Of a stretch of 64,000 bases of DNA, positions 1-64,000 are shown in pieces. The stretch is from Laetmonice hystrix (lineage: Eukaryota). The translations under genes were made by a program, and so were the position numbers. Location: contig OZ249436.1 of NCBI GenBank assembly GCA_965235115.1, forward strand, positions 37,016,001 through 37,080,000, given 5' to 3'. A model generated the notes under the pieces. The model saw only the letters and a program-made list of their open reading frames with translations, searched no databases and was not told the origin of the DNA. Positions within the stretch are counted from its first letter, which is position 1, and each line of letters starts with the position of its first letter.

Positions 1-314
1 GCCCCTACGTTGGGGTATGTGGTCGCATGCGTCGGGGTTGATGGGAGGGGCCTTAGACTTGCTTAATAAAACGGACTCTACTATTCGTAACCTGTCCACA
101 TTCATCCGCCATTTCACCATACGTGTGGCTATTTTGAACATTATATTATTGCATATATGTCAAACCATAATATAAAGACTGTGCATTAGGTTAGACGGAA
201 CTTAAGCTGCTTTCATAAGATTGCCACAATCTGTTTATGTCCGCAGTTCAAGTGAGCGCAATGATATCTTAAATACATTATATATAATGGCTTCATGCAA
301 AAACTGCCTGTATC

Positions 315-986
315 ATAACTGTTTATTAATCTCGCCGAGTGTTGTTATTGTAGCATCATGACGTAGTTACTGTAGGTGATTATAACTGTTCATTAATCTC
401 GCCGAGTGTTGTTATTGTAGCATCATGACGTAGTTACTGTATGTGATTATAACTGTTCATTAATCTCGCCGAGTGTTGTTATTGTAGCATCATGACGTAG
501 TTACTGTAGGTAATTATAACTGTTCATTAATCTCGCCGAGTGTTGTTATTGTAGCATCATGACGTAGTTACTGCAGGTAATTATAACTGTTCATTAATCT
601 CGCCGAGTGTTGTTATTGTAGCATCATGACGTAGTTACTGTAGGTAATTATAACTGTTCATTAATCTCGCCGAGTGTTGTTATTGTAGCATCATGACGTA
701 GTTACTGTAGGTGATTATAACTGTTCATTAATCTCGCCGAGTGTTGTTATTGTAGCATCATGACGTAGTTACTGTAGGTAATTATAACTGTTCATTAATC
801 TCGCCGAGTGTTGTTATTGTAGCATCATGACGTAGTTACTGTAGGTAATTATAACTGTTCATTAATCTCGCCGAGTGTTGTTATTGTAGCATCATGACGT
901 AGTTACTGTAGGTAATTATAACTGTTCATTAATCTCGCCGAGTGTTGTTATTGTAGCATCATGACGTAGTTACTGTAGGTGATTAT
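315..986. repeat. Tandem minisatellite, 67-bp unit, about 10 near-identical copies
   Basis: Unit ATAACTGTTCATTAATCTCGCCGAGTGTTGTTATTGTAGCATCATGACGTAGTTACTGTAGGTRATT recurs every 67 bp (e.g. 381, 448) with no unique spacers. Confidence 0.97.
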
Positions 987-2386
987 TATCAGGAGATAGG
1001 TTTACATTATGCATCAATCGCTTTCAACACAAACAGTGTTTCACGATGTTAATGTGCATGACCTGCAGTGCTTGGAGAGGCATCTTACATGGTCATTTTT
1101 ATTGTACTATGTATAAACCTCCAACAACACCATCAACAACAAATATTTTGCCTTTTTTCTTTGATACATTGTAACCCTATACCTGCACTCCACCCTCATT
1201 GTACCAAATTTCCATGTGTGGTTCTTGTTTCTGTGTGCCGAGCGGTGTATAGTTTCAACTTTCCAGCTGCCCACAATTTAGGATGTATAGTTTCTTGTTA
1301 TTTATAGAAGTCGTTATCTGCTTAACCTTCGGCGCACTCCCCATCAATCAAGTGGTAAATATCCATGGTCGTTTATTACAATCAAAACTTTTACAGTGTA
1401 TTTCTGTTTGGCTCAACCTGATTGGACGTATAATACCTTACAAATGGGATAAAGCGTTTCTCTAGGCGTATGGTAGATGAAGGGAGAATTACAGACTACA
1501 GAAAGTATGACTGCAATGGTGTTATGATCCAAATATGATCTAATGATCCAAAAGCTGGCCTTCCAGGAGGAGGATTTCCTTTTTTTTTACTCTGTTCGTT
1601 CCACTTCTTTCTGAAATTAGAGGTGTCATGGCCTTCTGTTCCTATACAATAAAACAATGCAAGTGTGTGTGCTCGTCTGGGTAAAGATTATTCCTTGTTA
1701 CACGTTATAATCGAGGGAAATGCTATTTGGGGACATTGCTGTAACCACTTTAAGCAGTGCACCCCAACTGGTCAGGCACCAGGTGTCTACGTTGAAAATA
1801 TGTTCTCGGCGGTGGAAATCGTATGTCTCTGGTGTGCATACTTGCAAGCAAAGCTTTTTAGCAGAATACTTGGGTAAAAGGCTCAAAAAGGATTTGATAA
1901 ATAATTCAGGAATAATCGCCTAATGGGACCAAATGCATCTTTGGGCCAGAGATTTCCGTGTATGGCCCCATCAAAAGGAAGATGGGTTACCGTATCTCTC
2001 AAAGAACTTTGACCCTGGCAAATACGCTGGACTGATATTCTCAGCGAGAGATATCATCAGCTGTAACAGAGGAGCATTTCGAAGTCCTCTTAATGTGTTA
2101 CTGATCACATGCTCATGACCTGACGAACAGTACCGGGTCAGGAATAGGTATGAGAACCACTTTGAGGGTTATTCGTACACTGCCCACATAACGACAATAG
2201 ACGGATACCTAACCATCCGGATGTCTTCAGTGTGGACAGTATGCACAAGGCCGGCGGACAAATGTTGATATTAAACTAGTTTTACTGCTAGCTACAGCTA
2301 AAAATGAATGTATACGCTGTCCAATATCATTACTTTGTACTATCTACCCTCATGTCCACATTCAAGGGATATTGGGACCAAGAATC

Positions 2387-2630
2387 GGCGTGAAGATTTC
2401 TAAGTCCCCCTGGAATCTGCAATCCCCGAAATAAAGGTCCGGGCCTGCATTCCTAGGGTCTTAAGTCCGTTTTATTCTATCAATAAATCTTCATAATCCT
2501 AACATAAAGCCTATCCCTCACCCTAACCCATATGTACTTTCGTAATTCTATTGTCTTATACCACGACCTAGGACCTGCGTACGCAGGAATCCTGGTCCGG
2601 CGGACTGATATTCCGGCGGACTTTCACACC
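2387..2630. mobile_element. Degenerate small inverted-repeat element with CCTAACCC-like core
   Basis: Imperfect ends GGCGTGAAG...TTTCACACC, internal CCGGCGGACT repeats and a central CCCTAACCC motif. Confidence 0.3.
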
Positions 2631-3463
2631 TGCTTATATTAACAGTGGTTACAACGCTTCCCTCCTTTCTCGGATGCCAACGAAGAACATCTTCCCTCAC
2701 AGTTTAGTTCGCGTTCAGTGTGATTAAGCTGTAGACCAAAAAAGTATGAACATGGAGCGAAACAACACCAACGACACACCATCAAATTAGAACTTGTACA
2801 AATGCAATAGAAGAGGAGCAGGCATAAAGGACGTTGGCGCCGTTTGGCGACCTAGTTACGATGTTGGTCATGCATACAACGGTGCGGTCGCAAGTCTTTC
2901 TAGCCCTCTTACTGTAAGATATTGCAATAAAAATCGATCAGTGGCAACCGTGACGACCTCATAGATAAAGTTGCTAAGGAAGATAAACAAAGCTAGAGCC
3001 ATTGACGTTGGTTTCATGTTGTGGAAGTATTTCATTCTGTAATCAGCCATTGCTTAGTTACCCAGAGGGTGACAGATATTGCTAGGTAATATTTCATTAT
3101 CCACATTATCCTGGCATCATGCATTAGTCTGAATTTCATTTTCTACGCAGCAAATATTTGGATTCGATATGACCTGGGAGACCTGTTCCAAATAAGCGTT
3201 GCCATCGGCGAGCTGTTCGCTGAAACACATGACACATCCATCGCGTGTCGGAGACCCTCAATTCATAATCTAGCCTAGAGCTGTTAAATTCAAAAGGCTA
3301 TGCACTTTGCAGGCATTAGGGAACGCAGTCTTTGAGAGGCGTTCACGACATTGAATACATGAAACTCGACTCTATTCAAACAGGTGCTGCAGGAACTGCC
3401 CATGCAAGTATCCTCCTGAAAGACTTTTAAGTGCCATGCAGAATGCCCCCCCCCCCCAAAAAA

Positions 3464-3507
3464 AAGAAGAAGAAGAAGAAGAAGAAGAAGAAGAAGAAGA
3501 AGAAGAA
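3464..3507. repeat. (AAG)n microsatellite preceded by poly-C and poly-A
   Basis: Read directly from the sequence. Confidence 0.95.
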
Positions 3508-4385
3508 ATGTCCCAGTGAAAACCCATCGCCTTTGTGGCCCTAACCTTATGAAAAACACGGTCTTGTCCCTTCTAATCCGGTTCAAATAAGGGGATATTG
3601 ACAAACGCAGTGCTACATAGGTAGTGTTATTTGCGCTAGGGCAAGTTTTGTTTGCATTCCATCATCCACATTCAATATTATGGGCTTATGTATCCTTTTC
3701 CTGATTCCGAGGTGACACAATACTTGTGTTGACGTCTCTCTGGCCCCCTTGGTTGTTCAATCGGTACATGAAGGGAACACCTCTTCCCGGAGTATTTACT
3801 ATAGTCCGAGAATACTCTGTTGCCAGAATATACCAACGTTTCCACCAGCTACTTGGCATTACGAAGGAGTAACTCGTGTTATCGTAGCGGATCAGGAAAA
3901 AAAAACCTACTTGAGGGTCGCCCGCGTCAGGTCGAGCCCATGGAGCTTCCTCAAGGTTCTTGAATATACATACACACTGAACCTCTTGAAAGGCCAGCAA
4001 AACGGATATAACAGCTTTGGGAAAGAAGACAAATCATCCTTAAAGGTACATCGTACGTAACTTCGAAAATAAAACGCTTACCTGTCACCGATAGCAACCT
4101 ATTGCCCTATATGTGAAGACTGAGCGTTCTCCGATTACATGTGGATGGTCTCACTTCATTTATTTGAGTTTTGCATGTGATACTAAGCTGATTTTACAGG
4201 GTTTAAAAACTGTGGAGCTTTAATAGATTGACTCTCAGGGTTTCACATTTTGGAGCCTGCTGTAGTGGACGTTACTATGTCGATATCGAGGGATTGTGAC
4301 TAGTTTTATATTGTACCTCCACAATAGTATGTAAGAAAGGGGAAAGAAAGAAACAAAGAAATACGGACAGGATAAAAACTGTCCA

Positions 4386-5853
4386 CACTGTAAAAAATAT
4401 TCGTAAAATAACAGACAAAATTTACTATTAAATTTGGTGTAAACTTCTTTTACAGTAGAATTATCTGTTAAGTAATACAGTACTTTTTACAGTAAAAATC
4501 ATTTACCAATATAGTTACTATAAAATTACAAGTGTTTGTGTTAAATTTACGTTTTTTCCATATTTCTTTATGACACAATGGTAAAATGTAGTAAATTCCG
4601 TAATATTACTTAAAACCGTGAAAAAAAACTGAGAAAATGGTTAATAAAAATTACAGAATACTGTTATTACCAAATTTTCACAGAGGAACTTTGTTAAAAT
4701 AACACATAATAATAGCTGTGTAATGTAAGCCCTCTATTTACACATTTTATTATGGTAAATTTATAAAAAAAATTATTTTATTATACATTTCTGATGATAG
4801 GAATTTACAAAAAAACTGGCATTAGGCCTACTTCCCAGTTTTTACAGAAAAAGTTTGTAAAAAAATGTAGAATGTCACTAAATATACAAAATAATGAAAA
4901 AAATGGCCTAATTGCAACGTAAACACATAAAAAATTGGCCCTTTGTTTAACTTAAATACATAAAATACCCGTGTGCACTGTTAAGAAAATGGACATTTGC
5001 AAGATATAAAACTGTAAAAGGAACAGCGCATGCTCCTGTTATTGGAAATTACTGCCAATGTTACTGTAGTTTGACAGCTACTGTTGCTGTATTCGATCTG
5101 TACAATAAACGAACTGTAAATTTACAGGACGTAAGACGTTACTGGATAACCAGCACAGTGGTCACGTGATGACTATCACCTGCCCCTTTTATTGTCTATA
5201 CCCCGAAGTGTCCTATACCTGTGATAGTCGGTTAATGCAACCGTGGTCATAAATTAACAATAATATGAATACACTCTTTGTGATGGTAAGTAGAGTGGAA
5301 TGTCAAACAGGGGCCTAATTATGAAGTGGGATTTGTTAATACTTCTCATAAAACACCATCTTTGGACGCTAGAGAACATAATATTAACTCCTTTGTAAAA
5401 GCAGACTATATTATAATGCGGAGTAGCCTCTTAGGTTGCAGACGTTTGAGTTTCCCTTGAATGGACCTTGAATGAAATTATCAATCAGGCCATACGTAGG
5501 CCTACATGTATTTAAACTAAAAAGCCAGATTTTTGTTTCTCGTTTATCATCGACGATTTTTTTTAACAGTATTTACCGTAAAAATACAGTAAATATTCTT
5601 TATAGTAATTTTGTAATTTTACAAACGTAGCGTTTCTAAACTGGATTCGGTATAATTACATTACTGTATTTCAGTTATAATGAATAATTTGCGTTTGTTA
5701 TTTTACAAACGTGGCGTTTAAAAACTGGATTCTGTATAAATGCATTACAATTTATCTGTCGTTTAACAGATCTGTAAAATTACTGTTAATATAACTGGCA
5801 GCAGAGTTGCCAGTTAAATTAACTGTAAAATTACAGAGAATTTTTTTACAGTG
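4386..5853. mobile_element. Non-autonomous CACTA/EnSpm (CMC) DNA transposon, about 1.47 kb
   Basis: TIR CACTGTAAAAAA...TTTTTTACAGTG, 2-bp TSD CA/CA, AT-rich subterminal repeats (TTTACAG/CTGTAAA), no ORF. Confidence 0.85.
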
Positions 5854-6094
5854 CATATGTTTCATAACAAAAATGTTTTTTCATCCTTGACACTATTTTA
5901 CCTTAGTTTTTCTATTTCTATTCGCCCGTGATGGTCGCCAATTCAGAGCTGGTCAGGTCTAACGGAATCTCATCTGCTACGAATGAACTTGTTCTGTTTA
6001 CATTTTCCCTGTGCCACAGAACTGGGTTGCGCAGCGCATCACGGGAGTTGATTGCGTCAGCAATACGTGCATTCGGCCCACCTCGGGACTGTTC

Positions 6095-6190
6095 GGGCCT
6101 CGCACAGTTGTCGCCATGTTGGATCTTCTTTTATCACGTGACACAACGCGGTCAAAATGGCAACGGCCGACACACCGACAAAGGTGAGGA
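6095..6190. promoter_or_regulatory. Possible bidirectional promoter between divergent first exons
   Basis: CpG-rich patch with YY1-like motifs on both strands (CCAACATGGCG minus, CAAAATGGCA plus) and a CACGTG box. Plus strand reads ATG GCA ACG GCC GAC ACA CCG ACA AAG|GTGAGG. Confidence 0.25.
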
Positions 6191-7543
6191 ACAAGCAGTG
6201 TCTGGCTTGTTTAAAAGCAGATCTCCGCTTGATACCTCTGACAAGTTAGATTAGACGTCAAAGAAAATCCACAACTAGCGAAGCGACCGGAAGTTCGGCC
6301 GAGGTGTCCCGAATGCAATACGTGAACGGCATGGGCCAGGGGCCTGAGAGGATATTCCCCGTCGGCCTCTTGGCAAGCATGCCGCGTAAAAATAAGAAAA
6401 GATTACGATTTCCTATCGTAATAGAGGTTTATCCATGCTTTTTATTGGTGGCCACATTGAGAGATGGCAGTACTTGCCGTTTTACGGCCTTTAACTCAAC
6501 TTAGTGAAGAGAGATCAGTACATTCTTCATGTTCTATCATATTTATTGAAAAATGTACTTGCAGATATGAGGTATATGTTTGAGTCTTTTTCACTTTTTG
6601 TTTGTTTGTACACCCTGCATGATTGGGCACAAGTGACATCGTAATTATCAATTATACCTCGGTTTTCCCCTTTCTGTATTCATTAATGCCATGATGTGAG
6701 CGGCCGTGTGTTAATATTTATGCGTTAGTTTACGGTTTCAATTATTAATTTTCCATCAGCGGCCAAGCGTTGTTTCCATTACCTCGGAGGAGAAGAAGCT
6801 GGCCTTCAGTTTTAGCTATTAATAGTGATGTGTGGTATAAGCTGCTGATGTTTCTGGCTTGTCATACTGTATTCACGCAGACTGAGAGGAAACCTTGTGA
6901 CGTCTAGAATAACGGCAAGACATGAAGATTGTCATTGTTACAAGTATAATTTGTTGGGTTACAAATGCCCCCACGTCATCCCTACCCCTTCGGGGGCCAG
7001 GGGGAGCGTGATCTTCGCGCAGCACCCGCAATGGGGCAATGGCTAGTGTGCACAAGTGGTTCAGCGTCAAATTGTCTACTTGGCACAGATATTTCTTTTG
7101 TTTGCTTGTCTTGGACACAAAGATGCAGAGTAAAAAATCTTTTAATGCTGGTCCATAGTTATTGCACCCCCTTTGCAAGCATATAATGAAACTATTTGAT
7201 CTATTTTGTTCTAATCTACCGGAAACTACCGGCTATCATGAACCCATAGTATATTTTGTGGATCAATTTGGCACTCGGAAATGTATTGACTTTTAAATCT
7301 ATCTTACGTGTTGCTTCACTCGAGCGATGTTATAATGTTGTCAGAATAATCTCTCCCGTGGAAGGTCTAATTAGAAGACAGAATCATCCCAATGTAGAGT
7401 TATGGAACATTATAGCAGAGACTAATCGGCAATAAACAGTGTGAGTGAGTAAATTGGAGGCCCCATCGACAGTATTTCTGTCATATTCACGGCGATAGGA
7501 ACCATTTAGTTCAGTCAAGAGACCTATTTTACCCCCCGCGTCG

Positions 7544-7800
7544 CAGGGGGTGGGCGATGATGAGGATGAAGTGAGAATGAAACCTGCCACGGGGAAGCAG
7601 TGCCCTACTCATTTCGAAAAAATCCAAGGGTTCTTTTCTTTGCCCAGTCGCACAGACACGGCTGGACATACCCAAAGCCTTTGATGACCCTTTGGAGCAC
7701 TGGGGAGGGTCAGTAAGAAAAAATGGTTCTGGACGGATGGAAATCCATCTTTGCTACGCAGATGCTTTTGCACTCCAACACTCGACCACTTCCCCACACC
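7544..7800 (-). mobile_element. Meta-domain SINE (MetaSINE-like) copy
   Basis: The reverse strand has GTCTGTGCGACTGGGCAAAGAAAAGAACCCTTGG..TTCGAAATGAGTAG, resembling the Meta core. Homologous to 17580 and 27740. Confidence 0.75.
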
Positions 7801-10582
7801 AGACCTCGCCCCATTTGTCTTTTTTTACGAGCAGCCAGGGGTTGAGCTGGGGATCATTCTTCCCCTGATCCCCAAGGGGGGCAATAAACAGCACATATCT
7901 AACTTGTATCCTTTTAAAGTTTTAGCTAACCAAGTTCCCCTGTTACTTATATTCTTTCGTAATCTGTAATCCCTGGGGTGATGAGGTACACGTTTTTTTC
8001 TCTCTCTCTAATGATAGAAAATCAATTTTACATGGATGTAGCATCAACAGTAGTAAGAGTAACTAAAATATTAACACTCAGATGGCATACGAACAGTATG
8101 TGGTTTTCAGACCAATGTAGGGGTAAGCGCCATGACTTGACTGTCACCACGCGATGGCCATGACACTGTTGTTCAATTGAGTGTCACTAACTACAGATCC
8201 GCTGTTCTATAGTTTATTGTTCACAATCGCAATTGGTGCGCGAATATGCACGTACGCCAGCACTCAAACACATTTAAAACATTTTCAGAGGGCACCGGTG
8301 CTTTTATAGAACGTGCATACAGCGACCATCCGTACTGTGTCACGTCATGCAATATTAACCTCACTATAATGGTATACGGCTAACAGCAAGCAGGGAACGA
8401 TGCCATCCCAAAAGGGCTGAATAACAGAGATCATTTGCGGTGCATTGAATTTCAGTCACTATGCCAATGGCCACAGTTTAATATAACTATAACACACCAG
8501 GTTACGAGGGGTCACACATCAGGTCAACGGCGCTTAATCTGCAATGACTATAAGTCCCAAATGCCTCATTATAAAACATAAATTGCCTTACAACAAACAG
8601 CAGTTGTTGTAAGGCATGAAAGCCTTTTTGGAGGGGGGAGAGTGTTTGGTATGTTTTTGCCTGATGAGGGGCGGAGCGAGGGAGAATTTTCATACCCGAG
8701 ACCATTAACGGTAGGGAAAGCTATAAGTTGATCAGCATTGATGGAAAACACTAATTTAGCATGACTGCTATCTGCCGTGGGTGGCTTCACTCTGTGCACT
8801 GCCCGGACACTGCACCCCGTGGCAACCACAGTTTGTTTTTCACCACGTGACGTTACGTGACGTGACTTACGACACGATGACGGCCAGACTTGGGTCCCTC
8901 CTCACCTCTCTGGCGGGCATGCCCTTTCTGGCGTCTGTCGGTCACTGACCTCTCCGTTTGTACCGTAGTTGAAGGGCAAACAGTGAAAGGGCCAGGAAAA
9001 CGCCTTCAGTACAGACAATAGCGTTGGCTTGCTAATATAATCACGAGGACACCCTACTGACTTCAGCTCACGGTAGTCGTATATTCTCTTCAGGAAGCCA
9101 AATTCAATTCTCGGCGAAGACCATTGTCTGGTTTACGCCAGCTCTCCACTGGTGGCCTCGGCATACCGACCGACAACCTCCTTTCTTTAACATTCCACCC
9201 CACCCCAATCTTTCCTGGCGGTCGCCTTGTCTCGGCGGACAGCTTCGAAGTAAACAACAAGAAACGGATCTCACAGTAGGTGTCTGAGCATGGCAACATA
9301 ACACATACGTGAGTTCTTTAAAAGAATGCCTGACCCCTAATTGAGTCGGCCTTGCCACCAAGCCCCTGCATCAACACACACATGAGATTACTACAAAAAC
9401 ACGGTCCCCTAATGGCGGGGCTGGCGGTGGCCTATTGGTTTACACCGAAAGGTCGTATCACTGCAAGTCCGCTGAATCGCGTAAAAGGACCACATCAACT
9501 TCGTAATGAAATTTTGCCTGTCGACAGGTATTCTGGTGTTAGAGCGTATAATTAAGCTCCAGCGACCCGTCGCCGGCGGCCTCAGAGATGATCCGGCGCG
9601 GGGGGGGGGGGGGCGGTATTTTCGTTGGCTCCAGGCGTCTTGGAACCAGTTCGCGACTCTCGGGCACCACCGATCGCAGCCTCGGTTTGCAAGCCCGCCT
9701 CGCACATTTCTGGACTGTAGGGTTACGCCCTGTTGGCAGAGGTTGAGCCATATACAGGGTGATCAAAGATGGAAAGTGAAGTATCACGCTCATCTTTAAA
9801 GGCTGTACGCTGACATAAAGGTTTATGGTGTTAAGCCAATCAATATGGGCAATAGCATTATCCCATTCCCATTTGATGTGAAACCTATTCATGTATGCCC
9901 CCCTAATTTTGTTAATACAGACTATTTTTTCCTGTACGGTATAATTCCTATCCGACAGACAAGGGGTTCCTTGTATAGTTTATAATAGTCTAAGTTATTT
10001 TTCGCAGTAAAGATGGCCTTAGTTGCCGAGGCGGCCTAACATTCTTTCAACCTCTCCTCGAAGTGATTACAGTGTTATTTGGCTGTTGTCTAATAATACT
10101 TAGAACCAATTATCCCCTTTGCGGGCGTTTAATTAAGTGTTTTTCCCCCATACCGTTCACGTCATGTTGTCTTGCGCCGTGTTCTCCCCCGTCATGGTGT
10201 TGCGATCTTAGCTTACAAAATAAACCTATTAGAGTTGTATAGCATTCCAAAATAAATCTACGAAGGTCCCGCAGCGCAGCAAGCCATCAATCAACTGAAG
10301 TCAATCAGAAGTCTCGGCCTGTCAGGCGAGAGATGGCCCATATATGCGGGTATAGTCTTGTCCGGGTGCATCCATAGGTGTGTGAGTAATGTGGGTTCAC
10401 GTTGTGTCGGTACGCATCTAAGGCCATCTTCAGGGCGAAAACAGAGTTAGAACACTAAATAGTAAAAGGGCCATTGTTGGCATCTAAGGCCATCTACACA
10501 ATTAAATGCAGATTAAACAACTGCAAAACGGAATTGCCGTCACAGTATAAAAAATCTGGTCATCCCAAATATAAACACAGCC

Positions 10583-10916
10583 ACGCATGCTCTCTCCTTC
10601 AAGAAGAGAGCCGTCTGTGGTCTCTCCTTCTTTACCCAACGCGGCTAATGGTGGGCGCAGTGGGTGGAGAATTCCTTCTTCAAATTGAGACTAACCCTAA
10701 ACCTAACCTTAATGGCCTGTGATTGGCTAACGTTATCTATCTCAGCCTTCCACTCAGTCTCGGTCACCCGATTCTCTTGCTCGAGCCGCTTAGGGTTTGG
10801 ATGATCGAGACTGCCTATACCACTATAGGCACGCTGGGTGAAAACTCTCTTCTTGAAGAAGGAGAGACCAATAAAGTTATCTCTTCTTCGAAGAAGAAGA
10901 GAACATGCGTATCGGG
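10583..10916. mobile_element. MITE-like inverted-repeat element with central TAACCCTAAACCTAACC
   Basis: Arms ACGCATGCTCTCTCCTTCAAGAAGAGAG / CTCTTCTTCGAAGAAGAAGAGAACATGCGT and GGTCTCTCCTTC / GAAGGAGAGACC. Ends resemble those of 30164-30688. Confidence 0.55.
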
Positions 10917-11417
10917 TCTTAAGACTTGTCTCATTATAAAAGTCTGATCAGAGTAAAGTCACCACACTCGAGTAAAAGGTGCTTCAGTGTCAAAGGGCAC
11001 TGACAGCCGAATCACTCCGGGGGTGGATCCCCCTTCAATAAAAATACGTGAGTCAGTTTGGAATGGCCGATCCTACATCGAGTAAAAACAATTTGAGACC
11101 TACGCATGGACCAGACAGTGATGTGACCGTTGGTTCACAACGGCACTACCCTGATATAATTTATTGTCTGGTCGTTTGTCCCATTCAGCATGCCATTAGT
11201 TTTTACCATAAGCCCACATGGTAGGTCTGAGATCAGAGGCTGGGATTGGACACGGTTCGAGGTCTCTACCGAGATCCCTCTATGCCAGCTCTGTCGGTTT
11301 ACTCGTTTCCCAGGCATGGTGACGTGGCCAGGCATGCAGGAAAAGTGAATATCAAAGTTTCCATTGGTCCAGTGGACTAGAGATATGAACCGCCCAAAAT
11401 GTGCATGGCCTTGATGG

Positions 11418-11718
11418 TGACTTCCAGGTGTGGAAGGGAATCTCCCTCTAGTCTAGCGTTGACCTAAATACCGCATGTACACCCGGAAGTCACGTGATCA
11501 CGCGTCATCATCGCCCGACCGCGGCCAACTCAAATATCCTGTGGGCCGCTCGCTAATTCTGAGCTACGTATTTGCGAGAGATTTGGCATATTTTCCTTAC
11601 TAAATACTGGTCGCTGGGCCATAACAGTCTCACATGATGTTACTGGGAGTCCAAGGTATGCGAATCATATGTTTCTAAGACTGCCATAAATCGAAAAAAA
11701 AGAATTTTACGGCTCCCT
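11418..11718. mobile_element. Right half of a Kolobok-type MITE (same family as 44194-44719)
   Basis: Near-identical to about 44418-44719; ends ...CTCCCT followed by TTAA. Confidence 0.8.
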
Positions 11719-11830
11719 TTAACTACTAACTATGTGCTTATCTTACATATTCTTTTACATGAGGCACTGAATTATGTATTAGCTTGTTTGACCAGGGCCC
11801 GGTTCTTAAAATCTTAAGATCTTACTTTAA

Positions 11831-13854
11831 AACGGGTGATCCACTAAGCCGATTTTGCGCCGATTTTGTGGACGGCCGGCGGTAACCGACGACCGGGCCG
11901 GTGGCCGGTTTAGTGGATACACTTTGAACCGGTCCCGGCCCCGCCGTGCCGGCCATCGGCGACGGTTTGTGGTCGAATTTTGCTGTTCCACTGAGCCGAT
12001 TCTGCGCCGATTTTTCCACTGCCGGCGGCCGGTCCGGTCTTCTGGTGGTCAACCTAGCCGCCGGCCTAGTGGATACACGCGGAACCGGCGCTGGTCCCGC
12101 CACCCCGGTGGTCGGCAGTGATAACCGACCGTAACCGGCAAGATTAAACATGTTTGATCGAACCGTTCATGTCACACGGCGCAATGTCCCTGGAAAAGAA
12201 CAACTCGGCAGGTGGAGGGACATCCGGCAAGACTACAGGGCATAGTAGCCACTGTGCTATAGAAATACAGAAGAGGAATCGGTGTGTTTTATAATTATGC
12301 AATGCCTCTGGAAAAGAACAACTCGGCAAGTGGAGGGACAGTCGGCAAGACCACAGAGGATAGTGGCCACTGTACTAGAAATTTTATACAGAAGAGCAGT
12401 TGGACTCCGCTTGGACTTGACACTGTTTTTAGACGACTACCCCCATACATCCGCCCCATACGACAATCACCCCCGAGTACATCTACCGCCTAGGACATCC
12501 TCCCCCCCCCCCAATACCGTTGGGCCCAAGGACCCCCCCCCCCCATATATGTAGGGGTGTACGCGCGTGTGTGGGTGTGTTGGGAAAACATTGGGAAAAC
12601 ACGGGCAACCCATGCAGATGGTTTCGAGGTCATGTTTATATTCGGTATTATATTTTTATCCTGCTTTTCGAACTTAAAATTTCTCAAAAATTGTGTCATC
12701 GTAGTTGAAACCAAGGGGAATCTGATGCTGTAGAATCTACACCTGTCTGGCCTCAATGGATCTGACATATTACATAATATGTTCTAATATTTCATGTATA
12801 GTACTTCATGTAGGTGTGGGTGTGTGTGTGGGTGTGGGGGGGGGGGGGGTATAGAAGATCGGTTATCTTTCAGGATATTTAATAGTTGTTTTATATTTCA
12901 GTTTAGAAGAACTGTTCAAATGTGATTTTCTATCCTCACAACGCGGTTTAATGATCTAGATGCGGATTTTTCTATGTTAAAGGGCACTGCCTTTCGCGAT
13001 AGAAACATTAATTTTGAGATGCATCAGAGTACAAAATAATATATCTAGTCTATAAATCCGTGTTTCATCTGTACGATACGATTTACTTAATGCCATGCAA
13101 ATCCAAATTTTTTTTTGGCCTGCCCCCTAACAGTGGCGTACCCAGAAACTGGACCCAGGGGGGTGCTGGAAACAACCAACAAATTGGCAACAAGCGCACC
13201 AAAAAACAAACAACAACAAAATTGGCAAATTGAGGGGGTGCTTGAGCACCCCAAGCACCCCCCCCCCCCCGCCCTTCGTACGCTACTGCCCTAGAGGGTG
13301 TTGGTTCTGGGCTTGCCCAACCGATGGAGTCGCCCTCGACATCACTGTTGTGTGGATACCTATAGCGGTTGTTAGGGGAACTTGCGCTCTTGGACCAACT
13401 CGCCGGGAGTCGGTGGGCTCGGCGACTCGAAAATATCAAACATGTTTCATTTGAGTCGCAGCCCCAATCGGCCGAGATCGCCGGACTCGGTGTCGGCCCC
13501 AATCGCAGGGAATCGCCGGAAGAAATCGCCAGATGCGTCCCTGCCTTCAGATTTCACTTAAACCTTTCAGTATATATTTTTAATCATTTCACTAATTTAT
13601 TTAGAAACTTTTAATAAAGTGTGAAGGTGTATTTTTGTCTTACTTAACCACTTTCCCGGTGTTTAATTGTTTGGGTATCTAATTATCTTGTGTTCAGTTG
13701 TGCTGGATTTGTCGCCGCCGTTTCAGTGGAAACACCAAAACAGTAGCCGGCGCCGGCTGAAAATGATCGCCGATTTCTTAGCCGATTCTTTCCCGACGTT
13801 CCCGGCGCCGGCGCCGGGAACGTCGGGAACCGCCGGCTTAGTGGATCACCCGCT
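11831..13854. mobile_element. Non-autonomous about 2-kb DNA transposon, PIF/Harbinger-like (copy 1)
   Basis: TIR A(G/A)CGGGTGATCCACTAAGCCG...CGGCTTAGTGGATCACCCGCT, left flank TAA, GC-rich subterminal repeats. Near-identical second copy at 19273-21322. No transposase. Confidence 0.8.
13131..13288. mobile_element. hAT-like MITE nested in Harbinger-like copy 1
   Basis: TIR CAGTGGCGTAC...GTACGCTACTG; flanks CCCTAA / CCCTAG. Confidence 0.8.
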
Positions 13855-15630
13855 GAGTTTTGGCTTAACACTTCTGACTGGCTGGTCTGCTTAGACCAAC
13901 CAATCAGAAGCGTTACGCCTAAACTTAAGTAACTTATTTGTCAGTAATAGTAAAACTGCCATTATGTTCAACTGTTTTGAACATGACCACATGCCATTGA
14001 ATCACCCAACACTTGAGGTAAATGAAAATAGTGTCAGCTGAAATGCGTTATTTGGCACCATTTTCAAGATTCAACATCTGTACCGCCTCTAAAATTGACA
14101 CAATGGTTGCGTTATATTGCATTTCGAACCTTTGATCTAAAGCGGAGCATTCAGAAATGTAAGTAGGAGTAGGGAGCTATGAAGGGGATGACTGGGGACC
14201 GTATAATAACACCGAATCCAGCGGCCTCCCTTTTGCCAGATTTCTCCCTGGGCCCCCTCCCCCCCCGCCTCCTTCCGATATCTTCAGTCGGCCTCTAAAT
14301 CTTTATTCTATATTGGACTATTAGATCAAACATTTTTAGCAAGCCGTCGTATTTCAATATCGTCTGTGCGTTGGTAATTTACCTATCGTCTTTTTTTGTT
14401 GAGTCTGAAAGACGGAGGACTTTATTTTCATCATCACAAACGTTACGTTCCTGTGATTAGCTTTCAATTGGAATGCATATATATTTTAAAATTGCATTAT
14501 GAAGTGGACCGTGTCGCCCCCTCGGTGCAGACCGGGAAGAAGCGTCAAGCCCTTAATGCACGTCACGATCCGACTGCTGGTGACAAGAATTTGGGTGAGA
14601 TCGGGGGGGGGATTAGAAGGTGCTGGTTATGACGGTTTCTTATACGAACCAGCGCTTCAAAACCCGACTTAGTCACCATGTGCTGGGAATAGGTGGCGTG
14701 AGCTAAAACTGTATTTCTGTCGGCTTAACTGGCCGGATGTGTGGTGTCTGTTTAAATTCCCTATTGTTTAAACCTCTCAACTCGCATGGCGAGAACGGTG
14801 TGGATGAAGTATGACAGAATCCTACTATACGTACTGGGGTTCTGATATGATGCCGTTACCTACTTCAGTGATACGCAGATGGTCATATTGGCCCAGAACA
14901 AATGAGATCAATTGAGTGTTGTATGACGCCAAGCTAGAGCTTTAATTGGATGTCAACTCTTGGCGAAATTAAAGTGGTTACTGCTTTAGTTATTTATCAC
15001 TCATCGCAACCTGCTCAGCGAGCTGCGATGCGTTTTTTCTGGTAAAAAATAAAACACAAAAGAAAAAAGAAGGGGAGAGAACCTGACAACTGCTCTGTAA
15101 CCTTACAACTATACTACACGTTTCAAAATGTTTGTAAGCAAATTCGTATCCAATTAAAAAAATCCTTTTATTATAATTTCCATAGAGTGCATTTAATGCC
15201 CAAAGATGACAGAACACAATTTGACACTGCATTCAGGAGTTTACTTATATTAATCTAATTCTTTATTGACATTTCTGTAAACAGTGAATATGAAAGGCTA
15301 TATGGCCCATGATGAGAGCTCTGATTTCTGGGTTAAAACCATCCTGGCGGCAACTGGGCAAACTAAGTAAGCAGATCTAGGCATTATATATGGTATAAAA
15401 GATACCTCTGCTGGCATTAAATGCACAATGGCATTGTCTGTCAACAATCCGTATACATTTGTATGATAGAGTTTTTACGTTTGCAGTTTGTCCAAAGTGT
15501 ATAAGTTATTTATTTAGTAGCCGTTGATAAATAACCGCTGCATCGTAACAATATTAATATTGAAAGTTTTCCTAAAGATGACCAGACTTCTGCATGCGTT
15601 GTTATTCTATAATAACGCCCTGAACACTTG

Positions 15631-15795
15631 CAGTAGCGTACGCAGGGGGGTGGTGCTTGGGGTGCTCAAGCACCCCCCTCAATTTGCCTATTTGTTTTGG
15701 TGCGCTTGTTGCCTACAGCCCCCTTCCAATTTGCAGCGTCTACAACGTTGGTTATTTCCAGCACCCCCTGGGTCCAGTTTCTGGGTACGCCACTG
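15631..15795. mobile_element. hAT-like MITE, same family as 13131, opposite orientation
   Basis: CAGTAGCGTAC...GTACGCCACTG; flanks ACTTG / ACCTG (5 bp, one mismatch). Confidence 0.8.
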
Positions 15796-17579
15796 ACCTG
15801 CATAATGTCATAACAGTTTGCCATCCTGGAAAGTATGTCCGCATTTTGTGTTTTTTTACCAGCCGTATATAAGCCCAATTATAATGTTTCTGTGGGTCAT
15901 ACTCTCTGAGACACAGTAATCCGTGAAGGGCATTGCCCACTAAGTTTCAAACGCCAATCATATTCTCTCTGCCCCTTGCCGAGAGCAACCCGGGAAACCT
16001 TAATTCTCGAGATCATTTGAGAGCTGATGCATGAAATTAATTACATCCAGGTACCCGTCGTTAGCAAGAAGCAAGCGGCACGTTTCTGGACAATCATATT
16101 CTATCCTCCTGACGCGGCATAAACATGCAGGAAGTCCATCCACCGACTTGAATTCCTCCCTAGTCCTGTCGCCGTTGATAAGTTCGGCGACCTGTGTCAA
16201 TCTTCTTAACACTCAAGTTGTGGTAATTAGCCATGGTGGAGAGTTAATCATGAGAGAATCACATGCTCCACGGGAAACGTCAGAGGTCGCGGCCGATCCC
16301 ATCACAGAATGTTTCCGTGTGGTTCCTCAAGACGTGGTAGGACGAGCAATAATGACAGACAGGTATCAACATTTATATAACATAACTCTACGTATCTACT
16401 CGTAACTAATTTCAAAATAACTGCCACGATTCTCGTGGTAGTGTTTATATAATAACATGGTAACGGCCGGGTCCTGACATCATTATACGTCACAATGGGC
16501 AAACTCTCCGCTAGGTGGCGATTAGCGTTCCGGCGCAATAACTGCAGATACACGGTAGAACACTTTACTTTTACCATCGTGGCGTGGTCAGTGCCAGACC
16601 CGTTTTTTGCGTGACTTTAACAGGCTTGATTCCACTGGAGAAAAGCTAAGTAAGCAGTGGGACCTTAGGATTCTTTCTCTCGATACATTAGGTTGGGGGG
16701 GGGGGGGCTTTTTGGCTAATATGAAGGCTAGAAGAGGCACCTTAGAGAATTGCTTTCAAGTGAAGCCGTGGTTAAAAGCCACGTAAAAGGGGTCTGCATT
16801 ATATAGAATCAGGTCTGTCCGATGGGAAATAAATCAGTCCTAGAGGGAGAGAGAAAAAAATCCGTTGAAATCTGCGGTCTGTGGATGGTCAGACAGATGG
16901 ATTGGGGGCAGGTCATCGACGAGGGAAAGTAACCACCTCTGAAACGGGCACTGCGCCCTTCTGACACTATGTCATCATTTGTGTCAATCTAAGCGCCCTG
17001 TGAACTGGAGGATATTACGCCTAGAATGTACCGGCTTGTAGCGGGAGAAGGCCAGCTCTGCCTGCCAATGAGACCTCCACGCGATCGCTTACAATGACAG
17101 CTCCCTTTCTTATACATGCAACCAACCAGGGACCCATCAATGAATATGATTTACATCTTCCTTGGTGATGTCCTGTTAATAGACCTTTTCGGTTTATTTT
17201 TCTACACGGATGCTGACAGCAGGAAAACAAGGCAACTGTCCATTGCTGTAAGGGTGTGGAGAGAGTGATTAGTAGTGGCCGGTAGGTTCATGCAATTAGA
17301 CGCTCCGCTAATGGTTTCTCCGGTGGCGGAGTTCATTCAGTGAAGATCCGAAAAGTTATGTCACCATGCGACGTATTCAGTTACTAATTTACAACCTGTG
17401 ATCAAATTGTTCTATAAATATATATTATTATTGTGAAAAATACCGCTGACGTATAACTATGATAAAAACCGGTTTCACAGAACACGATTTGATATTTTAA
17501 TAATTATCAACATATAGGCCTACCTACTTTAAACAATGGGAGTCAGCTATAAAATACTACATACCAGCAGCTTGTAAAA

Positions 17580-17726
17580 TCATGGGTCAAGGAGTCAGCT
17601 ATTCCAGCCGTGTATGTACGACTGGGCAAAGAAAAGAACCACTCCAATTTTTCGAAAAGAGTAGTTGATTGCCTCCCAGTGGCAGGTTTCTTTCTCACTT
17701 CATCCTCATCATCGCCCACCCCCTGG
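17580..17726 (+). mobile_element. Meta-domain SINE fragment
   Basis: CGACTGGGCAAAGAAAAGAACC..TTCGAAAAGAGTAG..TTCATCCTCATCATCGCCCACCCCCTG, homologous to 7544 and 27740. Confidence 0.75.
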
Positions 17727-18578
17727 TACTCACCCGCTATGTTATCGAGCGCTTCCCCGAACATTTTTGAAGTTTAAACACATTATGGAGAAATTATGTG
17801 CCCTTCCTCGAAACGAGTACCCCGATGGGCGGGGTTGTACCTGATTTCATTCAGATAATCTCGCATTAGGTTCCCACTGATGTTGCTGTATGGAGACGCC
17901 ACGTTAGGCCTCAGGTGTGGGCAAAATCGGATATGTTCATTTGGCTGACGCGTCCATTGTAGGAGTCTCACGGGAGAACAATGTAATGGCTAATTGAACG
18001 AACAGCTGGAGAGTGTTCCGGTGAGTATACTCGCACCTGGTAATTAGTCGAGCAGGATTTCTGTACCTGGCTGCAGCTACAATAACACCCTGGGCCTTGA
18101 CCACCGTAACAGTAGTTTTTGAAAAAAAAACCTTCCGGAGGCGCGTTTTTGCATTTTTTTCTCTTGATAGAAGGAAGCAAGCAGTATTGTCGCCGGCAAC
18201 GGACGAGGCAATTTCTCAATAAGAAAGAATCATCAACAATTAAATGTACATATTATGAAGGAGAAAGGTTTCACGTCAATTTAAAATAGGAAGTTAGAAA
18301 TAGTAATGAACACATGGGGCTAGTCTAATAAATGCCTTGGGATATGGAAGTGCACGGCCGTCCGGCAGGACCGAACCCTTTAATTAGACATTTTTTAAAA
18401 TAATAATTTCCTTACAAAATCCCACAGGGAAAGGGTCCATATGCCTTTATCATTATGCTACTTAACCACACCCAAGATTTTATAGTCAAGATTTTACGTT
18501 CACCTTCAGTGATGTTACTTTCAAATGACATGAAGGAAACGCCTGGGCCACAAGAGGTCCAAGTAGGGATATAATTAA

Positions 18579-18885
18579 AGCAAACACTGACTATCTCTTA
18601 TTTCAATGAATCCGAAATGCAGACGTAGGCTGTTAGGTTAGATAAGGCCTTATACTACACAAATCAATTTCATGTATACCCGTAGAAATGGGGAAATCTA
18701 ATAAAATTCAACATTCCAGTTGCCTTTTGTAGCTATGAAGCGATCGCTCTATGGCTGGTTGTTGACATGGCATTGACTTGAACAGCCAATGAAGCTCATG
18801 GAGCTATGAACCGATGAATTTCAATGGCTGTTCACGTATGCATGTCTGTATTTTGAAGTCATTAAAATAATAGTCAGTGTTTGCC
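18579..18885. mobile_element. Kolobok-type MITE (intact, 307 bp)
   Basis: TTAA|AGCAAACACTGACTAT...ATAGTCAGTGTTTGCC|TTAA. A relative at 55258-55362 plus 62129-62283 is split by the CACTA element. Confidence 0.8.
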
Positions 18886-19220
18886 TTAAGCTCAGGTATT
18901 CAAGTTGGTTTTTTGTTCTAATTACTCTCATCAGACTACAGTCTAGACGCTCGAGGATTTTCCCTGTGTCGACAGTTGTCCCTCGGCGTTGACTTTCAAG
19001 TAATGGCTTTAGGTCAGGATCGAATCACTTTGCACGGGCAGGGTTTCCGCCAGAAGGTAAAATGGGTAAAATTCCGTACCCTCAAAATCGTTGGGTAACC
19101 ATTTTTCTATGAAGTGATAAAAACATCCTGATGATGCCTTGAGCAACTTGAAGGAATCAAATATAATGCTGTACAGTATATGCAGTCTTTATTCGATTAA
19201 TTCACATATTTGTAACAGTA

Positions 19221-19272
19221 GTTAGGGTTAGGGTTAGGTTAACCCTAACCTTAACCCTAACCTTAACCCTAA
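19221..19272. repeat. Short inverted telomere-like tract (TTAGGG)n-(CCCTAA)n
   Basis: GTTAGGGTTAGGGTTAGGTT|AACCCTAACCTTAACCCTAA...; resumes as TTACCCTAACC at 21323. Confidence 0.85.
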
Positions 19273-21322
19273 AGCGGGTGATCCACGAAGCCGATTTTGC
19301 GCCGATTTTGTGGAAGGCCGGCGGTAACCGACGACCGGGCCGGTGGCCGGTTTAGTGGATACACTTTGAACCGGTCCCGGCCCCGCCGTGCCGGCCATCG
19401 GCGACGGTTTGTGGTCGAATTTTGCTGTTCCACTGAGCCGATTCTGCGCCGATTTTTCCACTGCCGGCGGCCGGCCCGGTCTTCTGGTGGTCAACTTAGC
19501 CGCCGGCCTAGTGGATACACGCGGAACCGGCGCTGGTCCCGCCGCCCCAGTGGTCGGCAGTGATAACCGACCGTAACCGGCAAGATTAAACATGTTTGAT
19601 CGAACCGTTCATGTCACACGGACCAGACGGCGCAATGTCCCTGGAAAAAGAACAACTCGGCGGGTGGAGGGACATCCGGCAAGACTACAGAGGATAGTAG
19701 CCACTGTGCTATAGAAATACAGAAGAGGAATCGGTGTGTTTTATAATTGTATATACATGCAATGCCTCTGGAAAAGAACAACTCGGCAAGTGGAGGGACA
19801 GTCGGCAAGACCACAGAGGATAGTGGCCACTGTACTAGAAATTTTATACAGAAGAGCAGTTGGACCCCGCTTGGACTTGACACTGTTTTTAGACGTCTAC
19901 CCCCATACATCCGCCCCATACGACAATCACCCCCGAGTACAATCTACCCCTACATCTACCGCCTAGGACACCCCCCCCCCAATACCGTTGGGCCCCAGGA
20001 CCCCCCCCCCCCCCATGTATGTAGGGGTATAAGCGCGTGTGTGGGTGTGTTGGGAAAACATTGGGAAAACATGGGCAGCCCATGCAGATGGTTTCGAGGT
20101 CATGTTTATATTCGGTATTATATTTTGATCCTGCTTTTCGAACTTAAAATTTCTCAAAAATTGTGTCATCGTAGTTGAAACCAAGGGGAATCTGATGCTG
20201 TAGAATCTACACCTGTCTGGCCTCAATGGATCTGACATATTACATAATATGTTCTAATATTTCATGTATAGTACTTCATGTAGGTGTGCGTGTGTGTGTG
20301 GGGGGGGGGGGGCGCGGCGGGGTAGAAGATCGGTTATCTTTCAGGATATTTAATAGTTGTTTTATATTTCAGTTTAGAAGAGCTGTTCAAATGTGATTTT
20401 CTATCCTCACAACGCGGTTTAATGATCTAGATGCGGATTTTTCTATGTTAAAGGGCACTGCCTTTCGCGATAGAAACATTAATTTTGAGATGCATCAGAG
20501 TACAAAATAATATATCTAGTCTATAAATCCGTGTTTCATCTGTACGATACGATTTACTTAATGCCATGCAAATCCAATTTTTTTTTTGGCCTGCCCCCTA
20601 CAGTGGCGTACCCAGAAACTGGACCCAGGGGGGTGCTGGAAACAACCAACAAATTGGCAACAAGCGCACCAAAAAACAAACAAACAAACAAAATTGGCAA
20701 ATTGAGGGGGGTGCTTGAGCACCCCAAGCACCCCCCCCCCGCCCTTCGTACGCTACTGCCCTAGAGGGTGTTGGTTCTGGGCTTGCCCAACCGATGGAGT
20801 CGCCCTCGACATCACTGTTGTGTGGATACCTATAGCGGTTGTGGGGGGAACTTGCGCTCTTGGACCAACTCGCCGGGAGTCGGTGGGCTCGGCGACTCGA
20901 AAATATCAAACATGTTTCATTTGAGTCGCAGCCCCAATCGGCCGAGATCGCCGGACTCGGTGTCGGCCCCAATCGCAGGGAATCGCCGGAAGAAATCGCC
21001 AGATGCGTCCCTGCCTTCAGATTTCACTTAAACCTTTCAGTATATATTTAATCATTTCACTAATTTATTTAGAAACTTTCAATAAAGTGTGAAGGTGTAT
21101 TTTTGTCTTACTTAACAACTTTCCTGGTGTTTAATTGTTTGGGTATCTAATTATCTTGTGTTCAGTTGTGCTGGATTTGTCGCCGCCGTTTCAGTGGAAA
21201 CACCAAAACAGTAGCCGGCGCCGGCTGAAAATGATCGCCGATTTCTTAGCCGATTCTTTCCCGACGTTCCCGGCGCCGGCACCGGGAACGTCGGGAACCG
21301 CCGGCTTAGTGGATCACCCGCT
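19273..21322. mobile_element. Non-autonomous about 2-kb PIF/Harbinger-like element (copy 2)
   Basis: TIR AGCGGGTGATCCAC...GTGGATCACCCGCT, flanks TAA / TTA, collinear with 11831-13854 including the nested MITE. Confidence 0.8.
20601..20758. mobile_element. hAT-like MITE with 5-bp TSD (hAT5-like)
   Basis: CCCTA|CAGTGGCGTAC...GTACGCTACTG|CCCTA. Confidence 0.8.
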
Positions 21323-21377
21323 TTACCCTAACCTCTCCTCTGGTCCGTACCCTAATTTTCTTTCTGGCGGAAACCCT

Positions 21378-24300
21378 GATAGGTAGTGTTATACCATTTC
21401 CATTTAACTAATACCTCGTTTCGAAGAGATTCACTAACTTTAATGTTTACAATTTAGGCGGGGTTAATCTAAAGGTAAACTATATAGGTTCGGACAGGAC
21501 TTGTATCCCTCTGAAGAGACCTTAATACGCCTACTAAGGGATACGCTTTACAACATTTTAACGAGGCGTGAAATGGCGCATGCATTTACGCATTGTCTCT
21601 GCCATGGACGGCAAAGTCAGCCGCCAAACTGGTTACACTGAATGCCATTTTCACCAGCCGTTGGCACTTTGTTCGACCTCAAACCAAACCAGCATAGTCG
21701 TACTTTTTATTTATCCACCATTGATGTGTCCCCTTTTGTTACAGGCTGTATGCGTTGTCATTCGATGTGACGCTTTGCCTTTTGTAACCTGGACCATTAG
21801 TACGTTCTGAAACCACAAATCCTGAGTATTGTTCACTTTTACGGTTTTTTACTCACCATTCAGTCGCACTGAAGTCAGTTAAATATGCATATCTTGTCAT
21901 GGCCCTTCATTTTTAAACAAAAATTCAGCCTATTCATAAAATGAAAAACCCGATTATGACCTTATGTACCTTTATAGACGCACCAAAAAAACTACGATCG
22001 ATTGGCCAAAAACGTGTACGATGATCAAAGGACGTTGACTCCTATACTTTCCTCCCCTAATGGGGATCATGGCAGCCAAATTCACTCGAATTCGTTGCTA
22101 TGACAAAATACAATATGTACTTGAAAACGAACTGCCGTACGTACATTATACTTCTGACGACCTATTTCATTTTCAACGCGGGCATATTACCGTAAATATT
22201 ACTCGGGTATGAGGATTACGTCATTTATTTATAGACAAATCGCAAGGGAGTCGTGTATAAAATTATCAGTAATAAAATATCTTCACCTTTCTTTACATTA
22301 ATTAACACACTTCCTTATACCTTGAACACGTCATTATAATATATAGGATGAATGTTCCTTGCCAGACAGTGCACGAGATAGAATTCTGGCCATCCTCTAA
22401 ATAGAGACTTTCTACTCGTGAACTTTGGCTGGTAAAATAAAAAAAAGTGATACCTAAAATATGCACCCGTCTCATAATTTCATATCAAGCGACAATAATT
22501 GTTTAAATATTGTCGTCGGAACGTATCTCGGCCAAGCGACGTCGCCGAGTGATGGATGACATGTCGGCGATTTTTGTTTCCTAGCCGACAATAATTGGGC
22601 CGACATCTCCGGGGTGTGGCAGAAGTGTGTGTATCGCCAATGTCAAAATCGCCTGAGTGGAAACAGGATTTTAAGCACTGTCGGTCATCGGTCGGTTTGT
22701 CAAGTGTGGTTCAAAACCGTGCTGAACCGCCCAAAATGACGGCGGTGGGGCACACACATTCCTCGGTTAAAACACGGTGTGGAGAAGGTGGTGATGCGGT
22801 TGTCCGCGGTCAATGAAGGTCAAGATTACCGCGCTTTTACCGCATCATCACCGTGTGACCACCTTCCTAAACCGTGTAACCACCGCACATTACCGCTATA
22901 CATTTTGTCAACCGTGCTTCAACAGACTGAACCGCATCACAACTCCCTCTGAACCGTGTTATGACCTACTAGCTACCTTGTTGTCACCTTGTTGCCACCT
23001 ACTCCCACCTTGGCTAGCCATTTTACGTGGTTCTGAAGTGTTGTGAAAGGTGACAACAAGGCAGCAACGAGGCAGCAAGTCGGTGATGCACAGTTTTGAG
23101 AACCGCCGTGAAATTTTCAAACTTTTTGATAATCCCGTGGTTTCAAAAACGGGGTAGCGGTCAATGGCGATGTCTGGGCGATGTCATTGAGGTTCACCAC
23201 AGTTTGAAACCGTGCTGAACTGCCTGTTAGTGTGCAGTTGCCGACTTCCATGCCCCGAAACATGCTTTCACGAAAGATTGCAATGGGTTTCCAAATATAA
23301 TAGATGCACATATATCTGGGCTTACAGCTACGGGTTCATTCGTGTGTCGAGTGCTACCAGCTACATATGACGACATTTGGCGAGGACCCCCCCCCCCCCC
23401 CTTTAGTTGTAATATGACAAATGTACAAAGGACTATATAGGGGTAGAATGATAATGGTACAGGGTCAATCATGTCATGTAGGCTTTTATGCTTATATTCA
23501 ATGTTTACCAGAAACTTTGTAAATAACGAATTATGTTAATCTTAATAAACTTCATGAGTCCAGCTTCAAGCGGTGTCTTGTCATCCGTGGGCATTAAATT
23601 ATACCTAGTCTTCATTATCCTTTTTAGCTTTTCGCATGCATAACGAAAAGAAGACTGATGCTGTGCTACGTCTTGTGGAACTCTATTCTCTTGGATACCG
23701 CTTTAAACAGGTTATTTCAAAAGGGTGCAGTGGCTAAAGTATTAACTCTTACAGTAGAGGATGCCGCTACTTTTGAAACACCCTGCACTATAATTCTCCA
23801 CTCTCCCATCCCTGCCGAATCTACAGCGCCCACTTTTGAACGACCACATCGATACAGAGGCCGGTGCAGATTTGCCACGGGGGACGCTCAATGTGAGGGC
23901 ATTGACAGGTATTGTTAAACCATTTCCATTTAACTAATACCTCATTTCGAAGAGATTCACTAACTTTAATGTTTACAATTTAGGCGGGGTTAATCTAAAG
24001 GTAAACTATATAGGTTCCGACAGGACTTGTATCCCTCTGAAGAGACCTTAATACGCCTACTAAGGGATACGCTTTACAACATTTTAACGAGGCGTGAAAT
24101 GGCGCATGCATTTACGCATTGTCTCTGCCATGGACGGCAAAGTCAGCCGCCAAACTGGTTACACTGAATGCCATTTTCACCAGCCGTTGGCACTTTGTTC
24201 GACCTCAAACCAAACCAGCATAGTCGTACTTTTTATTTATCCACCATTGATGGGTCCCCTTTTGTTACAGGCTGTATGCGTTGTCATTCGATGTGACGCT

Positions 24301-26430
24301 TTGCCTTTTGTAACCTGGACCATTAGTACGTTCTGAAACCACAAATCCTGAGTATTGTTCACTTTTACGGTTTTTTACTCACCATTCAGTCGCACTGAAG
24401 TCAGTTAAATATGCATATCTTGTCATGGCCCTTCATTTTTAAACAAAAATTCAGCCTATTCATAAAATGAAAAACCCGATTATGACCTTATGTACCTTTA
24501 TAGACGCACCAAAAAAACTACGATCGATTGGCCAAAAACGTGTACGATGATCAAAGGACGTTGACTCCTATACTTTCCTCCCCTAATGGGGATCATGGCA
24601 GCCAAATTCACTCGAATTCGTTGCTATGACAAAATACAATATGTACTTGAAAATGAACTGCCGTATACATTATACTTCTGACGACCTATTTCAACGCGGG
24701 CATATTACCGTAAATATTACTCGGGTATGAGGATTACGTCATTTATTTATAGACAAATCGCAAGGGAGCCGTGTATAAAATTATCAGTAATAAAATATCT
24801 TCACCTTTCTTTACATTAATTAACACACTTCCTTATACCTTGAACACGTCATTATAATATATAGGATGAATGTTCCTTGCCAGACAGTGCACGAGATAGA
24901 ATTCTGGCCATCCTCTAAATAGAGACTTTCTACTCGTGAACTTTGGCTGGTAAAATAAAAAAAGTGATACCTAAAATATGCATCCGTCTCATAATTTCAT
25001 ATCAAGCGACAATAATTGTTTAAATATTGTCGTCGGAACGTATCTCGGCCAAGCGACGTCGCTGAGTGATGGATGACATGTCGGCGATTTTTGTTTCCTA
25101 GCCGACAATAATTGGGCCGACATCTCCGGGGTGTGGCAGAAGTGTGTGTATCGCCGATGTCAAAATCGCCTGAGTGGAAACAGGATTTCAAGCACTGTCG
25201 GTCATCGGTCGGTTTGTCAAGCGTGGTTCAAAACCGTGCTGAACCGCCCAAAATGACGGCGGTGGGGCACACACATTCCTCGGTTAAAACACGGTGTGGA
25301 GAAGGTGGTGATGCGGTTGTCCGCGGTCAATGAAGGTCAAGATTACCGCGCTTTTACCGCATCATCACCGTGTGACCACCTTCCTAAACCGTGTAACCAC
25401 CGCACATTACCGCTATACATTTTGTCAACCGTGCTTCAACAGACTAACCCGCACCACGACTCCCTCTGAACCGTGTTATGACCTACTAGCTACCTAGTTG
25501 TCACCTTGTTGCCACCTACTTCCACCTTCGCTAGCCATTTTACGCGGTTCTGAAGGGTTGTGGAAGGTGACAACAAGGCAGCAAGTCGGTTATGCACGGT
25601 TTTGAGAACCGCCGTGAAATGTTCAAACTTTTTGATAATCCCGTGGTTTCAAAAACGAGGTAGCGGTCAATGGCGATGTCTGGGCGATGTCATTGAGGTT
25701 CACCACGGTTTAAAACCGTGCTGAACCGCCATCAAAACCGCCCCCGTGTTAGGTCTGTTAGAGTGCAGTTGCCGACTTACATGCCCCGAAGCATGCTTTC
25801 ACGAAAGATTGCAATGGGTTTCCAAATATAATAGATGCACATATATCTGGGCTTACAGCTACGGGTTCATTCGTGTGTCGAGTGCTACCAGCTACATATG
25901 ACGACATTTGGCGAGGACCCCCCCCCCCTTTAGTTGTAATATGACAAATGTACAAAGGACTATATAGGGGTAGAATGATAATGGTACAGGGTCAATTATG
26001 TCATGTAGGCTTTCATGCTTATATTCAATGTTTACCAGAAACTTTGTAAATAACGAATTATGTTAATCTTAATAAACTTCATGAGTCCAGCTTCAAGCGG
26101 TGTCTTGTCATCCGTGGGCATTAAATTATACCTAGTCTTCATTATCCTTTTTAGCTTTTCGCATGCATAACGAAAAGAAGACTGATGCTGTGCTACGTCT
26201 TGTGGAACTCTATTCTCTTGGATACCGCTTTAAACAGGTTATTTCAAAAGGGTGCACTGGCTAAAGTATTAACTGTTACAGTAGAGGATGCCGCTACTTT
26301 TGAAACGCCCTGCACTATAATTCTCCACTCTCCCATCCCTGCCGAATCTACAGCGCCCACTTTTGAACGACCACATCGATACAGAGGCCGGTGCAGATTT
26401 GCCACGGGGGACGCTCAATGTGAGGGCACT
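21378..26430. repeat. Direct tandem duplication, about 2526-bp unit x2 (21378-23903, 23904-26430)
   Basis: Near-identical spurious ORFs at an offset of about 2526 (21568/24094, 23658/26185); scattered SNPs and indels; Harbinger-like non-coding fragments inside. Confidence 0.95.
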
Positions 26431-27739
26431 GTTTAGGTGTTCGTCGGAGGATCTGGGATCAAGTGGGATGTCAAATCCACGGCTACAAGATCAGCCCTCG
26501 AGGGTCGAGGGCGGTGCACTTCTCCGAGAGGCAACAGAATGGCAAGGAGGTGTCAGTGCGCAAGGCCCCCACGCCATCTCCTCGACCCTGACCGACATGT
26601 AAAGAGCGATTGGGTCGAAAGGGGCTAACCGCTGTAGTCATGTGCTGGAAGATTGAGAAGGTGGGTGCCTTCACTAAGCATCTGGGGTGGTGATGGACAT
26701 TTCTTGTAACCTTTAGAGACTCCTAGCAACGTTTGTTCCACTTGGGCTGACGTTCTGTAAGATCAGTCGGAATCTCTCCGTAACACGGTCCATGCGCCCA
26801 TCAATCTAGACCAAGGATCCAATAGGCAGGCCAAACCTGTCGGAAACCATGACCATCTCCCACAAAGGTATGTCAACGTTCCCCCGGGGATAGATACTGC
26901 AGCCTTTATTGAAACGTCTTATGGGGACGATAATATGTCCACTACAAAGGCATGTCTCCATTCTATTGCCTCGGACCAGAGCAGGTAGACCAAATAGTTT
27001 TAGGGTATTACAAACACCCTGTAAAATATACTCTCATTGAGAAATCTTTGAGTATTCATTGACATGCACTCATAGACAGATCGATCCAGGATGGAGGTGA
27101 GAGAAAGTCGACAATAGTTGTCACTCAAAAAAGGGGTGAGCGTTCAGACTCGCTGGAATCACCCTCAATAGATGTACCTAAGAGGGAGGGTCTGTGGTCT
27201 CAGACAGCGATATAGACGAAAGAAAAAGTCTAGTCTTTAAAATATTTTTGTTCGTGAAGGGATACCAATCTTTAACATGTTACAGACGTTCTCATATTCT
27301 ATATCTTGTCACCGCCTTAGTTCAAAACTTCTAGCAATATTTCATATCAATAATAATAAATATAGCAGGTTTCTTGTGTAAAATATAGGCCAGTTCTGCC
27401 TGACAGATGGCCTTGTTATAAATTTCGGTTCTGGGTGCCCAGAGATAGATGTCCTTGGGGCAAAGGGTCCGGTGTAAGTCTTAGCTTCATTTCGTTGAGG
27501 ATTGTGTGCATGGATTCTGCATAAATCGTAGGGTCACCCACATACACTCTTAAACAACAATGAAGTAGGCCTATGTGCGCAGCAGGTTTTTTTTCTCCCT
27601 AATGCAAAATTGTCGATAGTACCCCTCCCTCCTCAACCTTAAAATCTCTTCGCTTCCAGCGCAACAATTACATAATCGCACCGTTGAGTCTCAAAAAGCA
27701 TTAATAGCAGTGGCGCAACTGCAAGGGATATAGCAGGGG

Positions 27740-27879
27740 ACAGGGGACCAGGGGACCAGCCGTGTCTGTGCGACTGGGCATATAAAAGAGCCCTTGCCAT
27801 TTTTCGAAAAAGAGTAAGAGAATGCCTCCCAGTGGTAGGTTTCTTTTCCATTTCATCCTCATCATCGCCCACCCCCTGG
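27740..27879 (+). mobile_element. Meta-domain SINE fragment
   Basis: GTCTGTGCGACTGGGCATATAAAAGAGCCCTTGCCATTTTTCGAAAAAGAGTAAG is the closest match to the Meta core; 3' tail shared with 7544 and 17580. Confidence 0.8.
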
Positions 27880-30163
27880 GTCATGAACCACTGAATTAAT
27901 GGTTCCTGTGGCCCTGAATAATATTATGACTGAGATACTGTCGACAGGGTGTAAACCTCCTATCCACACACTCACACTAATCCTCTCTACAGATGACGCC
28001 TTGTTCTTTGTCATCCTTCGAAATGTGAACGGCACAATAATCCACATACCTACCATAGAAATCCCAGGCCCTCTTTCAACTACCAGCATTTTGTTGTCCT
28101 CACCAAACACCACAGAGCGTCCATTACTTCGTTCAATTCGATGCGGGTGTCAGGATACATGACATGATCCAGTCTAAACGGTGTCATTACCCGCAGAGGC
28201 GCGGCTGAAACCAAAGAGGTATCACTGAGCTTTTGGAGTAGCGTCTGCAACCACTCGAAACAGCGGCCCAGCCGGTTGCTTCGCAACCATCCTCACGCAC
28301 GGGGACGTTGTGTCACGACAGACATGTTAAACGTCGTAGCCACTTCGCTGCCAAAAGTCGGCCACCTTTGCACGCGAGGAAAGGTTACGTGTTGGTTGGT
28401 TGGTTGGTTTCAACAAAACTGGGTAAAAAAACATCTGAAAGGGACTGCGTGTTGATATTTTAACCATATTAAAGGAGCTCTGCGCGTATTTAGGCTAAAA
28501 CTATTGTATTGCTTACGCAGAGAGCGCCCCTTCTGATTTGCGTTGGAAGGTTGCCATCGCTGATTGCTAATATTTGATGAACTTCAGGAGTGAATCCAGG
28601 TTTGCCCCCGGAAAATGGTTCTTTTCCTCGCCAGCGCCAATAAAAAGATCCCACTGTTCCACCCTCAAGAATGATTTATTTGCGGAAGAATGATGAATAC
28701 GCCTTTGTAATTGGGCCTGTATTCTTGCCAGCAACCCCCGCCTCATACAAGAGGGCTGGCTTCGACCCACATCCTACTGCTTACCGTGTGAGCGAGGCTA
28801 CCAGGCGTGCTCCGGGTGACCGAAGTGACTTGTCTACTGATAGTAGGTGTCAAGGGCGAGACTCGCGTTGGGAAGTGAAGCTGGTCAAAGGCCCATGCAT
28901 ACATCCCCCATTTTTACACAAACTAAAATAACGAAGGACGTTGCAAGTCATTCACACATGAGAACACGTAACACGATCGCTTGGAAACCTTCATATTGGG
29001 GCTTTCAAGATTGAAAATACAGGACTATTTGTCATCATGCATCAGTTCAAACATCTAAAAATAAGAAGGAAGCCCCGTCTTTGAGTAATGTAAATAAAGT
29101 ACTGTTGTTATGTTTGTGCTATGCTTGAAAAACGTCAATGCCCGATGCCATTTTGATACCACTCGTGCATGAGCAGCAATGTCTGTCGGAATACAACTCT
29201 TTGCACATAAAATACGTCATAGTTCACACGAAAAAGTACTCAGTGGCACGTGAGAACGAAGGAAGGCAGTCCAGGTGGAAAATATCTGGTATTTGAGACG
29301 CTATACATCCCTCTCCTGTCGCTGGCCTGGGCTACTGTCATATCTGACATGTCTAACCCTTTCAGCAACTCCCGTCTTGGTAGCTGCACAATTGTGTACA
29401 CTAATGTGGGAATGATGTACGCTAACTGAACCTCGTATCTTTTTCCCCCGTCGAACAGCAAAGTCACGTGCCTGGATACAGAAAAACCAACTGAAGCTTC
29501 TCCGTGACTACTTGCTGAACATCATCCACAAAAACTAGGTGGGCAGGATGCCTCTGGGGTACAACTTTCCAAGAAGGAAGAACATTCAGACAATGTTCCT
29601 ACTCCACGGTGTGGGGTTGAAATGCAATAAGACGCCGTGGTCTTCTTGAGATTGGTAATTCTATCAGAAGTTAAAGGGAAAGATTCAGTTTCTTAATTTT
29701 AATACTGTGCCTTAAAATACTTGCAGTATTAAACGGAGAAGCTTAGAATTTCCCATAGGGGCTGTCGATTACACTTCTGACCTATTCTGATCAATCTCAT
29801 GGAATGAGAAGCACAACTACCCCGCCGAGAGCCGTTCTTTAACACCAAAGCGTTGAGCGTGCTCATTAACTTTTAAGAAAGGCTACCTAACTTTTCTCCC
29901 AACAGCACATTCCCAACGCAGCGTGACAATTACGCTTTCAAAACGACTTGGTTTCAACAAAGTTCAATGAAGAGGAAGTGGGCCAGGGGACACCGCCCCT
30001 AGTTATTTTAGGGGGGGCCTGTCCCCCTCCCGAGTAACCCTATTATTTATATACCTTTCTGTGACAGCTGCTCAAGTTAAATTTTTTTTACAAAAGTTGG
30101 CTTCCAATAAATCAGTTAAAGCATCCCCCCTCCGAAATATAATTAATTATCCCTTCGAACGGT

Positions 30164-30688
30164 CCCAATACACAATGTTACTGCCTTGGTCTCTCCTTCT
30201 TTAATAAGACTATTATAACGTGCATCATGTGAGGTGCATGTTGTGAGACGTCATTCCGGCTAGATACGTCCGAACGGCTAGTTATGTACGATAGGAGATA
30301 TGTCCGCAAATATCAGCTAAATGTGTCCGGTAAGCCGGATATGTCCGCAAACATCAGCTAGATGTGTCCGGTAATCCGGATATGTCCGCAAATGTTAGCT
30401 GGTATCTAGCTGATATTTGCGGACATATCAATTTCTCCGGAAACGTCTAGCTGATGCATGCGGACATAATTATTTCCTATAGGACATAACTAACCGTTCG
30501 GACGTATCTAGCCGGAACAGACGTCCTTCTTCAAAGTTGGGGACAGCATATGGTACTGATTGCGGCCTCTACAGAGCAGACGCCTAGCTAGCCCAACTGC
30601 CTAGCAGCCAGACATGCACTCCTGATGCACGTTATACTAGGATAAAAGGAGAGATTAATGCAGTTGAGAAGAGAACATATGTATCGGG
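30164..30688. mobile_element. Inverted-repeat element with an inner foldback block (30247-30525)
   Basis: Outer arms GGTCTCTCCTTCT..TATAACGTGCATCA..GTGCATG / CATGCAC..TGATGCACGTTATA..AGGAGAGA. Inner arms TTCCGGCTAGATACGTCCGAACGG / CCGTTCGGACGTATCTAGCCGGAA enclose about 41-bp repeats. Confidence 0.7.
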
Positions 30689-30950
30689 TGTCTAACGCTA
30701 TACTAATAAGAACATAACATTTCAGCAATGATATTACACTGACGTAGATTCTTTGAGATATGTCAGGTGTTTCTGATTACATGAATTCATGGCCGAGCAA
30801 AACACTATATTTCATGTTGAGTAGATTAAAACCGCCTGTGTTTTTATTACACCAAGTTGTCCGAGAATGGGCGTCATCCGAGGTATCCGATGGGTAGAGA
30901 TCGTTAATGTTTAATGTGACATATTAGAATGTTTTAAAAGATGTTATTAT

Positions 30951-33908
30951 TACCCAGGGGGCCAGAGGGGTCAAGCAGACATGGTCTGCTGTAAAAGGTT
31001 GTTGTATATAGTTGGATTCCTTAGACCCTCATTAATAACTTCTAGGTGGACAACCTTTGCAACAAGCTACTGTAACTCCGCAATTCAAGATGGCGTCCAA
31101 GATGGCCACCATATCTTAAAGTCTCCATAATGTCGTCAATTTTTATTGAATTTTCATGTGCAATACCTCGTTTCTATGGTTTTCAGGGTCGGGGAATCCA
31201 TTTATGATGGTTTCACAGTGATAAAGACTGCAATTCAAGATGGCGTCCAAGATGGCCGCCATATATCACGTGAAATCTCCATAATGTCATCAATTTTCAT
31301 TTCATTTTCATGTGTAATACCTCGTTTCTATGGTTCTCAGGGTCGGGAAATCCATTTATGATGGTGTCACAGTGATAAAGACTGCAATTCAAGATGGCGT
31401 CCAAGATGGCCGCCATATATTAAATTCTCCATAATGTCGTCAATTCTTATTGAATTTTCATGTGCAATACCTCGTTTCTATGGTTTTCAGGGTCGGGGAA
31501 TCCATTTATGATGGTTTCACAGTGATAAAGACTGCAATTCAAGATGGCGTCCAAGATGGCCGCCATATATCATACAATCTCCATAATGTCATCAATTTTT
31601 ATTGAATTTTCATGTGCAATACCTCGTTTCTATGGTTTTCAGGGTCGGGGAATCCATTTATGATGGTTTCAGAGTGATAAAGACTGCAATTCAAGATGGC
31701 GTCCAAGATGGCCACCATATACATGTATCATGAAATCTCCATAATGTCGTCAATTTTCATTTCATTTTCATGTGTAATACCTTGTTTTTCAGGGTTGTGA
31801 AATCTATTTATGATGGTTTCAAAGTGATATGATTTGCTTTATACCATGTAAATGAAAAACAAACATTAAGACATAGCCTAAGTACCCATTACTACATTCG
31901 ACTTTTACTTGAATCAGTCCCGTGATAAAAGCGGCCCCCGTAAAATCTTTGAGGGAATCCCGGAACAAGTGTGTACAATGTACTCTTGCTTGTTTCTGAT
32001 AGATGGCTCGCTCTCTCGCTCAATCACTCATTTACTCACCCTGCCTCAGTCACTCAATCACTTACTCATGCATGTAGTATAGTGGGATATTGCTTGTCTG
32101 TGGTGTTGACTTCTAAGAACTGGTGATGGTATTGGCATTGCAAGTGTGTGAACCAAGATGACTAGCCAGACAGGGAAGAGAGTTGTTGAAGGAGTTGTGC
32201 CATTGGAGCGACCAAAGAAAAGGCGAGAGGATCCACTGACTGTTGACTAGAAGAAGTTGTCATTTGCCAGGCAGAATCACAAAAGGGACTTGTACATGTT
32301 ACATCAGTAACAAAGCTTATGCGGCCATGACTGCTCGGCAGCATGATACTACAGGAGCACATAGCCAACGACACGTGGATCACAGACAAATTCCCCAAAT
32401 GGCATGCAAAATGCAGGAACCTCTACCTCAATGAAAAGAGCTATACTGACAGAAAGGAAGCGTCTTGGAACACCAGATAAGGCTGATCAACCCTCAAACA
32501 GTACACTTCCCAGGTCACCTATTGCCACCACACGAAGCTTTGTTACTGATGTAACATGTACAAGTCCCTTTTGTGATTCTGCCTGGCAAATGACAACTTC
32601 TTCTAGTCAACAGTCAGTAGATCCTGTCGCCTTTGCTTTGGTCGCTCCAATGACACAACTCCTTCAACAACTCTCTTCCCTGTCTGGCTATAGTCATCTT
32701 GGTTCACACACTTGCAATGCCAATACCATCACCAGTTCTTAGAAGTCAACACCACAGACAAGCAATATCCCACTATACTTCATGCATGAGTAAGTGATTG
32801 AGTGACTGAGGCAGGGTGAGTAAATGAGTGATTGAGCGAGAGAGCGAGCCATCTACCAGAAACAAGCAAGAGTACACTTGTTCCGGGATTCCCTCAAAGA
32901 TTTTAGGTGGGCAGTTTTTGTCACGGGACTATAACTGATTCAAGTCAAAGTCGAACGTAGTAATGGGTACTTAGGCTATGTCTTAATGTTTGTTTTTCAT
33001 TTACATGGTATAAAGTAAATCATATCACTTTGAAACCATCATAAATAGATTTCACAACCCTGAAAAACAAGGTATTACACATGAAAATGAAATGAAAATT
33101 GACGACGTTATGGAGGTTTCATGATATATGGCGGCCATCTTGGACGCCATCTTGAATTGCAGTCTTTATCACTGTGAAACCATCATAAATGGATTCCCCG
33201 ACCCTGAAAACCATAGAAACGAGGTATTGCACATGAAAATTCAATAAAAATTGACTACATTATGGAGACTTTAAGATATGGTGGCCATCTTGGACGCCAT
33301 CTTGAATTGCAGCCTTTATCACTGTGAAACCATCATAAATGGATTCCCCGACCCTGAGAACCATAGAAACGAGGTATTACACATGAAAATGCAATGAAAA
33401 TTGATGACATTATGGAGATTTCATGTGATATATGGCGGCCATCTTGGACGCCATCTTGAATATTGCAGTCTCTATCACTCTGAAACCATCATAAATGGAT
33501 TCCCCGACCCTGAAAACCATAGAAACGAGGTATTGCACATGAAAATTCAATAAAAATTGATGACATTATGGAGATTGTATGATATATGGCGGCCATCTTG
33601 GACGCCATCTTGAATTGCAGTCTTTATCACTGTGAAACCATCATAAATGGATTCCCCGACCCTGAAAACCATAGAAACGAGGTATTGCACATAAAAATTC
33701 AATAAAAATTGACGACATTATGGAGACTTTAAGATATGGTGGCCATCTTGGACGCCATCTTGAATTGCGGAGTTACAGTAGCATGTTGCAAAGGTTGTCC
33801 ACCTAGAAGTTATTACTGAGGGTCTAAGGAATCCAACCATATACAACAACCTTTTACAGCAGACCGTGTCTGTTTTCACAAAAAAAAACGTGGCTGGCCC
33901 CCTGGGTA
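30951..33908. mobile_element. Academ-derived foldback element: two about 1.37-kb inverted arms and a 216-bp spacer
   Basis: Termini TACCCAGGGGGCCAG...CTGGCCCCCTGGGTA, 3-bp TSD TAT/TAT. Arms 30951-32318 and 32535-33908, each with five about 150-bp repeats carrying CAAGATGGCGTCCAAGATGGC. Confidence 0.85.
32158..32534 (+). pseudogene. 5' fragment of an Academ-like transposase (frameshifted, truncated)
   Basis: MTSQTGKRVVEGVVPLERPKKRREDPLTVD*KK/VICQ...DTWITDKFPKWHAKCRNLYLNEKSY resembles the DWxxCxICQ...WHxxCR N-terminal motif of Academ transposases. Its first part is mirrored in the right arm. Confidence 0.6.
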
Positions 33909-34273
33909 TATCCCCCACTTTATTTTGTTGTTGCACTTTCTATATGTTAATAATTTAACAAACAAACTGGAACAATTATCATCATTCTATAGGTACAAAA
34001 ATCTGACTTCTCGGAACCTCAAGTACTTCAATGGTTATTCAGATGTGATCAGGTCCAGTCCATAGCGTTATGGAAGGGAGACACATACGCCCAGACTCTT
34101 TGTGACTTGACTTGTGCCATAGCGCCCACTCTGGCCCCCACTCTGGCCCCCACGCGGCGACGAATGAAATCACTTTTGGCGCATTGTGACTCTGGGATAG
34201 CACTGCTTTCACAATGGCGGCGCCCGTATGAGATGGACTGACTGAGCCCAGTTTAAATTTAATGTAGACCTAC

Positions 34274-34610
34274 CATTCAGTTATCATGTGGGCTTCATCG
34301 ATGGCTATGCAGCACACTCTTGACTGGAATTCTTCATTCTGAATCAGTGCTTGACCACTTTATGCCTTTGTTAATACCTCATGATGTGAATCAACCAACT
34401 GGTAGACCTAGTGGACATTTGGCAGGGCATTTATGTCCACATCTGAACAGACAGGTTTGCCCTCGAGCTCAGGACCATACACATAGATCTTCGTCTCCGA
34501 GGTCCACTTTGTCCATGGAGTAGGCCGTGCGTGTATGGAAATCCAGAACACATGCAGGTACACCCCTCTTGGTCAAGGTATGTCTTGGATGAGGGACAAA
34601 ATTCCTCTTC
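34274..34610 (-). pseudogene. Decayed RecQ-family (DEAH) helicase exon, motifs Ia-II
   Basis: TGTAG acceptor and GTAGGT donor. Reads LSLIQD..LTKRGVPAC..YQLVDSHHEVL..IQNEEFQSRVCCIAIDEAHMITEW with stops and frameshifts. Confidence 0.8.
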
Positions 34611-34659
34611 CTACAAAAGAAAAGTCTGAAAATGGGTTGCTTTTGATATGGTCCATGAC

Positions 34660-35075
34660 CAGAAACTCGTAGCAAGTCTTGACATATCGGGGGGGGGGGG
34701 GAGGTTGTGGGAAATCGTAGTTCTTGACAAGTCTTGACAATTCGCAGCAAATCGTGAGGACAGTCGTAGGTACTTCGTAGGTAAATCGTGCCAGTTCGTG
34801 ATGGTTCGGCATTAGTTCGGCACGGTTTGTAACAGAATCGTAGTTGATTCGTTCATATCAGTTGTACTGCATGTAGTGTGAACGGAATCGAATTGGGAAA
34901 TGCGTGTGAATGGTGTGGACTCGCTGGTGTTGCTTCGGTTTACAGTATGAAAGCGGCATAAGACATCTTTGCACACAGCTGTGAAAGAGTTTCTGAACAC
35001 GGCGGGAATCTTTCATGCAATTATTGTAAGAAACAGTCGGCAAATTTTGATCAAATTCAGCACCGTTACACATTA
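34660..35075. mobile_element. Fragment of a non-coding DNA transposon (Harbinger-like repeat texture)
   Basis: Dense TCGTAG/TCGTGA/GTTCGGCA/CTTGACAA motifs; no termini identified. Confidence 0.3.
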
Positions 35076-35798
35076 GAAATGCAGCGCTAATACGCCAGCT
35101 TCAGGCTGGCGCTGGCCTTAGTGCAGGGGTGAGAGTTGGTGTGCGGGTGGGTGCTTTGCTTTAGCTGCATGCACGCCTACATTCAGTCTGTATAGAAAAT
35201 GCACCGGAATAACTCTAACAAAATGTATTTTTCGCGTTTCATAATCAATGGTTCTGGGATCTAAAATACCGCCGAGTTCTATACAATGGATCTGTTTTGC
35301 AGCTGCGCAACACAAACGCTGGCAAAACATTTCTTATAGGATCATATATACGCTTAGTCTATACAGATCTATTTAACGAAGTGAAATGGCCATTTAAACA
35401 GTGGTAACGTTAGTACATTTATATTGAATTCCAGTCAAAAGCATTTCGTTCACTTATAGAAGGAAATTTTGATTATATAGATCAATAACAATAAAGTTTG
35501 TTCGATTGCCAAGTTTCAGGAATTAAATACCACAAACAAAATAAAATCGCATCTGCATTATAGGCACGTAGCCTCTCAGATTTACACAAAGGGTATCAAC
35601 AGTGTGCTATAATATTGCTCCCCATGGCATGGAAACACAATCATGTATTGCAGCTGGTGTATATTTAAGCGCTGGGAATGACAGAAGATAGAAGAATCCA
35701 CATCTTAATGTTACGAAGCCGGAGCTGCATTCTTCTAAATGGTCTCATCGGGCTGTATAAAGGTAAATAAAACTACAACATTGTATAACGTTTTATAG

Positions 35799-35984
35799 AC
35801 CCATGCCGCCAGATTTCCAAATAAAAAACGCGGCTCAACTTGTTTTGTTTTCTCCTCCTCCTCCTCCTCCTCCTCCTCCTCCTCCTTCTTCTCCTGCTCT
35901 CTCCCCATCCTCCTCCTCCTCCCTCCTCCTCCTCCCTGCAACCCCTCCTCCTCCCCCTCTTCTTCTTCTTCTTCTTCTTCTTCT

Positions 35985-36017
<33 letters not shown>

Positions 36018-36019
36018 GT

Positions 36020-36052
<33 letters not shown>

Positions 36053-37481
36053 TTCTTCTTCTTCTTCTTCTTCTTCTTCTTCTTCTTCTTCTTCCTCCTC
36101 CTCCTCCTCCTCCATTTTTTCGTTCCTAGAGTATAATAGATTCCATACAAACGGTCACCTCTTCCCTATTTCCAATTCGTCATAGATCATCTTCCCCTTC
36201 CATCCCGTCCCATTCCTCAGGTCAAGTGAAGTAGCCCGTGTCAAACAGGCTCTCTCTCCTAGGGTTAGCTGCTCGTCCACCGAGGGCTAGATTTGGATTT
36301 CTCGGTACGGCTACAGGCCGTCCCACTTCAAAGTCGGTAATCTCCACGGATACCGCGTCGCTCTCGGCGCCCGCGGTAATACCGCGTGGACGAAGGGGCT
36401 TCCGCTTCCGTCATCCGGCCGCCCGGCTCCAAATACCGCGCTCTCTCTGGCTTGTGTAGAACGTTCGCGGGTAAAACTTCGGGGATTAATCCAAAGTAGC
36501 GCATCAAGACGTTCTACGTAGCGTTGCCTGTTATCGTCTTCTGATATCATTCACCATACGCCTAGTAATATCATGTTCTTTGAATCGTTAAATTGGGCCA
36601 ATCAGTGTTGTTATTTGTGACATGTTTGCATGGCGCTGAAACAAAATCGTCTACCTCACCGAACTGAAAGAAAGATCGCGTTATGTTAGCGTTCTTTCTC
36701 TTCAAAAGAGGTTTATTGATTTGTAATCGTTTGTTCTCTTCTAATGACTCCGAGACGAAGCACTTCAAGGTACGTTTACTGATACCTCTAAAACCACACA
36801 CTCGTACCGTGTTTTACTGATAACCTCAAACACCACGGACTGGTAGTGTTATGTGTTAACCTCTAAAACCACGCACTCGTACCGTGTTTTACTGATAACC
36901 TCAAACACCACGGACTGGTAGTGTTATGTGTTAACCTCTAAAACCATGCACTTGTACAGTAGTACGGTATGCGCTAACCTCTAAAACCCCACACTGGTAT
37001 TACAGTGTTATGTGCTAACCTCTAAAACCCCACACTGGTACAGTGTTATGTGCTAACCTCTAAAACCCCACACTGGTACAGTGTTATGTGCTAACCTCTA
37101 AAACCCCACACTGGTAGTGTTATGTGCTAACCTCTAAAACCACGCCCTGGCGCCATGTTATATGCTAACCTCTAAAACCCCACACTGGTATTACAGTGTT
37201 ATGTGCTAACCTCTAAAACCCCACACTGGTACAGTGTTATGTGCTAACCTCTAAAACCCCACACTGGTACAGTGTTATGTGCTCCTCTAAAACCCCACAC
37301 CACCCCATGCCGCCAGATTTCCAAATAAAAAACGCGGCTCAACTTGTTTTGTTTTCTCCTCCTCCTCCTCCTCCTCCTCCTTCTTCTCCTGCTCTCTCCC
37401 CATCCTCCTCCTCCTCCCTCCTCCTCCTCCCTGCAACCCCTCCTCCTCCCCCTCTCTTCTTCTTCTTCTTCTTCTTCTTCT

Positions 37482-37552
<71 letters not shown>

Positions 37553-38782
37553 TTCTTCTTCTTCTTCTTCCTCCTCCTCCTCCTCCTCCTCCTCCATTTT
37601 TTCGTTCCTAGAGTATAATAGATTCCATACAAACGGTCACCTCTTCCCTATTTCCAATTCGTCATAGATCATCTTCCCCTTCCATCCCGTCCCATTCCTC
37701 AGGTCAAGTGAAGTAGCCCGTGTCAAACAGGCTCTCTCTTCTAGGGTTAGCTGCTCGTCCACCGAGGGCTAGATTTGGATTTCTCGGTACGGCTACAGGC
37801 CGTCCCACTTCAAAGTCGGTAATCTCCACGGATACCGCGTCGCTCTCGGCGCCCGCGGTAATACCGCGTGGACGAAGGGGCTTCCGCTTCCGTCATCCGG
37901 CCGCCCGGCTCCAAATACCGCGCTCTCTCTGGCTTGTGTAGAACGTTCGCGGGTAAAACTTCGGGGATTAATCCAAAGTAGCGCATCAAGACGTTCTACG
38001 TAGCGTTGCCTGTTATCGTCTTCTGATATCATTCACCATACGCCTAGTAATATCATGTTCTTTGAATCGTTAAATTGGGCCAATCAGTGTTGTTATTTGT
38101 GACATGTTTGCATGGCGCTGAAACAAAATCGTCTACCTCACCGAACTGAAAGAAAGATCGCGTTATGTTAGCGTTCTTTCTCTTCAAAAGAGGTTTATTG
38201 ATTTGTAATCGTTTGTTCTCTTCTAATGACTCCGAGACGAAGCACTTCAAGGTACGTTTACTGATACCTCTAAAACCACACACTCGTACCGTGTTTTACT
38301 GATAACCTCAAACACCACGGACTGGTAGTGTTATGTGTTAACCTCTAAAACCACGCACTCGTACCGTGTTTTACTGATAACCTCAAACACCACGGACTGG
38401 TAGTGTTATGTGTTAACCTCTAAAACCATGCACTTGTACAGTAGTACGGTATGCGCTAACCTCTAAAACCCCACACTGGTATTACAGTGTTATGTGCTAA
38501 CCTCTAAAACCCCACACTGGTACAGTGTTATGTGCTAACCTCTAAAACCCCACACTGGTACAGTGTTATGTGCTAACCTCTAAAACCCCACACTGGTAGT
38601 GTTATGTGCTAACCTCTAAAACCACGCCCTGGCGCCATGTTATATGCTAACCTCTAAAACCCCACACTGGTATTACAGTGTTATGTGCTAACCTCTAAAA
38701 CCCCACACTGGTACAGTGTTATGTGCTAACCTCTAAAACCCCACACTGGTACAGTGTTATGTGCTCCTCTAAAACCCCACAC
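35799..38782. repeat. Direct tandem duplication, about 1.48-1.5-kb unit x2
   Basis: Identical ORFs at offset 1482 (36238/37720, 36571/38053). Unit = (CCT)n/(CTT)n tract, about 660 bp of unique DNA, then a 38-bp minisatellite. Confidence 0.95.
35851..36113. repeat. Compound (CCT)n/(CTT)n polypyrimidine microsatellite (second copy about 37355-37595)
   Basis: Read directly; it generates the poly-E/K/F/L/S pseudo-ORFs. Confidence 0.95.
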
Positions 38783-39105
38783 TTGTACAGTGTTATGTGC
38801 TAATCTCTAAAAACCCCACACTGGTACAGTGTTATGTGCTAACCTCTAAAACCCCACACTGGTACAGTGTTATGTGCTAACCTCTAAAACCCCACACTGG
38901 TACATTGTTATGTGCTAACCTCTAAAACCCCACACTGGTACAGTGTTATATGCTAACCTCTAAAACCCCACACTGGTACAGTGTTATATGCTAACCTCTA
39001 AAACCCCACACTGGTACAGTGTTATGTGCTAACCTCTAAAACCACGCCCTGGTACAGTGTTATGTGCTAACCTCAAAAACCACGGTCGTACCGTGTTATG
39101 TGCTC
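38262..39105. repeat. 38-bp minisatellite (shorter copy at about 36780-37300)
   Basis: Unit GTGCTAACCTCTAAAACCCCACACTGGTACAGTGTTAT with internal hairpin ACACTG-GTA-CAGTGT. Confidence 0.95.
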
Positions 39106-40205
39106 GGTGCAAGCCAATAAAGACACAATGCCGTGCAGAATGTCCCCATGTGAGATTGCTAAGGGGATTTACAACACGCGTTGACCGTGGCCCCAAAGGC
39201 GCAGAAATATATTAAAAACAGATATCAGTTACAGAACAGGAATGCGCTCAGTTAAAGGTCCCCCCCCCCCCCCCCCGAGTATGAAACCACTATAACTCGT
39301 GGTCGTGCTGGGGTTTTGAATAGAAATTAAAACCAATTCTCTTGCCAATTCTCATCACCTCGTAAAATTGGTAGACAATGCTCAGTCACGAGACAAAAGG
39401 TCCTATAGATTGGAAGTCCTTTCAAAAAGTTTTTCATCATATCAAAACATTTCTGAACCGTAGATTCAGTGGAGTTACAACGTGAAACCTCATCCTGCTC
39501 ACTTGATCCAACTCAAACAACAGGCTGAGCTAATGGTCATTTGTAAGGAAGTTAGTGGAAGGGTAGCGATGATTGCTTACCTATTATTTGCAGGAATGGG
39601 CTCCCGGGAAACACTCGGGTCTACTACAGGTCACGTGAGAAAAGATTACATGGAGATCCCGAGTTTGTATTGTACCACGACCCCAGACGTTCCCCGCCCG
39701 TCTCGGAAACAATGAGGGATCAGGTTATCGTGCAGCCACAGACGTGGGCCAGGTCGTGGTAAATCATTGGTTTATCCTAGAGTCGAGTAAACCAGAATCT
39801 CCTTACGGGATATGACAAGGAAATGACCTTGCCAATTTGGTGACCGTGATGATGTCGAACATACATGGCGCGTGTGAAATGACGGGTGATTATCCGAGGT
39901 CTGTTTCATGAGGGATTATACGCTGGATCACACATGATTATAGGACAGTTCTCCCAGCTTACATCACGTTGGTGTCGGTACTGTTTTTCTACGTGTTCCT
40001 TGCACTGAGAAGCCACCGTTAGAAGCCATTTGTGGTTGGTTTCAAGCATTTAGTGAATGTCTTGTTTCTCGAGCCCATCCAGTATTGGTCAACGCAATGC
40101 AGACAAAAGCAGCATCAGGCACTGGTTTGTCACACAGCAATAACAGAAGGATATTGATATCAATAGATATAAATTTACTTACATTGTACTTAGATTCACC
40201 TTTAA

Positions 40206-40733
40206 AGGGGCATATTATGAGGAAACGTTAAAAATCGGAATTTCATAGAACTTTTTCTGTTTTCATAAAGAGATCCTTCATTAAAATTGCTTAGTAAACA
40301 AAGACAGACTTATCAGTTTCATTTTGCGTGAGAAATCGAAGTTTATTAAGCTCCCTTGCCCGCTTCTCTGCCGATTTCGTAAAATATTTTTTGGGTGGCA
40401 TTCTGATGCCGGGCGATCGAGTGCCACTGCTGAATTGTTTACAACTAAGCAAAGCACGTGACTAAGCACATGCAGAGAGTGCACACGCAGGATGTGACGC
40501 AGTACGCGATTACACGGGTTGATGGGGGGTTGTCCGCCAAATTATGGCGGCAGATGTGTTATCGGGAGAAATCTTTAGGTTTGGTCGTATAGAACCTACT
40601 TGTGCTGCATACGCAGCGAAAACACGTCGGAGGACAAAATGCTGTGGTAGGATTGTTTACTTGGATCCCTAGTACACAGTCATGTTGGATAATTGCCGGA
40701 AATCCTCAAAAACGTGTTTCATAGCATGCCCCT
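40206..40733. mobile_element. Kolobok-type MITE
   Basis: TTAA|AGGGGCATATTATGA...TCATAGCATGCCCCT|TTAA. Confidence 0.8.
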
Positions 40734-43700
40734 TTAATGTAACTGGACTCACATATACATCCATCTAATTACTAATTAATGGAATTAATGTAAAAAGTTG
40801 CAAACTGACGGAAAACTTCACTATGTTTAACCACAAAGACTTGTAGACACACACATGATACCAAACGCCACTGCCATTTCTCAGATATTGAGGGAACTAC
40901 ACATTGAATGTGGCATTTCTGTCTCAACAACCCCCCTCATTTTCTCTAACAAGGTAAATGTAATGAATAATGAAGCCCTTGGTTAGTTGAAATAATGTTC
41001 CGAGAACAAAATGAAGGTGAATTTAATATAGTTTATGAATTGTGTATGATTCTGCAAACTTAGCACAGTCGTGGATTCACATATTATGCATCCACAGGCT
41101 TCTCAGTCAACGTTTGGAGGGGGGGGGGGATCCAGGTGTTTTTAAGGGGAATAACCATCGGTCCAAAACATATTATAATTGGATGATAAAAAAATTAGGA
41201 ATAACATAGTCCAAAATTTAGGGGAGGGGGCTAGAACTCCCTTAGCCACCCCTTGAATCTGCCACTTATGCACATATTATTTTTTAATATAGAAAGAGGG
41301 GGACGGATAGGAGAAGTATGAGGAGAAGAAGACGGCTGGTAATTGAAATACCGTGAACTCCTAGACTTGACAAATCACCAAGACAGTTCCCCCAGACCAA
41401 GAGCGTGGAATAATCACAGAGCCTTCTGGCTCTACTGATAGTGTTCCCGTGAGTATACCTCGGTCTATAGGTCATGTCATACCTGGATTAAATGCGGACA
41501 GGTCTAATCCGGTTTCAACGGTTCACGGATGGCAAAGGATTTCACTTACCTTAACCAATTACCCTGCTGCTCCCTCAGTGCTTCCCATGTGACATAGCCT
41601 TACTTTCATCTTTCGTTTCGTATCTTTCAAGAGTACGGGCGCTTCCGAAAGGTTGCTGGCACATACCAAGTAGATGATATGAAATATTCCTAGTAAAGGT
41701 GAAAATGTCAATTCTATGTTGGGCATGATTGCGTTATGAATCTGACCAATGTTTTCGGACTTCTAAAATCATTTGTTGCCTGTATTTTTGTAATCATATT
41801 CTATTACGATACTGAAGGGTGTTAACGTTAACTTCCTCACTGACCGTTATGCATCGCCCTAACATTCTCCCCGTGTAATCTTTCCTTGCCTATCTGTTCA
41901 TAAACGGGTCCCACCTTCCAAATCTAGACTATATATAATTTGTTCATCTACATCTGGGGCGCTCGGAGAAATGACTTCGAACGTCCGACCGGGGAACGCT
42001 ACTTCATCCACGAGGAGGTCTTATTTGGACCAGATACCGTGGTATTTACACACTTACACACTGTACGTCAGTAAAGTCAGGATGTCATCATCATCGCCAT
42101 CATCATCATCCCGGATCATCGTCGCAATCATCATCTTCTACCTTTGTTCACTCTCAGAGAAGCTATTTCAACTTTTTTTGGGGGTTGGGGTGATTCCTTC
42201 GAAATCCTGGTCCTGCTCCTGAGAAATAAAGCGTCCAATTTGAATTAGATCTTTCTATCAACCTGATCTAATCCATATTCAGAGCACTTGAGGGACCAGT
42301 GAGGAACAGAAGTCCGGAAGGGTCCAAATTCATCTGTGTCATGCAGACGATTGTGCAATCCAACACCCAACCACTTCTCTACACTCGCCTTCTCCCCATT
42401 CCTCGCCTCTATAGAACATAAACGTAAACATACACGTTTCAGTATCATACCAGGTTATAAACTCTGCAGCGCTCCCATGTCAGTATTATTAGGAGTTCTT
42501 CTAGTCGGCTTAAAACTGCAAGATGTCGGGTCAACTTTTAGCCTTCAATTATAAATCATATCGCTTGTTGTAATAGCCTGGCACGGCAGCTGGCGCCAGA
42601 GGCAAGTGGACAATGTAACATTGGAGATGTTCCTCCAATACCCTCCAGCCGCCGGCTTTCCATAATGAAGGGCGTGCTTGTACTATGTATGCAGGCATGT
42701 CTAGGAGGGTACTCATCATAGCCTTTCTCATTTGGAATAGAAATGGCCCGCTTCAGGTCGATCTCCGAATGTCTCTGGTCATCTAATACTGCAACTGGTC
42801 CTCCTGATCGCAGTCAGTAATAACACCTCATGTGCATGGGTAATATTTGCCGTCATATGCGCAACACGTACCGATTGTTGTGACGTAGCCCTAGGTCTTG
42901 GCAAACCGGCATGCTCCTTCGGCGCAAGAATATCTAATCAGAAATGTGCCCGCGAGAACCTATAGCTCGCACCCGGAGTGTCAGGTCATCAATTCTCATC
43001 ATCACCCAGAAAACACTATTGTGTTCTCTACCCATTCGGATGGCGCTCATTAATGTCATTTGATCGCGGGACCATGGAAGGGGCTCAAAGCACCCGGGAC
43101 CCGGTATGGGACAACTGCTCAACGGGCACACCTGATTCACTGATTGGATGTGCCCGCAGTCGCGGTGTTGGTGTCATTTGATTGGATAATGGTCAGGCGC
43201 CCCTCAGCCAGGCAAACTAGCACGAACAGTATGGTTCATTGGCATGCATTGGGGCTATCGCTTTTGCTAACCTCAATCGATCAGGCCGGCATGTTATTAA
43301 TTGTCTCTGCAACAGATGAACTTCTGAGAACCATGTCCTAATATAGGAAATAGTATAATGCACTGCTACATAATCTCTAGCAATTAATTATCTCCGACTC
43401 AAATTGTAATAATCATGTGAACCTATTGGTAATGGGTTAAAGGGAATGGCACAAGACCACAAAATAAGGCAATAAAGGTAAAGAGAGGTTGTGGGATCGC
43501 CATCTAAAAAAGGGTCATTGTTAGCTATAAGATATCTCAGTAATGAACTAATGGTAATGAACTAATGTCTGTTACTCTGGGGACACTAGCAATTTACTAC
43601 GTCCTCCTACAAAATTTGCCTAATATAACACATTGACATTATTCTTATTAACTTCAAAAAGGTAACGTGGTTATTATAGTCCGTGTCTGTGGTCAGGTCG

Positions 43701-44193
43701 AAACTTCAATAGGATTACATAAAATCTTCAAATTAGGCTCACACCAGTCAAGGAAAACGTGACATTATATATAATAGGTTATACCTTTTCGCCAGCGCTT
43801 TATTTACAGCATTGCAATTTTAACGAGGCAGCGCTCCTCAGTGAATGATACCGCAGTTAAATTGCTATTCGACAGGTGCCACGCATGTTTAATTAGGACA
43901 TAAATACTTCGTTAGAAGAATTGATTACGTAAACGGACAGCCACATGCCATCTTTGGAACCCAGACTAAGAAATTGACTGCGTATACTTGTGATTTCATT
44001 TAGATAACACCATTATCTTTTATTATATTTGCAACGTTCTCAACGTGTTCGAAAAGATAAATTATCACTGGGGTGCATTAGTTAAAATAGCACATGTATT
44101 CAAGCCTACAGAAATTATTTCTAAGTGAACCCTGTCACTCCAGACATGAGGCAGATAACAAGGACTATATAGTATCGTGGCTGGCAACATTAA

Positions 44194-44719
44194 AGGGAGT
44201 CGTAAAATTCATTTTTTCGATTTATGGCAGTCTTAGAAACATATGATTCGCATACCTTGGCCTCCCAGTAACATCATGTGAGACTGTTATGGCCCAGCGA
44301 CCAGTATTTAGTAAGGAAAATATGCCAAATCTCTCGCAAATAAGTAGCTCAGAATTAGCGAGTGGCCCACAGGATATTTGAGTTGGCCGCGGTCGGGCGA
44401 TGATGACGCGTGATCACGCGACTTCCGGGTGTGGAAGGGAATCTCCCTCTAGTCTAGCATTGACCTAAATACCGCATGTACACCCGGAAGTCACGTGATC
44501 ACGCGACATCATCGCCCGACCGCGGCCAACTCAAATATCCTGTGGGCCACTCGCTAATTCTGAGCTACGTATTTGCGAGAGATTTGGCATATTCTCCTTA
44601 CTAAATACTGGTCGCTGGGCCATTACAGTCTCACATGATGTTACTGGGAGTCCAAGGTATGCGAATCATAATGTTTCTAAGACTGCCATAAATCGAAAAA
44701 ATGAATTTTACGACTCCCT
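44194..44719. mobile_element. Palindromic Kolobok-type MITE (about 235-bp arms)
   Basis: TTAA|AGGGAGTCGTAAAATTCATTTTTTCGA...TCGAAAAAATGAATTTTACGACTCCCT|TTAA; arms near-perfect around an about 50-bp centre. Confidence 0.9.
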
Positions 44720-44776
44720 TTAATAATCAAAGTACTAGTATGGGTCTCCAATCCTTAATTCCTAATGTAGCAGTAA

Positions 44777-45801
44777 TTAAATCAAACAGCTGTAAACTTT
44801 CATAGTACCTTTTGTCATTTCAAAATCCTTCTTCATAATTCTAATATAACCATTGCTCGTCGACAGAAAAAGGCCACACGCCGGTATGTCATTGAAAGGA
44901 TCCTCATTATCCACTGGAAATATTACTTTGACATGACCAATAAAGGTGCTCAGTAGTGGGACCATTCCAAGCGATTGTTGCACGCAAAAGCACACTTACC
45001 GCTTATTTGATAAGAGTAGGGCCTTGGCCCGATGTTCGGGGTGTTCCTGTATGAGCTCATCATCTCCACGGGACAGAAAAAAAAGAAAACCCGTCCTGAC
45101 ATAAGCTTGCCTGTATTTTAAAGTGACAGAGTTGGTTGCGGGTGAACTTTGTAGGTCGAGTTTTGGAATAGTTGAAGCCAAAACGGAACCATCAGACCTT
45201 TTTTTAAAGTAGGCCCTATTGCAAACGGGCGTTGAGACATAGTGAAATTCGATGTATTCCAAAATATATTCTGTATACTCTCCATGCTGCTACAAGCCCA
45301 CTAACGACCAGCGAATGTCCATCAAACTAAGATAGAGACAGCATGGATGAAGTCATCAGACAGGCAATTTGTCAGTATGGATGCAGGCAATTGCAATTTC
45401 CTTCCACACAACTCCAACACAAGTTCCTTTGTAGATAGCACACCAACTCTTGTCAAGGATCCCTACTACATTTCCCATGTCATGGCCCCCAACTGGGCAC
45501 TTAACAACTCCCCTTCTGTAAAGACCCAACACCCAACGCCAAATTCATTTTTATTACACCAACCCCCAAAAATTCCCTCCCCTCTGGTCTCTGTGTCAAA
45601 AACACTAATACTCCCGGATGGGAGGGGGGGGGAGGCGGCAGTCAACAAAAACTCCGCTCGGCTTGACCGTCTGCATTCAAGAAGAACCAATCTACCCGGC
45701 CCTTCCACTTTTATACCCCCTCGGTCATGATATTTGCATAGCCCTCCGTCGTGCGGAAGTAAAACAAAATTTCGTCGGTTGAAATTTGCCTGTGCTGCCA
45801 A
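44777..45801 (-). pseudogene. Possible decayed coding segment of unknown family
   Basis: Three successive minus-strand ORFs (45466-45801, 44996-45262, 44777-44995); the last two are in frame across one stop. AG acceptor near 45808, GTAAGT near 45000. No recognisable motif. Confidence 0.25.
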
Positions 45802-45955
45802 TCATCTATGAATAGAAAACAGGAGAATGGAGAGTGAAACTATCTCATGTTAAAATCACTATAAAACAAAGAACGAAAGTAAACAAAAACACTGGATACA
45901 TGTCTTGGCCAATATTACCATATAAACTCTGCAATGCATCCATCAAACAATAATA

Positions 45956-46750
45956 TTTATGCAGGCAACACTCGGAAACAGATAATGTTGTTATTTGGGC
46001 AACACCCGTTTATTATAATATTAAAAATATAAGTTGGACAGTGAGCCCACACTGCACGTGTCCAACATTAATTAAAGGTTTAGGACAATTAGGTTATTTC
46101 TGAACAGAAACTGCATTGTCATGGGAATAGATATGGTAGAAAATTACAACTAACGATAACAATAAGTAAATGTCCATGAATTGGTATTACTCTTGACAGT
46201 GAGCCCTCACTGCACCGTCTCGAAACCATTAATGTCCCATTTTTGACAATGAGCCCACACTGCATTGTCATGGGAATAGATATGGTAGAAAATTACAACT
46301 AACGGTAACAATAAGTAAATGTCCATGAATTGGTATTACTCTTGACAGTGAGTCCACACTGCACCGTCTCGAAACCATTAATGTCTATGTTCCCAAATCT
46401 AAAAATAGGAACATTATCGTTAAAAAATATGTGTTAAAGGGTTAAAAATGTGTTGAACAGTTAAATGTGAGTGGCGACGCAGAGCCCATCAAACAGATGA
46501 CCTAAGGCGGCAGGTGGGGCGGTGGAGGCACTGAAAACCGTTACCCTGCGTGTCTTGAAGAAAGTGGGAAGATTCAAGGACAACGTCACGGTCGTCAACC
46601 GGTTGCGGCATGATGCATGATGGGATTCGGCGTGACATAATTATTCAACACATGACCCAGAAAGTTGTTGCCATGACGGCACTGATTCAGACAGTAGGCC
46701 TCTCGTGTTTTCCTGCATAAAATTCGTTGAACCTTCGATTACAACGTGCC
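45956..46750 (+). mobile_element. Short Helentron/Helitron2-type non-autonomous element (HINE), unit 1 of a head-to-tail dimer
   Basis: 5' TTTATGCAGGCAACAC; its inverted partner GTGTTTTCCTGCATAAA lies about 30 bp from the 3' end, followed by hairpin CGTTG..CAACG. T-rich target, no conventional TSD. Confidence 0.7.
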
Positions 46751-47646
46751 TTTATGCAGGCAACACTCGGAAACAGATAATGTTGTTATTTGGGCAACAC
46801 CCGTTTATTATAATATTAAAAATATAAGTTGGACAGTGAGCCCACACTGCACGTGTCCAACATTAATTAAAGGTTTAGGACAATTAGGTTATTTCTGAAC
46901 AGAAAGGGTGTCACCATCCCATTCTTGACAATGAGCCCACACTGCATTGTCATGGGAATAGATATGGTAGAAAATTACAACTAACGGTAACAATAAGTAA
47001 ATGTCCATGAATTGGTATTACTCTTGACAGTGAGCCCTCACTGCACCGTCTCGAAACCATTAATGTCCCATTTTTGACAATGAGCCCACACTGCATTGTC
47101 ATGGGAATAGATATGGTAGAAAATTACAACTAACGGTAACAATAAGTAAATGTCCATGAATTGGTATTACTCTTGACAGTGAGTCCACACTGCACCGTCT
47201 CGAAACCATTAATGTCTATGTTCCCAAATCTAAAAATAGGAACATTATCGTTAAAAAATATGTGTTAAAGGGTTAAAAATGTGTTGAACAGTTAAATGTG
47301 AGTGGCGACGCAGGCCACTAACCTGCTTGGAACAAGCAGGTGGAGCCACCCACAACACACAGTGCAGGGATGCAGGGAAATGAAACGCCTATTCTGCAAC
47401 CGATGCAAATCATCTGCTTTCCCTTGTTTCCTTGATTCTTTGAAGGTCAAGTTGAGTTAATGATTGTGTCACAAATATTATGGTATGAAACTCAACCATG
47501 GAGTTTCAAACATATTCCCCACACAGGGCAACTGCAAAAAGAATGGAGGTATAGCTCCAATAAAAACATCTTGTCGATCCAACGAAGATGGACACCGGCT
47601 AGGCCTATTATCTAGTCAGATCCGAAAAACCGCTCCAAATCCCATT

Positions 47647-48117
47647 TTAACTGAAGCGTCCATACGGAGTTTCAAGGAGACACCGCGATTGTTGGTGAAA
47701 AGCATTCTTTGCTAATATTATATGATCATACAGATCACACACGTAGATCTGCTCTTGCACCACTGCATCTGGCCACAGCAAGAATGGTCTGGAAGAGACT
47801 GGGAGTACCCAGTCGAGGCTCAGGCCGGGCCGAACTCCTATCTCCAACCTCCCTGAACAGTCGTAAATGGGAACCGTCTGGACACCAGCCGCGAATCCTT
47901 GCGAAATAGTCGAGGCCGACCCGGTTCCACTTAACACACAATGAGACGCTCCCTCTTGCATGGGGGCATGGAGATCGGAGAATTCCGTGGGAGCTTGGGC
48001 TTGGACCTCAATCGTGTAGTCGCCATCATGAACAGAAGCCGTACAAGGGAACATGGCCAGGGTAACAACCCGCTCATTGAAGTTGATTGAATTGAAGGGC
48101 TCATTGTAGAGCCAAAG
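47647..48117 (-). CDS. Unknown open frame (156 sense codons; 135 aa from Met) carried inside the long Helentron-like unit
   Basis: One of the longest non-repetitive ORFs in the window, in a GC-richer patch inside an AT-rich element; no recognised domain. Confidence 0.3.
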   Translation of the reverse strand, partial: LWLYNEPFNSINFNERVVTLAMFPCTASVHDGDYTIEVQAQAPTEFSDLHAPMQEGASHCVLSGTGSASTISQGFAAGVQTVPIYDCSGRLEIGVRPGLSLDWVLPVSSRPFLLWPDAVVQEQIYVCDLYDHIILAKNAFHQQSRCLLETPYGRFS

Positions 48118-48424
48118 TCAATGACAAAACTCCCAGATTGAATAATAATATATGTTGTGTATAACATTGGCCGAATAGGGGAAGTATAATATTATACTGA
48201 ATAATTCATTTAGCATAATGTAAATCGTTACGTAATATACGATTATGAAATTAAACTGATATCTACGAATTTGATGATAGAGATAAGCCTAGATGATATG
48301 TCAGTCAGTGGCGAAAAACCATGGTTTACATGTAATAATAATACATATACATGTATAATAACATAAATGTAATATAATATAAATTGAACGTAAATCAAAT
48401 GTTAGGCACACATGTGATACTGAT

Positions 48425-49760
48425 AGGCTGCTAATCCAGGGGAAACCCACGATCTCCCAATGGCCTATACGGCCAACAAAATATTGTTAATATTATAATA
48501 ATGTATCTCTGAAGCAGCAAAAAGTAAAATAAATGTAAAAGAGACTGAACATTCGAACTGCTGTCGCGCTGATCCAACAGAACACTCGATGGTCTCTCAA
48601 TGGCTGAGCCTAACAGTGAACACAACATTTATGTCGTGAACGCATCACATCAGTCGATGTAATTGCAACGTAAACAAAATGGTTAAATGTGAGCCAGATC
48701 CTAGATGGGCTGCAAACTCAGGACAGTCGAATCCCAACGATCTTTCATTGGCATTGGCATATATGCAGTGGCCAATATCAATTAACTATAATGTTGTATC
48801 ACTGAAGCAAAAATTATAATAATATAAATATTAAGAGACTGAAAATTTGCGACTGGTATGTCATATGAGGCCAATATCAAGTAAATATAATATTGCATCA
48901 CTGAAGCAAAGACAAAGTATATTATATAATCTCAATAAAAAGACTATGTATCGTGTACATGTCACATCAACAGTAATGAAGTAAAGTAATACAGTATGAA
49001 GTGAAATCAATCAGTCGGGTAAATGTGAGCCAGACATGAGAAGGGCTGCTAATTTAGCATAAGCCCAACGATCCCTCAATGTCACATCAGGCCAATATCA
49101 AGTAAATATATTGCATCACTGAAGCAGAGACAAAGTATAATATCTCAATAAAAGAGTCTATGTATCGTGAATATATCACATCAACTGAGGTAATATAATA
49201 TGAATTGAAACAAATCAATTGGGTAAATGTGAGCCAGACATAAGAAGGGGCCGCTAATCCAGCATAAGCCCAACGATCTCTTAATGTCATATCAGGGCAA
49301 TAGCAATAATATATTGTATCGCCGAAGCAAGCACAAAGTATTGAAACAAAATCAATTGGGTAAATGTGAGCCAGACATGAGAACTCAGAGAAGGGCTGCT
49401 AATCCAGGATAAGCCCAACGATCTCTTAAGGTCATATCAGGACAAAAGCAATAATATATTGTATCGCCGAAGCAAACACAAAGTATTGAAACAAAAATCA
49501 ATTGGCTAAAATGTGAGCCAGACATGAGAAAGGCTGCTAATCTAGCATAAGCCCAACGATCTCTCAATGTCATATCAGGCCAATAGAATAATATATTGTA
49601 TCATCAAAGCAAAAACAAAGTATTGAAACAAAATCAATCGGGTAAACTAAATGTGAGCCAGACATGAGAAGGGGGTGATAATCCAGCATAAGCCCAACGA
49701 TCTCTCAATGTCATATCAGGCCGATAGAATAATATATTGTATCACCGAAGCGAAGTAAAA
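48425..49760. repeat. Degenerate satellite array, irregular units
   Basis: Recurring AAATGTGAGCCAGACATGAGAAGGGCTGCTAATCCAGCATAAGCCCAACGATCTCTCAATGTC; more decayed toward 48425. Confidence 0.85.
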
Positions 49761-49789
49761 TGTAGCAATAAAAAAAAAAAAAAAAAAAT

Positions 49790-52740
49790 TAATAAAGACT
49801 GAAAGAAAATTGGAACTGCTGATCAAAGAGAAAACCCAATAGTTTCCCGATGACAGAGCCCAACACAAAAATATATACGAGATATAAATCCCATTAATAT
49901 CAATCATAATCAAATGTGACCAATAATGAAGAGAACCAAACGGTCTCCCAATAAGGTCTAAATATAGCAATAACAAGGTGTATAATGTAGCCATAATAAA
50001 AATATAAAGACTGAATAGAAAGTTGGAACTACTGATCAAAGAGAAAACATGATAGTCTCTTGATGACAGAGCCCAACACAAAATACGGGATATAAATCCC
50101 ATTAATATCAATCATAATAAAATGTGACCAATAATGAAGAGAACCAAACGGTCTCCCAATAAGGTCTAAATACAGCATTAATAAGGTGTATAATGTAGCA
50201 ATAATAAAAATATAAAGACTAAAAAGAAAATTGAAACTGCTGATCAAAGAGAAAATATGATAGTCTCTCAATGACAGAGCCCAACACAAAAATATATACG
50301 GGATATAAATCCCATTAATTCCAATCATAATAATAATATGTGACCAATAATGAAGAGAACCAAACGGTCTCCCAATAAGGTCTAAATATAGCAATAATAA
50401 GGTGTATAATGTAGCGATAATAAAAATATAAAGACTGAAAAGAAAACTGGAACTACTGATCAAAGAGAAAACATTATAGTCTCTCTATGACAGAGTCCAA
50501 CACAAAAATATATATGCGGGATATAAATCCCATTAATATCAATCAATCATAATAAAATGTGACCAATAATGAAGAGAACCAAACGGTCTCCCAACAAGGT
50601 CTAAATATAGCAATAATAAGGTGTATAATATAGCAATAATAAAAATATAAAGACTGAAAAGAAAATTGGAACTACTGATCAAAGAGAAAATATGATAGTC
50701 TCTCGATGACAGAGCCCAACACAAAAATATATATGCGGGATATAAATCCCATTAATATCAATCATAATAAAATGTGACCAATAATGAAGAGAACCAAACG
50801 GTCTCCCAATAAGGTCTAAATATAGCAATAATAAGGTGTATAATGTAGCGATAATAAAAATATAAAGACTGAAAAGAAAACTGGAACTACTGATCAAAGA
50901 GAAAACATTATAGTCTCTCTATGACAGAGTCCAACACAAAAATATATATGCGGGATATAAATCCCATTAATATCAATCAATCATAATAAAATGTGACCAA
51001 TAATGAAGAGAACCAAACGGTCTCCCAATAAGGTCTAAATATAGCAATAATAAGGTGTATAATATAGCAATAATAAAAATATAAAGACTGAAAAGAAAAT
51101 TGGAACTACTGATCAAAGAGAAAATATGATAGTCTCTCGATGACAGAGCCCAACACAAAAATATATATACGGGATATAAATCCCATTAATATCAATCAAT
51201 CATAATAAAATGTGACCAATAATGAAGAGAACCAAACGGTCTCCCAAAAAGGTCTATAGCAATAATAAGGTGTATAATGTAGCAATAACAAACATATAAA
51301 GACTGAAAAGAAAAATGGAACTGCTGATCAAAGAGAAAACAGTATAGTCTCTCGATGACAGAGCCCAACGCAAAAATATATATACGGGATATAAATCCCA
51401 TTAATATCAATCATAATCAAATGTGACCAATAATGAAGAGAACCAAACGGTCTCCCAATAAGGTCTATAGCAATAATAAGGTGTATAATGTAGCAATAAT
51501 AAACATACAAAGACTGAAAGGAAAATTGGAACTGCTGATCAAAGAGAAAACATGATAGTCTCTCGATGACAGAGCCCAAAACAAAAATACGGGATATAAA
51601 TCCCATTAATATCAATCATAATAAAATGTGACCAATAATGAAGAGAACCAAACGGTCTCCCAATAAGGTCTATAGCAATAATAAGGTGTATAATGTAGCA
51701 ATAACAAACATATAAAGACTGGAAAGAAAATTGGAACTGCTGATCAAAGAGAAAACATGATAGTCTCTCGATGACAGAGCCCAACACAAAAATACGGGAT
51801 ATAAATCCCATTAATATCAATCATAATCAAATGTGACCAATAATGAAGAGAACCAAACGGTCTCCCAATAAGGTCTATAGCAATAATAAGGTGTATAATG
51901 TAGCAATAACAAACATATAAAGACTGGAAAGAAAATTGGAACTACTGATCAAAGAGAAAACAGTATAGTCTCTCGATGACAGAGCCCAACGCAAAAATAT
52001 ATATACGGGATATAAATCCCATTAATATCAATCATAATAAAATGTGACCAATAATGAAGAGAACCAAACGGTCTCCCAATAAGGTCTATAGCAATAATGT
52101 GTATAATGTAGCGATAATAAACATAAAGACTGAAAAGAAAATTGGAACTTCTGATCAAAGAGAAAACAGTATAGTCTCTCGATGACAGAGCCCAACGCAA
52201 AAATATATATACGGGATATAAATCCCATTAATATCAATCATAATAAAATGTGACCAATAATGAAGAGAACCAAACGGTCTCCCAATAAGGTCTATAGCAA
52301 TAATAAGGTGTATAATGTAGCAATAATAAACATATAAAGACTGAAAAGAAAATTGGAACTACTGATCAAAGAGAAAACATGATAGTCTCTCGATGACAGA
52401 GCCCAACGCAAAAATATACGGGATATAAATCCCATTAATATATCAAAAATAATAAAATGTGACCAATAATGAAGAGAACCAAACGGTCTCCCAATAAGGT
52501 CTATAGCAATAATAAGGTGTATACTGTAGCAATAATAAACATATAAAGACTGAAAAGAAAATTGGAACTACTGATCAAGGAGAAAACATGATAGTCTCTC
52601 GATGACAGAGCCCAACACAAAAATAAGGGATCTAAATCCCATTAATATCAATCGTAATAAAATGTGACCAATAATAAAGAGAACCAAATGGTCTCCCAAT
52701 AAGGTCTAAATATAGCAATCATAAGGTGTATAATGTATCA
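49790..52740. repeat. Satellite array, about 205-219-bp unit, about 14 copies, with a 434-bp dimeric higher-order repeat
   Basis: Marker GAAGAGAACCAAACGGTCTCCC recurs about 14 times (49928 to 52677); near-identical ORFs at offset 434 (50539/50973). Confidence 0.95.
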
Positions 52741-55700
52741 ATAAAAAATATATATATATACAACACACGTAGCCAGATTAATTAAACAGGCCCCGTAATG
52801 TACAGTATATACGGGATACATATCAATCATCATTCACAAATATGCTGTAAATTGTAATGTATCAATAATGTATAAAGAAACCGTGGCCAATAGAATGAAT
52901 TTAATGTAATAATATATCAGGTTAAGGTAGCATTTATACAATAATTTACATGTGTAGGAAAACATTGGCAATAGGAAATAACCACTGAATGATGGATGAA
53001 AACAAAACGGTCACTCTTGTAGATCTACTCCCGCAAGACAAAATTCAATGGCATTTTAATAGACACGACACGTAGCCACCCGTCCTCAGAGCCAACGTCA
53101 AACACTAAGTCAATAAGTGACTAACGAGGTTACTAGATTCTAAACTAGTAGATATCATATAGTCATAACTAACGTCGTTAGATTAAACGCTAATGTAGGC
53201 TCAGGCTAAGTATCAAATTCATGACATAAGACAAGTCGATCCAGTTAGACCGGCTAGCCTGACTAGCGTAGTGAGTAGTGTCTATCATTATCAATCAACT
53301 AGATCTAGTCTATAACAAAACTACAGCCACATTCACTAGATCTAGATCTACCCCGATAGTAAAGAACTAACGGTGACGTTAAATTCGGATTCACTCTAGA
53401 ACTAAACTCCTTGGGTATCTGTGACAGGACGACGAAGATGAATGCTGTCACTAAGACTAGTAAGAGTAAGAATCAAGACGTACCCAGACGCCATTTTGCT
53501 TAGCCTAGCCCTAGGCCTAACTCCTAGGAGATATAAAGATGGCTAAACCTAGGCCAACAGACTATGCCTAGAAAATGAAAGCAAGTACAAAAGACGGGTG
53601 ACCATTTTATAAAGACGTGACTAGAAACTCAACCTCGGATGAACTAAAATTAAGACGATTGAGAGTGATAAAATGCGACCGTTGCCACTGAAAACCGTTA
53701 CCCTGCGTGTCTTGAAGAAAGTGGGAAGATTCAAGGACAACGTCACGGTCGTCAACCGGTTGCGGCATGATGCATGATGGGATTCGGCGTGACATAATTA
53801 TTCAACACATGACCCAGAAAGTTGTTGCCATGACGGCACTGATTCAGACAGTAGGCCTCTCGTGTTTTCCTGCATAAAATTCGTTGAACCTTCGATTACA
53901 ACGTGCCTTGTTTACAGTAATACAAGCCTCTATAGCTTACTATAGCCATAAACGACTATCAGAAACTGCTGGAACTTCGTAACTGTCCACTCGTTAAAAT
54001 ATCAATGGGATTTTCAACATCCTCCCCAGGTTATTATTCCGTTCGCAAAAAAATCATTACCATAATTGAAAATTGTCCAAACGTGATGGTTATGGTAAAC
54101 GTATTTGAGCACTTGGCTCGATGTTGCCACTATTATCAAAGTCGTATTTTTATAAGTATTATGATAAGTTACGACTCCAATTATACGGCTCGCCAGTCAC
54201 ATTAATCAACATTCGGTATACAACGGATAATTTATAATAATATAGAAACATGCCAATAGCGTGTTTAGTCAAAGCATTCTTTTGACTAGTACCCCTTATT
54301 TGCAGCTGAGAACTGATGAATGAAACTCGCCAAACCTGATCAAATGCAATTAATCCATTTTTATTTCTTCTATGAATTTTTGAATCGCAGTTAAACTATA
54401 CGTGCATCAAGTGTTAATTGTAAAATACATAAATTAAAATATTCAAAGAGCGTTCACATGAATATAATCCGACGGTACAGAGATTAGTATATTCCAGAGT
54501 GGGGCATACATGGGGTGAGTCACTATACTGTTGGTCTGGGAATGCATGTCTGCAACGTATGTTATAGTCAATCTAACTATAATACAGTGACGACACTGTC
54601 CTAACACGGATGCTGAAGGTCTTCTTCAAGGCCAGACTGCTCTAACTCACGTAACAAGTCTCTTCAGAGTTGCAGACATCAGGCAGGACTCAAGGTAAAC
54701 CAAACTTCAGACATGATTTGGAGGTTATGCAGAATCAATTCGGTTTTGAAGGAGCGTTGTTCTGATTCAGGGCGATATAAGACGCATTCTGCAGTGCCAC
54801 TTCCTTGTGCATGCATGCGATGCCTGTGAATTTGTTTTTATTATTTAAAGGTAAATACACATTCTGCAAAATTCCCAAGGAAATTGTTTTCAGCGTGTTT
54901 GGCCCCTAAATGAATCTTTTTCATGGGGTTGGCATTATCTTATACCGTCAAAGAATGGTATTTTCTTTAGACTGTGAAGTAATTTTTGTGTGACCGAGCG
55001 AGTGAAGGAAGAGCGTGGTAGAAGGACTTTTAGAGTACGATACAACATTGACGGCAGGGCACGTACAAAAACAGCTTGGAATCATACATCTCGAAGACTT
55101 GGGACAACTCCTCTCGCTTACTCCCTGGAACTTTCTCGAAAATATAAACTTAGACCTAAACCTCTAAACGGATCTCTACCACATGCCTTCCGTCGCAAAG
55201 TATAAAGTAGATATACTACAACTCAAGAGCAGCATCCTAATATGTTAGATGAGCATCCTAATAGGTTAGATGAGGCTTTATACTACATAAATCAATAAAT
55301 GTATACCCAAAGAAATGGAGGAATCTAAAGAAATTCAACAAGCCAGTTGCCTGTTGTCGCTACACTGAAAATCTTTCTGACTAACAAGTTAGAAAAAAAG
55401 TACTAACCTCTTAGTCTTTATGGCTGTGTCTAAAATGACTGACCCCCCATAGCCTTTATGGCTAGCAACTTAGTCAATCAAATTTGATTGACTAATAGTT
55501 AGTCTTTTTGTCTAACATCCGATCCACTCGGCATGTGCTTTGGTCCCCATACCCAAATGGTAAATCCCACTGAAAAAATAACAAACATCTGAGATGCACG
55601 AAAAATACACACTTTGTATTGTATTTAAGTCACCGTATTCAAACTTACAGTATCCATGCAGTACCCATTATGGGTATACACTTGAAGTTACAACAGTAAA

Positions 55701-56453
55701 GGTTTACTGTCCTTAGCTGTGCCTACAATGCGTTAACAATGCAGTCACTAGCTGTACATACCTACAATGCATAACTGGTAAATACTACTGAGAAAAATTA
55801 CAAACATCTTAGGTGCACTAAATACAAGCTTCGTTTTGTACTAAAGTCACTAAATAAAACTGTTTTTATTACTTCGTTTAGTTAAAAGACACTATTAGAA
55901 AAAGAAAATTATAATCGTCACCATTCGTCTTGGAAAATTATTTAAAATCTGGCCCAGTCCTACGTAGGCCCAGTCCTAACGTCAGTGCAACGCCCCCTGG
56001 GCTTGATAGAAGTTGTCCGTCTGCAGCATGCTGACGCCCTGTATCACAATGCTGAAGCTGTCCTCTTCGTTCAGGGAACTGAACAATTGTTTTTTTTGGT
56101 TTGAATATACGGTGCAAAATCGTTCTTCTGAAGAAGAAAAAAATTACCAATATTCAGACTATTTCAAATATTTATAAGAAATTGTTGTCATACATCATAT
56201 TTAACAAAATTAGTTTGCAATACAACTATGTACAGTAAACCCCCATTATACCCCCCCTCCCCCCAGCCTATCGCCAACCTTCCTTATTGCCAAAGCTTGA
56301 GCACCGATCACTTGTATCTCAAAGTACATAAATTAGCCCCATTATACCGCTCCCCCAGCTATCCGCCATCGCCAACACATTGCCTGATACATTCCTATAC
56401 TATAATTCATTACAAAATACCCTGTCATACCGCCAGTGGCTTATACCATTCAA

Positions 56454-57924
56454 CAGGGGCGCCGCTGCCGGGGGGGACGGGGGGACATGTCCCCCCCACT
56501 TTTGGCGGCGACCTAAAAAGGTCAAAGGCTCCTTGAAGTTGAAGCTAGGCCTAATAATCTACAGGTCTTCTTATACTCCCTATGCCTAGCTTTTTAAGGT
56601 GAATTGCCCATGGGAGGCAAATTAAAGATAGATTTTCATCATTTTTATTCTTGGCCTTCGCAGGCCTAAGCCTATGTCATGTGTTTAGAAGATAGGTCTA
56701 TGCTTTGCTGTTCTATAATTAATATGGGCCTAACCGCGGCCTAGATCCCCTGCAGCTTCCCTGTGTACCTTAGTCCTACCACACTGGCGGATCCAGGGTA
56801 GGGGGTCACATAGGGTCTGGACCCCCCTAAAATATATATATTTCATGGCGCCCCTCCTACCGTTCATGGCGCCTCACGGCTTTGTAGGGCTACATAAGAC
56901 TTTTGACATCATTGGTCTTTAAATAGCTTTGTGCTCCAAAATGCATCAGATTTCACCAAATTACACCTTGAATTTGAAAAGTTTCCGGGGGGCATGCCCC
57001 CGGACCCCCTAGCAAGGCTTTGTGCCTTCGGCGCTCGAACAGTCACACCGGTTGCGTCCCTTAAAACATTGGCCCCCCTACTTGAAAAAGCTGGATCTGC
57101 CCCTGTACTGTCTCTTGCTTAGCTCATAGACCTGAATATTCAGGTCAATCTTAAGCTCTAGGAAATCTAGGCCACGCTTTAATTATTGTCTGACAGCGTT
57201 AGGCCTGCGGCTGTCAACATTTTTCACCCCCATGTTGGGCCTTCCTATTTGATTTTGAAGAAAAAGACCTCATGCGTGAATGTATTCAAATAATGAGTGA
57301 AGTTTACCAATTTTTACTAGGCCTAGTGTGGTAGAATAGAAAGTGGCAAGTAGGATGGGGACGGTCTCTATTTTATTTGGTAAAAGTGTGTTTTGAGGCC
57401 TAATCGTCAACTTTTTTGGCTTCTGATAAATATTGCTTGATACTGTTTTTTTGTGATGTCAACGGCCAGGTGGGGCCCACCTAAAAAATTTGTTTTGCCT
57501 CGCTACGCTCGGCATGATTTCATTGTAACTGTACTAATAGTATAATACATCTTCATACAAAAAAGGAAGATCTAAGGGGAGGCAAGCCCCCTGATTAATC
57601 CCTCACTGATTAATACATTAATCTTGAGCAAAAGGTCGGCACCGAAAGCTCTTTAGTTTGATGCTGAGAAGCCGGGAAATAGCACTGATGGCCTTTTATA
57701 TTCCCAAAGTCGGAGCCCCCCCCCCTTTTGGCGCGTGGCACCTTCTGACCCCCCCCCCCCCCCCCCCCCAAGAAAATCCTGGGTCCGCCCCTTGGGGGGG
57801 GGGGGGTGAATACACTGTTATTTTGCAATTCTTATGGTACATAAATCTTGGGGGAAAAGGTCAAACACACCAAGATTGTCTCCCCCCCCCCCCCCCCACT
57901 TTGAAATAGGCAGCGGCGCCCCTG
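56454..57924. mobile_element. hAT-like non-autonomous element with 5-bp TSD (hAT5-like), nested in the CACTA element
   Basis: TTCAA|CAGGGGCGCCGCTGCC...GGCAGCGGCGCCCCTG|TTCAA (perfect 16-bp TIR). Confidence 0.85.
56782..57105. mobile_element. hAT-like MITE nested in 56454-57924
   Basis: CACTGGCGGATCCAG...CTGGATCTGCCCCTG. Confidence 0.65.
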
Positions 57925-59126
57925 TTCAACACTCAGTCTCTTCAAGGTGGACCATTATCGTTCACACCCAAGCTTGACCAGCCCCAGCAGTGGTAGTCGG
58001 CCATTAAAGTTAGACACGCGTGATACTGCTATATAACATTAACATAATTCAGAAAAAGTAATCAATATTCAATGTAAAGTATAAAACCAGGACGGTCATA
58101 AATACTTACCATGCAAGGCCTCTGTCTGGGTCAGCTGCTGATTCTGCAGCGAGACGACAACACCGTTCCACATCTCCTTGGCACTTAGAGAGGGCGATAA
58201 GGGTTGGTGTGAATTTTCCAGAATGACATCACTTTTGTAGGGTGGTTTTAATCTCTGGTATTCCTTTGGGAACTATGCATGAAAACAGAAAATAAGCCCA
58301 GAGATTACTTCCCTGCTATGTATACCATCAGGTCTCAGAGCAAAACATGTAGAATCTAGATTTCCGTTGAAGTGCACCTCTTCCTCAAACACTAAACCTG
58401 TGCATGAAAACAGACAATAGACCCAGAGATTACTTACCTGCTATATGTATACCGTCAAGTTTCACAGCAAAACATGTAGATTTCATCTAGATTTCAGCCA
58501 GGGTTTACCTCTTTCTAGAACACTAACACTGGACACTAACTAACACTAACACATTACGCTTGCAATACTCACAGCTTTCAATATATCCCACCGACGAACA
58601 GAAAACGTGGGGTCCATGACAGTGTCGACCAAGGTCACGTCCTGCACTCTCGTTTTGGCTTCTGCCACCAGGCAGTAACTTTTAAAAAAAGACAATGATG
58701 GCAAGAAATAGACGATGATACAATGACAAAAATATCAACTGAAAAGTGCCTGCAAGTTCAAATATAAAACAGGTTTGTTCAAATATTAGGCTAAGCTCAT
58801 TAGTCTAGAGCCTCATATTTATAATATGGAGTAATCAGAATTTGAAGTCGAGAGTCACTGTTCCCTATAGGCATCACAAAAATAAATTCGCCGATTTGAG
58901 CCCCCACAAATAAAAAAGTCAAGTCAAAATACTCTTAAATAAACACGGCAGTTCAGGTCCATGTACCGGATTAAAACTCCACAGTAATGTACAAATACCC
59001 TGCTTAATATTATTATAGTAAATTTTTCTGCCACGCAAAATCACGTAGCAGGCGGGACGGGCAGGGGGTTGGCTCGTTCCAAGTTCACTAAATGACTGGA
59101 TACCCTAGAACGTATCTAGATTATAT

Positions 59127-61039
59127 GGGCCATTTTCAGCAAAGTGTGCACATTATAAGTAAAAAGTGTCCATGCCTTTTTTGGTCAACTGCAGCATCAT
59201 AACATAATTTTTGGGGGAGAAATTAATAAAAAATGACTTTTCCACTTAAAAGAAAATTGTTTTATAGTTCCTTGCTATACCAAACACAAATGCCAGATAT
59301 TAACATGGCAAAAATGTCCATACCGTTACCTGGCAAAAGTGGAACCTCCATTACAAAACCTTTGCAATGTCGCAATTGGCTTTATTGGTGGAACTATAAT
59401 CTCTGTTTCCATAATAACAATTACTTAAGCCTTCACGAAAAGGAATATTTATTACTCTCTTGCGATTATTGCATAATTTTGCTGCCATGGATACTTTGGC
59501 CGGAGTTTTGAAAGACCCATGTCTTTACCGTTACCATAAACAACAAGCTACAAGATAACTTCACCCAAACTCAACAGATGGTACTGCTACAGTACACAGA
59601 ACAAGACCAGGATATAAGGAAGCCATATTGTCTTCAAAGTCAAACTTATGTTTTAAACTGTTGTAAGAATCTGTCAGGTAAGTTTACGTAATCTATTATG
59701 TCTCATTAATTAATCGTCTTTACCGTTACCATCAATAAATGTATGAAAACTCATAGAATCTTTGTAGCAAACATTTATCAATTAAACAGGTTTTATTGTC
59801 CTTATCTGAACAGAAATTTAGGGGGCACATGGCAAAAAGTCATTTTGTAGAATTCAAAAGGTGTCTTTACCGTTACTGAAATTTGTCTTTACCATTACCT
59901 TTCACAGGTAACGGCAGAGACAAGATGGTAACGGTGAAGACATAATTAATATAATCCAGATTTTTTTTTAACATTGCTGGACCCTGGATCAGTGTATGAT
60001 CTTGGAAAACACTGGTGGACTGATAAAGGCACATTAACAAAAAATTTCAAGGTCAAAGGGCAAATTGATTCAGAAGTTTAGAATTTAGGTCTTTTCCATG
60101 TGCTAAAAATGTTAAATGAGTAGACCAACAGGATTGTTAGAAAGTAATTCTGACTAATTTTCTAGGCTATGAAAAAGTTTGATTCCACTTATTTGGAGGT
60201 TTATCATTATCAAATGCTAAATGATAATTTTTAAAAGTTAGTATTCCCATCTCCAGGTGTAAACAACTTATTCATCGTCATTGTATTTCTGAAATTATAA
60301 GAAATGTATATTAATATGTTGTAAAAAAAAATTCTAACAAAATATAAAATATCACATGGTGTAACTTTTAAATTTCCTATCTTTTCCAGATTAAAGTTAT
60401 CCAGGATGCCCTCGTGCCGGTGGTTCAAAACCTAAATCAAAAGCAGAAATGATGAGGGTCATGCAGGCGATATTATGCCAGTATGCTCCTTCTATTAATT
60501 TTTAATCATTCAGGGAGTCCTGTTATGATTATTCCTTTTACCTATTTGTGTTTAAATAAAAAAGTTTTTATAATATTCATGAAGTTAGTAGTTAATATTT
60601 TATCCAGGTGATGAGAGTAACGGTAAAGACATCTCTTTACCGTTACTGGTTACAGTACATGTTAAGTTTCTTACTGTTTCAATGCAAAGCCTTGGCATCA
60701 ATCAACTTGACACAGTATTATATTACCTCTAACAGGTCAGAATAACCTCATAGTTGTTTCATTTGACCTCCCTTCTAGGCCTACTAAAGTTTGTTAACTT
60801 TTTATGGTAACGGTAAAGACACACCTGTCTTTCCTGTTACTATGGTAACGGTAAAGACATCCGTGTAAAACTTAATTTTCAATCTTTATGAAAAATTTGC
60901 AGTTTCCAGTGTTGCAGCTCCGGAGAATCTTATATATCATTGAAAGGAGAGGGATTCACCTGTCTTTGGCCAAAAACAAAATAAGTTTTATTTTTTAATT
61001 GTCTTTACCGTTACTGGCACGTTTCTGTGAAAATGGCCC
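59127..61039. mobile_element. Non-autonomous DNA transposon, Sola2-like (ISL2EU not excluded), 1.9 kb, nested in a CACTA intron
   Basis: ATAT|GGGCCATTTTCA...TGAAAATGGCCC|ATAT; motif GTCTTTACCGTTAC dispersed in both orientations. Confidence 0.75.
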
Positions 61040-61126
61040 ATATGATCAAATCATAGAATTCGAGATCAATGAAGTAGGTTGGTCTTCAACAACACTACTG
61101 GCGCTGTGGGTAGCGCCAGTAGAGGC

Positions 61127-61495
61127 CAGGGGCGGATCCAGGATTTTTTTTTCGGGGGGGGGGGGGGGGGGACAGGTGTATGGGTGTCTGAATCGACCCA
61201 TAGCTACCTGACATGGGCAAGGGTCACTCAGTTGGGGGGGGGGGGCAGGGCCGTGCCCAGAGATTGGTGCAGGGGGGGGGGGGGTTAATTGGTGCGGGGG
61301 GGGGGGTGTTACAGCGGACGGACGTTATTTAGGACCTAAAAAAACAATTTAAAAAAATCTTTGGCGCCCAGGGGGGTTACAGACACCCAAAAACCCCTCC
61401 TGGGCACGGCCCTGGGGGGGGGGGGCAAAACCCTGCTTTTGAAAAATTTCGGGGGGCCAGGCCCCCTGTGCCCCCCCCCCCTAAATCCGCCACTG
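61127..61495. mobile_element. hAT-like MITE with a second MITE (61246-61414) inserted in its poly-G tract
   Basis: Outer CAGGGGCGGAT...ATCCGCCACTG; inner CAGGGCCGTGCCCAG...CTGGGCACGGCCCTG flanked by G runs. Confidence 0.75.
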
Positions 61496-62670
61496 CAGTA
61501 CTTAAGACTTTGGGTTTAGGCTAGGCCGAGCTCGTAACGTATGTTGTTAGCCGTTAGGCGGCCATATTGTCACGAGCGTCTCTGTTGTCGGAAGAACCGA
61601 CCTAAATGCGCACAGATTACTTATACTGACTGAATTCCTATACCCTCTAAGACTTCTTGACCACTCAGACATTAGGTGTAGGCTAGGTGATGAGAGTGTA
61701 CGGAAAACTTACCTTGAAATCGTTCCACTGTCTGACTTGGCCTTGGCGCTGAACTTCCCGCCATTAGAGCAGGCATGGAGCTATAGGTTCAACGTTTATC
61801 TTCGGAAAAGAGTTTCACGTAGAGTACTAGCCTAACTAGGCCTAGACCTACATGGCCGTAGTCCTACACTTGACACAGAAAGATTTAGACTCTCTGTGTT
61901 TAATTTCCACGCTGTGTTTGCATTTTAGAGAACCTAAAGACGCAGTCTTCCGAAACCACTGCTTGTAATCTGGGACTATCTCTGTCTGATGTGTTGATTT
62001 ACACTCGTCTTTTTGACTAACGTTGTTAGACAAATCTGACTAGGGTTAGTCTTTGATGAAATGTCTAACCCGATCTTAGCGAAAATTGACTAAGTTAGTC
62101 AAATGACTAAGGGTTGAGATTTTCAGTGTAGCAGCGATCGTCTTATGGCTGGCTGTTGGCATGGCATTGACTTGAAGAGCCAATGGAATTCACCGGGCGA
62201 TAAACCGATGAATTTCATTGGCTGTTCAAGTCTACAGCCCGCATTTTTGAGGCATTGAAAATAAGAGACAGTCGCTATTTGCTTTAAGCCTTAGCGATGT
62301 ATCATTATATATTGAACTAATTATGCATCTGACATTCACGTACAATCAAGAGATGCTGATGATATCATAACCACAACAATGACCATTTCTGTAATAAAAA
62401 ATAGTATTATAATATAACCATAGTATGTAATATTCCTTTTATCGCTGCTAGGTTAAATAATTAATGTATTCCAATAATAATTCCACTTCGGCGCTATAAT
62501 TATGTGGTATGGAGTATGGATGGCATGCCATTAGAAGCAAAGTCCATTAACGAAAAAACTATTGAGTTGCTGTTTCTATTATCACACAATTTACATTAAT
62601 CCTTAAGGTGAATGTTGATGTAACCAAAACGTTCCGACAGTCAAATGTAATGCCATTAAAAGGCGAAAAA

Positions 62671-62963
62671 TGGGGCGAGGGTTGGTCTGTTCAAAGTTCG
62701 GATTGCAAAATTATGTGCGCAATCATGTATGGCACATATCGATTTGCATCCTTCCTAAAGCCTTTATCTCACTGCCCCCCAAGTGCTCGGCAAAGGGGTC
62801 TTTGGTATGTTCAGCAGTGTCTGCGCGACTGGGCATAGAAATTTACCCTGCTTTATTTCGAAAAAAAAGAGTAGGGGGTTTTGGTTTCATATCGCCCAGA
62901 ATATGGCTGAAATACTGCCGAGAGGGAGTAAAATCCCCCGGCTCACAATTCATTCACTCACAC
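62671..62963 (+). mobile_element. Meta-domain SINE with a different 3' tail
   Basis: TTTGGTATGTTCAGCAGTGTCTGCGCGACTGGGCATAG..TTCGAAAAAAAAGAGTAGG, then tail ATATGGCTGAAATACTGCCGA..ATTCATTCACTCAC. Confidence 0.65.
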
Positions 62964-64000
62964 ACCTTGCTCTGGTAATGTGAGTTTTTGATAAATAATC
63001 TGACACATATCTTTTCAGACCCCCCCACCTCTTCCCCCGACTAATGCTGGCTGCACCCCTGCACTTCTACATAATGGGAACATGTTAGAGTCATTCCTCA
63101 ATTACCTATTCCTCTCAAAATGCTGCGTGTATTGTCAGATAAGTGGTTTGTTTTCATGACACACTTATTAATAGAATGTATGTCAATGGTCCTGTATCAT
63201 GGATGCGTCACCTTCAAGTATACAATAACAGACTAGAGCATCGGTTAAGTCTGATACAGTTGGCATTTATACAGTGTCACACTATAAAATAACATGGTCG
63301 ACTTCTATCATAAGATTCTTCGCTACAAATGGAAGGAATTAATATGATCGTATGGTCATTGTATAGGCTACAACATTTCAAGTTTATTATGCAGGGTCAA
63401 TATAAAACCTTATGCCAAGCATGTGGGTTTTAGGGGCATGTGCATAAGTGCATACATGTGGCCATTAAAGAAAATATTTTTCGAATTTTGACGTTAAATA
63501 TTTCGAAAACATCAATTTTTGGGACACAATTTTAATTTGGTCCAAGTGTGTGAAAGACTTAACGTCACAACTCAACAGATCATTTTCTGTCCGCCGAATA
63601 TATGTATAAGCTCTGCCGCTCATCATGACTGTATACATTTACACGCGTCGGTCACATGTAACTGTGACGGATATAATATTTTTAATGTTTTCCTTCCTAT
63701 TATGATAATGCAAATTGTTCGACTCAACCATCGTGTCCCCTCCCGAGCTTCAACTTGTTTGGTACGGCGTGAATCTAAGATTAGCTATTCCTCCTTTGTT
63801 CAGTGAGCGCTCGAGTGATTCAGTTTCGTCACTTACTAATTTGCCAGAAACTGTATCTATTTTGACGTAATGACCTTTCCGACACCTCCAAGGAGGTGTT
63901 AATAATGTATGGAGAACAGTGCGCTCCACTCCACATTCCTAAATAGAAACGTTGGCCTTCAACTCCGGGTTTCCCAGGGATGTGGGCAGGTGGTGCAAGT

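Follow-up and report, generated by a model that had tools for sequence, protein, structure and literature searches.

Retroelements with split direct repeats provide the closest described layout for the locus analyzed here. As published, the order A1-[ORFs]-B1A2B2 defines Ngaro elements (Cafeteria Ngaro1-4), split direct repeats of the same order are found in PAT/Toc/Kangaroo, and the repeats of Xenopus DIRS-53_XT measure 236 and 152 nt. TOC1 from the green alga Chlamydomonas reinhardtii, which is listed as active, is alike: it has split repeats but no coding region, its final two repeats are set apart by a short unique spacer, and it contains a tandem array. For VIPER from Trypanosoma cruzi, whose repeats measure 173 and 219 bp, the reported order is A1..B1-A2-B2; A2 and B2 lie about 30 unique bases apart, and this terminal piece alone is known as SIRE (PMC6681497).

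Two further groups bear on the ends of such elements. DIRS1-like elements are described with NTT ends, inverted repeats of 66–316 nt and a right extension of 9–75 nt past the inverted repeat (26–34 nt in six table rows; PMC3266345), and the hairpin of DIRS-1 is placed at 4792–4805 of 4814 (PMC7192593). Helitron2 elements begin with a 5' T and carry ATIRs of 8–15 bp, with the 5' ATIR 0–2 bp from the end and the 3' ATIR approximately 20–30 bp from the end, upstream of a hairpin (PMC3627910). Helentrons insert in TT and show variable Ts as well as central tandem repeats (PMC4067079), and the monomers of oyster HINEs are mostly 140–180 bp long (PMC7492417).

Architecture of the repeated element

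Within the window, i. e. the whole 64,000-nt stretch of Laetmonice hystrix DNA that was analyzed, a 7.95-kb stretch probably represents one copy of a young non-autonomous DIRS-order retroelement with split direct repeats in the PAT/Ngaro/VIPER layout (Table 1). This mobile element is repeated, contains no recognizable gene and would make up a new family within a kind already known. The observations behind this assignment are the repeat order, dispersed copies that end at the junction, T-rich ends, a family-wide spacer and junction, and identical B copies that share a rare letter. The original prediction had read the stretch as a short and a long rolling-circle unit joined head to tail. Its block order and coordinates (A, B, A, 6.4-kb interior, B) and the exact end-to-start junction at 46750/46751 were confirmed by sequence comparison; a single retrotransposon-type element is nevertheless more likely than two joined rolling-circle elements, and the ends fit both readings.

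Table 1. Features of the element; positions are those of the window.
Feature	Position	Strand	Remarks
Whole element	45956..53907	.	7952 nt; A1-linker-B1/A2-interior-B2, followed by TT at 53908–53909
Repeat A1	45956..46482	+	527 nt; lacks 36 nt of A2; about 1.9 copies of a 149-nt unit
Terminal arm of offset inverted repeat	45956..45970	+	begins with TTT; weak nested 5' stem, partner 15 nt downstream
Candidate poly(A) signal AATAAA	46009..46014	-	sole AATAAA in repeat A on both strands; second copy at 46804–46809
Linker (spacer)	46483..46528	.	46 nt, GC-rich; family-wide; polymorphic at 46500
Repeat B1	46529..46750	+	222 nt, identical to B2
Subterminal arm of inverted repeat	46705..46721	+	29 nt before the end of B
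Subterminal hairpin	46725..46746	+	A at 46738 and, in B2, at 53895 in the window; G in the family
Junction B1/A2, end to start	46750..46753	.	single TTT; bridged by X4 contig 32
Repeat A2	46751..47313	+	563 nt; two 149-nt units at 46917–47216; family-typical form
Hairpin at start of interior	47321..47341	.	perfect 9 bp
Stop-to-stop frame, GC-rich	47647..48117	-	156 codons; without credible homologue
Diverged tandem array	48858..49773	+	units of about 140–145 nt
Satellite array	49792..52754	+	14 units of about 205–219 nt
Interior segment adjoining B2	52755..53685	.	unique in window; deep-family contigs likewise have its end ahead of B
Repeat B2	53686..53907	+	222 nt; inverted arm 53862–53878, hairpin 53882–53903

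The arrangement A1..B1A2..B2 with an adjacent internal junction corresponds to that of PAT, Ngaro and VIPER, and the repeats pair as in these elements. B1 and B2 agree in all 222 positions, and A1 and A2 are separated by one substitution (46156/46987) and one 36-nt gap. As judged from contigs, this gap of A1 is not the family form. The locus shares with Ngaro and PAT the sequence A1-body-B1A2-B2, (near-)identical repeat pairs of a few hundred bases, comparable in size to those of DIRS-53_XT, and a total length of about 6–8 kb. The 0.8-kb “short unit” with its linker is an exact analogue of SIRE as described (A2, about 30 unique bases and B2). VIPER itself, in contrast, is coding and restricted to kinetoplastids; the likeness implies no sequence relation.

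At the junction, the sequence reads ...GTGCC/TTTATGCAGG..., with the slash marking 46750/46751. The element is flanked by ...AATAATA/TTT on its 5' side and GCC/TTGTTT on its 3' side, i. e. the 5' end carries TTT, the 3' end TT and the junction a single TTT, and the flanks of this copy show no target duplication beyond the T run. No empty site was seen, and this T pattern fits Helentrons equally well. CpG observed/expected is 1.11 in B1 vs 0.79 window-wide. On the minus strand, 53 nt separate the candidate poly(A) signal in A1 from the end of the element, and a GT-rich stretch follows the signal. The interior (47314–53685) opens with a stable structure, as 47300–47360 folds at -14.6 kcal/mol including a second stem, a value equaled by 1 of 200 shuffles. 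No mutual relation was detected between the 149-, 145- and 210-nt units (57–188 of 200 shuffles score equally).

Terminal structures and coding content

The 5' end had been predicted to have an inverted partner about 30 bp inside the 3' end, followed by a hairpin, and this is what was found. The opening 10 nt of the element recur without mismatch, in inverted orientation, at 46712–46721 (53869–53878 in B2), and the pairing is extendable by 5 pairs past a bulge from 10 to 15, with 29 nt between arm and end. When 10-mers of the window were paired at random with 60-nt stretches (about 200,000 draws), a partner of this kind turned up at a rate of 0.00023. With the letter of the window, the hairpin beyond this arm is weak (-3.4 kcal/mol, equaled by 12 of 200 shuffles); with the family letter at 46738 it reaches -6.2 kcal/mol, the latter value being computed without shuffle control.

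These ends also suit a rather unlikely alternative, in which the family would be a non-autonomous Helentron/Helitron2 (HINE, DINE-1-like) with 0.8-kb and 7.2-kb forms and the locus one common head-to-tail tandem. A RepHel acting in trans would nick at the 5' T, displace one strand and terminate at the 3' arm and hairpin; tandems would arise when the inner end is read through or when a further copy inserts at the TTT of an end already present. The geometry matches that of Helitron2 (a 5' T and ATIRs of 10 bp perfect or 15 bp bulged at 0 and 29 nt from the ends, with the 3' hairpin beyond the 3' ATIR), and Helentrons are described with TT insertion, variable Ts and central tandem repeats, the last of which are present here with units of 149 and about 145 nt. 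In addition, tandem Helitrons have been reported, and the rare letter of B1 weakens the hairpin, which could favor read-through. Conversely, the 5' stem of 5–6 bp, although a 5' hairpin is defining for Helitron2, folds no better than shuffles (-2.1 kcal/mol; 103 of 200 equal). HINE and DINE-1 elements are described as monomers or tandems of like units, whereas this locus combines two unlike interiors, a family-wide internal junction and co-varying B copies; among the literature matches listed, none describes a Helentron family with a fixed short-plus-long dimer.

The proposed Helentron class is supported in so far as most published Helitron2/Helentron terminal characters are present, but these are not exclusive: DIRS1-like elements, too, combine T-rich trinucleotide ends with a 3' hairpin and with an inverted repeat set off by a right extension. 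Like them, the locus has NTT termini, a subterminal hairpin, a right extension of about the same length and an internal copy of the circle junction. It differs from the DIRS1-like group in that its internal junction is direct instead of inverse-complementary (ICR) and its long repeats are direct; long inverted terminal repeats together with an inverse-complementary internal region are absent, the inverted part measuring 10–15 nt. This length, compared with the 66–316 nt of DIRS1-like elements, counts against the DIRS-order reading. Likewise, the literature matches listed for PAT and Ngaro contain no description of a short offset inverted repeat and hairpin at the junction, in which respect the present element differs from those groups.

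Searches for gag, RT, RNase H, recombinase, methylase and hydrolase gave no match in the element, and no Pfam family was detected in 12 of 12 frames over 47300–48400 and 52750–53920. In contrast to Ngaro and PAT, the element lacks gag, RT/RH, YR, MT and hydrolase ORFs, and its body consists of satellites. Because the gag, RT/RNase H and tyrosine recombinase ORFs typical of PAT, Ngaro and VIPER are absent, it is filed as a probable non-autonomous dependant and not as an autonomous member. As for the Helentron alternative, the lack of a RepHel piece in the element and in the scanned window ORFs weighs against it.

The “ORF” attributed to the cargo unit exists as the 156-codon frame, but it runs from stop to stop and is possibly a decayed or captured coding piece. 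Among 353, 390 and 44 candidates, no protein homologue was found, and Atlas matches reach at most 0.81 and serve as leads only. A short GVHL motif near 47590 (minus strand) is reminiscent of the hydrolase that Ngaro elements carry after the recombinase; no search supported this resemblance. The sole phmmer match among 1.84 billion proteins (P0001; E 1.1e-6 over four stretches) was rejected as a sum of weak repeats. The protein concerned is repetitive, has 1308 aa and a glycine-rich Pfam domain, and its best single stretch shows 31% over 74 aa (E 0.003 vs the window). Of the 81 stop-free frames of at least 85 aa that the window contains outside the element, 59 were scanned in Pfam together with 10 others, with 12 low-complexity frames at 35738–37664 omitted from the scan, and none of the 59 and 10 frames contained a family at E 0.001 or better. 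Loci that match the 3'-end pattern (57 metagenomic, 3 from viral contigs) were dismissed as chance; apart from the pattern itself, none of the 60 resembles the element (blastn E 0.17 at best; no match by tblastx).

Copies of the family in sequencing-run contigs

Evidence for further copies comes from contigs of four runs (X1–X4), all of one sample that is possibly the source of the window; contig depth does not equal copy number here, and assembly may lose bubble alleles. The contigs reveal a dispersed multicopy family whose copies have loose ends at 46749–46753, with 3, 2 and 3 contigs leaving the element after TTT in X1, X2 and X3, respectively. A dispersed mobile family with the predicted ends and T-rich targets is thereby supported. 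As the main contigs differ from the window at 0–1 positions, the family appears to be young. A joint leading from 46916 to 46236, with a depth of 4955 in X1, marks A2 as the family-typical form. The linker, itself polymorphic, is present in deep contigs of all four runs, and the junction is crossed by contig 32 of X4 (depth 330), which extends 175 letters to one side of it and 166 to the other. Hence, neither linker nor junction is special to this locus, and the proposal that one rolling-circle event produced a short and a long unit here is not supported. Instead, the split-direct-repeat order, named in the original prediction as the case that would speak against it, fits exactly.

In X1–X3, the best-supported loose ends behind A and, in X1 and X2, before B coincide with the ends of the interior present in the window, so that linker and this interior constitute the two main paths; the loose end before B in X1 and X2 lies at 46529. 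An intact split-repeat element predicts a linker/A depth of 0.5 and an A/B depth of 1.0. The linker/A values of 0.38, 0.31 and 0.39 in X1–X3 and the A/B values of 1.03–1.13 are near these figures. In X4, for which the library type is unrecorded, linker/A is 0.86 and the depths (248 at the A end, 284 for the linker contig, 330 for B with the junction and about 69 for an interior contig) disagree with the DIRS-order reading, as they indicate an excess of short units and not 2:2:1. They do fit the abundant short units of the Helentron alternative, for which a different X4 contig (contig 31, 2846 nt) that joins B at 46543 is also as expected of another interior.

Against the rolling-circle alternative stands the A common to B1 and B2, which accounts for 213 of 13,814 depth in X1 (1.5%) and for 0 in X2–X4. 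A rare letter in both copies is expected if a single template gave rise to them, as in the DIRS-order reading, which accounts for it better. Rolling circle alone does not provide both B copies with a nearly locus-private letter and would need added gene conversion. Moreover, the linker is older and family-wide, and it is no deletion product of the present interior (108 of 200 shuffles score equally).

Quite improbably, the family could consist of monomers of either class, and the locus could be a secondary product of partial duplication or recombination, of gene conversion between neighbors, or of B1 and B2 being homogenized in assembly. The window does contain many unrelated local duplications (11828–13854/19270–21322, 21377–26431, 35800–38782), the shared B letter is visible in one of four runs only, and solo AB repeats formed by recombination are described for Ngaro families. 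Such an origin would leave unexplained, however, why the junction falls exactly on the termini of the family and forms the through path of a deep X4 contig, and why the linker recurs in deep contigs throughout; the shared letter, given its depth of 213, was present in the reads of X1. The full order was observed in one complete copy, and none of the listed contigs spans the compared 681 nt.

Proposed propagation and significance

For the preferred DIRS-order retroelement, a minus-strand reading gives X1-body-Y1/X2-46-nt spacer-Y2, where X is B, Y is A, and the numbers denote repeats, not runs. If the DIRS-1 model is extended to this element, transcription may start in the CpG-rich X1 and stop at the AATAAA close to where Y2 ends. 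The transcript would then be copied by a reverse transcriptase acting in trans, and the internal Y1/X2 junction could serve as template for restoring the two missing ends and for closing a circle. Finally, a tyrosine recombinase, likewise provided in trans and probably binding at the offset inverted repeat, would recombine the TT(T) of the circle junction with a T-rich target. The “short unit” would accordingly be the X2-spacer-Y2 end of a single element, comparable to SIRE in VIPER, and the satellites would be cargo. The sense strand is in conflict, being plus by DIRS-1 geometry and minus by Ngaro order.

Conceivably, split-direct-repeat order and complete Helitron2-type ends are united in one system, either as a “split-repeat Helitron” (an HUH element with a fixed short-plus-long unit and one-template repeats) or as PAT/Ngaro-type circle junctions that in these animals have an offset inverted repeat and hairpin of Helitron2-like form, a combination to which we give little credence. 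If the latter version were true, a share of the annotated HINE/Helentron-like families would be dependants of tyrosine-recombinase retroelements. Since a Helitron2/Helentron end signature can sit on a DIRS-order layout, annotation of gene-less families by structure only can misassign their class. The locus constitutes no new kind of system, unless its partner is a RepHel. As a non-autonomous split-repeat element, it would be a clean and young example of a sparsely described class, for which the required cis parts are mapped, namely the two repeats, the spacer of 46 nt and the junction, where an offset inverted repeat and a hairpin are found.

Repeat order, termini and coding capacity

Within this repeat-rich host genome of animal-like character, the element displays the order described in the original prediction, i.e. 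A, linker, B, A, interior and B with an exact B1|A2 junction, together with an inverted pair formed by the 5′ end and a subterminal arm, a hairpin near the 3′ end and an adjoining TT. B1 and B2 are free of differences over 222 nt; A1 is 36 nt shorter than A2 due to a gap and carries one further difference. Neither A nor B occurs a third time in the window. Over the first 10 nt, pairing with 46712-46721 in inverted orientation is perfect, followed by five more pairs across a bulge, and such a partner has a chance rate of 0.00023 (random 10-mer against a random 60-nt stretch of the window). From the subterminal arm to the end of B there are 29 nt, with the hairpin inside.

Anatomy of the element (window coordinates)
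Feature	Position	Size	Remark
Repeat A1	45956-46482		
Linker between A1 and B1	46483-46528	46 nt	
Repeat B1	46529-46750		
Repeat A2	46751-47313		
Interior between A2 and B2		6372 nt	
Hairpin in interior	47321-47341	9 bp	
Open frame in interior		156 codons	GC-rich
Diverged tandem array in interior		units of ~145 nt	
Second array in interior		14 units, about 205-219 nt each	
Repeat B2	53686-53907		TT directly after

The two non-satellite interior parts gave no Pfam family in any of their 12 frames, word-seeded searches revealed no homologue, and an Atlas comparison gave low scores only. A single phmmer match was rejected, its score being a sum over repeats. Coding capacity was not found. Enzymes in trans are needed whether the element is read as a rolling-circle dimer or as split direct repeats.

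Further copies in the sequencing runs

Of the words of 45000-48900, fractions of 0.72, 0.69, 0.66 and 0.53 recur in four sequencing runs (X1-X4); these represent one sample, which was counted once and is possibly the source of the window. Their contigs were compared over 46236-46916, a stretch that takes in the latter half of A1, the linker, B1 and, past the junction, the beginning of A2; of 79 loose-end rows and 500 pieces, the contig evidence covers 20 and 32, respectively. In run X1, the exact contigs reach depths of 4651 (A) and 4504 (B), and the diverged pieces 24-55 among the pieces listed. The family is multicopy and young, its depth ratio suggesting several tens of copies, although depth is no copy number. 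Among the rows listed, loose ends whose letters are mixed (agreement 0.56-0.75) bunch at 46749-46753 on both sides in runs X1, X2 and X3. Hence, the family is dispersed, and other copies bear out the termini claimed for the element.

At 46500, within the linker, depth amounts to 1853, 1582, 771 and 284 in X1-X4, with two letters in X1. Because it is deep in all four runs, the linker is a feature of the family; that the element is a local secondary product at this locus appears quite improbable. The linker/A depth ratios are 0.38, 0.31, 0.39 and 0.86 (X1-X4), at A/B ratios of 1.0-1.1, and among the loose ends listed, those with the best support are the window's own interior ends, both behind A (in X1, X2 and X3) and before B (in X1 and X2). 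In X4, contig 32 (379 nt, depth 330) spans the junction, reaching 175 and 166 letters to either side, a bridging path that the assembler would presumably retain only if common. Contig 31 of the same run (2846 nt, depth 533) meets B early, at 46543, after a different upstream sequence, and is the best lead to a possible partner element or third interior. Alignment of an X4 interior contig also exposed a 21-nt AT-rich inverted match between 46805-46825 in repeat A and ~48481-48501 in the interior.

Split direct repeats and the rolling-circle alternative

A short unit followed by a long one and a set of split direct repeats are one and the same order, A..B|A..B. The element is probably a non-autonomous DIRS-order element with split direct repeats. 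Its repeat order matches that of Ngaro (A1-[ORFs]-B1A2B2; PMC8547959) and of PAT elements, described with the same order (PMC4157794). Trypanosoma cruzi VIPER has repeats of 173 and 219 bp, and the short element SIRE consists of VIPER's A2, ~30 unique bases and B2 (PMC6681497), a counterpart of the short unit with its 46-nt spacer here. The element probably works like a PAT/Ngaro/VIPER dependant, a putative member in which coding features are absent.

The original prediction instead invoked a Helentron-like dimer produced by one rolling-circle event. A Helentron/Helitron2 family with frequent tandems is a possible but doubtful explanation. The ends agree with Helitron2 in the length and position of their arms, the 3′ hairpin and the 5′ T (PMC3627910), TT targets and central repeats agree with HINE and DINE-1 (PMC4067079, PMC7492417), and tandem Helitrons are on record (PMC5148889, PMC12001565). 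However, the 5′ hairpin folds no better than shuffles, and the terminal features are not exclusive to Helitron2. DIRS1-like elements carry NTT at start and end in 23 of 28 cases and right extensions of 9-75 nt (PMC3266345), Xenopus families terminate in TTT (PMC9210276), and in DIRS-1 a hairpin sits immediately ahead of the 3′ end (PMC7192593). These NTT ends, right extension and 3′ hairpin resemble those of the element, whereas the inverted repeats of DIRS1-like elements are much longer. In listing-level searches of the open-licence literature, no Helentron family built as a fixed dimer of unlike units came up, nor did a short arm plus hairpin at the junctions of PAT or Ngaro elements. Related literature also includes 10.1101/2021.08.05.455354, PMC2632668, PMC3783388 and 10.1101/2022.05.23.493040. 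That one element combines both architectures, split direct repeats and Helitron2-type ends, is unlikely.

A rare letter 12 nt from the junction bears on this choice. At 46738, the family letter is G (13,600 of 13,814 depth in X1; entire depth in X2, X3 and X4), and the window carries A in both B1 and B2. G adds four pairs to the 3′ hairpin (-6.2 versus -3.4 kcal/mol with A). Were the short and long units independent, they would have this letter in common ~1.5% of the time, barring an added gene conversion or assembly step. The original prediction is partly supported: its terminal features and dispersed family stand, but one rolling-circle event at this locus as the origin of both units is not supported, linker and junction being features of the family, and the shared letter fits split direct repeats better.

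For split direct repeats, the minus strand reads X1, body, Y1|X2, 46-nt spacer, Y2 (X being B and Y being A, distinct from the run names). A transcript could extend from X1 to Y2. The CpG observed/expected ratio of X (1.11 versus 0.79 for the window) and the sole AATAAA of Y, 53 nt from the minus-strand end and followed by a GT-rich stretch, would fit, neither being strong alone. In the DIRS-1 model, a transcript without ends is restored from the internal junction copy as template (PMC7192593). Carried over to direct repeats, both X copies would be rebuilt from the internal junction, so that a new letter would be expected in both, as seen. Contrary to split repeats, depths in X4, a run of unrecorded library type, seem to show surplus short units: 248 for the A end, 284 for the linker contig and 330 for B together with the junction, with only ~69 added by a contig that has its loose end at interior position 48502.

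Neighbouring structures

Some 200 nt to the left of the element, 45690-45760 (minus strand) holds what we take, by eye, to be adjacent octamer-like and TATA-like motifs facing away from it. A near-perfect 536-nt palindrome (44189-44724) lies 1.2 kb to the left; one arm recurs at 11419-11722 (97%) and resembles a miniature inverted-repeat element. A large foldback at 30973-33875 has arms (30973-32318 and 32535-33875) that are 94% complementary, each with 4.6 copies of a 150-nt unit. A 2-kb segment is present in duplicate (11828-13854 and 19270-21322, 96%), its second copy beginning right behind ~5.5 telomere-like TAACCC units (19239-19272); just past this copy begins a 2.5-kb unit doubled head-to-tail (21377-26431, 96.6% identity). 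A 1.5-kb unit at 35800-38782 is tandemly duplicated (98%), with CTC/TCT runs and a 38-nt minisatellite inside, and a 67-nt minisatellite is repeated ten times at 315-986 (98% identity).
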